This document shows, in pieces, positions 1-64,000 of a stretch of 64,000 nucleotides of DNA. The stretch spans positions 13,280 through 77,279 of the forward strand of contig JAURLQ010000024.1 of NCBI GenBank assembly GCA_030831125.1, in the 5' to 3' direction. The stretch's first letter is position 1, and each line of letters begins with the position of its first letter. This DNA comes from Gammaproteobacteria bacterium (GTDB taxonomy: Bacteria > Pseudomonadota > Gammaproteobacteria > Pseudomonadales > Pseudohongiellaceae). The translations under genes and the position numbers were made by a program. The notes beneath the pieces are model-generated. The model made no database searches, was not told the origin of the DNA, and worked only from the letters and a program-made list of their open reading frames with translations.

Positions 1-1
1 T

Positions 2-181
2 GACACTCGTCTCAACAAGGCAGGATATGCATTCATTGTGGGCATTATCCTGTTCAGTGGCAGTCTCTATCTGCTTGCGCTTACCGGTATGCGCTGGCTC
101 GGCATGGTGACACCTGTCGGTGGGCTTGCGTTCCTCGCCGGCTGGCTGATGCTGGCAATGCACGGCATGAAAGGGGCGTAA
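2..181 (+). CDS. DUF423/YgdD-like small inner-membrane protein, 3' fragment (start lies upstream of window)
   Basis: The frame is open from the window edge to TAA at 179-181. The translation ...[48 protein letters not shown] forms two hydrophobic helices with the GG..F..GW pattern typical of DUF423. Confidence 0.5.
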
Positions 182-183
182 AG

Positions 184-876
184 ATGGACAGTAGTGGCGA
201 ACAGGTACTTCGTACAGTAAAAAGCTTTGTCGTCCGGGCAGGGAGGATGACCAATGGTCAGCGTGAGGCCATTGAGAATCTCTGGCCTTTATACGGGCTC
301 AAGGTGGAAGACGGTCTTGTTGAAGGCGATGAAGAGTTTGGCTGCAAGGCGCCGCTTGTGCTTGAAATCGGGTTCGGAATGGGCGATTCACTGGTTGCCA
401 TGGCTGCAGCAGAACCCGGGTTGAATTTTATTGGCGTTGAAGTGCACCCGCCAGGCGTAGGTAACATCCTCAAGTGTCTGCATGAAACGGGCATCGGTAA
501 TTTGAGGATTTTCAAAGCGGATGCCAGGGATGTACTTGAAAAATGTATTGCACCCCACAGTCTGGCCAGGATCCAGATTTATTTCCCCGATCCCTGGCAC
601 AAGAAAAGACATTTCAAAAGGCGTCTCATACAGCCGGGATTTGTAGATGAACTGACCAGCAGGCTTGAGTCTGGTGGCCTGTTGCATCTGGCGACAGACT
701 GGGAGCCCTATGCCCAACAGATGATGGAGGTGCTGGGCAATGCCAAAGATCTGGAAAACGTTTTTGGAGAGGGATGCTGGGCAGAAGTGCACAAGCGTCC
801 GCAAACAAAATTTGAAATGCGCGGGCGCAGACTGGGCCACGGCGTTCGGGATCTGCTGTTTCGTTATACCGGATAA
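184..876 (+). CDS. trmB: tRNA (guanine46-N7)-methyltransferase
   Basis: 230-aa ORF with the SAM-binding 'LEIGFGMGD' block and the TrmB-typical 'FPDPWHKKRH' block. Confidence 0.9.
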   Translation: MDSSGEQVLRTVKSFVVRAGRMTNGQREAIENLWPLYGLKVEDGLVEGDEEFGCKAPLVLEIGFGMGDSLVAMAAAEPGLNFIGVEVHPPGVGNILKCLHETGIGNLRIFKADARDVLEKCIAPHSLARIQIYFPDPWHKKRHFKRRLIQPGFVDELTSRLESGGLLHLATDWEPYAQQMMEVLGNAKDLENVFGEGCWAEVHKRPQTKFEMRGRRLGHGVRDLLFRYTG

Positions 877-908
877 ACAACAGGACTGGTTTTAGCGGCA
901 AGCTGTTT

Positions 909-1619
909 TCAGTTACCTGTCCAGAAGCGGTGGCCGTTGTCAGACAGCCATGAGCGCAATTCCTTGTAATCCGGACATAGTGTGCTCACGGTGTTCCAGA
1001 AGCAGACAGAATGATCCAGATAGCGCAGATGGCTGGTCTCGTGGGCTATCAGATAGTCGATTACTTCCTTCGGCGCCATCATTGCCAGCCAGTTGTACTG
1101 GATTGTGCCGTCCTGACAGCAGTGCCCCCATTTGCTTTTGGTTTTTCTGAAAACCACATCCCTGAGTTTGTGGCTTACGCCAAGACGGCGGGCATATTTG
1201 ATTGTCCGGGTTGCCATGTATTCCCTTGCCTGTTCCTGCAGCCAGCCATTGAACAATTCCTCAAGTTTGTGGCGGTTGCGTTCCCTGATGAACAGATACA
1301 GGTAATCGCCTCGCAGCGTGACTTTCTGCCGGTCTGAAAGAATCACCTGTATTCTGCGTGTGCGCCCCATGAAAGGCACCAGTCTGTTGTCGGCAATAAT
1401 CAGGCGTTGACGTTGTTTGCGTTTCTGGGCGGCTAACTGCTCCAGTATCCACGGAGTCTTTTCCTTGAGAAAACTGTGGATCCAGGCGCTGGAGGCCCTG
1501 AGTGGAGATCTGACCTCAACTTTCCCACCTTTTACGTAAATTACAAGGGTTTTTCTATTAGTCCTTGTAATTTCGTAAGAAAAAGGAAAAGTGGGAAATT
1601 TAAGTGCTGCTGTGGCCAT
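909..1619 (-). CDS. YgjP-like DUF45/M48-type zinc-dependent hydrolase
   Basis: 236-aa ORF. The C-terminal 'HETSHLRYLDHSVCFW' is an HExxH motif in the DUF45/YgjP context. The N-terminus 'YEITRTNRKTLVIYVKGGKVEVRSP' is typical of the family. Confidence 0.8.
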   Translation of the reverse strand: MATAALKFPTFPFSYEITRTNRKTLVIYVKGGKVEVRSPLRASSAWIHSFLKEKTPWILEQLAAQKRKQRQRLIIADNRLVPFMGRTRRIQVILSDRQKVTLRGDYLYLFIRERNRHKLEELFNGWLQEQAREYMATRTIKYARRLGVSHKLRDVVFRKTKSKWGHCCQDGTIQYNWLAMMAPKEVIDYLIAHETSHLRYLDHSVCFWNTVSTLCPDYKELRSWLSDNGHRFWTGN

Positions 1620-1824
1620 TTTTCAGTGGAAAAAGGAGGGCTCTGTCGCCGTTATTGTCAATTTCCAGCATCAACTGCATAAGATTTCCCAATTCACCAG
1701 CGGGAAATCCGTTTCTGGAAAACCAGATCAGATAGGGAGCAGGCAGATCCATCAATAACTTTCCTTGGTATTTCCCAAAAGGCATGGTTGTGTTTGCCAG
1801 CTTGAGCAATACTGCTGATTTCAT
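1600..1824 (-). CDS. DUF3820 family small protein
   Basis: 'MPFGKYQGKLLMDLPAPYLIWFSRNGFPAGELG' matches the DUF3820 signature. The track ORF begins at TTG 1857, but ATG 1824 has a GGAG 9 nt upstream, so I prefer it. The 3' end overlaps the ygjP-like start by 20 nt. Confidence 0.7.
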   Translation of the reverse strand: MKSAVLLKLANTTMPFGKYQGKLLMDLPAPYLIWFSRNGFPAGELGNLMQLMLEIDNNGDRALLFPLKNGHSST

Positions 1825-1920
1825 CAAGAATTGCTCCAATAAATCCCACTTTTCCAAAAAAAAATCGCTATTCCTGATATTTTCTCGGAAAAAGCAAAAA
1901 GTGGGATAAATTATCTAAAA

Positions 1921-2820
1921 CTAAAGATTCGGGCTGTTAAATACAGCTGTTATCCACGCTTCCTCGGAAATAAAGCCGGTACCCCATTGTTCATACTCTG
2001 CCGGTAAGCCTTCTTCGATAATAGCCTCAAGACTCAGGCCTGCCGCCTTTCGGTCGAGCACCATGGCAGCGGTTTCATTTACTCCATCCACATAGGTCAC
2101 GAACTCTGCCTTTGTAGAGAGATTTCCGTGGCCGGGAATGATCAGGATGTCATCTGGCAGTCGGGTAACCAGGTTGTTCAGGTTACGGATCAGCCCATGG
2201 ACGTTGCCGTTGCTGCTCAGGTCGATAAAAGGGTAGCGAATGGCAAAAAACTGGTCACCCATGTGTAAAACATTTGAGCCGGTAAACCAGATGGCTGAAT
2301 CTCCATCGGTATGCCCGTTCGGCAAATGGATCAGGCGTATCTCCTCGCCATTGAAATGGATGCTGACGCCATCTGCATAGGTGATCACCGGATATGATTC
2401 AGGCACACGACTGTTGGCCGGGTCTGTGAGACGAGCTCTCACGTTGTCATGGGCAATGATGGTGGCCTGGTCCGAGAAGTTTTCATTGCCGCCACTGTGA
2501 TCGCCATGCCAGTGGGTATTGACCAGAAAAGCCGGAGCATCGCCACCCAGACTGGAAATAGCTGCCTTGATCTTGTCTGAAAGCGGTGCGAACTGGTCAT
2601 CGACCATCAGTACGCCATCTTCACCAATGGAGACTGCAATGTTCCCTCCCTGTCCCATCAGCATGGTAATGTTGCCGGCAGCGGGGACCGGGGTAATGAC
2701 CACGTTGGCAAAGTCATCCTGGGCTTGTGATAGTCCGGGAAGAAATATACTGGAAAATACGAGGCTTTTGACGAATACAGAGTGAAAACGGCTGGTTGGT
2801 AAAGCGGTTGATCCGGACAT
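1921..2820 (-). CDS. Exported metallo-beta-lactamase-fold hydrolase
   Basis: N-terminal signal peptide (…SIFLPGLSQAQD). Canonical HxHxDH motif in 'VNTHWHGDHSGGN', plus downstream His/Asp ligands ('GHTDGD', 'IPGHG'). Confidence 0.8.
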   Translation of the reverse strand: MSGSTALPTSRFHSVFVKSLVFSSIFLPGLSQAQDDFANVVITPVPAAGNITMLMGQGGNIAVSIGEDGVLMVDDQFAPLSDKIKAAISSLGGDAPAFLVNTHWHGDHSGGNENFSDQATIIAHDNVRARLTDPANSRVPESYPVITYADGVSIHFNGEEIRLIHLPNGHTDGDSAIWFTGSNVLHMGDQFFAIRYPFIDLSSNGNVHGLIRNLNNLVTRLPDDILIIPGHGNLSTKAEFVTYVDGVNETAAMVLDRKAAGLSLEAIIEEGLPAEYEQWGTGFISEEAWITAVFNSPNL

Positions 2821-2955
2821 CAGTTTGTTCCTTTGCCGCCAGGGCGGGAAGTGTCAACTGCGGGCGATGGTATAGAAAAGCGTGAGGCTGAACAAGATCA
2901 TGTCTGCGCTGAAACTGGTCCTGGAAATCAGGTTGTGGAACTGGTTGTCGGGCGT

Positions 2956-3471
2956 TCAGCCGTATATCCGTAGTTGTACTCCGGATGGCCATAAGACCGA
3001 ATCCATTTCCTGCATGCCAAGTGATTCCAGCAGCCGGATGGATCCGGGATTGTCCGGCTTGGTAACGGCAATTATCCTGTCCAGCCCTATTACATTTGAG
3101 CCGTATTCAAGGCAGGCTTTTGCAGCTTCCCGTGCATAGCCTTTTCCCTGGAATTCAGGCAGAAAAGCATAGCCGAGGTCAACGTGCTTCAGATGAGTTC
3201 GTCGTAACAGACCACACAAACCCGTTGCAGTGCCGCTGGATTTTTCAATCACTGCCCACAGACCCATTCCCTGGTTGCGATATTCACTGATGACCTTCTC
3301 GCGGATGTAACGTGCAGCATCTTTGTCACTGGCTATTTCCGGATCACTGATGTGTTGCAACCAGCCTGGTGAGGTCAGCAGGTTGCGAATGAAAGGAGCA
3401 TCCGCAAGCGTAACTTCCCGCAGCTCAAGACGTTGAGTGGAGATTATCAGGCGTCCCTTGCCTGGCTTCAT
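2956..3471 (-). CDS. GNAT family N-acetyltransferase (RimJ/RimL-like)
   Basis: 171 aa with 'RLELREVTLADAPFI' at the N-terminus. The acetyl-CoA motif 'FQGKGYAREAAKA' fits R/Q-x-x-G-x-G/A. The ATG directly abuts the leuA stop (TGAATG). Confidence 0.75.
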   Translation of the reverse strand: MKPGKGRLIISTQRLELREVTLADAPFIRNLLTSPGWLQHISDPEIASDKDAARYIREKVISEYRNQGMGLWAVIEKSSGTATGLCGLLRRTHLKHVDLGYAFLPEFQGKGYAREAAKACLEYGSNVIGLDRIIAVTKPDNPGSIRLLESLGMQEMDSVLWPSGVQLRIYG

Positions 3472-5154
3472 TCATGCAGCCTGGCGGCGACGCAACTGCA
3501 GAGCCTGGCTGAATGCCTGTAAAAGTGCATTGACTGAAGAAGTGACTATATCTGCATCAACAGCAATGCCGGTAAAACGTCTGTTATCGTGTTTTATCTG
3601 CAGGTAGGTGACCGCTTCGGCATTGGCATTCTGGCTCAGGGCATGTTCGCCGTACTCAAGAATCTGCAGCTCCATGCCAAAAGTGGACTCAAGGGCTTTT
3701 ACAAAGGCTTCAAGCATGCCGTTGCCACTACCCTGGATTTCAAAGGCGTTTCCATCCAGCTCGAGTTCTCCGCGAACCGTTTCACCGTTATTCTTCTCGA
3801 TGGCAAAGCTCTTGAGCGTAAGGTTGGCACCACTCTCAAGGTAGGTGTTACGGAACAGTTGGAAAATCCGGTCGGGAGAGATTTCCCGGCCAGTATCTTC
3901 TGCATCCTTCTGCACCACACGACTGAATTCGATTTGCAGCCAGCGTGGCAGCTGATACCCGTATTTGTTATCCATGACATACGCTACGCCGCCCTTGCCA
4001 CTTTGTGAATTTACCCGGATCACATCCTGATAGGTGCGGCCTACATCGCGAGGGTCGATGGGCAGATAGGCAATTTCCCAGGTGTCCCCTTCCTTGTAGA
4101 GGTCGAGACATTTCTTGATGGCATCCTGGTGGCTTCCTGAAAATGCAGTGAAAACCAGACTGCCGGCATAGGGGTGACGTGGATGAACGTCGATCTGTGT
4201 ACAGTGTTTTACTACTGAGCAGATCCGGTCCATATCGCTGAAATCCAGCTCAGGGTCTATACCCTGGCTGTACAGATTCATCCCCATGGTAACAACATCA
4301 AGATTGCCGGTACGTTCACCATTGCCAAGCAGACAACCTTCCACACGGTCGGCGCCAGCCATCATGCCGAGTTCCGAGGCAGCTACACCGCAGCCACGGT
4401 CATTATGGGTATGCAAGCTGATGACAAGGGCTTCACGGTTGCGGATATTGCGGCAGAACCACTCTATCTGGTCGGCATAGACATTGGGTGTTGCCATTTC
4501 CACGGTAGCCGGCAGGTTGATGATTGCCTTGTGATCCGGTGTCGGTTTCCAGACCTCATTGACTGCATCGCACACTTGTACCGCGTATTCGAGCTCGGTA
4601 CCGGTGAAGCTCTCTGGAGAGTACTGGAAATACCATTCGGTTTCCGGTGCCAGCTGTGCGCAGCGCAGTACTACTTTGGCGCCATTGACGGCAATATTCC
4701 TGATGCCGTCCCTGTCGAGTTTGAAAACCTTTTCCCGCTGCACGGTGGACGTGGAGTTGTACAGATGAACTATTGCCCTTCTTGCGCCCTTAAGGGATTC
4801 GAAGGTCCGCTGGATCAGTTCAGGTCGGGCCTGCGTCAGGACCTGCACGGTGACATCTTCAGGGATGACATTTTCTTCAATGAGATAGCGGACAAAATCG
4901 AAGTCGGGTTGGGAGGCGGCCGGAAATCCTATTTCAATTTCCTTGAAGCCGACATCTACAAGGAGGGCAAACATGAGTTTCTTCTGGGCAACAGACATCG
5001 GCTCGATCAGAGCCTGATTGCCGTCACGCAGATCCACACTGCACCAGGTGGGTGCTTGGGTAATGACCTTGTCAGGCCATGTACGGTCTTTTAAACCGAT
5101 GGGCTGGAAAGGTTTGTACTTCTTGTGGTCGTACATCTTCCTGTCGTTACTCAT
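3472..5154 (-). CDS. leuA: 2-isopropylmalate synthase, long form
   Basis: 560 aa with 'WCSVDLRDGNQAL' and 'LHTHNDRGCGVAASELG' (HMGL-like catalytic motifs) and a C-terminal LeuA regulatory domain. Confidence 0.9.
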   Translation of the reverse strand: MSNDRKMYDHKKYKPFQPIGLKDRTWPDKVITQAPTWCSVDLRDGNQALIEPMSVAQKKLMFALLVDVGFKEIEIGFPAASQPDFDFVRYLIEENVIPEDVTVQVLTQARPELIQRTFESLKGARRAIVHLYNSTSTVQREKVFKLDRDGIRNIAVNGAKVVLRCAQLAPETEWYFQYSPESFTGTELEYAVQVCDAVNEVWKPTPDHKAIINLPATVEMATPNVYADQIEWFCRNIRNREALVISLHTHNDRGCGVAASELGMMAGADRVEGCLLGNGERTGNLDVVTMGMNLYSQGIDPELDFSDMDRICSVVKHCTQIDVHPRHPYAGSLVFTAFSGSHQDAIKKCLDLYKEGDTWEIAYLPIDPRDVGRTYQDVIRVNSQSGKGGVAYVMDNKYGYQLPRWLQIEFSRVVQKDAEDTGREISPDRIFQLFRNTYLESGANLTLKSFAIEKNNGETVRGELELDGNAFEIQGSGNGMLEAFVKALESTFGMELQILEYGEHALSQNANAEAVTYLQIKHDNRRFTGIAVDADIVTSSVNALLQAFSQALQLRRRQAA

Positions 5155-5299
5155 GTTGCTGCTCCTGATTCAATGGCTGCGCAGTTTACAGGAAATCCTG
5201 GAGAATATAATTGCGAATATGGCTTAAATATCAATATATACAAAATTATATTTCATTATTATAGGTAATATGAATATAATATTGCATATATAGCCAGAT
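5155..5299. promoter_or_regulatory. Divergent leuA / lrp control region (AT-rich)
   Basis: 145-bp spacer between divergent start codons. It is very AT-rich, with repeated AATATAAT/AATATCAAT-like words. Promoters must lie here, but individual -10/-35 boxes or Lrp sites cannot be assigned confidently by eye. Confidence 0.35.
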
Positions 5300-5782
5300 A
5301 TGGGGAATCCAGTGGAACTTGACAGAACAGACAGACGTATTCTGGCTGAGTTGCAGGATAATGCCAGAATCAGTAACCAGGAGCTGGCAGAGAAGGTGGG
5401 CCTGTCGCCTTCTCCCTGCCTTCGTCGGGTAAGGCAGCTTGAGGAAGCAGGTTATATAAAAAGCTACAATGCGGTACTGAATGCGTCCCTGCTCGGACTC
5501 AAGCTCATGGCGCTGGTCCAGATAAGCATGGACAGGCATACACCGGACCGCTTTGAGCAGTTCGAGGCTACGGTCCTTGAATATCCACAAGTGCTTGAAT
5601 GCATACTCATAACCGGTCAATCGGCAGACTACCAACTGAAGGTTGTTGTCAAAGACATGGAAGAATACCAGGATTTTCTGCTTAACCGGCTCACCAGAAT
5701 TCCGGGCGTATCCGATGTTCATTCCAGCTTTGTGTTGAGACAGGTTGTGTCTACACAGGCGCTCCCGCTTGGTAACCTTTGA
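5300..5782 (+). CDS. lrp: Lrp/AsnC family transcriptional regulator (leucine-responsive regulatory protein-like)
   Basis: 160 aa. N-terminal wHTH 'LDRTDRRILAELQDNARISNQELAEKVGLSPSPCLRRVRQLEEAGYI' followed by a C-terminal AsnC/RAM ligand domain. Confidence 0.85.
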   Translation: MGNPVELDRTDRRILAELQDNARISNQELAEKVGLSPSPCLRRVRQLEEAGYIKSYNAVLNASLLGLKLMALVQISMDRHTPDRFEQFEATVLEYPQVLECILITGQSADYQLKVVVKDMEEYQDFLLNRLTRIPGVSDVHSSFVLRQVVSTQALPLGNL

Positions 5783-5907
5783 CCTGTGTTCTCAAAAAGT
5801 CAGCCTGATTACAGTCAGTGTGGCACGCTCCCTGCTGTTCCTGCTGTAAGCAGTGGTATCTGTTCGTGTTATAGTTCCGCTTCGCTTTGATTGAATTCCT
5901 TGTACTC

Positions 5908-6327
5908 ATGTCCAGTATTTTTACACGCATACTAGCCGGTGATCTGCCAGGCCATTTCATATGGAAAGACGATCTGTGTTTCGCCATCCTGACGATACAG
6001 CCGATACGTACCGGGCATGCCATTGTTATTCCCAATACAGAAATCAATCACTGGGATGATGTGCCGCCGGCAACTGCTGCGCATCTGATGCAGGTAAGCC
6101 AGCATGTGGCCAAAGCCATCAAGCAACTGGTGCCGTGCAAGCGTGTCGGTCTCATGGTTGTTGGTCTGGAAGTGCCACACACCCATCTGCATGTCATGCC
6201 CATCGACACCCCCGCGGACATGGACTTCAAATATGCCAGTGCGGCACCGCCACAGGAGCTCGAGAAAACTGCAGCGGCACTCCGTAAAGTGCTGCAGGCA
6301 GCGGGTCATCCCCAGGCTGTCAGCTGA
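5908..6327 (+). CDS. HIT family (histidine triad) nucleotide hydrolase/transferase
   Basis: Histidine triad 'VPHTHLHVMP'. The N-terminus 'MSSIFTRILAGDLPG' is typical of the family. ATG 5908 is preferred over the upstream track start. Confidence 0.8.
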   Translation: MSSIFTRILAGDLPGHFIWKDDLCFAILTIQPIRTGHAIVIPNTEINHWDDVPPATAAHLMQVSQHVAKAIKQLVPCKRVGLMVVGLEVPHTHLHVMPIDTPADMDFKYASAAPPQELEKTAAALRKVLQAAGHPQAVS

Positions 6328-6348
6328 AAACCTGACACTGGCCATGCC

Positions 6349-7074
6349 ATGACAAACCGGGACACGATCTATCAGTCTGATGATCCAGTGGCATCCTTCG
6401 TCTTTGACGAACGGGTGGCTGATGTGTTTGCAGACATGATCAATCGATCGGTGCCGGGTTACGGTACCATCATCACCATGATAGGGACATTTGCCGAGCG
6501 CTATGGGAGGCCGGATTCAATCTGTTATGACCTGGGCTGTTCGCTTGGTGCTGCAACTCTCTCAATGCGTCGACAGATATCTGCACCCGCCTGCCGCATT
6601 GTGGCGGTGGATAATTCCGCTGCAATGATAAGCCGTTGTCAGCAGATGCTTGCAAAAGACAGCAGTACTGTTCCGGTTGAACTTCTCTGTGCAGACATTC
6701 TTGATATTGAGATCAAACACGCTTCGCTGGTGGTCATGAACTTCACCCTGCAGTTCATTCCTCCGGCACAACGCAGTGCCCTGATCAGGAAAATCCATGA
6801 TGGTTTGTTGCCTGGTGGCATGCTTGTGCTCTCGGAAAAAATTCATTTCGAAGATCCGGTACTTAATGCACTGTTTATTGACTTGCACCATCGTTTCAAG
6901 GAACACAATGGCTACAGCAAGACCGAAATCAGCCGAAAAAGGGCGGCTATTGAAAACGTGCTGATTCCGGAAAGTCTCAGGACGCACGAGTCCAGATTGC
7001 TCGATGCCGGATTCAGCAGCTTTGCTGTCTGGTTCCAGTGCTTCAATTTTGCCTCCATGGTTGCAGTCAAATAA
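6349..7074 (+). CDS. cmoA: Carboxy-S-adenosyl-L-methionine synthase
   Basis: 'FDERVADVFADMINRSVPGY' plus a class I SAM-MTase core ('YDLGCSLGA'). It is immediately followed by cmoB. Confidence 0.9.
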   Translation: MTNRDTIYQSDDPVASFVFDERVADVFADMINRSVPGYGTIITMIGTFAERYGRPDSICYDLGCSLGAATLSMRRQISAPACRIVAVDNSAAMISRCQQMLAKDSSTVPVELLCADILDIEIKHASLVVMNFTLQFIPPAQRSALIRKIHDGLLPGGMLVLSEKIHFEDPVLNALFIDLHHRFKEHNGYSKTEISRKRAAIENVLIPESLRTHESRLLDAGFSSFAVWFQCFNFASMVAVK

Positions 7075-8051
7075 TGTCTTTTGCGCTGGAATTTGAACCG
7101 ATGCTTGAGGCATTGGATGGGGCTCTGGCACCATTGCGTCCCCTGGTGCCTCTCAACTGGGAAAGCTCCTGCACACATGGTGATTTTCCGCGCTGGTATC
7201 AGGCCTTGCAGGGTCTGCCGGATATAGAGCCACTATCGCGCGATTTTCTGGGCAGTTTGCGCATTGGTGAGGCTTCACAACTGGACCCGATAGATAGTGA
7301 GCAGCTCAAGTCCACGCTGATGCATTTGCATCCATGGCGCAAGGGCCCGTTGACCCTGTTTGGTATACAGATTGACACCGAATGGCGTTCTGACTGGAAA
7401 TGGAACCGGGTATTGCCACACATCTCGCCATTGGCCGGGCGCCGGGTTCTGGATGTTGGCTGTGGCAATGGCTATCACTGCTGGCGCATGGCAGGGCATG
7501 AAGCAGGCCTGGTGCTGGGTATTGAACCCTCGGTTCTTTTCAATCTGCAATTCCATGTTGTGAAAAAGTACTGCTCCGATGCGCCTGTTTTCATGCTGCC
7601 CAACAAGCTCGAAGAGCTGCCTTCACGATTGCATGCTTTTGACACGGTATTTTCCATGGGGGTGCTGTATCACCGCCGGGAACCAATTGAGCATTTGGAG
7701 GAGCTGCGCAATTGTCTGCAGCCCGGAGGTGAGCTGGTACTGGAAACGCTAATGGCAGAAGGTGAAGACCTGTTTCCCGAGCCAGGGGAACGTTATGCAA
7801 GAATGGGAAATGTCTGGAACGTCCCCTGTTCGAGCACCCTGCTGGACTGGATGCGCGAAGCAGGTTTTACCAATGCGCGTCTGGTCGATGTCAACCGTAC
7901 CAGTATTGAAGAGCAGCGCTCAACCGACTGGATGCAATTTGAATCACTGGCACAGTCGCTGGACCCGAACGACCAATTGCTCACAGTTGAAGGTTATCCG
8001 GCGCCATTACGGGGCATAGTGGTAGCAACAGTCCCGGTTGGCGTGCGCTGA
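7074..8051 (+). CDS. cmoB: tRNA U34 carboxymethyltransferase
   Basis: 'HLHPWRKGP' and 'VLDVGCGNGYH'. ATG 7074 overlaps the cmoA stop (ATAATG), indicating translational coupling. Confidence 0.9.
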   Translation: MSFALEFEPMLEALDGALAPLRPLVPLNWESSCTHGDFPRWYQALQGLPDIEPLSRDFLGSLRIGEASQLDPIDSEQLKSTLMHLHPWRKGPLTLFGIQIDTEWRSDWKWNRVLPHISPLAGRRVLDVGCGNGYHCWRMAGHEAGLVLGIEPSVLFNLQFHVVKKYCSDAPVFMLPNKLEELPSRLHAFDTVFSMGVLYHRREPIEHLEELRNCLQPGGELVLETLMAEGEDLFPEPGERYARMGNVWNVPCSSTLLDWMREAGFTNARLVDVNRTSIEEQRSTDWMQFESLAQSLDPNDQLLTVEGYPAPLRGIVVATVPVGVR

Positions 8052-8055
8052 CTGC

Positions 8056-9066
8056 CTACTGAGGTACGTGTTCGATATACCGGGAGGCTACTTCCGGGTC
8101 GCAGGCTTCAGATGCCGGCGAAATCTCAAGGTCGGGTCGATGGTCCCATTGCATCGTCAGTGTGGCTGGTCCGGAAAGTGATTCAGGATCTTCAACAACG
8201 ATTTCGTAGCGCAGTCGCAGCCCGTCATCGGTCAATGCCATCCTTTCGATGGTGTGCTTGAGTGCACTGGACGGCACGTTCGCGGCTATACCAGAGGGAT
8301 TGGGTTCAAAAGCCACCGTATCGATTACCAGAGTTGAGTCTTCCCACCTTCCAATGGAGTGACCCATGCGGGTAGGCTGGATATCAGCCGGATGGCTTGC
8401 GTCCAGATGGATGGTTCGAACGGCAAGGTCGCCCGAATTGTCGAAGCGCATGATGATTTCGTCATTCGAGATTTCGATGGTACGCAGTTCGTTGAGAACG
8501 GCAAGAAAGGGAATGGGTTCAACAAAGCACAGTCCATCTGCGACCAGTGCTGTCTGGGTTTCCCTGGCAGCCGGAGTTACAGGCCAGCGTGCAAGGGCAC
8601 CAAAAGCCGCACCGGTAGCTTGCAGGGAAGGCGCCCAGTGTCCTTCAAGACTGCTGGCGGGCACAAGTTCCCGACTGCGGGTGTTGGCGGCATAAAAAGG
8701 ATGGATTTCACCATCTTCAGTTGTGACATCAAGAATGCGAACCTGCTTGCCCCAGCCACCGCGATTCGGGTTTACGCGCATGACTACCGGTGTGCCTGGT
8801 TGCAATGCCTCACGATCCAGTCCATCCACAAGCGCCTGGGTGATTGCGAGGCCTTCACCTTCCACCAGAGCAGGCTCACCATCAGGCCCCGTGGTTGCAA
8901 CAATCAGGTACATGTGAGGGTTGACCCAGTCAAAACGCTGGACTGTACCCTGCACAAGCAGTTCCTGAGATGTGTCGAACATGGCCTGGCTGTGATGGGC
9001 GGAAGCAGAAGCCGCCAGAAACGAGGCAACAGCGAGTGTCGTGATGACAGTTATCAATTGTTTCAT
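8056..9066 (-). CDS. Exported protein, DUF6152-like N-terminal domain plus about 200-aa extra C-terminal domain
   Basis: Signal peptide MKQLITVITTLAVASFLAASASA, then 'HHSQAMFD...VQGTVQRFDWVNPHMYL', which resembles the DUF6152 signature. The start is taken at the ATG that provides the signal peptide. Confidence 0.5.
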   Translation of the reverse strand: MKQLITVITTLAVASFLAASASAHHSQAMFDTSQELLVQGTVQRFDWVNPHMYLIVATTGPDGEPALVEGEGLAITQALVDGLDREALQPGTPVVMRVNPNRGGWGKQVRILDVTTEDGEIHPFYAANTRSRELVPASSLEGHWAPSLQATGAAFGALARWPVTPAARETQTALVADGLCFVEPIPFLAVLNELRTIEISNDEIIMRFDNSGDLAVRTIHLDASHPADIQPTRMGHSIGRWEDSTLVIDTVAFEPNPSGIAANVPSSALKHTIERMALTDDGLRLRYEIVVEDPESLSGPATLTMQWDHRPDLEISPASEACDPEVASRYIEHVPQ

Positions 9067-9221
9067 TGCAGCCTCCGCGGCCCGGTTTTTAATGGCCAGT
9101 TTGGGACGCTTTTGCCGGTAGCGCAAGCCCGGTGACCCTGGCCCATGTGCAACAGGCTCACTTGTAATCCGGGAGTGTCTCGCTACACTGCTTGTACATT
9201 TTACCGGTCAGAAACAGATTC

Positions 9222-11024
9222 ATGAGCCCCGTATCGCCTGCTGTCAGTCTTCTCAAACCTGCCCCCGGACATGATCGCCCTGTTGAGCTCAGGAGTTTTC
9301 TGGATCTCCTGGCTGCCGATGGCCACATTACCCGGGAAGATCTTGAAAGACTGGTTGATAACCGCCGCGGTGCAGCGCTGCAGAAGAAAAACGTGCTGCT
9401 TTACATTGCAGAGCAGAATCTTGAAGACAGACTCAATCCGGGAAAGGTGCTTGATCTCGACTGGCTTACGCGCAAACTCGCACAATACAGCGGTCAGCCG
9501 CATTTCCGCATCGACCCCTTGGGCATGGATGCTGCGAAGGTAACGGAAGTGATGTCCTATGCCTTCACCCGGCGTCACGGAATCATGTCAGTTGAGGTCA
9601 ATGAAAACGAAGTGGTCATTGCCTCGGCAGAACCTTTTGTCAGTTCCTGGGAGTCCGGGTTGTCACAGGTGCTGCGCAAACCGATCAAGCGGGTTGTTGC
9701 CAATCCTCTGGAGCTGGAAAGACTGGCGAAAGAGCTTTATCGACTTTCAACTTCCATCAATTACGCCTCATTCAAAGGCAGCAACAAGGCGCCCGGACTG
9801 GGCAACCTTGAACAGATGCTGGAGCTTGGCAAAGGCAGGGATGTGGAAGCCAATGACCAGCATGTTGTGAATATTGTGGACTGGCTGCTCCAGTACGCTT
9901 TTGAGCAAAGAGCCAGCGATATCCATGTAGAACCAAGACGGGATATCGGCAACGTACGCTTCCGGATAGATGGGGTTCTGTATACGGTTTACCAGATTCC
10001 CATGCAGGTACTTTCAGCTGTTACCAGTCGCATCAAGTCACTCGCACGCATGAATGTGGCCGAAAAGCGGAGGCCCCAGGATGGTCGCATGAAAACCAGA
10101 GGGGCCGAAGGAACAGAAGTGGAACTGCGGCTTTCCACAATGCCAACTGCCTTCGGTGAAAAACTGGTCATGCGGATCTTTGACCCGGATCTGCTCCTCA
10201 AATCCTTCAGTGAGCTGGGATTCGGCAAGGATGACCAGCAGCGCTGGGAACAGATGATCCGGCAGAAGCACGGCATAGTGCTGATTACCGGACCAACCGG
10301 TAGTGGCAAGACCACGACGCTGTATTCCACTCTTGGTACGCTGGCCACGCGGGAAGTGAATGTCTGTACCATTGAGGATCCAATCGAAATGGTTGAGCCT
10401 CGCTTCAACCAGATGCAAGTGCAGGAAAATATAGATCTGACTTTTGCCAGCGGTGTGAAGGCCTTGCTGCGTCAGGACCCTGACATCATCATGATTGGCG
10501 AAATCAGGAATCTGGAAACAGCTGAAATTGCCATTCAGGCCGCTCTTACTGGCCATCTGGTGTTTTCTTCTCTGCATACCAATGATGCGCCCAGTGCGAT
10601 TACCAGATTACTGGAGCTTGGTGTACCTGCATATCTGGTCAAGGCCAGTCTGATAGGAGTGGTTGCACAGAGGCTGGTCAGAATCCTTTGCCCACACTGC
10701 AAGCGGGAAGCAGAAGTAGATGGTGAAATATGGAAGTCGCTCACGGCAAACTGGGAAACCAGCATGCCGGCAAAAGTCTACGAGCCTGCTGGCTGTCCAG
10801 AATGCAGGGAAACCGGTTTCAAGGGCAGGCAGGGTATCTATGAAATTATGCCCTTCAGTGACAGGCTTCAATCCCTCTCTGATGATCCTGGCATGCTTTC
10901 AGAATTGAGAAGGCAGGCATACAGGGAAGGTATGTGCAGTCTCAGGCTCAGTGGCGTAAGGAAAGTTGCAGCGGGGCAGACTTCCATGCTCGAAGTACTG
11001 CGTGTTGCTCCCCAGATAAATTGA
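9222..11024 (+). CDS. GspE/PilB-family type II/IV secretion ATPase (orphan)
   Basis: Walker A 'GPTGSGKTTTLY', Walker B/Asp box 'DPDIIMIGEIRN', His box 'GHLVFSSLHTNDA' and tetracysteine 'CPHC...CPEC'. The N-terminal ~190 aa are T2SSE_N-like ('VVIASAEPF'). Confidence 0.85.
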   Translation: MSPVSPAVSLLKPAPGHDRPVELRSFLDLLAADGHITREDLERLVDNRRGAALQKKNVLLYIAEQNLEDRLNPGKVLDLDWLTRKLAQYSGQPHFRIDPLGMDAAKVTEVMSYAFTRRHGIMSVEVNENEVVIASAEPFVSSWESGLSQVLRKPIKRVVANPLELERLAKELYRLSTSINYASFKGSNKAPGLGNLEQMLELGKGRDVEANDQHVVNIVDWLLQYAFEQRASDIHVEPRRDIGNVRFRIDGVLYTVYQIPMQVLSAVTSRIKSLARMNVAEKRRPQDGRMKTRGAEGTEVELRLSTMPTAFGEKLVMRIFDPDLLLKSFSELGFGKDDQQRWEQMIRQKHGIVLITGPTGSGKTTTLYSTLGTLATREVNVCTIEDPIEMVEPRFNQMQVQENIDLTFASGVKALLRQDPDIIMIGEIRNLETAEIAIQAALTGHLVFSSLHTNDAPSAITRLLELGVPAYLVKASLIGVVAQRLVRILCPHCKREAEVDGEIWKSLTANWETSMPAKVYEPAGCPECRETGFKGRQGIYEIMPFSDRLQSLSDDPGMLSELRRQAYREGMCSLRLSGVRKVAAGQTSMLEVLRVAPQIN

Positions 11025-11055
11025 CCCGGATTGCAGTGTGACTGAAAAGTCGAAA

Positions 11056-12087
11056 ATGAAAATCCTTGTTGTCGGCCCTTCCTGGGTAGGTGACATGGTA
11101 ATGGCCCAGACATTGTTCAAGTGCCTGCACCTGCAAAATAAAAACCTGCAACTGGATGTACTGGCCCCTGTATGGTGTCGCGAGTTGTTGCAGTACATGC
11201 CCGAGGTAAGTCAGGCGCTGCCTTTGCCTTTGTCGCATGGTGAACTTGCCATAGGGAAGCGGCGGGCAATTGCCAGAACCCTGAAAGGCAATCACTACGA
11301 TCAGGCCATCGTGCTGCCCAACTCCTTCAAGTCGGCACTGGTTCCATGGTTTGCTGACATTCCCCTGCGGACTGGTTGGCGGGGTGAAATGCGGGGATGG
11401 CTTCTGAATGATTGCCGAAGGCTTGATAAACAGCGCTATCCTCTGATGGTGCAGCGCTTTGCGGCATTGGCATGGGCTGCAGATGAGCAATTACCCCCAT
11501 CGCTACCTGACCCGGCCCTGACAATATCAGGGAGTGAGGCAGCAAGACTCAGGGAAGGATTCTCGCTCGGATCAGAAAGGCCGGTGCTGGTACTTTGTCC
11601 TGGTGCCGAATTCGGACCGGCCAAACAATGGCCAGAGCAACACTTTGCAACACTTGCTTCCCGTTATCTGCAAGCCGGTATGCAGGTATGGATTATGGGT
11701 TCTGCCAGTGACAGCGCAACAGGTGAAAAAATCCGCAATCTGATAGACAAAGACCTGCTAGAGCACTGCCATTCCCTGTGTGGCAGAACAAGGATCGGAG
11801 AAGCTGTTTGCCTGATGAGCGAGGCAACAGCTGTTGTGAGTAATGACTCGGGATTGATGCATATCGCTGCCGCACTGGGGAGGCCTCTGGTGGTAGTATA
11901 CGGATCAACATCGCCAGCTTTTACGCCACCCCTGTCAGCAGAAGCCAGGACTGTTTCGCTCTCTCTGCCTTGTAGTCCGTGTTTCAAAAGGGAGTGCCCC
12001 TTGCAGCATCTGGACTGTCTGATGAAACTGCTGCCACAACAGGTTGCAGAGCAACTGGATGAACTGCAGGGAATAGTGCGGCCTTGA
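11056..12087 (+). CDS. waaF: ADP-heptose:LPS heptosyltransferase II
   Basis: The N-terminus 'MKILVVGPSWVGDMVMAQTLF' is nearly the E. coli WaaF start. GT9 fold, with 'VVSNDSGLMHIAAA'. Confidence 0.85.
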   Translation: MKILVVGPSWVGDMVMAQTLFKCLHLQNKNLQLDVLAPVWCRELLQYMPEVSQALPLPLSHGELAIGKRRAIARTLKGNHYDQAIVLPNSFKSALVPWFADIPLRTGWRGEMRGWLLNDCRRLDKQRYPLMVQRFAALAWAADEQLPPSLPDPALTISGSEAARLREGFSLGSERPVLVLCPGAEFGPAKQWPEQHFATLASRYLQAGMQVWIMGSASDSATGEKIRNLIDKDLLEHCHSLCGRTRIGEAVCLMSEATAVVSNDSGLMHIAAALGRPLVVVYGSTSPAFTPPLSAEARTVSLSLPCSPCFKRECPLQHLDCLMKLLPQQVAEQLDELQGIVRP

Positions 12088-12115
12088 TAATTGCAGGCAC
12101 CAATCAGGAAAATGC

Positions 12116-13207
12116 ATGAAAGTTTTGATAGTCAAGGTGTCGTCCCTCGGTGACGTGATTCACACCTTGCCGGCTGTAACAGATGCCTATCGCGCCAAGC
12201 GCGATCTGAAGTTTGACTGGGTTGTGGAAGAGGCTTTTACTGAAATTCCGGCCTGGCATCCGGCTGTAGACAAGGTCATCCCTGTTGCATTTCGTCGCTG
12301 GCGAAAAAATCTTGTGAAGACCTGGCGCAATGGCGAATTCCATACATTCAAGAAAGACCTGCAGGAAGAACACTATGATCTTGTGATTGATGCACAAGGC
12401 CTTATCAAGAGCGGGATTATCAGTCGTATTTCAAAAGGCCTGACTGTCGGGCTGAGCAACAACACCATACGCGAGCCCATGGCAACCCTGTTCTACAACG
12501 TGGTCTATACAGTGCCATGGCAACAGCATGCCGTTGAACGCATCCGCGACCTGTTCTCCCGTACTTTCAATTACACATTTGATTACAAGACCTGTGATTA
12601 CGGAATCGGGTCCACGTTCCGGAAAACAGAACAGCAGAGTAACGACAAGTATCTGGTTTTTTTCCATGGTACAACCTGGGAGTCGAAGAAATGGCCGGAT
12701 CAGTACTGGCAGAAACTGGCAGGGCTCGCAGGTGATGCAGGATACAAAGTCAGGATTCTGTGGGGTAATGCGGAAGAACGGGCCAGAGCTGTTTCCATAG
12801 CATCCGTTGCAGACAATGTGGAAGTGCTTGAACCACTCGGGTTAACAGACATTGCCAGGCTGTTGGCCAATGCAGCAGGTGCAGTGGCAGTGGATACAGG
12901 ACTTGGTCATCTTGCTGCGGCATTATCTGTGCCGACAGTATCCCTTTACGGAGCCTCAAATCCTGATCTCACCGGGACCTATGGGAGGAGGCAGCTTCAC
13001 CTCAAATCCACCCTGTCATGTGCCCCCTGCATGAACAAGCAATGCAGCTATCAGGGCGAACCATTGCTGGATGAATTCAGTGGGGAAAGTTTCAGGGTCA
13101 ATCCTCCCTGCTACCACAACAACTCTCCCGGGCAGGTGTGGAACAGTCTGCAAGGGCTCATGAAGGGACAGAGTGGTACGTTGGACAATCTGTTCTACCC
13201 GGGTTAG
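12116..13207 (+). CDS. waaC: ADP-heptose:LPS heptosyltransferase I
   Basis: 'MKVLIVKVSSLGDVIHTLPAVTD' and GT9 'VAVDTGLGHLAAAL'. It directly follows waaF. Confidence 0.85.
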   Translation: MKVLIVKVSSLGDVIHTLPAVTDAYRAKRDLKFDWVVEEAFTEIPAWHPAVDKVIPVAFRRWRKNLVKTWRNGEFHTFKKDLQEEHYDLVIDAQGLIKSGIISRISKGLTVGLSNNTIREPMATLFYNVVYTVPWQQHAVERIRDLFSRTFNYTFDYKTCDYGIGSTFRKTEQQSNDKYLVFFHGTTWESKKWPDQYWQKLAGLAGDAGYKVRILWGNAEERARAVSIASVADNVEVLEPLGLTDIARLLANAAGAVAVDTGLGHLAAALSVPTVSLYGASNPDLTGTYGRRQLHLKSTLSCAPCMNKQCSYQGEPLLDEFSGESFRVNPPCYHNNSPGQVWNSLQGLMKGQSGTLDNLFYPG

Positions 13208-13209
13208 AT

Positions 13210-14331
13210 ATGGAACTCGCCTTTGTCCTGTTCAACTGGTTTCCATTCGGTGGCCTGCAGCGCGATCTGGTAAAGGTGATAAATGCTTGTAAGGGCAGGG
13301 CTCAAATCAGTGTTTTCTGTATGGAGTGGCAAGGCCCCCGTCCAGATGGCGTTGATGTCAATGTAGTCTGTGGTGAGGGCCGCAAGGGAAGCTGGGCGCG
13401 TCAGGCTTTTGTTGATCATGTGCAGGAAAATGTAGTCGGGCATTACGACTGTGTTGTTGGCTTCAACAGAATGCCTGGCCTGGATTTCTATTTCGCTGCT
13501 GATACCTGCTTTGCCTACAGGGCATTGCATGAACGCGGTTGGTGGTACCGGCAAACACCAAGGGCCCGCCAGTACATGAAGTTCGAGGAAGCAGTATTCA
13601 GTCCGGGGTCAAAAACAGTAATTCTTTTGCTGAGTCCGCAACAACGTCTGCAATACCAGCAGATTTACCATACAGAAGATGCACGCCTGATCGATTTGCC
13701 TCCAGGTATCAATCGTATACATATGGCACCTGACAATGCCCGGCAGATCAGGGATGAATTCAGGGCAGAATTCGGCATTGGTGATAATGACCTGCTGGTA
13801 TTACAGGTTGGCTCAAGCTTCAACACCAAGGGGCTCGATCGGTCATTGCGGGCTATTGCATCTTTGCCTGCCGGGCTCAACAGTCGTCTCAAATTTTTCA
13901 TGCTAGGCCAGGACAAGCCCGATAACTGGCTGAAATTGGCTACATCGTTGGGTCTGCAGGAAAAATTCAGGATATTTTCTTCCCGTGATGACATAACCCG
14001 GTTCATGCAGGGTGCTGATGTGCTGGTGCATCCCTCCAGACAGGAAAGTGCCGGCATGGTAATTCTGGAAGCTGTCGTGGCAGGTTTACCGGTGCTGACA
14101 ACCGCCAATTGTGGTTATGCATTCCATGTGGAGAAAAGCGGTGCTGGCCTTGTGTGCGCTGAACCTTTCAGCCAGGAGCAATTCTCCGTGTATTTACAAG
14201 GCATGCTGGAGAGTGACAGAAGTGCATGGAAAGCTGCGGGTATAGACTATGGCAGAAGCCATGACCTTTATTCTCTGCCCGCTGTAGTGGCAGATATCAT
14301 TCTGGGGGAAAGTGGTGCCAGGGCAAGTTGA
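13210..14331 (+). CDS. waaG: GT4 LPS core glycosyltransferase (WaaG-like)
   Basis: 'FNWFPFGGLQRD' N-terminus like WaaG, and a GT4 E-x7-E region 'SRQESAGMVILEAVVAGLPVLTT'. ATG 13210 lies just after the waaC stop. Confidence 0.7.
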   Translation: MELAFVLFNWFPFGGLQRDLVKVINACKGRAQISVFCMEWQGPRPDGVDVNVVCGEGRKGSWARQAFVDHVQENVVGHYDCVVGFNRMPGLDFYFAADTCFAYRALHERGWWYRQTPRARQYMKFEEAVFSPGSKTVILLLSPQQRLQYQQIYHTEDARLIDLPPGINRIHMAPDNARQIRDEFRAEFGIGDNDLLVLQVGSSFNTKGLDRSLRAIASLPAGLNSRLKFFMLGQDKPDNWLKLATSLGLQEKFRIFSSRDDITRFMQGADVLVHPSRQESAGMVILEAVVAGLPVLTTANCGYAFHVEKSGAGLVCAEPFSQEQFSVYLQGMLESDRSAWKAAGIDYGRSHDLYSLPAVVADIILGESGARAS

Positions 14332-15085
14332 GCTCGGAAAAGTCTTCACTTCGCTGTGGAATGGCCGTGATGCTTTTGCCGCAGCTGCCAGAGTGGAAGG
14401 AAAAGTGTACCGGGCACTGGAGCAAAGACAGACGCTGGCTTTCGAGGTTGATGGCAAAGTCTATTTTATCAAGCGTCACAAAGGTGTGACGCTGGCAGAA
14501 ATAGCAAAGAACCTCATTCAGCTGCGACTCCCTGTTGTGAGCGCCAAAAATGAAATGGTGGCACTGAAATGCCTGCATGATCTGGGTATACGAGTTCCTG
14601 TAATTGCTGCATACGGCAAAAGGGGATGGCAGCCTTCACAGCTGGAATCTTTTCTGGTGACTGAAGATGTTGGCCCACATGTCACACTGGAGGATTACTG
14701 TCGTGACTGGATTTGCAACCCGCCATCATTCAGGCACAAACTGGACCTGCTGGGCAAGGTGGCCAGGATCAGCAGGATCATGCACGGTGCCGGTATCTGT
14801 CACCGCGATTTCTATATCTGCCATTTCCTGTTGATGGATGATGGAGAACTGACTCTGATTGATCTGCACCGGGCGCTGAAAAAAAACCGACTCGCAACAA
14901 GATGGATAATCAAGGATCTGGCCGGATTGCGCTTCTCATCCATGGATATCGGGCTGAACAAGCGTGATCTGCTCAGGTTTGCAAGAATGTATCGTGGTTT
15001 GCCGCTCAGAAAAGTTTTGGCAGAGGAGGCCGGTTTCTGGCAGGCGGTTGAAAAACGTGCGCAAAAACTCTACAAAAATCCCTGA
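14312..15085 (+). CDS. waaP: LPS core heptose(I) kinase
   Basis: It aligns by eye to E. coli WaaP: 'VELGKVFTSLWNGRDAF', 'YFIKRH', and the catalytic loop 'HRDFYICHFLL'. Confidence 0.8.
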   Translation: MVPGQVELGKVFTSLWNGRDAFAAAARVEGKVYRALEQRQTLAFEVDGKVYFIKRHKGVTLAEIAKNLIQLRLPVVSAKNEMVALKCLHDLGIRVPVIAAYGKRGWQPSQLESFLVTEDVGPHVTLEDYCRDWICNPPSFRHKLDLLGKVARISRIMHGAGICHRDFYICHFLLMDDGELTLIDLHRALKKNRLATRWIIKDLAGLRFSSMDIGLNKRDLLRFARMYRGLPLRKVLAEEAGFWQAVEKRAQKLYKNP

Positions 15086-15109
15086 ATCTTTCGATAGCAC
15101 TGCTGTGCG

Positions 15110-16594
15110 CTATCTCCGATAAATCCTGATTTCATCTGCTCTTGTATTGGAAAATGTCATCAGCAGCTCCAGGTTGCTGTCTGCCGTCAGACGCTCTTTC
15201 CATTCCTGTTGGTCATGTTTGAGATCAAGCGCGAGATAATCCCCGGATGCAAGCTCCTGGAGTGTTGTTTCCACATCACGGGAGATACGGTCGTATTCCT
15301 CCACAAGACCGCTGCCATACGCGACGGCAAAATTGTTGGTATGCAATCTGCTGTCGGCAGGTATGTTGCTGCGGGTCCAGGCAATGGATTCATCAATATA
15401 GTTGGTTGAATAGCCGAAGCTGAACAGACTGTCGACCATAAAATAGAAAACAATACAGCTCAAAGCTGCTCTGAACTGCTGAACTTTCCCTTTTGCTTGG
15501 GCAAGATCAGTGAGCTTCTGGAGCAGGGCAGGAATCTGCGTGAGCAAGAGCAGGCTCAGTAATGTGGCATAACGTTGGGTAAGAAATTGCATGACGACAA
15601 TGAACAGGAACAAAGCCAGGGCCGAGAATGCCATATAGAGCAGTAATGGCTTGCAGCTGCAGGCACTGGCCCTGAATCCGTCATGGTAGTAGCTCCAGAG
15701 TATGAGCGCTGTCAGGGGTATACCGAGAGCATTGACCAGATTTGCAAACAGGCTCCACACATAGGCAAACAGCACGATGACCAGGCCATGCGCAGTGTTG
15801 TCTTTGCCCGGAAAATTGCCGGGTGAAAAAAGTGCATCGAGAGTTTCACTGCTTGTTTCTTCCAGCAGTGTCCCAAGATCGTAAAGTAGTGGCAGATAGT
15901 AGCGATAGGCAAAGCGAATCAACTCAGGCAGGTTAACCTGCAGAATAAGGGACAGCAGCATAACCAGCAGCAAGCCGCCACCCAGTATCATCCACAGCTT
16001 CAAGCCCTTGCTGATAGAGCGGGGTGTGAGAAGAAACACCACCACTGCAAGCAGAAGAATGCCTTCAAGCCTGAAGAATATTGCTGCCAGCAAGGCAGTG
16101 CACCAACCAATTCCCGAGAGAGTGTTACCGTCCCTGCAGAATCTGATCAGCTGTTGCAGGCTCAGCAAGGCAAAACCCCAGAATGCAAAATCCCGTATCA
16201 GCATGAAACGCATTTCATTGATCAGCGGGAAACAAAGCACTGTCAATGCGGCAAAAAAGCCGATCAGAGGACCTTCATGCAGATCCAGGCACAAACGAAT
16301 GAACGAGGTGGTAAGCAGAATGTAGGCAAGGGCATTGAGGATGTATGCGCTGCCAAGCAGGTCTGTCGGCAGCAACCGGTCCACAAGTGCAATGAGAACG
16401 GCATAGCCATACCAGCCGTATTCATCCAGCACAGGTTGCATGCCGCTGGAATTGAAAATTTCTGCAGCCCTGAGATAGCTGAAAGCGTCATTGTTCAGCA
16501 GGGGGTGAGAGATGACAGCCCAGGCCGATAAAAGGACAGAAACAATTGCGGCAACTGCTAGCACGTTTCTGCTGTTCTGGATTGCTGTAGTCAT
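15110..16594 (-). CDS. Polytopic inner-membrane protein, possibly GT-C (ArnT/PMT-like) glycosyltransferase, with C-terminal soluble domain
   Basis: 494 aa with about 11-12 hydrophobic helices. The first loop 'NNDAFSYLRAAEIF' resembles GT-C loop motifs. The ATG overlaps the upstream lpxL-like stop (ATGA). The function call is weak. Confidence 0.4.
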   Translation of the reverse strand: MTTAIQNSRNVLAVAAIVSVLLSAWAVISHPLLNNDAFSYLRAAEIFNSSGMQPVLDEYGWYGYAVLIALVDRLLPTDLLGSAYILNALAYILLTTSFIRLCLDLHEGPLIGFFAALTVLCFPLINEMRFMLIRDFAFWGFALLSLQQLIRFCRDGNTLSGIGWCTALLAAIFFRLEGILLLAVVVFLLTPRSISKGLKLWMILGGGLLLVMLLSLILQVNLPELIRFAYRYYLPLLYDLGTLLEETSSETLDALFSPGNFPGKDNTAHGLVIVLFAYVWSLFANLVNALGIPLTALILWSYYHDGFRASACSCKPLLLYMAFSALALFLFIVVMQFLTQRYATLLSLLLLTQIPALLQKLTDLAQAKGKVQQFRAALSCIVFYFMVDSLFSFGYSTNYIDESIAWTRSNIPADSRLHTNNFAVAYGSGLVEEYDRISRDVETTLQELASGDYLALDLKHDQQEWKERLTADSNLELLMTFSNTRADEIRIYRR

Positions 16595-18144
16595 GGTTGT
16601 GAGTGCTGACCGTTCCGGGAGGCATTGTCTGCAAGCATACCGCTTTGGGCAAGTCGCTGTTCTAGAATTGCTGCTGTACTGGTATTGCAGTGTTTCAGAT
16701 AGCTGGCTGGTAAAAGTTCACTGGATGAAGTTGCGAACGACAGGATGTCGGAAATTCTGCTGTTGATATCAACAGGTGCGCTGCGCAGTTGCAAGGCAAG
16801 TGGGTTGCCGATGGCCAGTCCACTGCGGGTTTGTATCAGCTCGGCATCCTGTGGCTTGAGGAAGGTGAAGCCGCATTCATGCAGTTTGAAAAGCAGATCG
16901 GCACAAAGCAGACCGTCGACAAGCTTCCCGGCCAGTGTTTCTCCTTCCGGTATGTAGCAGGTAACGCCGGTTTCATTGCGGAAGGCAAAACGAAAAATGT
17001 TGTCAACCGTAATGGTAGAGAAGTTACCTGCACGCAGTTTCTTGCTAAGTCTGTCGAGGGCAAGAGCGGGGTGTCTGGAGAACAAACCGGAAGCCATACC
17101 TGTAAACAGTCTCAATTGCAGTCCGCTGGACAGTTGCATCCGGCCATCAGGGAGAGACTGCGCCCCGCTGGTGAGTAATGCAAACTGGCTTTCACTGAGT
17201 TTCCTGTTGGGAGTCCTGATCATTATGTAGGGACTCTGGGGTTTGCCGCCCGGTTGTGTCTTGAAACGCTTGTGCATCCACAGATACTGCGCAGGATCGA
17301 AGCGGATACAGCTTTCCAGTGTCTGATTTATGAGGGCAGCATCTTTTTCGTCATCACCACTGGGCCAGGAATCACTTGCAGGAATGAACTCCATGTCATA
17401 GGCCTTGCGGTTAGCCAGCCTGTGATGGCGCACGAACAACACAGGGGAGCCATTGAAGGCTGCAAAACGGCTGGCCGCCGTGATCGTGGCTGCCCGATTG
17501 CCGAAAAACGGGGCATAGGTGGATTGCTCTGGCCCATAGTCCTGGTCAGGGGCATACCACAGGGTTTTGCCCTGTTTGAGATGTCTGAATGCGCCCCTGA
17601 TGTCTGCCCGGTCAAAAACCCCGTTACAGTTCTTCAGACGTCCCCGAAGCATGAAGGCATCAAACAGTGGATTCTTGTGAGCCCGATAGGTCGCCGCAAA
17701 TGGATAGAAAGAAGACAGCAGGTTGGCACAGAAATCGAGCGTTGAATAATGTGCGCCCAGCAGCAGCACGCCTCGCCCCTGGGCAATTGCAGCATCCATG
17801 TGCTCACAGCCCTTGATACTCACCAGTTTGTGGAAGTGACTGGCAGGCCTGATCCAGCCACAGGCTGTCTCAATCAGCCCTCGGCTGTTTTCAATGAAGC
17901 AGCGAAGCACCAGTTCATGTTGTGCCTGGCTGTCGAGCTCAGGAAAACACATACCGATGTTGACGCTTGTAATGTAGCGTCTTTCCCTGGCCAGCAGCCA
18001 TGAAAGTCTTCCCATCATGCTGCCGCAGAGCATACGAAGCCGGAAGGGAAGCCAGGCCAATACGCACAGTCCGGCAATGCCAATCCAGGTAGGCCAGAAA
18101 CGGAGAGCCAGAAATGAACCCAGCGGTGGTGCAGACTTTGCCAC
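16591..18144 (-). CDS. Lipid A (Kdo2-lipid IVA) secondary acyltransferase LpxL/HtrB-like, fused to an unknown ~200-aa C-terminal domain
   Basis: Residues 1-~310 carry an N-terminal TM anchor, the H-x4-D acyltransferase motif 'GAHYSTLDF', and 'YAPDQDYG' and 'QYLWMHKRFKT', all typical of LpxL/LpxM. About 200 further residues have no motif I recognise. Confidence 0.75.
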   Translation of the reverse strand: MAKSAPPLGSFLALRFWPTWIGIAGLCVLAWLPFRLRMLCGSMMGRLSWLLARERRYITSVNIGMCFPELDSQAQHELVLRCFIENSRGLIETACGWIRPASHFHKLVSIKGCEHMDAAIAQGRGVLLLGAHYSTLDFCANLLSSFYPFAATYRAHKNPLFDAFMLRGRLKNCNGVFDRADIRGAFRHLKQGKTLWYAPDQDYGPEQSTYAPFFGNRAATITAASRFAAFNGSPVLFVRHHRLANRKAYDMEFIPASDSWPSGDDEKDAALINQTLESCIRFDPAQYLWMHKRFKTQPGGKPQSPYIMIRTPNRKLSESQFALLTSGAQSLPDGRMQLSSGLQLRLFTGMASGLFSRHPALALDRLSKKLRAGNFSTITVDNIFRFAFRNETGVTCYIPEGETLAGKLVDGLLCADLLFKLHECGFTFLKPQDAELIQTRSGLAIGNPLALQLRSAPVDINSRISDILSFATSSSELLPASYLKHCNTSTAAILEQRLAQSGMLADNASRNGQHSQP

Positions 18145-18271
18145 TTTTCGATATGTGCCTGAATTTTTGGCAGAATTGTAACAGATGAAAGCGGCGCACC
18201 GAGGCAGTATTCGGGGTTGTCTTCAATGCTGCTGTGCTATGATTAACGCCTTAACAGAAAGCCGGATACAG

Positions 18272-19699
18272 ATGAAGCTTGATATACCCAGATTTGATAA
18301 AAGTCGCATCCTTGTTGTAGGGGATGTGATGCTGGACCGTTACTGGCATGGAGGAACTTCCCGTATATCGCCGGAAGCGCCAGTTGCCGTTGTTAGGGTC
18401 CAGAATACCAAGGACAGTCCTGGTGGTGCAGGTAACGTTGCGCTCAACATTGCGGCGCTGGGCGCGGCTGCTTCTCTGGTAGGAATTGTCGGCGACGATG
18501 TGCCCGGCAAGGAACTGGAAACCAGTCTCAATGCTGCAGGAGTCTTCTGCAATTTCCACAGGACAACTGACAAGCCCACCATTACCAAATTAAGGGTGAT
18601 CAGCAGGCATCAACAACTGATCAGGCTTGATTTTGAAGAAGCCTTTGATGAGGCTGATGCCAGTCACCTCTCTGCAAGAGTCGGCGAGCTTCTGGACAGT
18701 GTGGATGTCATGATCCTGTCGGATTACAACAAGGGTGCACTGCTTCGGGTCCAGGATCTGGTTGGTCTGGCGCGCAAGGCGTCCGTACCGGTCATGATTG
18801 ATCCCAAGGGTGAGGATTTCAGCATCTATCGTGGAGCAGCCCTGCTAAAGCCCAATCTCCATGAGTTCGAAACTATCGTGGGTCCATGCAGCAGCGAGCA
18901 GGAGCTTGTCACCAAGGGGCAGCAGATGCTGCGTGATCTTGAGTTGGGTGCCTTGCTCATCACCCGGGGTGAAAATGGCATGACCCTGATACGTGAAGAT
19001 GGATCGGAACAGCATTTTCCTGCAAGAGCGCGGGATGTTTTCGATGTTACAGGTGCCGGTGATACGGTTATTGCTGTTGTGGCTGCTTCTGTTGCAGCAG
19101 GCCACTCGCTTTCCGAAGCTGTGGCACTGGCCAATATTGCGGCAGGACTGGTGGTTGCCAAATTGGGTACTGCTGCCATCAGTGGCCCGGAATTGCGACG
19201 GGAAGTGCAGAGGGACGGCGGTTCAGACCGCGGCGTCATGACCCGCCAACAGTTGCTGCTGGCAGTTGCCGATGCGCGTGCGCATGGCGAAAAGATCGTT
19301 TTCACCAATGGCTGTTTCGACATCATCCATGCCGGCCATGTGGGCTATCTCAAGGAAGCCAAGCGTCAGGGTGACAGACTCATTGTTGCAATCAATGATG
19401 ATCAGTCGGTTACACGCCTGAAGGGCAAGGGAAGGCCGATCAATCCGGTTGATCGTCGTATGGCGGTGGTTTCCGGGCTCGAATCTGTTGACTGGGTAGT
19501 GTCATTCACCGAAGACACACCGGAAACACTGTTGCAGGAGATCAAGCCTGATCTGCTCATCAAGGGAGGGGACTACGGGATCAACGAAGTTGTTGGTTCT
19601 TCTTTTGTTGAGTCCTACGGCGGCAGGGTAAAAGTGCTGGCATTTCTGGACAACTGTTCCACTTCCGCAATCGTTTCCAAAATACAGGACGATCTCTGA
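18272..19699 (+). CDS. hldE: Bifunctional D-beta-D-heptose 7-phosphate kinase / heptose 1-phosphate adenylyltransferase
   Basis: 'ILVVGDVMLDRYWHG' (ribokinase-like domain) and 'FTNGCFDIIHAGHVGYL' (cytidylyltransferase domain). The start is chosen by analogy to the E. coli HldE N-terminus. Confidence 0.9.
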   Translation: MKLDIPRFDKSRILVVGDVMLDRYWHGGTSRISPEAPVAVVRVQNTKDSPGGAGNVALNIAALGAAASLVGIVGDDVPGKELETSLNAAGVFCNFHRTTDKPTITKLRVISRHQQLIRLDFEEAFDEADASHLSARVGELLDSVDVMILSDYNKGALLRVQDLVGLARKASVPVMIDPKGEDFSIYRGAALLKPNLHEFETIVGPCSSEQELVTKGQQMLRDLELGALLITRGENGMTLIREDGSEQHFPARARDVFDVTGAGDTVIAVVAASVAAGHSLSEAVALANIAAGLVVAKLGTAAISGPELRREVQRDGGSDRGVMTRQQLLLAVADARAHGEKIVFTNGCFDIIHAGHVGYLKEAKRQGDRLIVAINDDQSVTRLKGKGRPINPVDRRMAVVSGLESVDWVVSFTEDTPETLLQEIKPDLLIKGGDYGINEVVGSSFVESYGGRVKVLAFLDNCSTSAIVSKIQDDL

Positions 19700-19710
19700 A
19701 TTTTCCTCAA

Positions 19711-20490
19711 TCAGGAAAGTGCTTTTTTGGCCTTTGCCACATTGTCCTGCAGATGTGACAGGTTGATCGTGCCGACGATCATGCTGTGAATACCCGGTTC
19801 ACGGAACGCGAGGTTCATGCTTTCCTGGACCAGATCCCTTGATGGGTCATGGATGTGACCGCTGAGCAGGCCTTTCTTGACCAGAATACCCTTGCCGAGT
19901 TTTCTGGCCAGTGCAACTGTTCCGGTGTCCTGTTGCTGCAAATTCCAGGTGATCATGGCTATATCCAGCGCCTCAAGTGCAGCCATGCCGCCGGCATCGG
20001 ATTTCACCGACATCCCGATGGCACGAATCAGCCCCTCTTCCCTGCAACGCTTCAACATGTCTACACATTCTCCATGATGCAGGATTGCCTCGTCATTGCC
20101 GTCAGAATGGACAAGCACGATATCAAGATAGTCTGTACGCAGGCGTTTCAGGCTTCGTTCTATGCTTTTCCGTGTATGGCTGGCACTGAAATCGAAACTG
20201 GAAATGCTGTTTTCGAATTCTTCGCCCACCTTGGTTGCCACTATCCAGTCCTTGCGGTTGTGCAGGAGTTTGCCGATGCGTTCCTCGCTGGTGCCATAAG
20301 CCGGAGCAGTATCGATTAGATTGATACCAAGCTCTTTGGCACAGGAGAGTAGCCGGGTAATTTCACTGTCGCCAGGCAGATCAAAGCTGTCTGGATATTT
20401 CACAGATGAATTTCGCCCGAACTTGACCGTACCAAGACCCAGTGCAGAAACTTCCAGCGCTGTGCTGCCCAATTTGCGTACAAAGCTCAT
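19711..20490 (-). CDS. Aldo/keto reductase family oxidoreductase
   Basis: 259 aa with 'LGLGTVKFGRN' and 'INLIDTAPAYGTSEERIG', typical AKR blocks. The ATG overlaps the upstream gene's stop. Confidence 0.8.
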   Translation of the reverse strand: MSFVRKLGSTALEVSALGLGTVKFGRNSSVKYPDSFDLPGDSEITRLLSCAKELGINLIDTAPAYGTSEERIGKLLHNRKDWIVATKVGEEFENSISSFDFSASHTRKSIERSLKRLRTDYLDIVLVHSDGNDEAILHHGECVDMLKRCREEGLIRAIGMSVKSDAGGMAALEALDIAMITWNLQQQDTGTVALARKLGKGILVKKGLLSGHIHDPSRDLVQESMNLAFREPGIHSMIVGTINLSHLQDNVAKAKKALS

Positions 20491-21665
20491 GGAAACTCCC
20501 AGGGTGGTGTCGCTATGCCCGGGAAAGGTAAATCTCTGAGAGGCTGCCCGACCAGGCCCTGCGGTTTGATGCCTTCTTTGTGTAGTTGCATCAGCACACG
20601 ATTGGCCAGGTTGGGTGCCAGTGTCAATTTCGTTGGCCAGCAGTAGTAGATGCCATTTTCAGATTCAATACTGCAGTTGTCTGGTCGTTTCCCACCCGGT
20701 TGCAGGGCTTCAGCCCGGTCAATAAAGAAACTGTGCCATTGCGCATTGTTGAAATCGCACCAGGGAAACAGGTTTGAAAGTTTTGCGCGGGCGGCTGCCA
20801 ACTGTGCAGCCTGGTCAAGCAAGGCACCTGTTTCGGCAAGTTCTCCGCCCAGATACCAGGCTGTGCTGCCATCGCTGCAGGGATGAGAGGTAATGGTCAG
20901 TTCCGGAGTGGCAGTCAGCTGATCTGAAACGCAATGCACGTAGAGGGGGGCGCTGTAATTGTGTTTAACGATCACCATTTGCAGGGGGCGTCTCTGCATG
21001 GAGACTGAACGGCTTCCCAGTCTGGACAGTAATGCTTCGTTGCCAGCGCCTGCCGTGCAGACAAGACGTTTCGATTCAATTTGCAGGTCAGCTGAAATGC
21101 TGGTTGTGACTTTGTCGGCGGAGACAGTGAAATCGAGTTGCCGCTTGTCCACCTGGTGGATCCAGTCCCGGCAATTGCCGCTCAGATTGGCAAGAAGTGA
21201 AGGCACATCCAGCACAATGTCATGCAGCCGGTACAAAGGGCCTTTGATGTTGCCCTTGAAGAAATCAGGCCACTGCCCGGGTGCAACATTGGTGGCTTTG
21301 CCGCGAACGGCTTTGGATCCTAGAAAGGCATTGAAGCGCGAGCGCATACTGTCACGCGGCCATAAATAGTAGGCATCCGACAGTAAACCGGTTTGTCTCA
21401 GGTCTACATCCCCTACGCCTGCCAGACATTTCTTCCAATGGGCAGGCATGTCAGCAATGCTCTCGGATGCGCCGGTAAGTGTGCCACCCAGTGCATATTT
21501 CAGTCCTCCATGAATCATACCCTGTGAGGCGATGGACTGGCCGCTGCCCAGTTTTTCACTTTCCAGGAGAATTGCACTGTAGCCTTCATTACGCAGGCGA
21601 TTGAGCAGCCACAATCCGGCTATACCACCACCGATAATGACCAGGTCATTTTGAACAACAGTCAT
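20487..21665 (-). CDS. FAD-dependent oxidoreductase (DAO/GlpD-like superfamily)
   Basis: N-terminal Rossmann fold 'DLVIIGGGIAGLWLL' (GxGxxG). ATG 21665 is preferred over the upstream track start. Confidence 0.75.
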   Translation of the reverse strand: MTVVQNDLVIIGGGIAGLWLLNRLRNEGYSAILLESEKLGSGQSIASQGMIHGGLKYALGGTLTGASESIADMPAHWKKCLAGVGDVDLRQTGLLSDAYYLWPRDSMRSRFNAFLGSKAVRGKATNVAPGQWPDFFKGNIKGPLYRLHDIVLDVPSLLANLSGNCRDWIHQVDKRQLDFTVSADKVTTSISADLQIESKRLVCTAGAGNEALLSRLGSRSVSMQRRPLQMVIVKHNYSAPLYVHCVSDQLTATPELTITSHPCSDGSTAWYLGGELAETGALLDQAAQLAAARAKLSNLFPWCDFNNAQWHSFFIDRAEALQPGGKRPDNCSIESENGIYYCWPTKLTLAPNLANRVLMQLHKEGIKPQGLVGQPLRDLPFPGIATPPWEFP

Positions 21666-21812
21666 ACTATTTTTCGAGCATAATGGAAATCCCGGTAAAC
21701 CCCGGCATGAGGCTGACCAGTAGTTGCCCAAGTATAGCCCGGTTGCCGGGCAGAGACATTAGCGGGACAATTCTGCTGATTTTGGGGTTGCCGGAATTTC
21801 GAGGAGTATTGT

Positions 21813-23084
21813 TTGCGCTGGTGCTATACATTTGCTGGTTATCTGCTTTTGCCTCTGCTATTTCTGAGGTTGATGTGGCGTTCTTTGCGGATCCCGGCAT
21901 ATAGACACAGATGGGCGGAAAGACTGGGTCACTACAATGCCTCCATGCAACCTGCCAGGTCTTGTGTTGTGTTTCATGCTGTTTCAGTTGGTGAGGTTCA
22001 TGCTGCACAGCCTCTCATTGAGGCTTTCATGCAGGCCAGGCCTGAAATTTCCATCGTACTTACTACTACAACGCCAACCGGATCTGAAAGGGTGCAGGCT
22101 CTTTTTGGCGACAGGGTTAAACACGTTTATCTTCCCTGGGACCTGCCGGGTCCAGTCAGCAGGTTCCTGACCTTTTTCAACCCGAAAATGCTGGTGTTGA
22201 TGGAAACAGAGCTTTGGCCGAACCTGCTGGCCGGCTGTATCCGCAATGGCTGCCCATGCTATCTGATTAACGCCAGACTTTCTGAAAAATCCCTTCGGGG
22301 TTATCTGAAAATCAGGACAATGGCCGGATCCATGCTCAAAGCAGTCAATGCCATTGCGGCACAGTCACAGGCTGATGCCAAACGGTTCGTAGCACTTGGC
22401 TATCCTGAATCCGCTGTGCTTGTCACCGGTTCCCTCAAGTTTGATGTGCGCATGGATCAGGAGAAAATCTTGCATGGCAAGGCATTGAAGTCTGCCATTG
22501 GCAGCAGACCCGTATGGATTGCTGCCAGTACCAGGGAAGGAGAAGACCAAAAAGTACTGCAAGCTCATGCACTGGCTCGCAGGCAAGTGCCGGACTTGTT
22601 ACTGGTGCTGGTCCCCCGGCATCCGGAACGATTTACGCTGGCAGCGCATCTGTCTGAAGAGGCTGGATTTGCAACGCAAAGATATTCACAAGGCAGAGAG
22701 CTTGCCGCCACCACCAGCGTACTGGTTGGCGATACCATGGGAGATCTGGTTTTGTATTATGCGCTTGCCGATATTGCCTTCGTGGGCGGCTCTCTGGTGA
22801 ACACCGGATGCCAGAATGTCATTGAAGCGGCTGCCATGGGCCTGCCGGTACTGGCCGGACCCTCCAGATTCAATTTCCAGGCTGTCAGTGACGAAATGCT
22901 GAAGGCAGGTGCATTGGTGGAAGTGGAAAATGAAGAGGCGCTGGCGAGAGTAGTGCAGCATATGGTTGCGGATGAATCCTTTCGCAAGGCTGCTGGCACT
23001 GCAGCCCTGGCCCACGCGGTCTCAAACCAGGGAGCAACCCTGAAAGTATGCTCCCTGCTGTTGGATAAAATTCCTACTCACTGA
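21813..23084 (+). CDS. waaA: 3-deoxy-D-manno-octulosonic acid (Kdo) transferase
   Basis: N-terminal anchor plus 'PAYRHRWAERLGHY', matching E. coli 'PAYRKRWGERYGFY'. GT30 blocks 'VWIAASTREGED' and 'AFVGGSLV'. TTG start with GAGGAG 7 nt upstream. Confidence 0.9.
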   Translation: MRWCYTFAGYLLLPLLFLRLMWRSLRIPAYRHRWAERLGHYNASMQPARSCVVFHAVSVGEVHAAQPLIEAFMQARPEISIVLTTTTPTGSERVQALFGDRVKHVYLPWDLPGPVSRFLTFFNPKMLVLMETELWPNLLAGCIRNGCPCYLINARLSEKSLRGYLKIRTMAGSMLKAVNAIAAQSQADAKRFVALGYPESAVLVTGSLKFDVRMDQEKILHGKALKSAIGSRPVWIAASTREGEDQKVLQAHALARRQVPDLLLVLVPRHPERFTLAAHLSEEAGFATQRYSQGRELAATTSVLVGDTMGDLVLYYALADIAFVGGSLVNTGCQNVIEAAAMGLPVLAGPSRFNFQAVSDEMLKAGALVEVENEEALARVVQHMVADESFRKAAGTAALAHAVSNQGATLKVCSLLLDKIPTH

Positions 23085-24447
23085 GCCATTCGTTGAGATC
23101 GATAACATCCTGTGGGCTGAGTGTGCCGGATGCCAGCTTGAGATTAAGGGTGTTCATTACAAAGTTGATTCGGGCATTGGCATAGTCCCGCTGGGTCTGG
23201 AACAGGGTGCGTTGGGCAAGCACTACGTCAACCACGTTCCTTGTGCCGACTTCAGCGCCCACCTGGGTTGCTTCCAGTGCGCTCTGAGCAGAAACGATGG
23301 CCTGTCTGCGTGCTGCAACAGCACGTACATCTGTTGCGACACTCCTGAAGGCATTGCGCACACTCTGGGTACTGTCGCGCTGAGACTTGAGCAGGGCTTC
23401 CTCACTGGCATCGCGGGTGTAATAAGCCTGGCGCAGTCGGGCATTGTTCAGACCCCCTGCAAAAATCGGTACTGAGAGATTCAGGGTTATCTGGGTATTT
23501 TCAGATGCCAGGTTAGGGGTAAAGCTCAGCGGGTTACCCGATTCGTTCCAGTTGTAACTGAGGCTCATATCGACAGTGGGATACATGCGCGCTTTGGCAG
23601 ATCTCGCATCTTCCTGTTTGGCGGCAAGATCATATTCTGCAGCCTTGATCTGAAGGTTGCTGTCCATGGCTACTGAAATCCAGTCTTCAATAGGCGTGTC
23701 GCTTGGCTCAATCGGAAATGCTTCATCCAGCGGCGCCAGATCCATGTGGGATCGACCTGTGATTGCTTCCAGCGCTTCCAGCCGCTGGTTGAGATTGTTT
23801 TCCTCAACCAGTCTGTTCACCGTAGCAAGGTCGGCATTGGCCTGGCTGTCATACACATCGGTTATGGGTACAAGGCCGACTTCGAATCTCTGACGAGTCT
23901 GTTCAAGCACCTGTTGACTTGCTTCTTCTTCTGCAATGAATGAAGTGAGGTTTGCCTGGCTGCGCAATACATCAAAATAGGCGGTGGCTACCCGCATGAT
24001 AAGCTGGTGTTCTGCGTTGGCCAGATTGACAGCCGCAGCCTCATCACCCTGTTGTGCAGACCTGAATGCATACCAGGCTTCAAAATTGAGCAAGGCCTGG
24101 CGCAGGCTTACGCCATAACCCTTGGTGTTGAAACCATTGGCAAAACTGTGTTGTGGGGGTGAAAAAAATCCGCCCGGAGGTGCAGCACCGTCAACCCCAG
24201 TGGTATCGCGGGAGGTTCTGCCAGTCAGATTGACAGTTGGCAGCAGAAATGAGCGCCCCTGAGCCAGCATCGTGTGCTGGGCATTATAATTTGCTCTTGC
24301 CTGTCGGATGCTCGGGTCATTGTCCACAGCCAGATTGAAAATCTCCAAGAGGTCATCAGCCATACAGGTACTGGTTACAAGTACGCATGACAAGGCCGCC
24401 AGGGTTTTTTTTATGGAAAACAGCAGGTTGGATTTGGATATATGCAT
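23074..24447 (-). CDS. tolC: TolC-family outer-membrane efflux channel
   Basis: Signal peptide, then 'DLLEIFNLAVDNDPSIRQARANY', followed by two OEP repeats. ATG 24447 is preceded by GGGAG. It is convergent with waaA and overlaps it by 11 nt. Confidence 0.85.
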   Translation of the reverse strand: MHISKSNLLFSIKKTLAALSCVLVTSTCMADDLLEIFNLAVDNDPSIRQARANYNAQHTMLAQGRSFLLPTVNLTGRTSRDTTGVDGAAPPGGFFSPPQHSFANGFNTKGYGVSLRQALLNFEAWYAFRSAQQGDEAAAVNLANAEHQLIMRVATAYFDVLRSQANLTSFIAEEEASQQVLEQTRQRFEVGLVPITDVYDSQANADLATVNRLVEENNLNQRLEALEAITGRSHMDLAPLDEAFPIEPSDTPIEDWISVAMDSNLQIKAAEYDLAAKQEDARSAKARMYPTVDMSLSYNWNESGNPLSFTPNLASENTQITLNLSVPIFAGGLNNARLRQAYYTRDASEEALLKSQRDSTQSVRNAFRSVATDVRAVAARRQAIVSAQSALEATQVGAEVGTRNVVDVVLAQRTLFQTQRDYANARINFVMNTLNLKLASGTLSPQDVIDLNEWLSE

Positions 24448-24720
24448 CGATCGCTCCCGGGGGGTCAAGGCTTCCGCAATATGACTGACTGGTCAGTCAG
24501 TTTAAATTCTCTTCAAACAATGTCAAGCATTGCACAGGCTCCATACATGAACCGATTGTCATGAAACATGCAAAGGCTACGCTGAACAGGGTGTAGACCG
24601 GATTCGGCTGGATTGTTGGCAATGCCCTGGAAATTGCAGTGAATATGGGCAAAAAAGCGCCTTGCATTGTAGCAGACAAACAGGGATTCTGCTGGTACAG
24701 CTGTACAAGAGGGTAACAGG

Positions 24721-25356
24721 ATGAAGGGGGTGTTCGAGCCCGAATATTCACACCGGGATGTAGAAGTGCTGCGGCGTGAAATTGTATATGACGGATTTCT
24801 GGTAATTGAAAAATTCAGGCTCAGATGCAGACTCTTTGAAGGCGGGTGGAGCAAGGAGTTCTACAGAGAGGTACTCCATCGTGAACAGGGTGTCGGAGTC
24901 TTGTTATACGACCCGCATTTGGATAAGGTGCTGCTCGTTGAGCAGTTCAGAATTGGCTGTCTGACGGACAGTAAAAATGGTCCGTGGGCACTTGAACTTG
25001 TTGCAGGTTTGCTTGAGCCGGATGAAACGCCTGAATCGGTTGCAAAAAGAGAGGCCGAGGAAGAGGCCGGGGTTGAAATAGCCAGACTTTTGCCTGTCTG
25101 TGAATATTACAACAGTCCCGGTGGCAGCTCTGAAAAGCTCAGTATTTTCTGTGCAGGATTCAATGCCGAAAATGCCGGTGGCATATTTGGTGTTGAGAGT
25201 GAGTCGGAAAATATCCGTACTATAATTCTTGGTCGCCAGGACGCGTTGGAAGCAGTAAGCTGTGGAAGAATAAACAACGCAATGAGCATCATTGCCCTGC
25301 AATGGCTGCAACTGAATTTACAGCAGGTCAGGGGAGAATTGGAAATCAGTCGGTGA
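24721..25356 (+). CDS. nudF: ADP-ribose pyrophosphatase (Nudix)
   Basis: Nudix box 'GLLEPDETPESVAKREAEEEAGV'. Its position next to tolC and upstream of yqiB-cpdA matches enterobacteria and pseudomonads. Confidence 0.8.
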   Translation: MKGVFEPEYSHRDVEVLRREIVYDGFLVIEKFRLRCRLFEGGWSKEFYREVLHREQGVGVLLYDPHLDKVLLVEQFRIGCLTDSKNGPWALELVAGLLEPDETPESVAKREAEEEAGVEIARLLPVCEYYNSPGGSSEKLSIFCAGFNAENAGGIFGVESESENIRTIILGRQDALEAVSCGRINNAMSIIALQWLQLNLQQVRGELEISR

Positions 25357-25422
25357 GAGGCTGTTTTTACACTTCACCAGTACTTACAATCCGTACAGAG
25401 TAGTTCCAGACAGACAAATCTC

Positions 25423-25920
25423 ATGCAGAGTCGGCGTTACCCCATAGATCTGAGAGCCCGGATGGCGGTGTGTGATGCCAATTACATCAGAATTCTCAAA
25501 TTGTTCCCGGCGTGGCAGGCAAATGCTCACAGGGTTTTCGCGCTGGCGCTTTCAGAAGACAACAGCCAGACACTGGTTTATCTGAAAATAATTGAGCAAT
25601 TTCGCTATACCTCCACTTTGATGCTGACCTTTTCGGACAATGGTCAGAATAGTCCCTGGTTTTCCCCGCCTTGTATGCAAGTGCGTCTTTACCATGATGC
25701 CTGCACCGCGGAAGTAACCAGTTACCAGGATGTTCCTGTCGCATCACTCGAAAGTCTCGCGTGCAGCAACCGCGCGTTCAGCACCAATGAAAAAGAAGAA
25801 GTGAACCTCTTTCTGGCCGAATGGCTCAGCCTGTGCCTGAATGAAGGGCTCGGCACGGATTTGCCTGGCACTGGCAGGGTAGAGAGCACTACTCATGTTC
25901 ATGCTGTCCAGGGAACCTGA
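25423..25920 (+). CDS. DUF1249 (YqiB-like) protein
   Basis: 165 aa. The call rests mainly on the conserved position between nudF and cpdA and on 'CDANYIRILKLFP' near the N-terminus. Confidence 0.55.
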   Translation: MQSRRYPIDLRARMAVCDANYIRILKLFPAWQANAHRVFALALSEDNSQTLVYLKIIEQFRYTSTLMLTFSDNGQNSPWFSPPCMQVRLYHDACTAEVTSYQDVPVASLESLACSNRAFSTNEKEEVNLFLAEWLSLCLNEGLGTDLPGTGRVESTTHVHAVQGT

Positions 25921-25922
25921 CC

Positions 25923-26732
25923 ATGGCTAACTCCGGCAAACTGGATTCGAGCAGATTGATACAGATAACAGACATGCATTTGTATGCTGATACCGATGAT
26001 GTGTTGGTTGGTATGAACTGTGAGGAAGGTTTGCAGGATGTTCTGGGGCTGATTCACAGCAAGGAGTCTGCTATTGCTGCAGTTCTGTGTACCGGAGATA
26101 TTTCCCAGGATAACAGTTCGACCAGTTACAAGCGCTTCGAGAAATGTATCGCTGATTTTGGTGCGCCGCAGTACTTGATACCAGGCAACCATGATGAACT
26201 TGACAGCATGAAAGCAGCGTTGGGCGCAGACAACCCGTGCTTTGTGCGTTCATTCAATGTGCCGGGCTGGAAAATCATAATGCTCGATAGCAGCGTCAAG
26301 GATCAGGTTCATGGGCTGCTGGCGGCCAGCGAGCTGAAGATGCTGGAACAGGAGCTGCAGCAAACTGGCGGGCTGAATGTCATGATTTGTCTGCATCACA
26401 ACCCGGTACCGGTAAATGCACACTGGCTGCAACAGCACGCGCTTAAAAATCCGGAAGCTTTTTTCGGAATAATTGAACGTTTCCCTGCGGTGAAACTTGT
26501 CCTTTTCGGGCATATTCACCAGGAGCTGGAAAAACAGGTAGGGGATGTCACTTGCCTGGCATCGCCATCCACCTGCATACAGTTTCACCCTGACAGTCAT
26601 GATTTCAGGTTGGATACGCTCAATCCGGGTTACAGGTGGCTCCAGTTATATGTGGATGGCAGGTTTGAATCAGGTGTGGAAAGGGTGCCCGGCAAGATCT
26701 ATGCAATTGATTTCACCGGTATCTGCTACTAA
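25923..26732 (+). CDS. cpdA: 3',5'-cyclic-AMP phosphodiesterase
   Basis: Calcineurin-like metallophosphoesterase motifs 'ITDMHL', 'TGDISQD', 'GNHD', 'LHHNP' and 'GHIH'. Confidence 0.85.
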   Translation: MANSGKLDSSRLIQITDMHLYADTDDVLVGMNCEEGLQDVLGLIHSKESAIAAVLCTGDISQDNSSTSYKRFEKCIADFGAPQYLIPGNHDELDSMKAALGADNPCFVRSFNVPGWKIIMLDSSVKDQVHGLLAASELKMLEQELQQTGGLNVMICLHHNPVPVNAHWLQQHALKNPEAFFGIIERFPAVKLVLFGHIHQELEKQVGDVTCLASPSTCIQFHPDSHDFRLDTLNPGYRWLQLYVDGRFESGVERVPGKIYAIDFTGICY

Positions 26733-26778
26733 TCCGGAGATTGCAACGTGAATTCGGCATGATATTCCTGCAGGTATT

Positions 26779-27381
26779 ATGAGAGCTGTACGCAAACGTG
26801 TAGTGTACCTTCATGGTTTCAACAGTTCCCCCCGGTCAGACAAGGCGCATCAGTTCATGGAGTGGTGCAGCAGGCGTCCAGAGCTAGATGTCCAGATTCC
26901 GGCCCTGTCCTGGAATCCTGAAGTGGCCATCCGACAACTCGAGAATCTGATTACACAGCAAATGCCTGTTGACCTGCTGGTTGGGAGTTCTCTTGGTGGT
27001 TACTACGCCACATGGCTCGTGGAGAACTTCGGCAGGAATAATTCAATGAGGGCAGCTCTGATCAATCCTGCAGTCTCTCCCTGCAGATATCTGGGAGAGA
27101 AATTTCTGGGCAGGCACAGGAATCCGTGGACAGATGAGGTATATGAAATTACACCGACGCATGCCAGCGTATTGGGAAGTATTGAGCCTGATGGTATCTC
27201 GGACCCATCCCGCTATTTGCTAATGGTGCAAACTGCTGATGAGGTACTGGATTATCGCCGGGCAACGGGATTCTATCGGGGTGCCAGGCAGATCCTACAA
27301 GAAGGCGGCAGCCACAGTTTTGAAAATTTCAGGAACATGATCCCGACTATCGTGGATTTTGCAGAAACAGCAACCAACTGA
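26779..27381 (+). CDS. yqiA: YqiA-like alpha/beta esterase
   Basis: 'VYLHGFNSSPRS' and the nucleophile elbow 'GSSLGG'. It sits immediately upstream of parE, as in E. coli. Confidence 0.75.
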   Translation: MRAVRKRVVYLHGFNSSPRSDKAHQFMEWCSRRPELDVQIPALSWNPEVAIRQLENLITQQMPVDLLVGSSLGGYYATWLVENFGRNNSMRAALINPAVSPCRYLGEKFLGRHRNPWTDEVYEITPTHASVLGSIEPDGISDPSRYLLMVQTADEVLDYRRATGFYRGARQILQEGGSHSFENFRNMIPTIVDFAETATN

Positions 27382-27389
27382 AGCAGTCT

Positions 27390-29288
27390 ATGAGCAAGGA
27401 ATATAACGCCAATTCCATCGAAGTACTCAGTGGTCTGGATCCTGTCCGAAGGCGTCCGGGCATGTATACAGACACAACTCGCCCGAATCATCTGGTACAG
27501 GAAGTCATCGACAACAGTGTTGATGAAGCTCTGGCAGGTTATGCCCGCAATATTGAGGTGATTCTTGAGAAAGACGGCAGTATAGGAGTCAGTGATGACG
27601 GACGTGGCATGCCGGTAGACATACATCCGGAAGAAAAGGTCAGTGGTGTTGAGCTTATCCTGACAAGGTTGCATGCAGGTGGAAAATTTTCAAACGACAA
27701 CTACAGGTATTCCGGCGGTCTGCATGGTGTAGGTGTGTCTGTGGTCAATGCCCTGTCAAAGTCACTGGAAGTGCTGGTCAAGCGCAACGGCAACATGTAC
27801 CGGATGACCTTTGCCAACGGCGACAAGAAATCCGAATTGAAGATCATTGAAAAAGTAGGTCAGCGCAATACAGGCACAAGTGTGCGGTTCATGCCGGATA
27901 CAAAATATTTTGATTCTCCCAATGTGTCCATCAGTCGTCTGATTCACGTGTTGCGTGCCAAGGCTGTTCTTTGTCCCGGTTTGAGAGTCAGATTCACAGA
28001 CAATACAGTAAGTGCCGAAAAGTCGCGCAGTGATGAATGGTATTACGAGGATGGCCTGGCTGATTATCTCAAGCAGACGACCCTTGAGAGCGTAACCTTG
28101 CCGGACCAGCCGTTCACCGGATCAATGCAGGGTAATGATGAGGGTGTGGACTGGGCTGTGTTGTGGTTGCCTGAGGGGGGAGAGTTGGCCCAGGAAAGCT
28201 ACGTTAACCTGATCCCGACTGTTCAGGGTGGTACGCATGTAAACGGATTTCGAACCGGACTTATTGAAGCCATCAGGGAATTTTGCGAATTCAGGAATCT
28301 CATTCCCAGAGGAATCAAGCTTTCATCTGAAGATATCTGGGATCGTTGCAGTTACGTACTTTCTTCCAAACTGCTTGACCCGCAGTTTTCGGGTCAAACC
28401 AAGGAAAAACTTTCTTCGCGGCAATGTGCTGTATTTGTATCAGGTGTGGTCAAGGATGCATTCAGTCTGTGGTTGAACCAGCACACTGCCCAGGCAGAGC
28501 AGCTTGCAGACATGTGCATCAGCAACGCGCAGCAGCGACTGAAGGCCAGCAAACTGGTGGTACGGAAGAAGATCACCCAGGGACCGGCATTGCCAGGAAA
28601 ACTGGCAGACTGTTCTGCGCAGGATGTATTTGCTGGTGAGCTTTTCCTCGTGGAAGGAGATTCGGCAGGTGGCTCTGCCAAACAGGCGAGAAACAGGGAA
28701 ACACAGGCCATCATGCCTTTGCGGGGAAAGATCCTGAATACATGGGAAATCAATTCCAATGAAATTCTTGCCTCGCAGGAAGTGCATGACATTGCCACGG
28801 CCATCGGTGTCGATCCGGGTTCAAATGAACTTGAAGGCTTGCGCTATGGCAAAATCTGTATTCTTGCCGATGCGGACTCGGATGGCTTGCATATTGCCAC
28901 CTTGCTCAGCGCGCTCTTCATAAAACATTTTCGTGTGCTGGTTGAGGCAGGCCATATCTATGTGGCCATGCCGCCACTGTACAGAATAGATATCGGCAAG
29001 GAGGTTTTCTATGCGCTTGATGAAGACGAGAAGAACGGCATCCTTGATCGGCTGGTAGCAGAAGGCAAGAAAGGTAAACCCAATGTACAGCGTTTCAAGG
29101 GGCTGGGGGAAATGAATCCCATGCAGCTAAGGGAAACCACAATGAATCCCGATACCCGACGACTGGTCCAGCTGAGTGTTGACGATATCAACCTGACCAA
29201 TGAGCTCATGGACAAGTTGCTGGCCAAGAAAAGATCTCCGGATCGCAAGGTGTGGCTCGAATCCAGGGGCAACCTGGCCGAATTCTAG
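27390..29288 (+). CDS. parE: DNA topoisomerase IV subunit B
   Basis: GHKL ATPase ('GLHGVGVSVVNALS') and Toprim ('LFLVEGDSAGGSAKQARNRETQAIMPLRGKILN', 'ILADADSDGLHI'). At 632 aa it lacks the GyrB insertion, and parC follows. Confidence 0.92.
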   Translation: MSKEYNANSIEVLSGLDPVRRRPGMYTDTTRPNHLVQEVIDNSVDEALAGYARNIEVILEKDGSIGVSDDGRGMPVDIHPEEKVSGVELILTRLHAGGKFSNDNYRYSGGLHGVGVSVVNALSKSLEVLVKRNGNMYRMTFANGDKKSELKIIEKVGQRNTGTSVRFMPDTKYFDSPNVSISRLIHVLRAKAVLCPGLRVRFTDNTVSAEKSRSDEWYYEDGLADYLKQTTLESVTLPDQPFTGSMQGNDEGVDWAVLWLPEGGELAQESYVNLIPTVQGGTHVNGFRTGLIEAIREFCEFRNLIPRGIKLSSEDIWDRCSYVLSSKLLDPQFSGQTKEKLSSRQCAVFVSGVVKDAFSLWLNQHTAQAEQLADMCISNAQQRLKASKLVVRKKITQGPALPGKLADCSAQDVFAGELFLVEGDSAGGSAKQARNRETQAIMPLRGKILNTWEINSNEILASQEVHDIATAIGVDPGSNELEGLRYGKICILADADSDGLHIATLLSALFIKHFRVLVEAGHIYVAMPPLYRIDIGKEVFYALDEDEKNGILDRLVAEGKKGKPNVQRFKGLGEMNPMQLRETTMNPDTRRLVQLSVDDINLTNELMDKLLAKKRSPDRKVWLESRGNLAEF

Positions 29289-29355
29289 GAAGCCATATTT
29301 TTATTCCATGCAATGTACAGCCCGTTAACGACTGACCGTAATCCCGGATAGTGAG

Positions 29356-31611
29356 ATGACAGATACCATTACCTACAATGAAGACGGAATTGAACAGATT
29401 CCGCTTCGCAACTTTGTTGAACAGTCTTACCTGAACTATTCGATGTACGTCATCAATGACCGTGCATTGCCGCATATTGGTGACGGGCTCAAGCCGGTTC
29501 AGAGACGAATCGTGTATGCCATGAGTGAACTTGGCCTCAAGAATTCAGCAAAATTCAAGAAATCTGCCCGTACTATCGGGGATGTCATCGGCAAATTCCA
29601 TCCACATGGCGATTCGGCCTGTTATGAGGCCATGGTGCTGATGGCGCAACCATTTTCCTATCGTTATCCACTTGTAGATGGGCAGGGCAACTGGGGCTCC
29701 CCGGATGATCCCAAGTCTTTTGCTGCCATGCGATATACAGAATCCAGGCTGCAAAAATATGCGGAGGTGCTGCTTTCCGAGCTAGGACAGGACACAGTTG
29801 ACTGGAAACTGAATTTCGATGGGGAACTTGAAGAGCCGGTACTCCTGCCGGCGCGTTTGCCCAATGTACTTCTGAATGGTGGCAGCGGGATTGCGGTAGG
29901 CATGGCAACAGATATTCCTCCGCACAATCTCAGGGAAGTTGCCCAGGCCTGCATCCATCTACTCGATAATCCATCGAGCACGAGAGCTGAGTTGACAGCA
30001 TTCATAAAGGCCCCCGATTTTCCCACTGCCGCGGAGATCATCACCCCTGTGGATGAAATTGCAGGTATATATGAAACCGGCAGGGGCATGGTGCGATGCA
30101 GGGCGGTCTTCCACAAGGAGGATGGTGATATTGTTATTACCGCACTGCCTTATCAGGTCAGCGGTGCCAAAGTGCTGGAGCAGATTGCTGCCCAGATGCA
30201 GAAAAAGAAATTGCCGATGATTGTTGATCTGCGGGATGAGTCAGATCACGAAAATCCGACCAGAATCGTGATTGTGCCACGTTCTAATCGTGTCGATGCC
30301 GATGCGGTAATGGGTCATCTTTTTACCTGTACCGATCTGGAAAAGAGCTATCGTGTGAATCTCAACATGATAGGTACTGACGGGCTTCCCCGTGTAAAAA
30401 GTCTGCTGGAAATTCTCAGGGAATGGCTCGAATTCAGAACTGTCACGGTAACACGGCGACTGCAGTACCGCCTGGACAAGATTCTGGCGCGACTGCACAT
30501 TCTCGAAGCCCTGCTCATAGCCTACCTGAATATAGATGAGGTCATCAGGATCATTCGCACCGAAGACAAGCCCAAGCCGGCGTTAATGGATTGTTTCGGA
30601 TTGTCTGACAGGCAGGCAGAAGCCATTCTGGAACTGAAATTAAGAAACCTGGCAAAACTGGAGGAAATCCAGATCAAGGCTGAACAGGATGCTCTGGATG
30701 AGGAGCGCAAGGGGTTGGAGCAGACGCTGGGATCAAAGGCCAGACTCAAGACCCTGATCAAGAAAGAGCTTGCTGAAGATGCCGAAACATTCGGGGATGA
30801 CCGAAGATCTCCCCTGGTCCATAGGGAGGAAGCACAGGCTTTCTCGGAAACAGAGCTCATGACTACAGAGCCGGTTACCATCGTGTTGTCTGAAGCAGGC
30901 TGGGTACGTGCCGCCAAGGGTCATGACATGGATGCCTCTGCACTTTCCTACAAGTCTGGCGACAAGCTGAAACTGTTCGGCCGGGGAAAAAGCAATCAGG
31001 CCGCAATTTTTCTCGATTCTACCGGGCGGGCCTATTCAGTTGCAGCACATACCCTGCCAACCGCGCGAGGCATGGGAGAGCCATTGACAGGTCGGGTCAA
31101 CCCTCCTTCAGGTGCCACCTTCGAGGGTTTGCTGATCGGTGATCCGGAGAACCGCTGCCTGATTGGTTCGGATGCCGGATATGGTTTTGTTACACAACTT
31201 GAAAATCTGCTCAGCAAGAACCGGGCAGGCAAGGCTGTACTCAGTATGCCCCGGGGCAGCAGGGTAGTGCCTCCGGTCCCGGTCAACAATCCATCTGAAG
31301 ATGAAGTGGTTGCCATAACGAATGAAGGTAGAATGCTGATGTTCAAAGTGGCTGAGTTGCCGGAATTGCCAAAAGGCAAAGGCAACAAGATAATCAGCAT
31401 TCCTTCCTCTCGTGTGGCAGACCGTTCTGAGTTTGTCATTGCATATGCTGTAATAGGGTCCGGAAAAGTGCTGTATATCCATTCAGGAAAACGGTATTTA
31501 CGCATGACCATGGATGATATGGAGCATTACCGGGGTGAGCGTGGCAGAAGAGGAAACAAACTGCCGCGTGGTTTCCAGAAAGTAGACAGGGTCGAGATGC
31601 AGGAGAAGTAA
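29356..31611 (+). CDS. parC: DNA topoisomerase IV subunit A
   Basis: '[16 protein letters not shown]', the active-site Tyr in '[10 protein letters not shown]', and a C-terminal beta-pinwheel. 751 aa. Confidence 0.92.
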
Positions 31612-31640
31612 CAGAATCCCTGTCCACATGAGGATCAACG

Positions 31641-33938
31641 ATGACCGCATACCATGGCTGGTTTTCTCAAAACAGAAAGGCAGTAACGGTTATATTCCTT
31701 TGCGCTGTCAGCGTACCAGTACAAGCCCAGGTGCAACCACCTGAGCTGATTACGGTTACGGCAACCAAACGCGAAGAAAACATCCATCGTGTTGATATCA
31801 GTCTTTCTGTCATCGATGCCGAGGAAATTCAAAACCTCAATCTGCTCTCATTGCCCGAGCTTGCCTCGCTTGCCCAGAATGTCTCCCTGTTTGAAGATTT
31901 TCCCGGTGCTGGCATTCCAACCTGGGTGATCAGGGGGGTTGGTCTGCAGGATTTCAACAGCAACAACACACCTGCTGCAGCTGTCTATCTTGACGGCAAC
32001 TATCAGGTGGCCACCGTGATGGGAGCTGCCGGACTTTTCGATGTCCAGCAGGTGGAAATTCTCAAGGGGCCCCAGGGAGGGCTATACGGCAGGAACACCA
32101 GTGGTGGAGCTGTGCTGATGAATACCCGCAGGGCTCAGCAGAATGTCACCAATGCCTATTTGCAGGCGGGGTATGGCAGCTGGGACAGGGCCCGGATAAC
32201 AGGGGCCATGAATGTACCGATCAATCCGGAAATGGCATTGCGTTTGTCCATGAACGGAGAGAGTGGCAATGATGGATGGCAGAAATCCATCTCCAGTGGC
32301 AGCACACATGGAGCACGGGATCGCTTGGATTTTCGTAGCTGGTTTGCCTATGAGCCAGGTGAAAAATTTGCCCTGCACTGGAAAGTCCAGAGTGGCTATG
32401 ACAACTCGGATATACCACTTGGCAGGTCCGCGGGCTTGTACGAAGACGGTTTAACCGGGAATTTCTGTGCAGCTGTCCTGCGTGGTCAGCGGAATGATGA
32501 CACATGTATCAGTTTCGCGGGTGTGAACCAGAGGATATTCAACGAAAGAGATCCTGAAGTGATTTCCCTGCAATCGGGAGATGGTCGCAATGTGTATTCT
32601 GATCCGCTCAACAGGCAGGGCAATGATTACGTGAGCACGCTGCTGGAGCTGACTGTAGACCTGCAAGGCATGGTTTTCCAGTCACTCAGTACCTGGGACA
32701 AATTCGGGTATGGTGTGGATCTCGATCTGGATGGCAGTGAAGGGGAGTATGGACACAGGCTGTCCAACAGTGACATCAGGGTGTTCAGTCAGGAGTTCCG
32801 TCTGCTTTCTGCTGCTGATGCGCCTTTGCAATGGCTTGCAGGTATTTCATGGAGTGATGAAGAGTTTGTTGAAAGAAGGGATTTCAACCTGCGCGACAAT
32901 CGCCTTGTAGGTCTTGGTCAGGGCAAGCTCCAGTATGATCAGGATACGACTTCGCTGGCAGTGTATGCAGATGCCAGCTACAGCTTTTCTCCTCAATGGC
33001 GGTTAACGGGTAACTTGCGCTATACCGACGAGGAAAAGCAATATCGCAACGGCGCGTTTTACATACCACTTGCCCAGCCTTTCTACTTCGTAAGAGATTT
33101 ACAACAGGATTACGCTCTTGGTGAAAATGTCAGCGGCAGCGTGTCGCTGAACTGGCTGCCCAATGACAACAGTATCGGTTACCTCAAGTTTTCTCGTGGT
33201 TTCAAGAGTGGTGGTTTCTATGGTGGCTTCCCGTTCAATCCGGCTGAGGTCATTCCCTACAGTGAAGAAACCATTGCGGCATGGGAGCTTGGCTTCAGAC
33301 AAAAATGGATGGATCGGCAGCTGCAAATGGCAGGTGCATTTTTCACCTATGATTATCAGGATGTACAGGGGTTCATCAGGGATATCAATCCGGTGACAGG
33401 AACCGGTATAGACAGGCTTGCCAATCAGGGTGATGCCCGGCATGAAGGACTGGAACTGGAGTTGTTATGGCGCCCTTCAGAAAATCTGCATTTTGAAGTG
33501 GGTGCAGGCTGGCTGGATGCAGTTTTCACTTCGTCAGATATCAGAACTGTCAATATCGATGGTGATCAGGTGCCGGTATCTGGCAGACGACCCTGGGCTC
33601 CCCGGTTCAATGGATATTTCCTGCTGAACTGGCGACACGATTTTTGGGCTCAGACGAAGCTGGATATGACCCTGGTCTATGATTACCGCAGTACTTTTTC
33701 AGGAGACCCATCATCACTTGCCGAGAAAGCCGTCAATGAGTTGCCTGGTTATGGACTGTTCGGGTTTGCGGCAAGACTTGGCAGAAATGGTTCTCCATGG
33801 GAGGCCGGCATCTGGATCAAGAACCTGCAGGACAAAAAATATCGATTGAGAACAAAGGGTGATGGTTTGAACAGTTACATGGATATATATGGTGAGCCAA
33901 GATCGATCGGGTTCAATATCCAGTATTCGTTCCAATAA
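31641..33938 (+). CDS. TonB-dependent outer-membrane receptor
   Basis: Signal peptide (…VPVQAQ), TonB-box/plug start 'ELITVTATKREE', 'VEILKGPQGGLYGRNTSGG', and a terminal aromatic in 'GFNIQYSF'. Confidence 0.85.
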   Translation: MTAYHGWFSQNRKAVTVIFLCAVSVPVQAQVQPPELITVTATKREENIHRVDISLSVIDAEEIQNLNLLSLPELASLAQNVSLFEDFPGAGIPTWVIRGVGLQDFNSNNTPAAAVYLDGNYQVATVMGAAGLFDVQQVEILKGPQGGLYGRNTSGGAVLMNTRRAQQNVTNAYLQAGYGSWDRARITGAMNVPINPEMALRLSMNGESGNDGWQKSISSGSTHGARDRLDFRSWFAYEPGEKFALHWKVQSGYDNSDIPLGRSAGLYEDGLTGNFCAAVLRGQRNDDTCISFAGVNQRIFNERDPEVISLQSGDGRNVYSDPLNRQGNDYVSTLLELTVDLQGMVFQSLSTWDKFGYGVDLDLDGSEGEYGHRLSNSDIRVFSQEFRLLSAADAPLQWLAGISWSDEEFVERRDFNLRDNRLVGLGQGKLQYDQDTTSLAVYADASYSFSPQWRLTGNLRYTDEEKQYRNGAFYIPLAQPFYFVRDLQQDYALGENVSGSVSLNWLPNDNSIGYLKFSRGFKSGGFYGGFPFNPAEVIPYSEETIAAWELGFRQKWMDRQLQMAGAFFTYDYQDVQGFIRDINPVTGTGIDRLANQGDARHEGLELELLWRPSENLHFEVGAGWLDAVFTSSDIRTVNIDGDQVPVSGRRPWAPRFNGYFLLNWRHDFWAQTKLDMTLVYDYRSTFSGDPSSLAEKAVNELPGYGLFGFAARLGRNGSPWEAGIWIKNLQDKKYRLRTKGDGLNSYMDIYGEPRSIGFNIQYSFQ

Positions 33939-34105
33939 AATGAAATCAATTTAATATCAATCGTGCGTCAATTTTTCCTTGAATATCAATGAGCTGCCGC
34001 CATTTTTCTGGAACTATTCTGATAGAATGCCTTGACCAGCAGGTTAATGCGTTGTCAAGAGAATAATTCATTTTCTGCGCAACCCTGTTGCTGCCATCAG
34101 TCAGT

Positions 34106-34140
34106 CAGTATCAAGGGACATGCGCGACAGTATCGGGACA
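34106..34140 (+). promoter_or_regulatory. Direct repeat CAGTATC(AA)GGGACA x2 (22-nt period) upstream of the GNAT-like gene; candidate regulator binding site
   Basis: CAGTATCAAGGGACA lies at 34106-34120 and CAGTATCGGGACA at 34128-34140, about 120-150 nt upstream of ATG 34257. Only the repeat itself is seen; its function is inferred. Confidence 0.25.
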
Positions 34141-34256
34141 AGGCATTTATGGAGGTCAAGGATCAGGGAGCGATCATGACCTTGTAACCCTGTTGGATTT
34201 CTGATGGCTTGCAGGTTAGGAATATCACTGCTGGACATAATCCTCAGGAGTTACTC

Positions 34257-35085
34257 ATGTCTCACTATCAATCCAGTGCTGCACTGCAGATACAACAGGA
34301 GGTCCATCCTGCAAGTATCGGCATGCTTTTCAAGGTTTTCGAGCAAAGCGAAGATCAGCTCAAGGTTGCCAGACTCAATCTGAAACTGCAGCAGCAGTTT
34401 GGCGATGATTTCTATTTGCAGTGTTACTCGGGCGATCAGCTCTTCCGATTACCAAAGTCCACGCTGCACAGTCTTGCAGACTGTTATGCCGAAGTTTTCA
34501 ATGAGAGCTGGGGAGAAGACTGGACCAGAGAGTCTGCGCTGGAAGAAATTCACAGCTGCATGGATTGTGATCCTGACTATACCCCTGTCATGAGCATACT
34601 GTTCAGGGATGAAAAGGTCATCGGGTTCTGTTGGGGTTTCATAATGGATGCAGCGTCACTGACTGATGAAAGCGCTCCATTCTCATCTTCCGACCTCAAG
34701 CGACATGAAAGTATGAATGTTGCCAGATATTGGTTGAGTGATGTTAGCAAAAAAAAGCAGATTCATATCAATATGTGAGCTTGGTGTAATTCGTGAATAC
34801 CGCCAGGACAAGACTCCCTACCTTACACTGCCAATTTTTGAAAAAGCGAGAGCTACTGAATGTAATGTGGCATTTTTCAGAACGAGGATATCAAGCAAGG
34901 CTTTCAAGTGGAGTCTGGGAGTGGGGTTTGTTCCCCTGCAGTTGTTCATGGTGGATGGTTTGCTGCTGATGAAAGGCAGTGTCAAATACGCCATGGAACT
35001 GCTTTATGGATCGATAGACCAGATGAAGAAAAGAAAAAGTCAGGTTGAAATAATCGGTAATATCAAGCGTTATATGTGTGATTGA
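34257..35085 (+). pseudogene. GNAT-fold-like acyltransferase gene split by a frameshift in an A8 homopolymer (two track ORFs, 34209-34778 and 34738-35085)
   Basis: ATG 34257 has AGGAG 7 nt upstream. ORF1 carries the N-terminal half ('VIGFCWGFIMD' beta-strand). ORF2, in the +1 frame, carries the motif-A-like 'ICELGVIREYRQDKTPY' and the C-terminal half. Deleting one A from the A8 run (34749-34756) joins them into one ~275-aa frame. Confidence 0.5.
34749..34756 (+). other. A8 homopolymer at the frameshift point of the GNAT-like gene
   Basis: The sequence reads ...gttagcAAAAAAAAgcagattc..., with the reading frames switching here. Confidence 0.9.
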
Positions 35086-35110
35086 GCCGGATTGAAGGTG
35101 TAAAGATATA

Positions 35111-37240
35111 ATGGCTTTCTGGTCACTCAATGATTTGTTTTTGATAAATGCACTGTTGCTGGTATTGCTGGGTGTATTCCTTGTTGCCAGGAAAAAGTCT
35201 GCCCTGCCCCGGATATTCTTTGTCACCAATATTTCATTGGCTGTGTGGAATATCTGTATATACCTTGTAGATGAGGGAATCTGGCAGGAATATGCCAGAG
35301 GCATTATCAAGGTGCAGTTGCTGGCAGCCATGTGCTTTGCCAACGGACTTTATTATTTCTGTTCTTCCTATCCCGTCTTCAAGCCAGGGCGTCTTTATCT
35401 GCTCAATGGTGTGGTGGCGCTCGCTTTTGCCGGTGCAATAATTTTTACCTCACAGGTATCCAGCGTAGTTTTTGTTGATGGAGAGTTGGTATACGAAGAT
35501 GTGCCGGGTTACTCACTATACTCGATTTACCTGTCATCGCTTGGATTCCTGGCCTTGTACAAGCTTGTCCGTGCACGTCGCCAGTATCCGGAGCATGACG
35601 GCAGAATCCGGTATTTTCTCATAGGTGTATCAATCTATGTCTGCTCTGCCATTATCTTCAATCTTGTACTTCCCAGCCTTGCTATCTACGATTTTCTTCT
35701 GCTGGGGAGATTGAGTGCCACTTCTGCGCCCCTGTTTTTCTTCTATGCAATAGCCAAACATGAATTTCTCGATGTAACTGTAATTATCAACAAGACAGCA
35801 GCCTGGCTTACAACTATGGGTCTGGTCCTGCTGTTTACAATGATTGTGAATCAGCTCACTGCAGCAAACGAGCTGCTGAACATGATTTCAGTAGGAGCAT
35901 GTCTGGTTGCTGCAGCGCTTTTCAGTAGCGATCTGCAACGCTTTTTGCTTACATCTGCGCGAAGAAAGTTCATCAGGGGCTGGTATTCAACGACTGACGT
36001 AATCAACAGGATTGCCAGCAAGCTTACACTGGAAAAGAACCGTGAGGCTATATTCCAGGAAATTATCTCGGAACTTGACCGGGTTTTTGAGCTGGAAGAT
36101 ACCTTGTGTGTTGTGGCTGTCAGAAATGAAAGTGGCAGTTTTGCCTATTACAAGGTGTTGGGCAGGTTCCAGAAAATCAGGACTGATGATCCTCTGATTC
36201 GATGGGTGGATGGTCTCAAGTCTGCCGTCCCGTTCGCCGATGTCCATGATGAAACCCTGATAGAAAGAATCAGCACGCTGGGTGTAGGTGTCAATAATGA
36301 CGGTGTGCTGTTGCCTTTCCATTCTCCTGAATTTCTTGAAGGGTTGCTTGTGCTTGGTGAAAAAGGAAACAAGCGCCCATATACGGTTGATGATTTCCGG
36401 TTTTTTGAAAATCTTATCAGTTTCGTTACGCCTGTACTTTACCGTCTTACTCCATTCGAGAAACTCGAGAAACTCTACAACGAAAACAGGGCCAGGCTCC
36501 ATGAGGCGGAAATTCAGCTGATAAGGGCGCAGAAAATTGAATCCATTGCTCATGCTACCAGGCAGTGCCATCACGAAATCAGGACCCCGCTCAATATCAT
36601 CAAGCTTGGGATAAACCGCATCCGGAATATGGAAGAGCTTGAGAACTACAAATCTGTTGCCAGGGAGGAAATAGAGCATGCACTGGAAATTGTTGATGAA
36701 ACACTTGCGCTTACCGATCTTTCTGACAGTTCTTCCAGAAGTTATACCGAGGTCAATGTCAACGATGTTATCAATCGTTGTTTGCGGTTGATCGATTATT
36801 CGAAATACAAAGTGGTGCTGGACCTCAATGAAGTGCCGGGATTGCTGGCAAGTTTCAGTGACCTGCAGGTAGTAATATCGAATCTCATTCACAATGCAAT
36901 GGATGCCATGCCGCAAGGTGGCACACTGGCATTTTCAAGTCTGGTTGAAGCTGGTGCTGTCAGCATTGTGGTGGAAGATACCGGTGAAGGCATTCCGGAA
37001 GAGCTCCGCTCCAGGGTATGGGAGCCTTACTTCAGCGGCAAATTCTCTGAAACCGGGAACTCGACAGCAGGAAGGGGATGGGGTCTCACTATCGTCAACA
37101 GGATAATCAGTGAGCACAAGGGGACGATCAGGTTTTCAAGTGAAATTGGCGTAGGTACCCGTTTCAGTATTTCTCTGCCAATCTACAAAGAATTGAATAA
37201 TGTCGGGATAGTAAGGCTTCGGGCAGAAAAGGCTTCCTAG
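35111..37240 (+). CDS. Sensor histidine kinase: N-terminal 7TM domain - GAF-like - HisKA - HATPase_c
   Basis: About 7 hydrophobic helices, ending in 'FFFYAIAKHEFLDV' (HisKA_7TM-like). GAF-like segment ('LLPFHSPEFLEGLLVLGEKGNKRPYTVDDFRFFE'). H-box 'CHHEIRTPLNII', N-box 'ISNLIHNAMDAM', G-boxes 'EDTGEGIP' and 'GRGWGLTIV'. It starts 26 nt after the GNAT-like gene. Confidence 0.85.
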   Translation: MAFWSLNDLFLINALLLVLLGVFLVARKKSALPRIFFVTNISLAVWNICIYLVDEGIWQEYARGIIKVQLLAAMCFANGLYYFCSSYPVFKPGRLYLLNGVVALAFAGAIIFTSQVSSVVFVDGELVYEDVPGYSLYSIYLSSLGFLALYKLVRARRQYPEHDGRIRYFLIGVSIYVCSAIIFNLVLPSLAIYDFLLLGRLSATSAPLFFFYAIAKHEFLDVTVIINKTAAWLTTMGLVLLFTMIVNQLTAANELLNMISVGACLVAAALFSSDLQRFLLTSARRKFIRGWYSTTDVINRIASKLTLEKNREAIFQEIISELDRVFELEDTLCVVAVRNESGSFAYYKVLGRFQKIRTDDPLIRWVDGLKSAVPFADVHDETLIERISTLGVGVNNDGVLLPFHSPEFLEGLLVLGEKGNKRPYTVDDFRFFENLISFVTPVLYRLTPFEKLEKLYNENRARLHEAEIQLIRAQKIESIAHATRQCHHEIRTPLNIIKLGINRIRNMEELENYKSVAREEIEHALEIVDETLALTDLSDSSSRSYTEVNVNDVINRCLRLIDYSKYKVVLDLNEVPGLLASFSDLQVVISNLIHNAMDAMPQGGTLAFSSLVEAGAVSIVVEDTGEGIPEELRSRVWEPYFSGKFSETGNSTAGRGWGLTIVNRIISEHKGTIRFSSEIGVGTRFSISLPIYKELNNVGIVRLRAEKAS

Positions 37241-37349
37241 GGTAGCGCTAGTGTGGTCACAGTAGAGTGGCTTGCAGTGGGTATCGGCGAACATTGACCT
37301 TTACAGGCGATTGCTGGTTGCCAGATCTGTAGCAGTGGTACTGTCGCAA

Positions 37350-37883
37350 TCAGTTGTTGTTGCCTGATTTTTTTGAGATTTCCTGCAGCCAACGGGATCT
37401 TTGCTCTATGAGCAGCTCACGCATGACTTCAGCCTCTCTGTCAAATACAACCCGTTTCAGCGATTGCAGCAACTCTGCTTCATCAAAGGGTTTCAGAATA
37501 TAGGCCGAAGCCATGCCAAGTGAAGAATCTTCTGCAAGCATGCGCAGGTGATTGTCACCATAGGCAGTAATAATGATTACCGGAATATAGCGTTTGAAAG
37601 GACTTTTATGTTCTTTCTGTCTCAACAGGCGCAGGAATTTGTCACCGCTCATGTTGGGCATTTGCCAGTCAAGCAGAATGCATGAAATGGCATTGCTCAG
37701 GAAGTCGAAACCACGCTCATGGCGGGAAAGAATATCAAGTGCTTCCTGCCCGTCATGGGCCATGAGTACTTCGTACAGGCCGGTTTCCCTTATTACATCG
37801 GCAGTGAGTTCGGCCTGACGAAGATTGTCCTCTACAAGCAGAACAGGTGGACGATCATATTTGATGGGGGAGAACCAGTTCAT
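37350..37883 (-). CDS. Stand-alone (CheY-like) response-regulator receiver protein
   Basis: 'VLLVEDN', phospho-acceptor 'ILLDWQMPNMSG', 'VIIITAY' and 'ILKPF' are all intact. Only a ~40-aa charged tail follows. ATG 37883 overlaps the upstream stop (ATGA). Confidence 0.85.
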   Translation of the reverse strand: MNWFSPIKYDRPPVLLVEDNLRQAELTADVIRETGLYEVLMAHDGQEALDILSRHERGFDFLSNAISCILLDWQMPNMSGDKFLRLLRQKEHKSPFKRYIPVIIITAYGDNHLRMLAEDSSLGMASAYILKPFDEAELLQSLKRVVFDREAEVMRELLIEQRSRWLQEISKKSGNNN

Positions 37884-38311
37884 TGCAGCTTGCTGGACTG
37901 TGTTGTTCGCAAGGCTCTTTCGTAAAGAGCCTTTTTGAAGACATAGACGGGACCATGCAGCAGGCCCGAACATAACATGAAGGGCAGGATACTGATCATG
38001 AAAAGCGTGTTGATAAACAGACGAATCGCCGGGAATAGTTCTTCCGGGTGACTTTTTTCAATTTGGTGCCTGGTATATTCAGCAAGTTCAACCGGCTTTC
38101 CCCTGATTTCGTTGGCCCAGATTGCCGAAATATATTTCTGGTAGCTGCGCCTGGGATACTTCTTCCACAGCAGTATGTGATATCGGTTGTAATATCGCCA
38201 GCTTTCATAGACTGCAACAGCCTTGAAAAACGCACCTGCAGAAGCCCCATAAACCAGACTCCAGATGAGTATCACCGGATAGAAAAGGATGGCTGGAGCG
38301 CTGGAGAGCAT
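37880..38311 (-). CDS. Small hypothetical membrane protein (two hydrophobic segments)
   Basis: 143 aa. Hydrophobic stretches 'APAILFYPVILIWSLVYGASAGAFF' and 'LFINTLFMISILPFMLCSGLL' flank a charged loop. I recognise no family. Coupling to the receiver gene supports it being real. Confidence 0.55.
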   Translation of the reverse strand: MLSSAPAILFYPVILIWSLVYGASAGAFFKAVAVYESWRYYNRYHILLWKKYPRRSYQKYISAIWANEIRGKPVELAEYTRHQIEKSHPEELFPAIRLFINTLFMISILPFMLCSGLLHGPVYVFKKALYERALRTTQSSKLQ

Positions 38312-38589
38312 GTCTGGATAAATTTTCGTATCCTCATTTTTTAAAAGTATACAACACTAGTTTGAACCACAAACAGGAGTTTGGGCAGATCAGGATACAT
38401 TACCCCGGATGGGTTGAGGGCCTGGCTAGAAGAGTGCAACATGTGATGGCGAGAGTCTTGTGATTATCAGGGAAGGCCCTCAAACTCGCGTTATGACATA
38501 TTGAGGACCGGATGAAGCAGATCTGCATTCTGCTCATCTCATAATGCTATTATTGAGAAGCCGGGTGGGCATTGAGGCAGGGAGAAAAA

Positions 38590-40068
38590 ATGAAGCTGTT
38601 TGTTGACAGGAACAGACTCTATCTGGTCCTGGTATATTTCTCGCTGTCGTTCTTCTACCTGTCCTTTATTCTTGACGGGATGGACGACCCTGTTCCGCTG
38701 CTGGGTTATATACTCGCGTTCATCGTGGTCATCGTCACCAGTCATGATGCACTGCTGCGCATAATCAGTCAGGCTACAGGACATCTTACAACCAGCACTG
38801 AGCTTGACTATTTTTCTGCATTCATTGAATTGAACAGGAAAATGCACAACTTTCTTGAAGTTGACGATGTGTTGATGATGGTCAGTGAAACACTGAGGCA
38901 GAAGGTCCAGCTGCACAATATTGTTTTCCTTGTTTCCAATGAGGTCGTCAGTGGTGTGGATGAGGTGGAAGGCAGTAATGACCGCATGCTTGCTCTGCAC
39001 AGTTGGCCGGATTCAAGAGAATGGGCATTCCACACGCCGGATTTCGAGCAGGAAGTTTCCGGGAAATGCCGATTGTGTTCATTTGCGGATGCAGATCCTC
39101 TGACTGTCAATGCACTTCGTGAAACAGGAACATCCTTCATGCTGCCCATAGTCCAGAATGGCAAGGTGCTATGCATCATCCTGGCAGGCCGGACTGATGA
39201 AAAGCCCTATACGGAATTTGAGTACCAGATGTTTGATTATCTGGCCAATCAGCTGTCCATCATTCTTGACCGTATACGTGTTTATGCCAAGGTTATGCAC
39301 CAGACCGCCATGGATCATGCAGAAAAACTCCAGGTCATGCAGAGTCTCAGTGCCAATATTGCACATGAAATGAGAACTCCTCTTTCAGGTATCAGGGCGA
39401 GTATCAGTGGTATTGAGGAATACCTGCCCCAATTGATGGCCAGTCATGAATGGTGCTCAAAACATGCTCCTGAACATGCGCCTGCTATCAGGGAGGGTCA
39501 TCTTAATATCCTGCAGACTTCACCAAGACGCATCAAGCTGATGATTGATCAGGCCAATACTGTCATTGATATGTTGTTGATGAATCTGCGGGACAACTTA
39601 TTTGACAGAAGACAGCTCAATCCGATTGGTGCTGCAGATATCATAGAGCAGGCAGTGGACAGGTATCCCTTCAAGAGTGGAGAGCGGGAAAAACTCAATC
39701 TTGACCTTGATGATGATTTTACTTTCCTCGGGGTTGAGAGTCTTTTTATCTATATATTTTTCAATCTGCTCAAGAACGCCTATTACTCGATACAGTCGGC
39801 GCAAAAAGGAGGAATCACCATCAGACTTGAAACCGGTGAAAGATTCAACAGAATCATTTTTCGTGATACAGGAACTGGTATCGACAGCACCATTATAGGC
39901 CGGATTTTTGACGGCTTCTTTACTACCAAGAGTGACGGTACTGGTGCAGGTCTCGCATTCTGTAAAAGAACAGTGCTGAGTTTCGGTGGCGAAATTGAAT
40001 GTGAGTCAGTGCATGGTGAATTCACTCAGTTCAGGATCAGTTTGCCTGTATTCGAAGGCGTATCCTGA
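38590..40068 (+). CDS. Sensor histidine kinase: 2 TM - GAF-like - HisKA - HATPase_c
   Basis: ATG 38590 is preceded by GGGAG. H-box 'NIAHEMRTPLSGI', N-box 'FNLLKNAYYS', 'RDTGTGID' and 'GTGAGLAFCKR'. GAF-like segment 'MLPIVQNGKVLCIILAGRTDEKPYTEFEYQMFDYLANQ'. Confidence 0.85.
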   Translation: MKLFVDRNRLYLVLVYFSLSFFYLSFILDGMDDPVPLLGYILAFIVVIVTSHDALLRIISQATGHLTTSTELDYFSAFIELNRKMHNFLEVDDVLMMVSETLRQKVQLHNIVFLVSNEVVSGVDEVEGSNDRMLALHSWPDSREWAFHTPDFEQEVSGKCRLCSFADADPLTVNALRETGTSFMLPIVQNGKVLCIILAGRTDEKPYTEFEYQMFDYLANQLSIILDRIRVYAKVMHQTAMDHAEKLQVMQSLSANIAHEMRTPLSGIRASISGIEEYLPQLMASHEWCSKHAPEHAPAIREGHLNILQTSPRRIKLMIDQANTVIDMLLMNLRDNLFDRRQLNPIGAADIIEQAVDRYPFKSGEREKLNLDLDDDFTFLGVESLFIYIFFNLLKNAYYSIQSAQKGGITIRLETGERFNRIIFRDTGTGIDSTIIGRIFDGFFTTKSDGTGAGLAFCKRTVLSFGGEIECESVHGEFTQFRISLPVFEGVS

Positions 40069-40095
40069 GATTGGGAAAATGCCGTAATGATTTTC

Positions 40096-41139
40096 TCAAT
40101 GCACTATCTGGGGCAATACCGGATTGCTTTCCATGAAGTTGTTGAATGAAAAAACCTGTTTCCCGTGGATATGCGGCAGGCATTCATCATTGGTTATTGT
40201 GGTGAAATAACTGAAGCCTCTGGATTTGATTTCATGTGCCGGAAAATAATACAGATTCCATTGTGCCAGGAATGGGTGGCTGGCATTGAGTTCAACACCA
40301 AGGACATCAAACACCGGCAGCAGTTTGCCCACCTTTACTTTTGATAGCAGCTCTGCCGGAGCGCCCGCACTTTCAAGTTGTTCGCAATGACTGGCCAGTG
40401 CTTCCTGATGATAAATCAGCAGGCACTGTTTTTTGCCGTCCCCATCGACCATCAGAAATCCACTGTGTGGCGAATCTAGCATGTAGTACTCGATGCAGCC
40501 CGTTTTGGTTCTCAACTCCCGGAAAAATTCCTGGAACTCACTGTTTACCAGAAAGGCATCCTGGTTGTTGGCTATGATGGGATCGGTAATCAGCTTGAAA
40601 CTGCTGCGAAAATACTGATCCTGGAAAGTGGCTATGGTACCGTTCAGTTTCTTTTTCAGGCGTGGGTCGTGCTTGTCAATGAACTGGTCTATGAGCTGTT
40701 GATTGAATGCCTTCACTGCAAGTTCCATGTCTGCCTGGCCGGTAAGCAGCACTTTCCGGATAAAGGGGTTGGTCATTTTCATCAGGAATTCCAGGCCATT
40801 CATTTCAGGCATCGAATAGTCGACCACTACAGTTGAACAGGTCTGGAAGCGCGACCAATTGAGAACTTCATGATGCAGTTTGCCGATATCAATATGTGAG
40901 AGAGAATCCGATTCCAGTGGTCCGGTTTTGTAGTTTGCATAGCAGCGCTGCAAAAAGTTCACGTGTCTGTGTGCATTATTGACATAACCCAGCGCTGCAT
41001 TGGCAGACTGGAAAAGCTTGAAGCTGAGATTCTTGTCCAGCATGAGACTTATGCCGTCCAGAAAATCAGGATCATCATCCACGAGTACTACCTGGGTGGG
41101 AAAATAGAAAGGATGACCTACACTGATGCCTTCTGACAT
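40096..41139 (-). CDS. Atypical response regulator: receiver with ~40-aa insertion plus uncharacterised ~170-aa C-terminal domain (LqsR-like architecture)
   Basis: 'VVLVDDDPDF', acceptor Asp in 'VVVDYSMPEMNG' at about residue 107, 'VLLTGQAD' and 'KHD'. No HTH or enzymatic motif is seen in the C-terminal half. 347 aa. Confidence 0.7.
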   Translation of the reverse strand: MSEGISVGHPFYFPTQVVLVDDDPDFLDGISLMLDKNLSFKLFQSANAALGYVNNAHRHVNFLQRCYANYKTGPLESDSLSHIDIGKLHHEVLNWSRFQTCSTVVVDYSMPEMNGLEFLMKMTNPFIRKVLLTGQADMELAVKAFNQQLIDQFIDKHDPRLKKKLNGTIATFQDQYFRSSFKLITDPIIANNQDAFLVNSEFQEFFRELRTKTGCIEYYMLDSPHSGFLMVDGDGKKQCLLIYHQEALASHCEQLESAGAPAELLSKVKVGKLLPVFDVLGVELNASHPFLAQWNLYYFPAHEIKSRGFSYFTTITNDECLPHIHGKQVFSFNNFMESNPVLPQIVH

Positions 41140-41148
41140 GACTGTTCC

Positions 41149-42507
41149 CTAACGCTCTTCTCTGGATTCCTGGTCTGGCAGCAAGTGTCTGCATTGTCTT
41201 TGCAGAAGTTCGGCATGTGTGCCAGACCGCGATGTAATTATAAAACTGCCCATGGTGAGCCTGCCTTCATCAAGCGTGAATGGTTCGGATTGTGCTACAG
41301 CAAATCGACTCTGGCCATCTGCCAGATCATAACTGAGCTCGCTGGCAAGAATCTGGTTGGCATTTCCGTGTTGCAGCATTTCCTGGACCAGCTCTACCGG
41401 CTTGCCAATGATGGATTCTTCCCGCGTCTTGTCTCCTTCGGATCTGGATTTTTTCCACAGGGGAGAAAAATAGGCGTCACCGCTATGCACAGCTATACGG
41501 AAATCCAGCGATTGTGCCTTGCGTGCTTTCTGATTGGCTGCAAACTCCTGCATCAACAGCAGAAAGAGCTGGGCAAAACAGATGGCGTTACCGGCATGAT
41601 CATCCTGACAGCGCCTTGTATCGAAGGTAACCAGACTCAGATTTCCCTGGGTCCTTGTGACCACCCCCCGGTAAAGACGGGCAGCCTGTCGGATATAGAA
41701 CTGATATTGCTGCAGCAGGATGGAGAGTGTGCCGGGATGAAGCAGTTCGATGGCTGTCTGGGCATTGACTACCTCTATAGCCACTACGGTTGTCATGCGG
41801 CGCTCGGCTTTGAGGTTCTGCTCTTCTTCTTCAGAAGGGTCCGGAATGCCGGTACTGGCAATCTGTTCCTCAAGCTCGGAAACACGATTCCATAGTTCGA
41901 TAAATCTGAGTTGGACGAGTTGCACTTCAGGCACTGTGCTCAGCTGTAATGGGACAGCATCTTCTGTGGGCTCTTCCGGAGTGCTGTTGACCAGCTCCTC
42001 CAGTGGCCTTGTAAAGGTCTGTGCAAGTATCCAGGCCAGAACAATGGTCAGCAGCAGTCCTGCAGCAATTGTTGCGTAGTAGGCTGCCTGTGGCGTGGTC
42101 AGGGGGTTGGTGTTGGTAGCCGGATCAAGTGTCAGAATCACAAATCCGGCTACAGCCTCCTGCAGGGATACCGGTGCACGGTATACCCCGGGCATCGAGG
42201 TGTCAGGAATGCTTGCAGTCGGTGCTGTAGGCGCCAGAATGCGGCCATCAACATCTGTGATTATGATGCCGCTTATGCCTTCTTCCCGACCCAACTGGCT
42301 GGCCACGACATTGAGCCCCAGCTGATCATTCGCAAGGACCAGTTCAGTTACCGAATCTGCAGCCTGTCTGGCCAGGACCTGCCCGAGAATATCCTGCTGG
42401 GCCAGCAGAGTGCGATCCATTTGCAGTTTCAGGGTAATCCAGAAACCAGTTGTCAGGACGATGAGCAGAAGCGAGAAGGCCAGCGTAATACGGATCCTGA
42501 TGGTCAT
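41149..42507 (-). CDS. Membrane sensor protein with degenerate class III nucleotidyl-cyclase-like C-terminal domain
   Basis: TM1 (residues ~5-25), a ~120-aa periplasmic segment, TM2 and 'FTRPLEEL' (HAMP-like start). An acidic coiled linker follows, then 'TTVVAIEVVNAQ ... GNLSLVTF ... FRIAVHSGDAYF ... IIGKPVELVQEM', which follows the cyclase-homology-domain strand order but has lost key catalytic residues. Confidence 0.5.
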   Translation of the reverse strand: MTIRIRITLAFSLLLIVLTTGFWITLKLQMDRTLLAQQDILGQVLARQAADSVTELVLANDQLGLNVVASQLGREEGISGIIITDVDGRILAPTAPTASIPDTSMPGVYRAPVSLQEAVAGFVILTLDPATNTNPLTTPQAAYYATIAAGLLLTIVLAWILAQTFTRPLEELVNSTPEEPTEDAVPLQLSTVPEVQLVQLRFIELWNRVSELEEQIASTGIPDPSEEEEQNLKAERRMTTVVAIEVVNAQTAIELLHPGTLSILLQQYQFYIRQAARLYRGVVTRTQGNLSLVTFDTRRCQDDHAGNAICFAQLFLLLMQEFAANQKARKAQSLDFRIAVHSGDAYFSPLWKKSRSEGDKTREESIIGKPVELVQEMLQHGNANQILASELSYDLADGQSRFAVAQSEPFTLDEGRLTMGSFIITSRSGTHAELLQRQCRHLLPDQESREER

Positions 42508-42619
42508 CAGCTTTCACCTCCCGCATTGCTTGTAAGCACTGTAAACTGCATGCGCATGACAGTTCGGTCAGGAAATTCGGGGAGGAAATCAGCTGCTTTT
42601 CCGGTGAGATAGTCTGTCA

Positions 42620-44725
42620 TCATTGTTGTGCTGCAAGTGTTATCGCTTTTTCAACCATGAATTCATAGTGCATTTCGTGGCAGGGTGACTGCAGTGCAAA
42701 ACCCTGGACAAAATCAGCACCTGACTCCCATAGTACCGGCAGAACGTCCATGTCTTCTACATTCGGGATCAGCACTTTGGTATTCCTGGCGTGCAGCGTT
42801 TGTATCATCTTTTGTACGTGGCTTCTCTGCTGCGTACTGTAAATGATGTCGCGTACCAGTGTTACATCAAATTTGATAAATGCGGGCTTGATTTCATCCA
42901 GAATCGGGTAGGGGTCTATGGCGCAACCGAAATGGCAGATTGATATCCCTATGCCAAGTTCAGCAAGCCCATGGCAGAAATTGAGGGCGCAGTCCCTCGT
43001 GCTGTACAAATCAACTTCACTGATTTCAATGGTCAGTCTGCCACAGTTCACCCGCCTGCAGGAGAGCTGTTCACTCAGCCATGGCAGGAAAGTACGGCTG
43101 ACCAGGGTATTGGGAGTGATTTTCAGGACCAGGGACTCTTCAAGTGCCTGATTTGCCAGTTGCTCCAGAACCATGCTTGCTACCAGTCGGTCCAGCTGCT
43201 CACCCAGGCCATTGAGATTAGCCAGCCAAAGGTAAGTATCCGGACTTGTTTCCTTGCCATCACTGTCCAGCATGCGGCTGAGAACCTCATAGCCGGGACG
43301 GTTCTGCCCCTTCAGATCTATGACAGGCTGATAAGCCAGCCTGAATTTTTTCTGCTGCAGTGCCATTTGCAGGTAGCGCAGGATACCTGAGGCACCATGC
43401 TGACCGGTCTCATTGCCACAAAAGGAGAAAGGGGATTCATTTTCAGGATGCTCCTGAGGCAAACGGGTGCGAGCACGTTCCAGCACGGATTCCGCATCAT
43501 GGCTATTGTCATTGATCAGGGACATCCCGATTGAACAACCAGGTTCCCGGGTGTCCTGCATGGCAGGAGATAGCGTTTTGTTGATCTGGGTGCGGATTTC
43601 CCGTCCAAGCAGAATTATCCTGTCAGGATTGCTTTCATATACAAGCAGTCCGAATACATGAGCATCCAGGCGTGCGGCTGCAAACGGCATTTTGATGGTT
43701 TTTTGTAGCCAGGCTGCAATGTCATTGAGCACCATATTGGCATTGGCTTTGCCAATACTTGAGCTGATATCCACAAGAGCGTTCAGCTCTACTACCAGTA
43801 GAGCACTGAAAATCCGGGATTCATACGCCTTGAGGATGGCTTTCTCGATCCTGTTTGTAAAAGATTTACGGTTTTCCAGACGAGTCAACAAGTCACGGGA
43901 CTGCAGTTTTTCAAGTTCTTCCCGGTATTGTGCATTGCCACTGTCGTGCTCTGCTTTAAGCTGCAGGCAGTTTTTGCCATTGTGCCGCGTCGGAGTGAAC
44001 AGACATTTCAGGGCATGTACACTCCTATTGAGCGTTAACCCCCGAATGCAGATCGATGCATTGTTTTCCATGGCCTGCAACAGGTTTCGGACTTTTTCCC
44101 TGTCCTGTTGTGCCACGAGATCCAGAAATGGTGTGGTCCTGATTGTATCCGTATCCGGGTATTCAAACAGTGCTGCGTAGCTGCTGTTGCAATAGATATG
44201 CAGGCCATCAAGCATGCATGCGTAGGGAGCAGGGCTGTCATCCATAAGGTGACTCAGTCTTTGTGCTGTTTGCCTGAAATCGAGTTCAAGCGCAGCGAGC
44301 CTGCGGTGTAATTGCCGATAAGCAGATTCCCGGCTGATGCCTCTGGCCAGCCTTTCAGATTCGTTTGTGGCAATTACGTCACATGCTCCTTCCCTGAACA
44401 GAGCCTGGCGTGCGGTTGCGGCTATATGGTCGTCTACTACCAGCACGGACAGCGGGGCTTCCTGTTGTTGTACTGTCTGTAGTACAGCTGGTGCAGAAAG
44501 CGCGGGAAAACTGTGGCACACCAGCACATCCCAGGAGTGGGTGCAAAGCAGTGTTGCAAGCTCATCACCCTTGCAAGTATGCGCGGCCTTGATGGACAAG
44601 CCTGCATGCCTGAGATCACTGATCATCCTGTTGGCAATCGCGCTGCTGGCAGCAGTTACCAGCAAGCGAATGGTAGTGCTCTGTTCGTCCATGATATTGG
44701 CGTTGCCAGGCATAGCCTGCCTCAT
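42620..44725 (-). CDS. FimX-like degenerate REC-PAS-GGDEF-EAL protein (probable c-di-GMP receptor)
   Basis: The REC-like N-terminus lacks the acidic pocket and acceptor ('LLVTAASS', 'WDVLVCHS'), and a PAS-like segment follows. The GGDEF domain starts with 'DLLTRLENRKSF', but the signature is replaced by 'RLDAHVF'. The EAL domain has 'YQPVIDL...YEVLSRM' (EVL), 'ITPNTL', 'IEISE', 'ICHFG' in place of DDFG, 'IKFD' and 'VQGF'. Confidence 0.75.
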   Translation of the reverse strand: MRQAMPGNANIMDEQSTTIRLLVTAASSAIANRMISDLRHAGLSIKAAHTCKGDELATLLCTHSWDVLVCHSFPALSAPAVLQTVQQQEAPLSVLVVDDHIAATARQALFREGACDVIATNESERLARGISRESAYRQLHRRLAALELDFRQTAQRLSHLMDDSPAPYACMLDGLHIYCNSSYAALFEYPDTDTIRTTPFLDLVAQQDREKVRNLLQAMENNASICIRGLTLNRSVHALKCLFTPTRHNGKNCLQLKAEHDSGNAQYREELEKLQSRDLLTRLENRKSFTNRIEKAILKAYESRIFSALLVVELNALVDISSSIGKANANMVLNDIAAWLQKTIKMPFAAARLDAHVFGLLVYESNPDRIILLGREIRTQINKTLSPAMQDTREPGCSIGMSLINDNSHDAESVLERARTRLPQEHPENESPFSFCGNETGQHGASGILRYLQMALQQKKFRLAYQPVIDLKGQNRPGYEVLSRMLDSDGKETSPDTYLWLANLNGLGEQLDRLVASMVLEQLANQALEESLVLKITPNTLVSRTFLPWLSEQLSCRRVNCGRLTIEISEVDLYSTRDCALNFCHGLAELGIGISICHFGCAIDPYPILDEIKPAFIKFDVTLVRDIIYSTQQRSHVQKMIQTLHARNTKVLIPNVEDMDVLPVLWESGADFVQGFALQSPCHEMHYEFMVEKAITLAAQQ

Positions 44726-44748
44726 TCTCCTGGTATTGTCCGGGTAAT

Positions 44749-45753
44749 TCAGAGCACAAGTGTCTTCGAAAACCCTCCGGCCTCTTCCCTGACCAGTTTA
44801 GGAACCAGATAACCGGGCAAGACCAGTTGCATCGCACTGTGCAGTGCCTTTGCCCGGGTTTCTCCAGCATCAAAATGGGCCGCTCCGGCCACCTTGTCCA
44901 GTATATGAAGATAGTACGGCTGTACACCTGCCGCAAACAAACGTTCGCTGAGTTTGCAGAGTGTGTCGGGGTCGTCATTGACCCCTTTGAGTAACACGCT
45001 CTGGTTCAGCAGCAGTACGCGGTGTTCCTGCAGGCGTACACATGCAGATTCCAGTGCATCTCCAAGTTCCCGGGGGTGATTGGCGTGCAGGACCATGACC
45101 ATCTTGCCCGCATGTCTGCCCATAATGGCCAACAGGGCGCGATCAACCCGATCAGGAAGTACTACAGGGAGTCGCGTGTGAATTCTCACCCGTGTGACAT
45201 TGGGCAGCTCGAACAGCGCGTCGATCAGCCATTGCAAATACCTGTTCGGAACTGCAAGTGGATCCCCGCCACTGAGAATTACCTCGTTGATTTGCGGGTT
45301 TTGTCCAATGTAGTTGAAGCTTGCTTGCAGTTCCTGCCGGCTTCTGAGGTTTTCAGAGTAGGGGAAGTGGCGTCTGAAACAGTAGCGGCAGTGAATGGCG
45401 CAGGCACTGGTTACCACAAGCAGTACCCGGTTGGAGTATTTGTGCAGCAGCCCCGGTTTTGCCAGCGATGCATCTTCATCCAGGGGGTCATTCGTGTACC
45501 CTGCTGAGGGGACAGTTTCATCATGATGGGGCAAGACCTGCCTGAGAAGCGGGTCTGCCGGGTCCCCCGGTTGCATCAGTGCCATGTAGCTCCGGGTCAG
45601 TCTCAGTGGGAAGTCGGCCAGTGCTTCGGCAGAATAACCGACATCTTCTGGCGTGAGTTTGAGGCAGTGAAGCAGTTCCGCCGGATCTGTGACCAGGTTT
45701 GCCAGTTGTTCCTGCCAGGAAAGTGTCTGTTGAAGCGGGATGGGATGCAGCAT
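44749..45753 (-). CDS. epmB: EF-P beta-lysylation protein, lysine 2,3-aminomutase-like radical SAM enzyme
   Basis: Radical-SAM 'CAIHCRYCFRR'. It is divergent from efp, as in E. coli yjeK-efp. Confidence 0.88.
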   Translation of the reverse strand: MLHPIPLQQTLSWQEQLANLVTDPAELLHCLKLTPEDVGYSAEALADFPLRLTRSYMALMQPGDPADPLLRQVLPHHDETVPSAGYTNDPLDEDASLAKPGLLHKYSNRVLLVVTSACAIHCRYCFRRHFPYSENLRSRQELQASFNYIGQNPQINEVILSGGDPLAVPNRYLQWLIDALFELPNVTRVRIHTRLPVVLPDRVDRALLAIMGRHAGKMVMVLHANHPRELGDALESACVRLQEHRVLLLNQSVLLKGVNDDPDTLCKLSERLFAAGVQPYYLHILDKVAGAAHFDAGETRAKALHSAMQLVLPGYLVPKLVREEAGGFSKTLVL

Positions 45754-45917
45754 GTGCGGATTATCCGGGGATCAAGGTCCCAGCGCCATCATCAGAAGGT
45801 ATCTGGCGTGATTTTCCGTTGCCTACAGGCTGTGCTATGGATTGAAATCGGGTGCAAAGGTATCATTCGCCCCTTTTCACAGTCAGGCATGCAGATTGCC
45901 TGTTACACGAGGTCAAG

Positions 45918-46490
45918 ATGGCTACGTATTCCACCAACGAATTCAAGGCAGGCCTGAAAGTAATGCTGGATGGCGATCCCTGTTCCATCATGGAGAATGA
46001 ATTCGTCAAGCCCGGCAAGGGACAGGCATTCAACAGGGTCAGGCTGCGTAACCTCAACAGTGGCAGGGTCTGGGAGCGGACCTTCAAATCCGGAGAATCC
46101 CTGGAAGGTGCCGATGTTGTGGAAACCGACATGGAATATCTCTATACCGATGGCGAGTTCTGGCACTTCATGAAAACCGACGGCAGTTTTGAACAGCTGG
46201 CTGCAGATGAAAAAGCCGTAACAGACGCAAGAAACTGGCTGAAAGAACAGGAAATATACGTAGTGATGATCTACAACGGCGTACCGATATCTGTCACTCC
46301 TCCCAATTTCGTGGAAATAGAAGTCGTTGAAACCGACCCGGGTATCCGAGGTGATACTGCTACCGGTGGCACCAAGCCTGCCAAACTGGCTTCCGGTGCA
46401 GTGGTTAAAGTACCGCTTTTTGTGGAAATTGGTGATGTCCTGCGCGTTGATACACGCTCTGGTGAGTACCAGAACCGCGTCAAGAAGTAA
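45918..46490 (+). CDS. efp: Elongation factor P
   Basis: '[19 protein letters not shown]' and the modification loop 'VKPGKGQAF' (Lys34 type, consistent with the adjacent epmA/epmB). Confidence 0.95.
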
Positions 46491-46514
46491 GCGTACTGAT
46501 ACAGGGGGGTATGC

Positions 46515-47483
46515 TTGAAAGAGAGCGCTGTTGACTGGTCCCCTGCTGCTTCAATCGGGTTGCTCAAGGCAAGAGCCCGGATCAACGAACAGATCCGGGC
46601 ATTTTTCAGTGAAAAAGGTGTACTTGAAGTTGAAACGCCTCTGCTCTGCAATGCAACAGCAACAGATCCCAATATTGAATCAATAGCTGCCCACTACCGC
46701 GAGGGCAGTACCATCGAAACCCGCTATCTGCAGACATCTCCTGAATTTGCAATGAAGCGTCTGCTTGCAGCAGGCAGCGGACCCATCTACCAGCTTTGCA
46801 AGGCTTTCAGGAATGCCGAGCATGGGCGTCGGCATAATCCTGAATTCAGTATGCTTGAATGGTACCGGCCAGGATTCACGCTGGAGCAGATGATGGATGA
46901 AGTTGAGTCGCTGCTTATCCGGATTGCCGGAATCAAGCCTGCGAGAAGGATTACCTATCGCAGGCTGTTTGAAGAATATCTGGACGTAAATCCCCACACT
47001 GCGCCTGACAAGGCGCTGCGCAGGCTGGTGGTGACAAATCTCGATTTTGCCTCTGATGACAATGAAAGGGATGTGCTATTGGAGTTGCTTTACAGCCACT
47101 TGATTGAGCCGCGTCTGCAGGAAGCAGTCTTCATACATGATTATCCTGCCTCCCAGGCTGCACTGGCCAGGGTGCTGTGCAACACCGACGGAGACCTTGT
47201 AGGGCGACGATTCGAGTTGGTTGCAGCGGGTATGGAGCTCGCCAACGGTTATGATGAATTGTGTGATCCTGCAGAACTGGCGCAAAGATTCGCTACAGAC
47301 CAGGCAGTGCGGGTAAGCAGGGGGCTTGCCCGGTATCCGGAAGATACAAGACTGCTGGCTGCACTGGAGCATGGCATGCCGGAAGGTGCAGGAGTTGCCA
47401 TGGGTGTAGACCGCGTACTCATGCTGGCCATGAAAGTGGACAGCATTCAGGCAGTTTTGAATTTCCCGCACGATCGGGCCTGA
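46515..47483 (+). CDS. epmA: EF-P-(R)-beta-lysine ligase (class II LysRS paralogue)
   Basis: 'FFSEKGVLEVETPLL', 'LQTSPEFAMKRLLAAG', 'FRNAEHGRRHNPEFSMLEWY' and 'GVAMGVDRVLML'. TTG start. Confidence 0.88.
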   Translation: MKESAVDWSPAASIGLLKARARINEQIRAFFSEKGVLEVETPLLCNATATDPNIESIAAHYREGSTIETRYLQTSPEFAMKRLLAAGSGPIYQLCKAFRNAEHGRRHNPEFSMLEWYRPGFTLEQMMDEVESLLIRIAGIKPARRITYRRLFEEYLDVNPHTAPDKALRRLVVTNLDFASDDNERDVLLELLYSHLIEPRLQEAVFIHDYPASQAALARVLCNTDGDLVGRRFELVAAGMELANGYDELCDPAELAQRFATDQAVRVSRGLARYPEDTRLLAALEHGMPEGAGVAMGVDRVLMLAMKVDSIQAVLNFPHDRA

Positions 47484-47526
47484 GTGCTATGATCAAGAAT
47501 ATATAAATAAAATCGGGGAGTTCCAG

Positions 47527-47970
47527 ATGCAGATAGATCCAGACAATGTTGAATTTGCCGGATTCTGGTCGCGGGTGTTCGCCTCGATTCTTGACAGTAT
47601 TCTGCAGATTATTGTGTTCACGCCACTGCTGATCATGTTCTTCGGTATGGACGTGTTGATGAATCCTGCGCTGGATACAGGAGTAAGCGGTTTTTTCATC
47701 GGCAATGTGCTGCCTGCGCTGGTGGTTATTCTATTCTGGAAGTACAAATCTGCCACGCCAGGCAAGATCATGATGGGAATCGCAATAGTGGATGCAAGCA
47801 CTGGAGGAAATCCCTCAACGGTCAGACTTGTACTGCGATTCCTTGGCTATATTGTTTCCATGTTGCCGTTTTTTCTTGGCTTTTTCTGGATTGCCTTCGA
47901 CAAGCGCAAGCAGGGCTGGCACGACAAGATTGCGAATACGCTGGTAGTAAGAATCCCTGCGAAATCGTGA
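47527..47970 (+). CDS. RDD family membrane protein
   Basis: 147 aa. 'AGFWSRVFASILDSIL' (RDD-like start), three hydrophobic helices, and 'GWHDKIANTLVV' at the C-terminus, typical of the RDD family. Confidence 0.7.
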   Translation: MQIDPDNVEFAGFWSRVFASILDSILQIIVFTPLLIMFFGMDVLMNPALDTGVSGFFIGNVLPALVVILFWKYKSATPGKIMMGIAIVDASTGGNPSTVRLVLRFLGYIVSMLPFFLGFFWIAFDKRKQGWHDKIANTLVVRIPAKS

Positions 47971-47984
47971 ACTGCGCTGTTTGG

Positions 47985-48845
47985 TCAGGAGACCTGCTGC
48001 AGTATGCCCGTAGCCTGTCCCATGAGAACTGCGCAGCCGCTCTCAAGGTCTTCGTTCCACTTCACCATGCTGTCACCAAAAATCACGATCGCAGTAGAGC
48101 CGAGTTTGAAACGGCCGACTTCAAGCCCACGTTCCAGATGTACAGGTGGTGCCTGCTGACTGTAGTCAACTGACTGCAGACCATGGGGCGCAGGAGCCAC
48201 CTGGCCTGCCCATACAGTTTCTATCCCTGCCACTATCATTGCACCGACAAGGACGATGGCCATGGGTCCATGGTCAGTGTCAAAAATACAGACGACTCTT
48301 TCATTTCTCGCAAACAGCCTGTCCACACCCTCAGCGGTTGTCTGGTTTACGGAAAAAAGTCTTCCGGGAACATAAACCTGTTCCTTGAGTGTGCCGGCAA
48401 GTGGCATATGTACACGATGGTAGTCGCGGGGTGAAAGGTAAACTGTCATGAAGCTGCCATTACTGAATGCGGCAGCACGATCGGCATCTCCTCCCAAAAG
48501 TGCGGTCAATGAATAACTACGTCCCTTGGCCTGGAAAATGGTGTCTGAGTTAATGGTGCCGAGAGCGCTGATGGCGCCATCCGCCGGGCAGATTACCGAC
48601 CGGGGATTGTCATCTGTTGTTCTGGCGTCAGACTTGAGCTGGCGCGTAAAAAAATCATTGAAACATGTGTAGGCAAGAGGATCGGGACTGGCTGCCTCGC
48701 TCATATTGACCTGGTAACGTTTGATAAACCAGGAAATGAAAGTGTTCTTGATCCAGCCGACCTGGCAGTTGGCAAGCATTCCTGCGATGCGAGAGATCAA
48801 GTGATGGGGCAGTACATACTGCAGTAATACAAACAGTTTTTTCAT
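47985..48845 (-). CDS. psd: Phosphatidylserine decarboxylase proenzyme
   Basis: 'MKKLFVLLQYVLPHHLISR' N-terminus and the self-cleavage 'LGST' site in 'FKLGSTAIVIF'. The ATG overlaps the upstream stop (ATGA). Confidence 0.88.
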   Translation of the reverse strand: MKKLFVLLQYVLPHHLISRIAGMLANCQVGWIKNTFISWFIKRYQVNMSEAASPDPLAYTCFNDFFTRQLKSDARTTDDNPRSVICPADGAISALGTINSDTIFQAKGRSYSLTALLGGDADRAAAFSNGSFMTVYLSPRDYHRVHMPLAGTLKEQVYVPGRLFSVNQTTAEGVDRLFARNERVVCIFDTDHGPMAIVLVGAMIVAGIETVWAGQVAPAPHGLQSVDYSQQAPPVHLERGLEVGRFKLGSTAIVIFGDSMVKWNEDLESGCAVLMGQATGILQQVS

Positions 48846-49657
48846 GACCATGATTCTATTGGCGTATCCGGCAGGTTGCCCCATTCACCCCAGGACCCAT
48901 GATAGCCTTGTGCGGTATATCCGAGCGCCCGTGCAACAAAGTAACTCAGGCTCGAACGGTGGTGGCTCTGGCAATGGGTAATGACGTGCTTGCCCTGCAC
49001 GATGTCGATGGCCTTCAGTTTATCCTGCAGCAGAGGCAGTGGATGCAGACGCAAATTGCGCTCCCGGTCCATCAGCTCCAGCCAGTCCAGATTTACTGCT
49101 CCGGGGATATGACCTGCTCGTGCAGAGGAAGTTCTCAGGCCTGCATACTCCTCAGGGGATCTGGCATCCCAGATCGAGATCCCGGGCTTGCCGATGGCAG
49201 CCTTGACTGTTTCCAGTTCAGCGATGGGTTCCCGGTTCAATCGGAGGCTCACGCTTGTTGGTGTTACTTCATTGACTTCAGGTGTAACGGGATGTCCTTC
49301 CCGGTACCAGGAAAGCAGTCCACCATTGAGGAATGAATAATTCTTGTGGCCGATGATATCCAGTGTCCAGATCAGTCGTGCTGCCCAGCCCCCACCTTCA
49401 TCATCATAGGCTACGATATGCTTTCCCGGCGTGTATCCGATCCGGGAAAACAGATTACGTAACTGGCTTTCTGTTGGCAGCATGCCTGAAGCAGGTGGAA
49501 TACCGCATACCAGCTCGGCCGGGTTGATGTGCACGGCTCCGGGAACATGCAGTTGTTTCCAGTTCTGGGGCGCGCAAACGTCGACAACCAGAAGATCAGT
49601 GTCCTGAAGATGGGTTTCAAGTGTTGAAGGTTCGATAACCAGATCAAGCTTTGGCAT
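48842..49657 (-). CDS. Tandem-rhodanese sulfurtransferase
   Basis: Two rhodanese domains, with the active-site loop 'HCQSHHRSS' in the second. ATG 49657 (MPKLDLVI...) is preferred. Confidence 0.75.
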   Translation of the reverse strand: MPKLDLVIEPSTLETHLQDTDLLVVDVCAPQNWKQLHVPGAVHINPAELVCGIPPASGMLPTESQLRNLFSRIGYTPGKHIVAYDDEGGGWAARLIWTLDIIGHKNYSFLNGGLLSWYREGHPVTPEVNEVTPTSVSLRLNREPIAELETVKAAIGKPGISIWDARSPEEYAGLRTSSARAGHIPGAVNLDWLELMDRERNLRLHPLPLLQDKLKAIDIVQGKHVITHCQSHHRSSLSYFVARALGYTAQGYHGSWGEWGNLPDTPIESWS

Positions 49658-49775
49658 AGTACTACCCGGCCGGCCTGCGTTGAGTATACGCACATCTTTG
49701 TCAACTGACAGCCTGTTACTGTTGCCAGCGTGCCTGATGTCTCATTTTGCTACTGCATGCATTCAGCCAGGCATG

Positions 49776-50780
49776 TCAGATTATGCGTGAGCGGAGAATG
49801 AACTGGTAACTGTGAAGTCTTCTTTCATCAATTTTCCCGTCGGCTACGGCTTGCAGCAGGGCGCAGCCCTGCTCTTTTTCGTGTCTGCAGTCCCGGAATC
49901 TGCACTGTCCGATAAATGGGCGAAATTCCACAAATCCTGCAAGTATTTCCTCGGGCTCGATATGCCACAGACCGAATTCACGGATACCCGGTGAATCGAT
50001 CAGTTTGCCGCCTTCAGGAAAGTGGAAGAGTCTGGCGGCAGTGGTGGTATGGCGCCCTTTGGTTTTTGCTTCAGAAAGCGTGCCTTCTTCTGTATTGATG
50101 CCGGGCAGCAGCAGATTGGCCAGTGCCGATTTACCCACACCACTTTGTCCCACAATGACACTGGTCCTGGTGGCCAGCAATGCAAGCAGGCTTGCCCTGC
50201 CTTCACCCGTGCGGCAGGAAACCCTGTGGGTCTGGTAACCCAAATTTTCATAAAGGGCCAGCATGTCATTTACGAGCGGGGTATGGGGGGCTTGTGGCAT
50301 AAGGTCACATTTGTTCAACAGCAGTACAGCCTCGGCCCCCATCTGGTCTGCGGCAACAAGATACCGGTCGATCAGATTGAAATGGGGTTGAGGCTCCGGG
50401 GCTATGATAATGATCATGGTGTCGATATTGGCAGCAACAGGTTTCAATGCACCCAGTTTCGATGGTCTGCAAAGCACACTTCTGCGGGGCAAGGTGGCCA
50501 CGACCACACCTTCAGGATCACCGGCTTCCCAGATGACTTCATCTCCGGCAACCAGTGGTTCAAGATTGCTGCGCTGGAAGCAGCGCACCAGAGAGCCACA
50601 AAGGTCACCATCGAGAGCTTCAATGTCGAGTTGCTGTCCGAAATGTGAAATTACCAACCCTCGATACTGGGTGCCCTGCGTATCGGCATTACCAGCTTCT
50701 ACAATATGTCGTTCAGTTTGTGCCTGCTGCTTGCCCTGGATACGGACCAGTTGCTGTTTGCTGAGTTTTCTTCGCGTCAT
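49776..50780 (-). CDS. rsgA: Ribosome small-subunit-dependent GTPase A
   Basis: Circularly permuted GTPase ('LLNKCDL', 'GQSGVGKSALANLL') and a C-terminal zinc knuckle 'CRFRDCRHEKEQGCA'. Confidence 0.88.
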   Translation of the reverse strand: MTRRKLSKQQLVRIQGKQQAQTERHIVEAGNADTQGTQYRGLVISHFGQQLDIEALDGDLCGSLVRCFQRSNLEPLVAGDEVIWEAGDPEGVVVATLPRRSVLCRPSKLGALKPVAANIDTMIIIIAPEPQPHFNLIDRYLVAADQMGAEAVLLLNKCDLMPQAPHTPLVNDMLALYENLGYQTHRVSCRTGEGRASLLALLATRTSVIVGQSGVGKSALANLLLPGINTEEGTLSEAKTKGRHTTTAARLFHFPEGGKLIDSPGIREFGLWHIEPEEILAGFVEFRPFIGQCRFRDCRHEKEQGCALLQAVADGKIDERRLHSYQFILRSRII

Positions 50781-50856
50781 GTTGTCATAATAGAACCAAC
50801 AGGCACTATCAGGGTAGCTGCTTTGCTACAATCGGCGCTTCAAAAAGGGATTCCCA

Positions 50857-51411
50857 ATGGACAAGAAGCAACACCTTATCTGGATAGATCTGGAAATGAC
50901 CGGACTTTCTCCCGATACCGACCGTATTATCGAGATTGCCACCATTATCACCAACACGGATTTGCGTGTGGTTGCAGAGGGGCCGGTATTCGCCATTCAT
51001 CAGTCGAAAACTGTCATGGATGGCATGGATGAATGGAATCAGCACCATCATGGCGCCAATGGCCTGATCGAGCGAGTCAGATTGAGCCCTTACGATGAAA
51101 GCACGGCAGAAAAGCTCACCCTGCAATTCCTCTCGCAATACTGCGACCCGAGACATTCACCAATGTGTGGCAATAGTATCTGCCAGGACCGGCGCTTTCT
51201 GGCACGCTACATGCCCGACCTGGAAGCCTTTTTCCATTACCGCAATCTGGATGTGAGCTCGGTCAAGGAGCTGGCCAAGCGCTGGCGACCTGACCTGATG
51301 GACGGGTTGAAAAAGGAAGGTAGCCACAAGGCACTTGATGACATTCGCGATTCCATCAAGGAACTGCAGTTTTATCGCGAGCACTTTTTCCTGACCAGAA
51401 AACCGGACTGA
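50857..51411 (+). CDS. orn: Oligoribonuclease
   Basis: DEDDh exonuclease motifs '[11 protein letters not shown]', '[12 protein letters not shown]' and '[11 protein letters not shown]'. It is divergent from rsgA, as in E. coli. Confidence 0.92.
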
Positions 51412-51531
51412 TGTGCATTGCAAGCACTGCTACAAGGTTTCAACAGGTTTGAAGCCTGCACTATACTGCATTGCAATTTTCCCTGCCGGGGCGGGTCTGA
51501 TTCACCATATTCCCGATAATTTCAGTTATTC

Positions 51532-53625
51532 ATGAGGTGTTCCATGAACAGGCTTATCCTGTCTCTTGTTCTTTGTGTTGTGCTGGCCGCCTGTGGTCAA
51601 CAAGAAACGACCAGCGACATGCCTGCAGGTGTGCAATCGGATTTTCCGGAAGTAGTCACTACCAGCCCTGACGGCCTCGGTTCTGGTGTTGAGCTGGAAA
51701 ATTTTGACACCTCCCTGACACCGGGTACTGATTTCTATCGTTATGTAAATGGTACCTGGCTCGCGAACACGCCCATTCCGGCAGACAAATCCAACTATGG
51801 TTCCTTTACGGCACTTGCTGACGAGGCAGAGGAACAACTGCGAGTCATCATAGAAAGTGCCGCTGTTGCCGATTCCGCACCAGGATCCGATGCGCAGAAA
51901 GTCGGGGATTTCTTCAGGAGCTTCATGGATGAATCCCGGATTGAGGCACTGGGTTCAACACCCATTCTTTCGGCCCTGAGCGAGATAGGCTCAGTAAGCA
52001 GCAAGGAAGAACTGTTCCTCATGTCTGCCGACCTCAACAGGGCCGGGGTCCAGATTCCTGCTGGCGGCTATGTCAGTAATGATGAAATGCAGTCAGATCA
52101 GTACATTACCTATATTGTCCAGAGCGGACTGGGCCTGCCTGATCGTGACTGGTATCTCTCCACAAATGACACAACCCATCAGGAGGCGAGAGCTGCTTAC
52201 CAGGATTACATCGGCAAGGTAATGACAATTGCCGGATATGCGCGGGCGCAGGAATCTGCAGATTCTGTCATGGCGATAGAAAGCAGGATAGCAGAGGCCC
52301 ATTGGGATCGAGTCATGAATCGCCAGGCTGAACTGACCTACAACAAGAGAACCCTGGCAGAGCTGCAGGGTATGTCACCCTCACTGGACTGGGCTGCCTT
52401 TCTGCAGCGTTATGGCATCAATGAGGAGGTCTTTATCATCGCCCAGCCCAGTTACATTGAAGGGCTGGATGCCATCTGGAATGAAATCCCTGTAGAGCAG
52501 TGGAAGGATTATTTCAGCTATAAACTGGTGGATACCTATGCTCCATTTCTGAGTGATGCGTTCGTTCAGGCCCAGTTCGATTTTGAGGGGCGTACCCTCA
52601 GTGGACTGGAAGAAATCCAGCCTCGCTGGAAAAGAGGTGTAGGCGTTGTGGATGGCGCACTGGGTGAAGTTGTGGGGCGCCTGTATGTAGAGCAGCATTT
52701 CCGGTCTGAAGCCAAGGTGCGTATGGATCAGCTTATTGAAAATCTGCGCGAGGCATTTCGCGTTGGCATCGATGAGCTGGAGTGGATGACGCCGGACACC
52801 AAAGTACAGGCCCAGGACAAGCTGGCCAATTTCAATACGAAGATCGGTTATCCGGATGAATGGAAGGACTATTCAGCATTGGTAGTTGATCCGGAAGATC
52901 TCGTCGGCAATGTCATGCGTTCACGACGCGTGGAGCATGATCGTGAGATGGGCAAACTGGGTAACCCGATAGATAGGGGTGAATGGTTCATGACACCTTA
53001 CACCGTAAACGCCTACTACAACCCGCCAATGAACGAGATCGTGTTTCCTGCAGCTATCCTGCAGCCACCTTTTTTCAATGTGGAAGCGGACGATGCTGTC
53101 AATTATGGTGGCATTGGCGCTGTGATCGGACATGAGTTCAGTCATGGCTTTGATGATCAGGGCCGCAAATATGATGGTAACGGCAATCTGCGTGACTGGT
53201 GGACTGAAACCGATGCCGAAGCATTTGCCGAACGTGCCGGCAAGCTGGTCGAGCAGTACAACCTGATTGAAGTATTGCCAGGCAAGTTCCTGAACGGTGA
53301 ATTCACACTGGGTGAAAATATCGGTGATCTCAGTGGACTGGCTGTAGCGTACAAGGCATACCGGATGTCGCTCAATGGAGAGGAAGCCCCGGTCATTGAC
53401 GGGTTTACAGGTGACCAGCGCTTTTTCATAGGCTGGGCGCAGATCTGGCGCAGGCTCTATCGCGATGAAAACCTTGAAGTACGGCTTACTTCAGATCCGC
53501 ATTCGCATAGTGAAGCCCGCTGCAATGCAATTCTCAGGAATTTCGATGCCTGGTATGACGCCTTCAACATCGGGCCGGATGACCCGATGTATCTGTCGCC
53601 ACAGGACAGGGTAAAAATCTGGTAA
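51532..53625 (+). CDS. M13 family zinc metallopeptidase (PepO/endothelin-converting-enzyme-like), lipoprotein
   Basis: Lipobox 'VLAAC', 'HEFSHGFD' (HExxH), 'GENIGDLSG' and a C-terminal '...RVKIW', typical of M13. Confidence 0.88.
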   Translation: MRCSMNRLILSLVLCVVLAACGQQETTSDMPAGVQSDFPEVVTTSPDGLGSGVELENFDTSLTPGTDFYRYVNGTWLANTPIPADKSNYGSFTALADEAEEQLRVIIESAAVADSAPGSDAQKVGDFFRSFMDESRIEALGSTPILSALSEIGSVSSKEELFLMSADLNRAGVQIPAGGYVSNDEMQSDQYITYIVQSGLGLPDRDWYLSTNDTTHQEARAAYQDYIGKVMTIAGYARAQESADSVMAIESRIAEAHWDRVMNRQAELTYNKRTLAELQGMSPSLDWAAFLQRYGINEEVFIIAQPSYIEGLDAIWNEIPVEQWKDYFSYKLVDTYAPFLSDAFVQAQFDFEGRTLSGLEEIQPRWKRGVGVVDGALGEVVGRLYVEQHFRSEAKVRMDQLIENLREAFRVGIDELEWMTPDTKVQAQDKLANFNTKIGYPDEWKDYSALVVDPEDLVGNVMRSRRVEHDREMGKLGNPIDRGEWFMTPYTVNAYYNPPMNEIVFPAAILQPPFFNVEADDAVNYGGIGAVIGHEFSHGFDDQGRKYDGNGNLRDWWTETDAEAFAERAGKLVEQYNLIEVLPGKFLNGEFTLGENIGDLSGLAVAYKAYRMSLNGEEAPVIDGFTGDQRFFIGWAQIWRRLYRDENLEVRLTSDPHSHSEARCNAILRNFDAWYDAFNIGPDDPMYLSPQDRVKIW

Positions 53626-53752
53626 GCCAGGTGTCTGAGTAAGGGGGGCCTGATATCGGGACTGCATTCAAAATGCGGGAGTGCATGGTAACCGGATCGT
53701 GATTCCGGGAGCATTACTCTGACAACAATCTCCGGACAGGACATCTTCATCC

Positions 53753-55090
53753 ATGAAATCACTTTCATATCTGCTTCAGAAACTCTCGACACTCGGGCAG
53801 GAAACGCTTGATCAGTTCAATCTGGGGAGCAGTGACAATTTTGCTCTTGGCGCAGGCAGATTGTGTGAGGCCCTGCTGCAGCTCAGTGGTGAAGCTTCCT
53901 CAATAGTTATCGCCGAGGAAATCATCCGGCAATACCAGGCCAGCGACGAAGCGGAAAAGCAGCAGTTTTTCGGGTATCTCTACTCAAAGCTAGGTGCTGA
54001 TACAGAGGTAGTGGCCGAGGCGATCACGCGTTATCAGGCTGATGGTGATCAGGGCTCTTTGCTGGCGCTGGGCAGTGCCTGTGAGTCTCCCAGACTTGAA
54101 CTGCTGAAAACGCTGAACACGGCAGCTGGGGGTACACAGGCGCTGATCTGTATGCGCGAAGACCTCCACAAGTTGCCAAAGGACAATCCTGCGCGTGATG
54201 TGCTTGATGAGGAGCTGTTGAGCCTTTTCCGAAGCTGGTTCAATCGCGGCTTTCTGGAGTTGCGCACAATAGACTGGCGTACGCCCGCCTGGATTCTTGA
54301 AAAACTGATCCAGTACGAGTCAGTGCATGAAATCCGGGGTTGGCCTGATCTTCGCCGACGTCTGCAGGCTGATCGTGGTTGTTACGGGTTCTTCCATCCG
54401 GCAATACCAGGGGAACCGTTGATTTTTGTTGAAGCTGCGCTTACTGATGAAATCAGTGACAACATTCTTGAGCTGCTCAAACAGCACCCGCCCGGTGATG
54501 ACGATGCCAGTCCGAACACTGCTGTGTTCTATTCCATCAACAATTGTCTGGGTGGCTTGCGTGGTGTGAGCTTTGGCAATTTCCTGATCAAACAGGTTAT
54601 TGAACACCTCGTACATGAAATGCCCCACATTACCCGTTATGTCACGCTTTCACCGGTGCCTGGCTTCAGGCGCTGGCTGGAAACTGCGGTGCATGATGGA
54701 CTGACAAGCCTGGACAGCGAACAACAGGCCCTGCTTGAGGCCATGCAGTCAGGTGTTGAGCCGGGCAGTCCACTGCGTGATTCTGCCGAACTGACAAAAC
54801 TGCTGACGTCACTGTGCGCACATTATCTGTTGAAAGTGAAAAGCCGGGGGAATCCGGCTGATGCCGTTGTACGCTTTCATCTGGGTAATGGCGCGATACT
54901 GGATCGTATCAACTGGTGGGCTGATCCAACCGAAAACGGACTGAAGCAGAGTTACGGGCTTATGGTGAACTATCAGTATGATCGCAAGTTGATGGGGGCC
55001 AATCACGAGGCCTACCAGAGTCGTCAGGCGCTGGCCTGTTCGTCAGCAGTAAAGAAACTTGCCGGGCAGGCCCCTGTATCGCAGTCCTGA
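53753..55090 (+). CDS. Malonyl-CoA decarboxylase family protein
   Basis: 'LSPVPGFRRWL' and 'RFHLGNGAILDRINWWADPTENGLKQSYGLMVNYQY' are characteristic MCD blocks. Confidence 0.75.
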   Translation: MKSLSYLLQKLSTLGQETLDQFNLGSSDNFALGAGRLCEALLQLSGEASSIVIAEEIIRQYQASDEAEKQQFFGYLYSKLGADTEVVAEAITRYQADGDQGSLLALGSACESPRLELLKTLNTAAGGTQALICMREDLHKLPKDNPARDVLDEELLSLFRSWFNRGFLELRTIDWRTPAWILEKLIQYESVHEIRGWPDLRRRLQADRGCYGFFHPAIPGEPLIFVEAALTDEISDNILELLKQHPPGDDDASPNTAVFYSINNCLGGLRGVSFGNFLIKQVIEHLVHEMPHITRYVTLSPVPGFRRWLETAVHDGLTSLDSEQQALLEAMQSGVEPGSPLRDSAELTKLLTSLCAHYLLKVKSRGNPADAVVRFHLGNGAILDRINWWADPTENGLKQSYGLMVNYQYDRKLMGANHEAYQSRQALACSSAVKKLAGQAPVSQS

Positions 55091-55190
55091 ATCATGCACA
55101 TGGCAGACGTTGAACTGTCTCAATGGGAGTCGCTTCTGAGCCTGGCAGAAATCTCCACAAGGTCGGGTCGTGAGTATGCCGCAGGCAGAT

Positions 55191-56780
55191 TCAACGCAGT
55201 GTCTGGCCACCCAGCAGTTCAACCACAGCTCGTCTTCCCTCGGCAGAAGGGCCGCGTCCGGGACGGTTTGCTTCAGGTACCGGTTCCAATGCCAGATCAA
55301 GTGCGGTTTTACCTTCGGCATCCCTGAGAGTGGTGTCGGCACCCCGTTCCACCAGATGTCTTGCAACCAGATTCCAGCCAAGTTCAGCAGCGGAATGCAG
55401 TGCACTACGGCCTTCATTGTCTTTCCACTGGATATAGGTATCGAGTTTTGCGGTGAAGGTGTGGCTGTCGTTAACCTGGGCATCAATATCGGCGCCGGCA
55501 TCCAGCAACATATCAATTGTCCGGATGGCTTTCTGCTGTATGTCCGCCCCGGTTGAGCCGGCAGGCGCCCTGCCATTACCACTCATGCCTGCGGCGTACA
55601 TCAGCGGCGTTATCCGGTATACGTTACGGAGATTTGCATCGGCTCCGTGCGCAAGCAAGGCTTCCATCGCTTCATGGTCGTGTGTAAAAACGGCGATCAG
55701 CAGCGCATGTGTACCGCCACGCATGTCGTAATCTGCAAAGCGTCCCCTACCTGGCCCATTGGGTCTCATCCGGGTGAGCTGGTGGTTCACCTCCACGCCC
55801 ATATCAAGCAATCGGCGGACTATATCCATGGCAGAAATATTGCGCTCATTCACGCCGCGGGAATTGAATGATTCGTTCAGACTACCGAAGCCAAAGCCGT
55901 TGGGTGTGAAGGAATTCATGTCTACGGCGAGCAGTAACGGGGTTCTGCCGTTCATGTCCCAGGCCTCTACTTTGGCGCCCTGATCAATAAGGTACATGGC
56001 TATATCAAAATTCTTGTTGTCGATTGCATTGAGCAGCGGGGTTACGCCATCTGGATTGGGTTGATTGATATCGGCACCTGCTTCCACTATGGCAACAGCA
56101 CAACGGTAGCAACCCGACCGGGTGACATAGTGCAATGCCGAGAGACCTCCGGTAGGCAGAAACTGGGCGCGAGGTTCGGAAGTCATTTGGCGTGGCCAGT
56201 CGTCGTAGTATGCCATGGGCGATACATGCGCGCCGTTGGCAAGCAGCAATTCAAAAACGTCCGGGTTGTTTTCCGAGGCTGCCCACATCAGGGCTGTCTG
56301 ACCCCTGAAAGTTTCAATGGCATTCACCTGTGCCCCGGCTTCAATCAGTATCTGTGCAATCTCTCGATTGCCTATATAGGCTGTCAGCATCAGCGCCGTC
56401 TGGTTGTCCAGATTCGAAGAGTCTGCATCGGCACCAGCTTCCAGCAATGTACGCACCAGTTCTGCATTGTTCAGCTTCACAGCTTCAGCCAGGGCTGTGG
56501 CACCATAGTTGTTGGTAGCGTCGGCTGCTGCACCTGCTTCTATCAGGGCATCCACGATTTCCAGGTTCACCTGGTAAGTGGCATGCATCAGTGCAGTTGT
56601 ACCATCAGCTTCGGTGGCATTCACATCAGCACCTGCTTCAATTGCAGCCAGCGCATCATTTCCGCGACCAGCCTTGATCAGATCAATCAGTGAGTCCTGC
56701 GCATTGGCAGTAACAACCATCAAAGAAAGCAAGAACGAGAAGCCAAGCCTGAAGAAATTCATTTTAGAATCAACGATCAT
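55191..56780 (-). CDS. Exported ankyrin-repeat protein (about 10 repeats)
   Basis: Signal peptide 'FSFLLSLMVVTANA'. Repeated 'G.TALM.A......IV..LLEAGAD.N' ankyrin units run throughout. Confidence 0.85.
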   Translation of the reverse strand: MIVDSKMNFFRLGFSFLLSLMVVTANAQDSLIDLIKAGRGNDALAAIEAGADVNATEADGTTALMHATYQVNLEIVDALIEAGAAADATNNYGATALAEAVKLNNAELVRTLLEAGADADSSNLDNQTALMLTAYIGNREIAQILIEAGAQVNAIETFRGQTALMWAASENNPDVFELLLANGAHVSPMAYYDDWPRQMTSEPRAQFLPTGGLSALHYVTRSGCYRCAVAIVEAGADINQPNPDGVTPLLNAIDNKNFDIAMYLIDQGAKVEAWDMNGRTPLLLAVDMNSFTPNGFGFGSLNESFNSRGVNERNISAMDIVRRLLDMGVEVNHQLTRMRPNGPGRGRFADYDMRGGTHALLIAVFTHDHEAMEALLAHGADANLRNVYRITPLMYAAGMSGNGRAPAGSTGADIQQKAIRTIDMLLDAGADIDAQVNDSHTFTAKLDTYIQWKDNEGRSALHSAAELGWNLVARHLVERGADTTLRDAEGKTALDLALEPVPEANRPGRGPSAEGRRAVVELLGGQTLR

Positions 56781-56812
56781 TGTCGTAAGTCCCTGAAAAT
56801 ATACCCATCATT

Positions 56813-57856
56813 CTAGACGACGTTGCCGCCAAAGTTGGTATAGTGCGCCCAAAGCCCCTTGGAGGCGTCATAAAGAAACTTGTAGGGATCATCGAATTTA
56901 CGGTCAATTTCATCCATCACCCCGGCGTCCAGAATATCCTGGGCGCTGCGCCCCTTGTTGACCAGTGTGGAACAACGTTCCCACAGATGCCACATCATGA
57001 CATGCTCTTCACGGAAGTCAGCCATTGTCATAACCGGCCCATAAGCAGGTACGATAATGGTGTCGTCATTGGCCACTTCCAGAATATCGTCCATCGCATC
57101 CACGCGTCCGCCAAGCCAGCCACCTGCATACCAGTCGAGGGCAGGGTCGCGCAGGGGTGAAGCAACATCGCCAACCACAAGAATGTTGGCATCGCGCAGG
57201 TAAATATAGGCATCGCCACGCGTATGGGCTTCCAGCAGATAGCCAAGCTCAAGGGACTGATTGCCCAATACCAGTGATTCCTTTTCGATGAAAGTATGCG
57301 TTGGCCTGCCTGGCGGCGGCAGGGCTGGCACCCAGTAGTTTTCGAAAGGCACGTAATAGTCGGCGCTGAGCCACTGACGCGTGATCTCATGGGCATGGAT
57401 AGCGGCACCGGCTTCTCCGAACAGGGCATTACCGCCTGTCTGGTCGGGATGGTAGTGCGTATTGATCAGTGCATGGACAGGCCTGCCTTCAAGGTGATGC
57501 TCAATGGTCATGCGGACAGAAGGTGCCAGTGCGGCTGAGCCACTGTCCACAAGCATCAGGCCATCATCAGTTTTCAGCACCAGAATATTGCCAGGAGCGC
57601 CACTGATTACACTCACCTGGTCGTTCAGTGCTTCTACTGGCAATACAGCAGGTGGAAGGGTTTCTTCCACGGCTGCCTGTCTGCCTGTTTCCTGTTCGCC
57701 GGGAGAACAGCCACCCAGACCCACCAGCAGTGGCGCTGAAGCAAGTCCGGCGCCGGCCCTGAGAATATTACGACGATGCAAATCGGGGTAATCAAAGGGG
57801 TCAGAGTAACTTGATCCTCTGAATAGATTCCATGTGTTTTTATCTGTGCTGATCAA
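56813..57856 (-). CDS. Tat-exported metallo-beta-lactamase-fold lipoprotein (variant HxHxDQ motif)
   Basis: Twin-arginine/lipobox leader 'HRRNILRAGAGLASAPLLVGLGGC', and 'INTHYHPDQTGGN'. It is a paralogue of the 1921-2820 protein. The start is uncertain: TTG 57856 (track) or TTG 57781 directly before the RR motif. Confidence 0.7.
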   Translation of the reverse strand: MISTDKNTWNLFRGSSYSDPFDYPDLHRRNILRAGAGLASAPLLVGLGGCSPGEQETGRQAAVEETLPPAVLPVEALNDQVSVISGAPGNILVLKTDDGLMLVDSGSAALAPSVRMTIEHHLEGRPVHALINTHYHPDQTGGNALFGEAGAAIHAHEITRQWLSADYYVPFENYWVPALPPPGRPTHTFIEKESLVLGNQSLELGYLLEAHTRGDAYIYLRDANILVVGDVASPLRDPALDWYAGGWLGGRVDAMDDILEVANDDTIIVPAYGPVMTMADFREEHVMMWHLWERCSTLVNKGRSAQDILDAGVMDEIDRKFDDPYKFLYDASKGLWAHYTNFGGNVV

Positions 57857-57873
57857 GTTACTCTGACCCCTTT
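57794..57873. repeat. Perfect 23-bp inverted repeat (AAAGGGGTCAGAGTAACTTGATC / GATCAAGTTACTCTGACCCCTTT) with 34-nt spacer
   Basis: The arms at 57794-57816 and 57851-57873 are exact reverse complements. The element begins at the last base of the DUF1552 stop codon and covers the annotated start of the MBL gene. Confidence 0.9.
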
Positions 57874-59219
57874 CAAACTTCTGTGAGTATACCGGTGCCG
57901 TTGCCGAAGCTTTCCTGTCCGATGCCCAGTTTGTCCAGGATCGTCAGATGAATGTTGGCAAGTGGTGTTCTTGGTGGTGGCGTTACATGTTTGCCACCCT
58001 TGTGTGCGCCACTGGCACCACCCACCAGAATTTCCGGCAGTGGGTAATTGTCATGCTGGTTACTGTTGCTCATATTGGAGCCGTAAAGAAACAGTGAATG
58101 ATCCAGTATGCTGCCATCTCCATCAGGGGTTTCGGCAAGTTTCTTGATGAAACGGCCAAAGTGCTGCATGTGGTAGGTCTGGATCCTGATCAGATCCTGG
58201 ATGCGTGCGATGTCATTGGTATGATGGCTGACAGGGTGGAAGCCACCGTTGACCCCCACCTGTGGATAGGTGCGGTCTGTGCCCTCTGCAGCGGTAACCA
58301 GTGTGGCAATACGGGTAAGATCTGCCTGGTAAGCCAGTGCGATAAGGTCATACATGATAGTGATCTGTTCATCAAAATTTTCAAACACTCCAACAGGTGC
58401 TGTTGGCACATCAATGCCGGACATGTCCTGGTCACTGGCAATCTGCACCCGGCGCTCGATTTCCCGCACAGTATCCAGATAGTCAGACAAAATGGCCTGG
58501 TCTCCTGCGCCCAGTTCCTTTTGCAGCGCCCGTGTGCGGTCGGCAATCATGTCAAGCACACTGCTGTTCTTGGCCAGAATCCTGGTCCGTTCTTCCTGTG
58601 TGTCGTAGGGGCCCATCAACTGGATGAACACCTTGCGGGGGTTGAACTCCATGGGCAGGGGCTGGTTGGGAGAAGAAAATGAAGTGGTCACTGCATAGAA
58701 GCCACCGTTACCGGCAGCTACCTGGATAGTGGTTTCCGTTGCCAGTTCAAGTGAAGGTAGTGCGGTTTCCTGGCCCAGTTGCTGGGCAATAACCTGATCC
58801 AGTGTGGTGGTCAGCTCGGGTATTGATCCGGTACCGGGCACTACGCAGGACAGCCAGGTGGCCGGATTGCGTGTGTGAACAGAACCCAGCGCCGCTGTGT
58901 TCTCTATGTTGTCAAAGGTGGTGACATACTGCTTGTACGGTTCCAGGGAGTCGAGCATCTTGCCCATCCTGAAATCTGCGCCTGCCCCTGAGCTTGTCCA
59001 CTGGTCTACATCAGTGCCAAAGGGTGTATTGTTCATGATCGTGCCATGGGGCAGGTAGAAAAATCCTGCACGTTTTTTCGGCATGGCCTGAACCTGTGCC
59101 AGTGCTGTGCTGGCTGGAACCATTGCTTCCAGAAAAGGCAGGGCCAGCGCTACACCTCCACCACGCAACAGCTTGCGCCGTGACAGATGTTTCTTGGTCA
59201 GGAAATTGGCCATAGTCAT
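57873..59219 (-). CDS. DUF1552 family protein with twin-arginine signal
   Basis: 'LSRRKLLRGGGVALALPFLEAM' is the typical DUF1552 Tat leader. The ATG overlaps the upstream stop (TAATG). Confidence 0.8.
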   Translation of the reverse strand: MTMANFLTKKHLSRRKLLRGGGVALALPFLEAMVPASTALAQVQAMPKKRAGFFYLPHGTIMNNTPFGTDVDQWTSSGAGADFRMGKMLDSLEPYKQYVTTFDNIENTAALGSVHTRNPATWLSCVVPGTGSIPELTTTLDQVIAQQLGQETALPSLELATETTIQVAAGNGGFYAVTTSFSSPNQPLPMEFNPRKVFIQLMGPYDTQEERTRILAKNSSVLDMIADRTRALQKELGAGDQAILSDYLDTVREIERRVQIASDQDMSGIDVPTAPVGVFENFDEQITIMYDLIALAYQADLTRIATLVTAAEGTDRTYPQVGVNGGFHPVSHHTNDIARIQDLIRIQTYHMQHFGRFIKKLAETPDGDGSILDHSLFLYGSNMSNSNQHDNYPLPEILVGGASGAHKGGKHVTPPPRTPLANIHLTILDKLGIGQESFGNGTGILTEV

Positions 59220-61603
59220 TACCTCTGATTTTGCGCCAGATCGCTGGCGTCATGTTTTTCTTCAGGTCCCTGTATGCGGAATACATCACTGTTGACCAGA
59301 TTGATGACGATTGAAGTAAAGGTGTAATCATCATTGGCCGCTTCACGGACTATTTCCCGCACATAAGGCATGTCGAAATATTCCACTTCCCGGTTCAGGG
59401 CATACATCATGAGCCTTTTGGTGATGGTCATTGGCAGCTGGTCAACACGGCTGAGCAGGAATTCACGCAATTGAACCGGTCCGTTGATCTCAAGGCCACT
59501 GGTCAATACGGTAGAGGCATCAATGGGAGCATCTGCCTGTTCATCAAAGTCGCGCCACAAGCCGGTGACTGTGAAATTCTCTAGTGCAAGTCCCGGTGGA
59601 TCAATAATGCCATGGCATGCCATGCAGTTCAGATTCCCACGGTGTGCCTCAAGTCTTGCCCTCAAGGTTGTGGGTTTTTCTCCTTCCCTTATGGAAAGAT
59701 CCACTTCCACATTGGGTGGCGGGGGTGCAGGTGGAGTGCCCATGATGCGGTCCAGTACCCAGGCGCCACGCAGTACAGGTGAGGTACGATCTCCATATGA
59801 GGTTCTGAGCAGCGTAGCCCCTTTGCCGAGCAGCCCCCAACGGTTTTCATCCTCAAGCACAACGCGGCGGAACTGCGAACCATAGACGCCTTCAATGCCG
59901 TAATGACTGGCAAGGTCGCTGTTCACAAAAGTCCAGTCTGCGGTCAGCAATTCGTGCACAGGACGATCCTCAAGCAGTACGCTGGACAGGAACAGATGCA
60001 TTTCATTTTCAAAATAAGAGCGCATGATGTTACTGAATCGGGGATCAACCGGTTTGACCTGATCCAGTTCATCCAGGTTCAGCCATGCCAGCGCGAAATT
60101 GCTGATCAATGCACTGGCGCGCGGGTCAGCCAGCATTCTTCTCACCTGGGCCGCCATGACATCAGGATCATTCAATTGACCTTCTGCCGCCAGTGCAACC
60201 AGAGCTTCATCGGGCCCCTGACTCCAGAGGAAAAATGCCAGCCGGGTTGCCAGCTCAAGATCGTTAAGGGGTCTTGGTGTATCTTCTATGATGCGCATGG
60301 AGCGGTAAAGAAAATCAGGACTGGATAGAATTGCCGTAGTCAGTTCAATGATGCCGGCATCAAATCCGCCTTCCTCGGCACGCCCGACTTCATAAAACGG
60401 CATCAGCCATTCCAGGTCTTCGTCTGTAATCGCACGGCGAAATGCCCTGGATCCCAGAGAACGAGCAATATCTTCAGCACAGGAGCGTTCTTCTGCTGCT
60501 TCCAATGGTTGGCAGACAAAGAGTTTTTTGCGGCTGTCGCTCATCGACAGTCCTGCAGGGTTGTAGGGACCATCAACCTGGACCCCAAGCCCGATTCTGG
60601 GCATGCCCATCACCCTGCCATTGCCTGTGGCATTGTTACTGGCACTCCAGGAGCGCTCAATGAATGTCACTGTCACTTCATGCAGGCCAACTTCTATATC
60701 TGCAGCAAGCCCGGCAATCTTGGCAAGGATTACATCACCACCGACAACACCATCACGCGTTGCGATTGCCAGATCTTCAGGGCCGCCGATTTCAACACGA
60801 TTTACTTCAACGCCATCGACAAGAATCAACATTACGGCCGAAGTTTCCATACCACGAGGATACAGGCCTGCATCGATGTCCAGAATGGAAAACCGGTATT
60901 CACCATCTGCCGGAAAAAAATGGGTGAATTTCATCCCCCCGCGCGTACCCAGGGGAAAACCGTCGATGTGGTTGCGGGCGAAACCGCTGCCACCTGAAAA
61001 TGTACCGGCACTCTGATCAGGCAGTTCATGGAAAACACTGGCAAGCTTGGGGACCGGAGTTCCTGCCGCCATGGTGGCTACTTCACGTGTGGCAGTAATA
61101 TACTGTTCCAGAAAGGCCGGTGATGCACCAAGCGCATTGGCAATGTTGTCAAAGCCCTCAACTTCTATTTCACTCGGCAGAATCTGCTCCGGATCGACTG
61201 TTACACCAAGAAGGTCAGATACTATGGTGGCAAATTCAGTACGATTCAGCCGCTGCACCGGAACGTGGCCAATCCTGCGTTCGCTGGCGCTGCTGTCAAT
61301 GGAGCTTTCAAGATAACTGACCATCCGGTCCACTGCATTCTGGTCAGGTTGGGCCTGGCCGGCAGGCGGCATTAATCTGCCGCGTAACTTGTTGATGGCC
61401 TCTTCCCAGATTTCCGGATCATCACCCACGTGATCCAGATCCAGAATGTCAAAAGCAACGCCTCCGGAGTAGTCCTCCAGATTGTGACAATCCAGACAGT
61501 AGTCCCTGATTAGGTTATTTGCAGACTGGCCGTTATTGACAGTCTGCCCCTGAGCAATAGATGGCAGCAAAATGAGTACGATCAGACCACTGCAAAGACG
61601 CAT
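59219..61603 (-). CDS. DUF1592/DUF1588/DUF1595-type multidomain exported protein with CxxCH motifs
   Basis: Signal peptide 'MRLCSGLIVLILLPSIAQG' from ATG 61603 (the track ORF extends to 61762). N-terminal 'CLDCHN' and C-terminal 'NCMACHGIIDPPGLALENF'. It pairs with DUF1552, as is usual for this family. Confidence 0.75.
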   Translation of the reverse strand: MRLCSGLIVLILLPSIAQGQTVNNGQSANNLIRDYCLDCHNLEDYSGGVAFDILDLDHVGDDPEIWEEAINKLRGRLMPPAGQAQPDQNAVDRMVSYLESSIDSSASERRIGHVPVQRLNRTEFATIVSDLLGVTVDPEQILPSEIEVEGFDNIANALGASPAFLEQYITATREVATMAAGTPVPKLASVFHELPDQSAGTFSGGSGFARNHIDGFPLGTRGGMKFTHFFPADGEYRFSILDIDAGLYPRGMETSAVMLILVDGVEVNRVEIGGPEDLAIATRDGVVGGDVILAKIAGLAADIEVGLHEVTVTFIERSWSASNNATGNGRVMGMPRIGLGVQVDGPYNPAGLSMSDSRKKLFVCQPLEAAEERSCAEDIARSLGSRAFRRAITDEDLEWLMPFYEVGRAEEGGFDAGIIELTTAILSSPDFLYRSMRIIEDTPRPLNDLELATRLAFFLWSQGPDEALVALAAEGQLNDPDVMAAQVRRMLADPRASALISNFALAWLNLDELDQVKPVDPRFSNIMRSYFENEMHLFLSSVLLEDRPVHELLTADWTFVNSDLASHYGIEGVYGSQFRRVVLEDENRWGLLGKGATLLRTSYGDRTSPVLRGAWVLDRIMGTPPAPPPPNVEVDLSIREGEKPTTLRARLEAHRGNLNCMACHGIIDPPGLALENFTVTGLWRDFDEQADAPIDASTVLTSGLEINGPVQLREFLLSRVDQLPMTITKRLMMYALNREVEYFDMPYVREIVREAANDDYTFTSIVINLVNSDVFRIQGPEEKHDASDLAQNQR

Positions 61604-61985
61604 TGCCGACCGCAGTGAAAATGTCTGGTTTCCGGAAAACAATGAGTTTAATGCTGGTGAGGCGCGAAAGTGCGTGCCGTTTACTTTCAGATGATTCATG
61701 AAAATCCCGGAAATGCCTTTGTCTGTTCTTATATGGTTGAAAGTAAACCGATTGTGGCACAAATCGACAGGCCATTCGATGCTGTTTGCCAGTCCCCCCG
61801 ATCATTATAGGCAGGGCTCGGATCGGCATTCCGCCATTGCTGTTATAGTATTTTACTATCACAAATGCCCATGTAATGCATAAATCCTGTCATCCATCAT
61901 TTGCGTATCTACATTTTATCCAGAGGTTCCCCAGGCTTGAGTTTTCCGGATCGGAACAATCAGGGTCCCGGGATTTTACACTGCA

Positions 61986-62921
61986 TTGTTTGCTCTCTTG
62001 GAGCGGACAGGAGGCGGTCATTTGACACAGCTTAACTACAAGCACCTTCAGTACTTTCATGTCGTTGCCAGAGAAGGCAGTGTCAATGCTGCATCAAAAG
62101 TGCTGCATCTCACTCCCCAGACAATAAGCGGGCAGATTTCACTGCTGGAAGCTTCGTTGGGACAGCAATTGTTTGCCAAAGTGGGACGTAATCTCAGGCT
62201 TACACCTTGCGGTCAGAAAGCCTACAGGTACACGACAGATATTTTTGCGCTTGGCGACGAGCTGATGCAGGAGCTCAGTCGTGAGGATACAGACGGTCTC
62301 CAGCAGATTTCTGTAGGTGTGGTCGACTCCATTCCCAAGACAATCGCCTATGAAATTCTCAAACCATTGCTGGAGAATCCAGCCATCCGGCTTACCTGCC
62401 ATGAAGGAGATATTGAAAGGTTGATGGCAGAACTGGCGCTGCAGAAGTTGGATATAGTGCTTTCTGATGTGCCATTGAATCCTGCCTTCAGTATCAAGGC
62501 ACGCACTTATCTGCTGGGAGAAAGTTCACTGAGCTGTTTCGGTGTCAAAGAGTTGTTCAGTCAATATGCGAAGAAATTCCCCGAATCACTCAATGGCGCA
62601 CCTGTACTTTTGCCCAGAACCAGTAGCCACGTCGGCAGGGAATTGCACAAGTGGCTTGAGCAAAAGCAATGGAGCCTGAATATCCGCGGCCAGTTTGATG
62701 ACAGCGCGCTGATCAAGGTATTTGGTCAGGCCGGTGAAGGATTGTTTTTCATGCCAAGTGTTATTGAAAAACTCATTTGTGCGCAGTTTGGCGTCAGGGT
62801 TGTTGGGCGTATCAATGATATCCGGGAGCGTTACTATGCCATTCGCCCGCAAAACATTCACAACAATCCCGAGCTTGACCTGATCTGTGAAAATGCAAAA
62901 AAAGCAGTTTTCAACAAGTGA
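61986..62921 (+). CDS. LysR-family transcriptional regulator, NhaR-like
   Basis: 'LNYKHLQYFHVVAREGSVNAASKVLHLTPQTISGQISLLE' closely parallels the NhaR N-terminus. The exact start is uncertain (61986-62022). Confidence 0.8.
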   Translation: MFALLERTGGGHLTQLNYKHLQYFHVVAREGSVNAASKVLHLTPQTISGQISLLEASLGQQLFAKVGRNLRLTPCGQKAYRYTTDIFALGDELMQELSREDTDGLQQISVGVVDSIPKTIAYEILKPLLENPAIRLTCHEGDIERLMAELALQKLDIVLSDVPLNPAFSIKARTYLLGESSLSCFGVKELFSQYAKKFPESLNGAPVLLPRTSSHVGRELHKWLEQKQWSLNIRGQFDDSALIKVFGQAGEGLFFMPSVIEKLICAQFGVRVVGRINDIRERYYAIRPQNIHNNPELDLICENAKKAVFNK

Positions 62922-63070
62922 TCTGGCTGGGAATGACAGCAGATCCTGTTGATTTGCCTATGTGTGTAGCACTTGAATGCTCGTAAAAACCGAATGGAAA
63001 TGCGAGATAAATCGAATTTTATCGAGTTTTCTCTGGTACTAGAATCTCTTTACTTGAAAAGGACAGGAGA

Positions 63071-63745
63071 GTGGAAATGAAGACCAGTGACCGCATAGTT
63101 GCAAGAAGCCCGATACCCGGGGTGATACTTTTGTTGCTGCTCCTTTCGGTATCTGCAGTATCCCGTGCAGAAGGGGAGATGGACCTGGATTACTGCAACC
63201 TTATCGAGTCAGGCGCTGCAGACAGGCCCGATTGCAGCCAGACATACCTGGAAGGTGCTCTTGATATTGCCTTGTTCAATTTTAAGTATCGGGGCGTTGG
63301 CGGCATCACCATGCCGGAGAGATCCTACAATATGCAATATGCCTCCGGTTTGCCTGAGCAGGCTTTTCTCTCCTCCACTGACAGTAATGACATCCTGGCC
63401 GGCCGCAATATAACTGGGCGACAAGGTCTGATGATTGCGGTGTCGCATACTTTCAATCTGCAAGACGGCAGCAGCTTTACGCCGGGCATCGAAGTGGATG
63501 CCATCAACAGGTTCAACAATACTCTGGTCAGACACAATTTGACGTCGACCGGAAAGCACCTGGCAAACATGAGCTTTACCTTCCGTTCCAGTGATGACAA
63601 ATGGCAGGTAAGGGCGGTTGTGGAAAACATCCTTGATGACGGTCTTTTCATGAATCTGACTGATATCAACAGGGGGCAGGGTATGTTCAGTCTCCCTGGT
63701 TCTCCGCGGGGTATATCAGTCGGGTTTGTAATGAAATTTCCATGA
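63071..63745 (+). CDS. Hypothetical exported protein with TonB-dependent-receptor-like C-terminal strands
   Basis: Signal peptide 'GVILLLLLLSVSAVSRAEG'. The C-terminus 'WQVRAVVENILDD...GSPRGISVGFVMKFP' parallels 'WEAGIWIKNLQDK...GEPRSIGFNIQYSF' of the TBDR at 31641-33938. Confidence 0.45.
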   Translation: MEMKTSDRIVARSPIPGVILLLLLLSVSAVSRAEGEMDLDYCNLIESGAADRPDCSQTYLEGALDIALFNFKYRGVGGITMPERSYNMQYASGLPEQAFLSSTDSNDILAGRNITGRQGLMIAVSHTFNLQDGSSFTPGIEVDAINRFNNTLVRHNLTSTGKHLANMSFTFRSSDDKWQVRAVVENILDDGLFMNLTDINRGQGMFSLPGSPRGISVGFVMKFP

Positions 63746-63815
63746 AGTTCGAAGCGTCCCTGGAGTTCGCTGAATGAAATTTCTGATGGGTCAACGAAAG
63801 GTTCAAGGTAACAGG

Positions 63816-64000
63816 ATGAGTATCAACATGCGGTTTTTGTTGAGTCATTTTCTGCTCTTTATTTTCTGGATTCCGGCAGTACATGCGGAAGATTTTCCGG
63901 TCAGTCTTTACCCATTTTTACCGGACTCTGGTAGTCACTGGTTTTCCATGCCCGAAGAAGGCCGCTCTCCGGGGCTTTTCGAGGACAGGCGAGATGCCAG
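63816..64000 (+). CDS. Hypothetical exported protein, 5' fragment (continues beyond window)
   Basis: The frame is open from ATG 63816 (or 63828) to the window end. 'MRFLLSHFLLFIFWIPAVHAED' looks like a Sec signal peptide. Confidence 0.35.
   Translation, partial: MSINMRFLLSHFLLFIFWIPAVHAEDFPVSLYPFLPDSGSHWFSMPEEGRSPGLFEDRRDA

Follow-up and report, generated by a model that had tools for sequence, protein, structure and literature searches.

Eight conserved signalling genes of Pseudohongiellaceae-type Gammaproteobacteria: a putative synthase/receptor cassette beside an LqsS/LqsR-type pair with degenerate partners

Introduction

Do eight neighbouring bacterial genes that encode only signalling parts form one acquired island, one pathway or several? 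The genes lie in a 64,000-nt stretch of Pseudohongiellaceae DNA (the window), at positions 33939-44725, in the map order A, B, D, C, E, H, G, F. A first-pass annotation of the sequence described them as a single island, possibly of accessory origin, in which an enzyme gene upstream of a 7TM kinase gene has the layout of an autoinducer synthase/receptor pair. That interpretation is partly supported: its domain assignments and the co-conservation of the genes hold up and the synthase/receptor idea is strengthened, whereas the accessory origin and the single island do not hold. The combination of an undescribed enzyme family and a sensor kinase with an LqsR-type regulator and pseudo-enzyme partners may represent a new chemical signalling system.

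Results

All eight genes were found where the first-pass annotation had placed them. Pseudohongiellaceae-type MAGs and metagenomes share their order and strand at about 70 loci, of which about 35 belong to species-level genomes and about 35 come from metagenomes; across these loci the identity of A falls from 75% to 37%. Co-conservation somewhere else was all that had been asked of the genes, and retention of the whole eight-gene order goes far beyond this. The housekeeping flanks (tolC, DUF1249, cpdA-like, yqiA-like, parE, parC and epmB) are syntenic as well, while the TBDR neighbour has been swapped out in some lineages with the order and orientation of the eight genes unchanged. In all relatives the block occupies the same chromosomal site.

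The AT-richness on which an accessory origin had been based is real for the genes from A to H in map order, with a GC content of 46-48%, but does not extend to G (53%) and F (51%); parC and the TBDR gene have 51% and epmB 56%. In about 30 orthologous loci with a GC content between 38 and 61%, the genes from A to H lie 3-6 GC points under those next to them. Since the dip recurs in every orthologous locus at any genome GC, it is a property of the genes that tracks each host genome. No tRNA genes and no meaningful flanking repeats were found around the block, nor any integrase or transposase among the ORFs. Recent acquisition as a genomic island, for which the lower GC content relative to the neighbours would speak, is thus contradicted by the recurrent dip, the occupied site in all relatives and the missing mobility features, and we consider it highly improbable. 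Judged by gene order and composition, the block is an old, lineage-core, vertically inherited signalling module of Pseudohongiellaceae-type Gammaproteobacteria, which are aquatic, and not an accessory island.

Gene A (34257..35085, + strand) encodes a protein of 275 amino acids when intact, and the window copy is a probable pseudogene. The frameshift reported by the first-pass annotation was traced by alignment and a blastn difference list to one extra A (+1) in an A8 run at 34749..34756 (+ strand), which reads A7 in the intact 275-aa ORFs of three independent metagenome contigs (L001-L003). A C->T change at 34774, 18 nt past the run, puts Cys where the IRELGV motif has an invariant Arg (R173C). 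The window copy is therefore probably inactive in this genome.

No sequence match to A was obtained in Pfam, NCBIfam or PDB. None of its 125 homologues carries a Pfam domain, and the few named by their source are called "hypothetical". With 112 matches among 1.84 billion representative proteins, this small, unnamed family does not represent an ordinary housekeeping acetyltransferase, the outcome that would have spoken against a signalling role. The AF2 model (pLDDT 84.8, pTM 0.82) gave 277 PDB matches in Foldseek at E<=1e-3, and the best 50 of these 277 are nearly all GNAT-fold acyltransferases, FeeM and BjaI included; amine N-acetyltransferases acting on arylalkylamines, agmatine and polyamines are among the best structural matches. 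We therefore assign a GNAT fold to A on the basis of a confident model. The predicted fold is that of the LuxI-type/BjaI AHL synthases, the N-acyl amino acid synthase FeeM and the amine N-acetyltransferases, and the conserved Glu in strand beta-4 (within IRELGV) is a further likeness to such acyl-transfer synthases. In contrast to them, A is matched by no family HMM, carries additional helices at both termini and another between beta-3 and beta-4, and lacks the glycines of the CoA loop: the pyrophosphate loop Q/RxxGxG/A reads R-Q-D-K-T-P. The absence of these glycines casts doubt on the acyl donor and on whether A is catalytic at all. The family alignment is very strongly conserved, with 51 invariant columns, and hydropathy predicts no TM segments, as for a probably cytoplasmic protein.

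Gene B (35111..37240, + strand) starts directly downstream of A, as had been noted, with a gap after the A stop of 25 nt and not 26. Pfam and hydropathy describe its 709-aa product as a HisKA_7TM - GAF - HisKA - HATPase_c sensor kinase with about 7-8 hydrophobic segments. The HisKA and HATPase_c domains are recognised in the window copy, which misses the Pfam HisKA_7TM and GAF models; among 29 homologues scored (27 module copies and 2 cassette copies) these match in 22 and 10 cases, respectively. Across the 27 orthologues, the H-box and the N, G1 and G2 motifs are retained. On the opposite strand, C (37880..38311) encodes a 143-aa membrane protein with two hydrophobic regions that matched no known family, and an ATGA overlap couples its translation to that of D (37350..37883). 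D is a stand-alone CheY-like receiver of 177 aa (Response_reg, E-value 4.5e-18) with a C-terminal helical tail and no further domain, in which the receiver residues DD, D, T/S and K are conserved.

Members of the A family with 27-39% identity occur in unrelated lineages, and their surroundings bear on what A does. They adjoin HisKA_7TM kinases in L049, L056, L057, L059, L061 and the P0141 contig, HDC-family pyruvoyl-dependent decarboxylases in five contexts (L049, L053, L056, L059 and the P0141 contig) and an AMP-binding (acyl-AMP) ligase in one (L049); neither decarboxylase nor ligase was found in the 20-kb Pseudohongiellaceae module loci or in the 64-kb window. In L056 and L057, C, D, A and B are present without E, H, G and F: a C homologue precedes a D-like receiver (53% identity to D in L056, 39% in L057), and a full-length B homologue lies downstream of the A-like gene (36% and 27% identity). 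These neighbours of distant A homologues lend independent support to the reading of an enzyme gene upstream of a 7TM kinase gene as a synthase/receptor pair. LuxM/LuxN and CqsA/CqsS of Vibrio share this layout, in which the gene of a small-molecule enzyme immediately precedes that of a polytopic membrane kinase; unlike in those pairs, A has no sequence relationship to LuxM/AinS, LuxI and CqsA, and B is a non-hybrid HisKA_7TM-GAF kinase whose ligand is only putative.

Other contexts could point to a different role for A. In L054, a 534-aa protein has an A-like domain where an E-type kinase would have its TM and GAF sensor; the reading frame is kept across the junction with the kinase core, which falls at the last GAF helix. 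The genes after it are LqsR-like and G-like, and F, B, D and C are absent. In L081, A is retained and B absent. Such arrangements, together with the cytoplasmic location predicted for A, the cytoplasmic GAF domains on both kinases and the missing glycine motif, would fit an input or regulatory subunit of the kinases. As such a subunit, A could respond to an acyl-CoA or another metabolite, modify a pathway protein by acylation, or produce a ligand inside the cell for the GAF domains. The module would then report metabolic state rather than cell density. We regard this as unlikely: only one contig shows the fusion, which no longer has several of the residues invariant in the family (VFNESWGE -> LARERWYE, R182), the recurrent adjacency of A, decarboxylase and AMP-ligase resembles a small biosynthetic pathway, and within B it is the 7TM domain whose linkage to A is constant.

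Gene E (38590..40068, + strand) encodes a 492-aa kinase with HisKA and HATPase_c domains that combines a 2TM - GAF sensor with an LqsS/LuxN-type core. The best-scoring family for this core is Vibrio LuxN (NCBIfam, E-value 6e-42). The GAF domain is weak in the window copy, and three GAF models match 13, 10 and 7 of 27 orthologues; the catalytic motifs are conserved among them. Over DHp+CA, E has 30% identity to kinases beside LqsR-like regulators in L051 (E-value 8e-32) and L052 (8e-24), whereas B matches these kinases in the CA domain only. Both B and E are orthodox kinases, as first described, with no HTH, receiver or HPt domain found. The convergent neighbour of E, H (40096..41139, − strand), encodes a 347-aa response regulator whose residues 11-338 align to residues 29-352 of the 6sy9 chain (E-value 5e-45), which makes it a full-length LqsR homologue. 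Its acceptor Asp (VVVDYSMPEMNG) is conserved, as are the remaining receiver residues. LqsR-family proteins consist of a REC and an LqsR-type degenerate GGDEF-like domain (PMC10653808, PMC3376566). The kinase-core type that E shares with kinases flanking LqsR-like regulators suggests that E pairs with H.

The locus thus resembles the Lqs system of Legionella pneumophila (LqsA, LqsS/LqsT, LqsR), including a regulator that has no DNA-binding output. It differs in that the block holds no lqsA, that is, no PLP-dependent LqsA/CqsA-type synthase, in the 2TM-GAF sensor of E instead of the six-helix LqsS/CqsS sensor, and in the predicted co-transcription of H with genes for a pseudo-cyclase and a FimX-type protein, an arrangement not seen in the LqsR loci examined. 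The phcBSRQ system is a precedent for an LqsR-family regulator rewired to another signalling cassette without lqsA, but the partners here (GAF kinase, pseudo-cyclase, FimX-type protein and GNAT/7TM cassette) are unrelated.

Those operon partners are degenerate. G (41149..42507, − strand; 452 aa) has a 2TM periplasmic domain, a HAMP-like region and, by profile, a degenerate class III cyclase domain (orthologue profile against 2w01, E-value 4e-19). In 27/27 sequences the position of the first metal Asp holds E, K, Q, N or S instead, the catalytic Asn is missing, and the second Asp is N in the window copy. G thus resembles catalytically inactive class III cyclase homology domains such as the beta subunit of soluble guanylyl cyclase, which needs a partner; G differs in its 2TM-HAMP receptor-like build, and none of the genes nearby obviously encodes an active cyclase that could be its partner. 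F (42620..44725, − strand; 697-701 aa) has, by Pfam and PDB searches, a pseudo-REC, a PAS, a degenerate GGDEF and a degenerate EAL domain. Its best PDB matches are FimX of Pseudomonas and Xanthomonas (E-value 3e-48), with which it shares the four-domain architecture, the receiver without acceptor Asp and an EVL-type EAL; GGDEF reads DAHVF, EAL reads EVL and DDFG is xH[FY]G clade-wide. FimX of Pseudomonas aeruginosa and Xanthomonas is a c-di-GMP receptor controlling type IV pili. Unlike FimX, F is predicted to share a transcript with the genes of an LqsR-family regulator and a pseudo-cyclase. The spacing of 112 nt between F and G and 9 nt between G and H in the window (11 nt and an overlap in L004) is tight and operon-like, as proposed. 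The labels LqsR-like, FimX-like and pseudo-cyclase were borne out by domain, profile and PDB searches, and an output without DNA-binding domain holds.

Discussion

What had been called one island more plausibly consists of two circuits, C-D-A-B and E/H-G-F, the former occurring separately elsewhere. The best explanation, which we hold with even confidence, is a lineage-core module of two phosphotransfer circuits. In the first, which unrelated lineages also have as a stand-alone cassette, A would be an acyltransferase that N-acylates an amine or amino-acid-derived compound; in the fuller cassettes the neighbouring pyruvoyl-dependent decarboxylase would supply this compound and the neighbouring AMP-ligase the acyl group. 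The product, a small and possibly extracellular amide, would be detected by the HisKA_7TM-GAF kinase B, which would set the phosphorylation state of D, and D would work by contacting another protein, probably the membrane protein C with which it is co-translated. In the second, E, a 2TM-GAF sensor grafted on an LqsS/LuxN-type core, would phosphorylate H. As H has no DNA-binding domain, it most likely works through its degenerate GGDEF-like domain on G and F. The output is likely to be type IV pilus or surface behaviour via the putative c-di-GMP receptor F; no pilus genes adjoin the block. By inference, the signal could be a quorum-sensing autoinducer wired into c-di-GMP or pilus control, and the two circuits may cross-talk.

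On another reading, C-D-A-B, E-H (perhaps together with G) and fimX would be two or three independent systems without a shared pathway, kept side by side simply because rearrangements are rare in this part of the chromosome. The flanks are as syntenic as the module, so that linkage alone does not prove one pathway. C-D-A-B occurs alone elsewhere, LqsS/LqsR-like pairs stand alone on plasmids, L054 lacks F, B, D and C, and the GC content of F is flank-like; in the P. aeruginosa map, too, fimX presumably lies between parC and psd/orn. Full independence nevertheless appears rather unlikely, given an order and orientation that stay invariant over the whole identity range of A while the TBDR gene was replaced, the operon-like packing of F-G-H, and an E-like hybrid kinase that adjoins the C-D-A-HDC-B cassette in L056. 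Against the two-circuit explanation itself speak the absence of decarboxylase and ligase genes from the Pseudohongiellaceae module loci, the LqsR-like plasmid loci examined, which have no G-like partner, and the separability of A and B in L081, in L054 and in the window, where B is kept and A broken.

Conservation and genomic setting of the signalling module

The block at 33939–44725 holds exactly the genes that the first-pass annotation had listed there, in the order A-B-D-C-E-H-G-F: a predicted GNAT-fold protein (A), a HisKA_7TM-GAF kinase (B), a CheY-like receiver (D), a small membrane protein (C), a 2TM-GAF kinase (E), an LqsR homologue (H), a predicted HAMP pseudo-cyclase (G) and a FimX-like protein (F). 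The co-conservation proposed for these genes was borne out: wherever a locus is long enough to show all eight, their order and strands are unchanged. A scan of species-representative genomes yielded 42 loci, all in MAGs labelled Pseudohongiellaceae, Pseudomonadales or Gammaproteobacteria, save about eight records that are evidently mislabelled (e.g. Klebsiella, Acidoferrum). Across the module loci the identity of A ranged from 75% to 37%. A metagenome scan with a narrow alignment returned mostly further copies of the same module and so added about 35 loci. Upstream the module is flanked by parC, with or without a TonB-dependent receptor (TBDR), and the closer relatives have epmB on the downstream side. 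The anatomy and the conservation of the module are solid.

The block had also been described as more AT-rich than its flanks, which was taken as consistent with an accessory origin. The lower GC content stood for genes A to H in map order but not for G and F: in every locus the former are 3–6 GC points poorer than parC, G, F and epmB, independent of whether the locus has a GC content of 38% or 61%. The accessory origin was not supported, since the dip recurs in every locus and all relatives carry the block at one common site; the dip has been conserved with genes A to H themselves and is no trace of recent transfer. Neither tRNA genes nor, in an Rfam scan, any RNA family were found in the window; a search for boundary repeats returned only short chance repeats, and no mobility genes were found at the block. 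A genomic island was ruled out on the basis of the common site, the conserved GC dip and the absence of tRNA or repeat boundaries. In a consensus scan for promoters and terminators, promoter-like sites were less frequent than in shuffled sequence, and none of the hits fell in the intergenic regions.

The TBDR at 31641–33938 immediately precedes A, a position that it keeps in the closer relatives (45–57% identity). It does not occur in the cassettes found elsewhere, and a role in signal or nutrient uptake is possible. In more distant module loci (L067, L068 and L072–L076, at about 5200–6900, and also L069, L070, L078 and L096) a GGDEF/EAL-like gene, 22–24% identical to F, is situated between parC and A. 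It replaces the TBDR in most of them and lies upstream of a retained TBDR in L069 and L070.

State of gene A in the window

Gene A (34257–35085, plus strand) is split by one surplus A in an A8 run at 34749–34756. Three independent metagenome contigs (L001–L003), 99.85% identical to the window over up to 12.3 kb, have A7 and an intact 275-aa ORF. Compared with these contigs, the window also carries a C to T change at 34774, 18 nt past the A8 run, which converts Arg173 to Cys in the family-invariant IRELGV motif. The frameshift could possibly be an assembly error; none of the other approximately 50 window ORFs of at least 150 aa looks broken, however, and A on the 79.9-kb contig of this MAG is therefore probably a real pseudogene. 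The two disabling changes are near neighbours, in a gene whose remaining divergence is about 1.4 differences per kb.

Protein A has a predicted GNAT fold

The A family is tight, with 125 homologues at 49–98% identity and 51 invariant columns, and has only 112 matches among 1.84 billion representative proteins. None of the 125 homologues carries a Pfam domain, and the few named ones are labelled 'hypothetical'. Pfam and NCBIfam gave no match even at E ≤ 10 with the window fragments, the intact protein or all 36 aligned members, nor did a PDB sequence search at any threshold, so that the fold was revealed by structure prediction alone. The AlphaFold (AF2) model, built from 36 sequences, was confident (pLDDT 84.8, pTM 0.82) and displayed the GNAT topology beta1-alpha1-alpha2-beta2-beta3-beta4-alpha3-beta5-alpha4-beta6-beta7, with additional terminal helices and one inserted helix beyond the GNAT core. 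Foldseek returned 277 PDB matches at E ≤ 1e-3, the best 50 of which were nearly all GNAT-fold proteins; high in the ranking stood FeeM, an N-acyl amino acid synthase, and BjaI, an AHL synthase, together with several amine N-acetyltransferases. The model thus assigns A to the GNAT superfamily by fold, and A defines a GNAT-fold family without any database model.

The likeness to LuxI-type AHL synthases, represented by BjaI, exists at the level of the fold only, and the Pfam model Autoind_synth did not match A. The CoA pyrophosphate-binding loop Q/R-x-x-G-x-G/A expected after beta-4 was not matched. The corresponding loop, the position of which was assigned from the secondary structure of the model, reads R182-Q-D-K185-T-P187; it contains no glycines, and its R, K and P are conserved. 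A reading of A as a GNAT toxin was rejected in view of its size, its conservation and the fact that no antitoxin partner accompanies it.

Kinase B and the C and D proteins

B starts 25 nt past A. Both B and E are orthodox kinases composed of HisKA and HATPase_c, and a search for receiver or HPt domains found none on either. In the window the sensor domains of both fall below Pfam thresholds, and they were seen across homologues. Window B did not match PF16927 (HisKA_7TM) even at E ≤ 10; 22 of 29 B homologues (27 module copies and 2 cassette copies) did, with a best E value of 2.5e-12, and GAF_2 matched 10 of the 29. By hydropathy, B has about 7–8 hydrophobic segments and E has 2. B is a HisKA_7TM sensor kinase, with a 7TM region followed by HisKA and HATPase_c. 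The genes for C, a 143-aa membrane protein that matched no known family, and D, a bare receiver with a helical tail, overlap by ATGA. All catalytic motifs of the two kinases and of both true receivers, D and H, are kept across the clade.

Kinase E and the LqsR-family protein H

E most plausibly starts at the ATG at 38590. Just upstream, in the divergent intergenic region between C and E, the window shows a 1-nt deletion at 38581 relative to L001 and L002. Three GAF models matched 13, 10 and 7 of 27 E proteins, and the NCBIfam LuxN core matched E with an E value of 6e-42. The DHp+CA core of E is 30% identical (E values of 8e-32 and 8e-24) to kinases encoded immediately before LqsR-like regulators on plasmids of Rhodanobacter and Polaromonas, whereas B matches these kinases in the ATPase domain alone. 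This difference suggests that B may pair with D, and E with H. A search with a profile of G for a similar partner in the plasmid LqsS/LqsR-like loci L051 and L052 gave no match.

H aligned with the LqsR crystal structure 6sy9 with an E value of 5.3e-45 over residues 11–338 of 347, and its acceptor D107 is conserved, as are the remaining receiver residues. By homology, H is assigned to the LqsR family as a full-length response regulator with its phospho-acceptor Asp. LqsR-family regulators consist of a receiver and a degenerate GGDEF-like domain, the output of which is unknown (PMC3376566, PMC10653808). No aminotransferase-family gene that could encode a PLP-dependent LqsA/CqsA-type synthase was found in the block, in the 20-kb orthologous loci or among the larger ORFs scanned in the rest of the window. 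LqsS and CqsS possess a six-helix membrane sensor, whereas the sensor of E consists of 2TM plus GAF; its kinase core is related to those of the LqsR-adjacent kinases.

G as a predicted pseudo-cyclase and F as a predicted FimX-type receptor

H, G and F share the minus strand, with 9 nt separating H from G and 112 nt separating G from F. In G, two TM segments are combined with a HAMP-like stretch and a class III cyclase domain. A profile of its orthologues matched 2w01 (E 3.8e-19) and many other cyclases, and window G scored 21.3 bits against the Pfam cyclase model, just under the cut-off of 21.9 bits. The first metal-binding Asp is replaced in 27/27 proteins and the transition-state Asn in all; in window G the second metal Asp is changed to N and the Arg to Q. 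Since the metal-binding Asp and the catalytic Asn are missing, G is predicted to be a pseudo-cyclase.

Pfam recognized PAS, GGDEF and EAL domains in F. Its closest PDB match was FimX (4j40, E 3e-48), the next non-FimX protein following at 7e-23. In the receiver-like domain the position of the acceptor Asp is occupied by H, C, Y or F. The GGDEF motif is degenerate (DAHVF), EAL reads EVL, and DDFG is replaced clade-wide by xH[FY]G, the window motif being CHFG. F is FimX-type in its architecture, with a REC-like domain without acceptor Asp, PAS, degenerate GGDEF and degenerate EAL, and may act as a c-di-GMP receptor; going by this likeness, it would bind c-di-GMP with high affinity and control type IV pili. 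Downstream of epmB-efp-epmA, the window carries psd, a rhodanese gene, rsgA and the oligoribonuclease gene orn (47985–51411), the same genes that we take to be the neighbours of fimX in P. aeruginosa. If that neighbourhood holds, F would presumably be the positional fimX orthologue, and A to G, together with the TBDR, lineage-specific additions.

Distant homologues and natural variants of the module

Distant A homologues (27–39% identity) occur in other genomic contexts; in nine free-standing ones no acetyltransferase Pfam model was found. C-like, D-like and A-like genes are followed by a B-like gene in L057 and, in L056, by an HDC-family pyruvoyl-dependent decarboxylase (HDC) and a B-like kinase (36% identity, full length). 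In L049 the order is hydrolase, AMP-binding ligase, A-like protein, HDC and HisKA_7TM-GAF kinase; L059 encodes an A-like protein, HDC and a 7TM kinase, and another carrier, the P0141 contig, an OmpR-type regulator, an A-like protein, HDC and a HisKA_7TM kinase. L053 contains A-like, HDC, SDR and MarR genes, and in L061 a divergent 7TM gene adjoins the A-like gene. Because the distant A homologues again accompany HisKA_7TM kinases, C-D-A-B is a portable cassette. The fuller cassettes look like a short biosynthetic route placed ahead of a 7TM receptor kinase, in which the decarboxylase would supply an amine, the ligase would activate an acid and the GNAT protein would join the two. In the window no HDC-type decarboxylase was found. 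L056 also encodes, at 4824–6512 and divergent from its C-D-A-HDC-B cassette, a hybrid kinase (HisKA-HATPase-REC) with a core 34% identical to E, a hint that the association of the cassette with an E-type kinase extends beyond Pseudohongiellaceae.

Two variants depart from the standard module. In L081 (1321–3465) A, 73% identical, is directly followed by D and C, and B is cleanly absent. In L054 (638–2242 of a JGI 3300009071 contig) a single 534-aa ORF joins an A-like GNAT domain in-frame to an E-type kinase core; the order is parC, fusion, LqsR-like (H-like) gene, G-like gene, epmB and efp, without TBDR, B, D, C or F. A and B are separable, since both variants lack B and the window retains B beside a broken A. 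The fusion is also the main support for an alternative in which A is an input subunit of the kinases and not a synthase; it is, however, known from one contig, and several of the invariant residues are missing from it.

Proposed mechanism and relation to known systems

With A taken as a synthase, it would produce a small N-acyl amide, which B would sense to control D~P, and D~P would act with C. E in turn would control H~P, which would act on G and F through protein contacts. An effect on pilus or surface behaviour would follow from F as a FimX-type c-di-GMP receptor. The mechanism as a whole is put forward as a proposal.

In its logic the module is similar to Lqs, Cqs and LuxMN. It has an LqsR homologue in common with Lqs, and its E kinase core appears to be of the LqsS/LuxN type; it differs from Lqs and Cqs in lacking LqsA/CqsA and in having different sensors and a different candidate synthase. 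Ralstonia PhcX provides a precedent for a rewired LqsR-family regulator. A literature search returned no description of the GNAT/HDC/HisKA_7TM cassette, of the A family or of a link between LqsR and FimX, and nothing usable on Pseudohongiella signalling.

A wider reading, which we consider rather unlikely, is that the A-family GNAT protein, an optional pyruvoyl decarboxylase and acyl-AMP ligase, the HisKA_7TM kinase, the CheY-like receiver and the small membrane protein form a previously unrecognised class of chemical signalling in bacteria. Such a system would use an N-acylated biogenic amine or a related amide as the signal that its 7TM histidine kinase detects, and in Pseudohongiellaceae it would be linked to an LqsR-family regulator, the output of which would be the binding of pseudo-cyclase and FimX-type c-di-GMP receptor partners.

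Through the module, the orphan HisKA_7TM sensor domain would gain a candidate ligand source, and a chemically new synthase/receptor pair would stand beside the few Gram-negative systems with membrane kinases, LuxM/N, CqsA/S and LqsA/S. The operon joining an LqsR-family regulator to a putative pseudo-cyclase and FimX-type receptor provides a testable partner hypothesis for Legionella LqsR and Ralstonia PhcX. The module is carried by aquatic Gammaproteobacteria that are abundant and for the most part uncultured.

Other observations in the window

At 9192–11024 the window encodes an orphan ATPase of the T2SSE family that carries at its N-terminus an MshEN domain, a module known to bind c-di-GMP; the gene adjoins LPS core genes and not a pilus or secretion cluster. 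Among the LPS core biosynthesis genes lies a 494-aa ORF without Pfam match (15110–16594). Finally, the region 55191–61762 encodes a 529-aa ankyrin-repeat protein, a metallo-beta-lactamase-fold protein and a planctomycete-type cytochrome-domain protein pair (DUF1552 plus DUF1585-1595/PSCyt).
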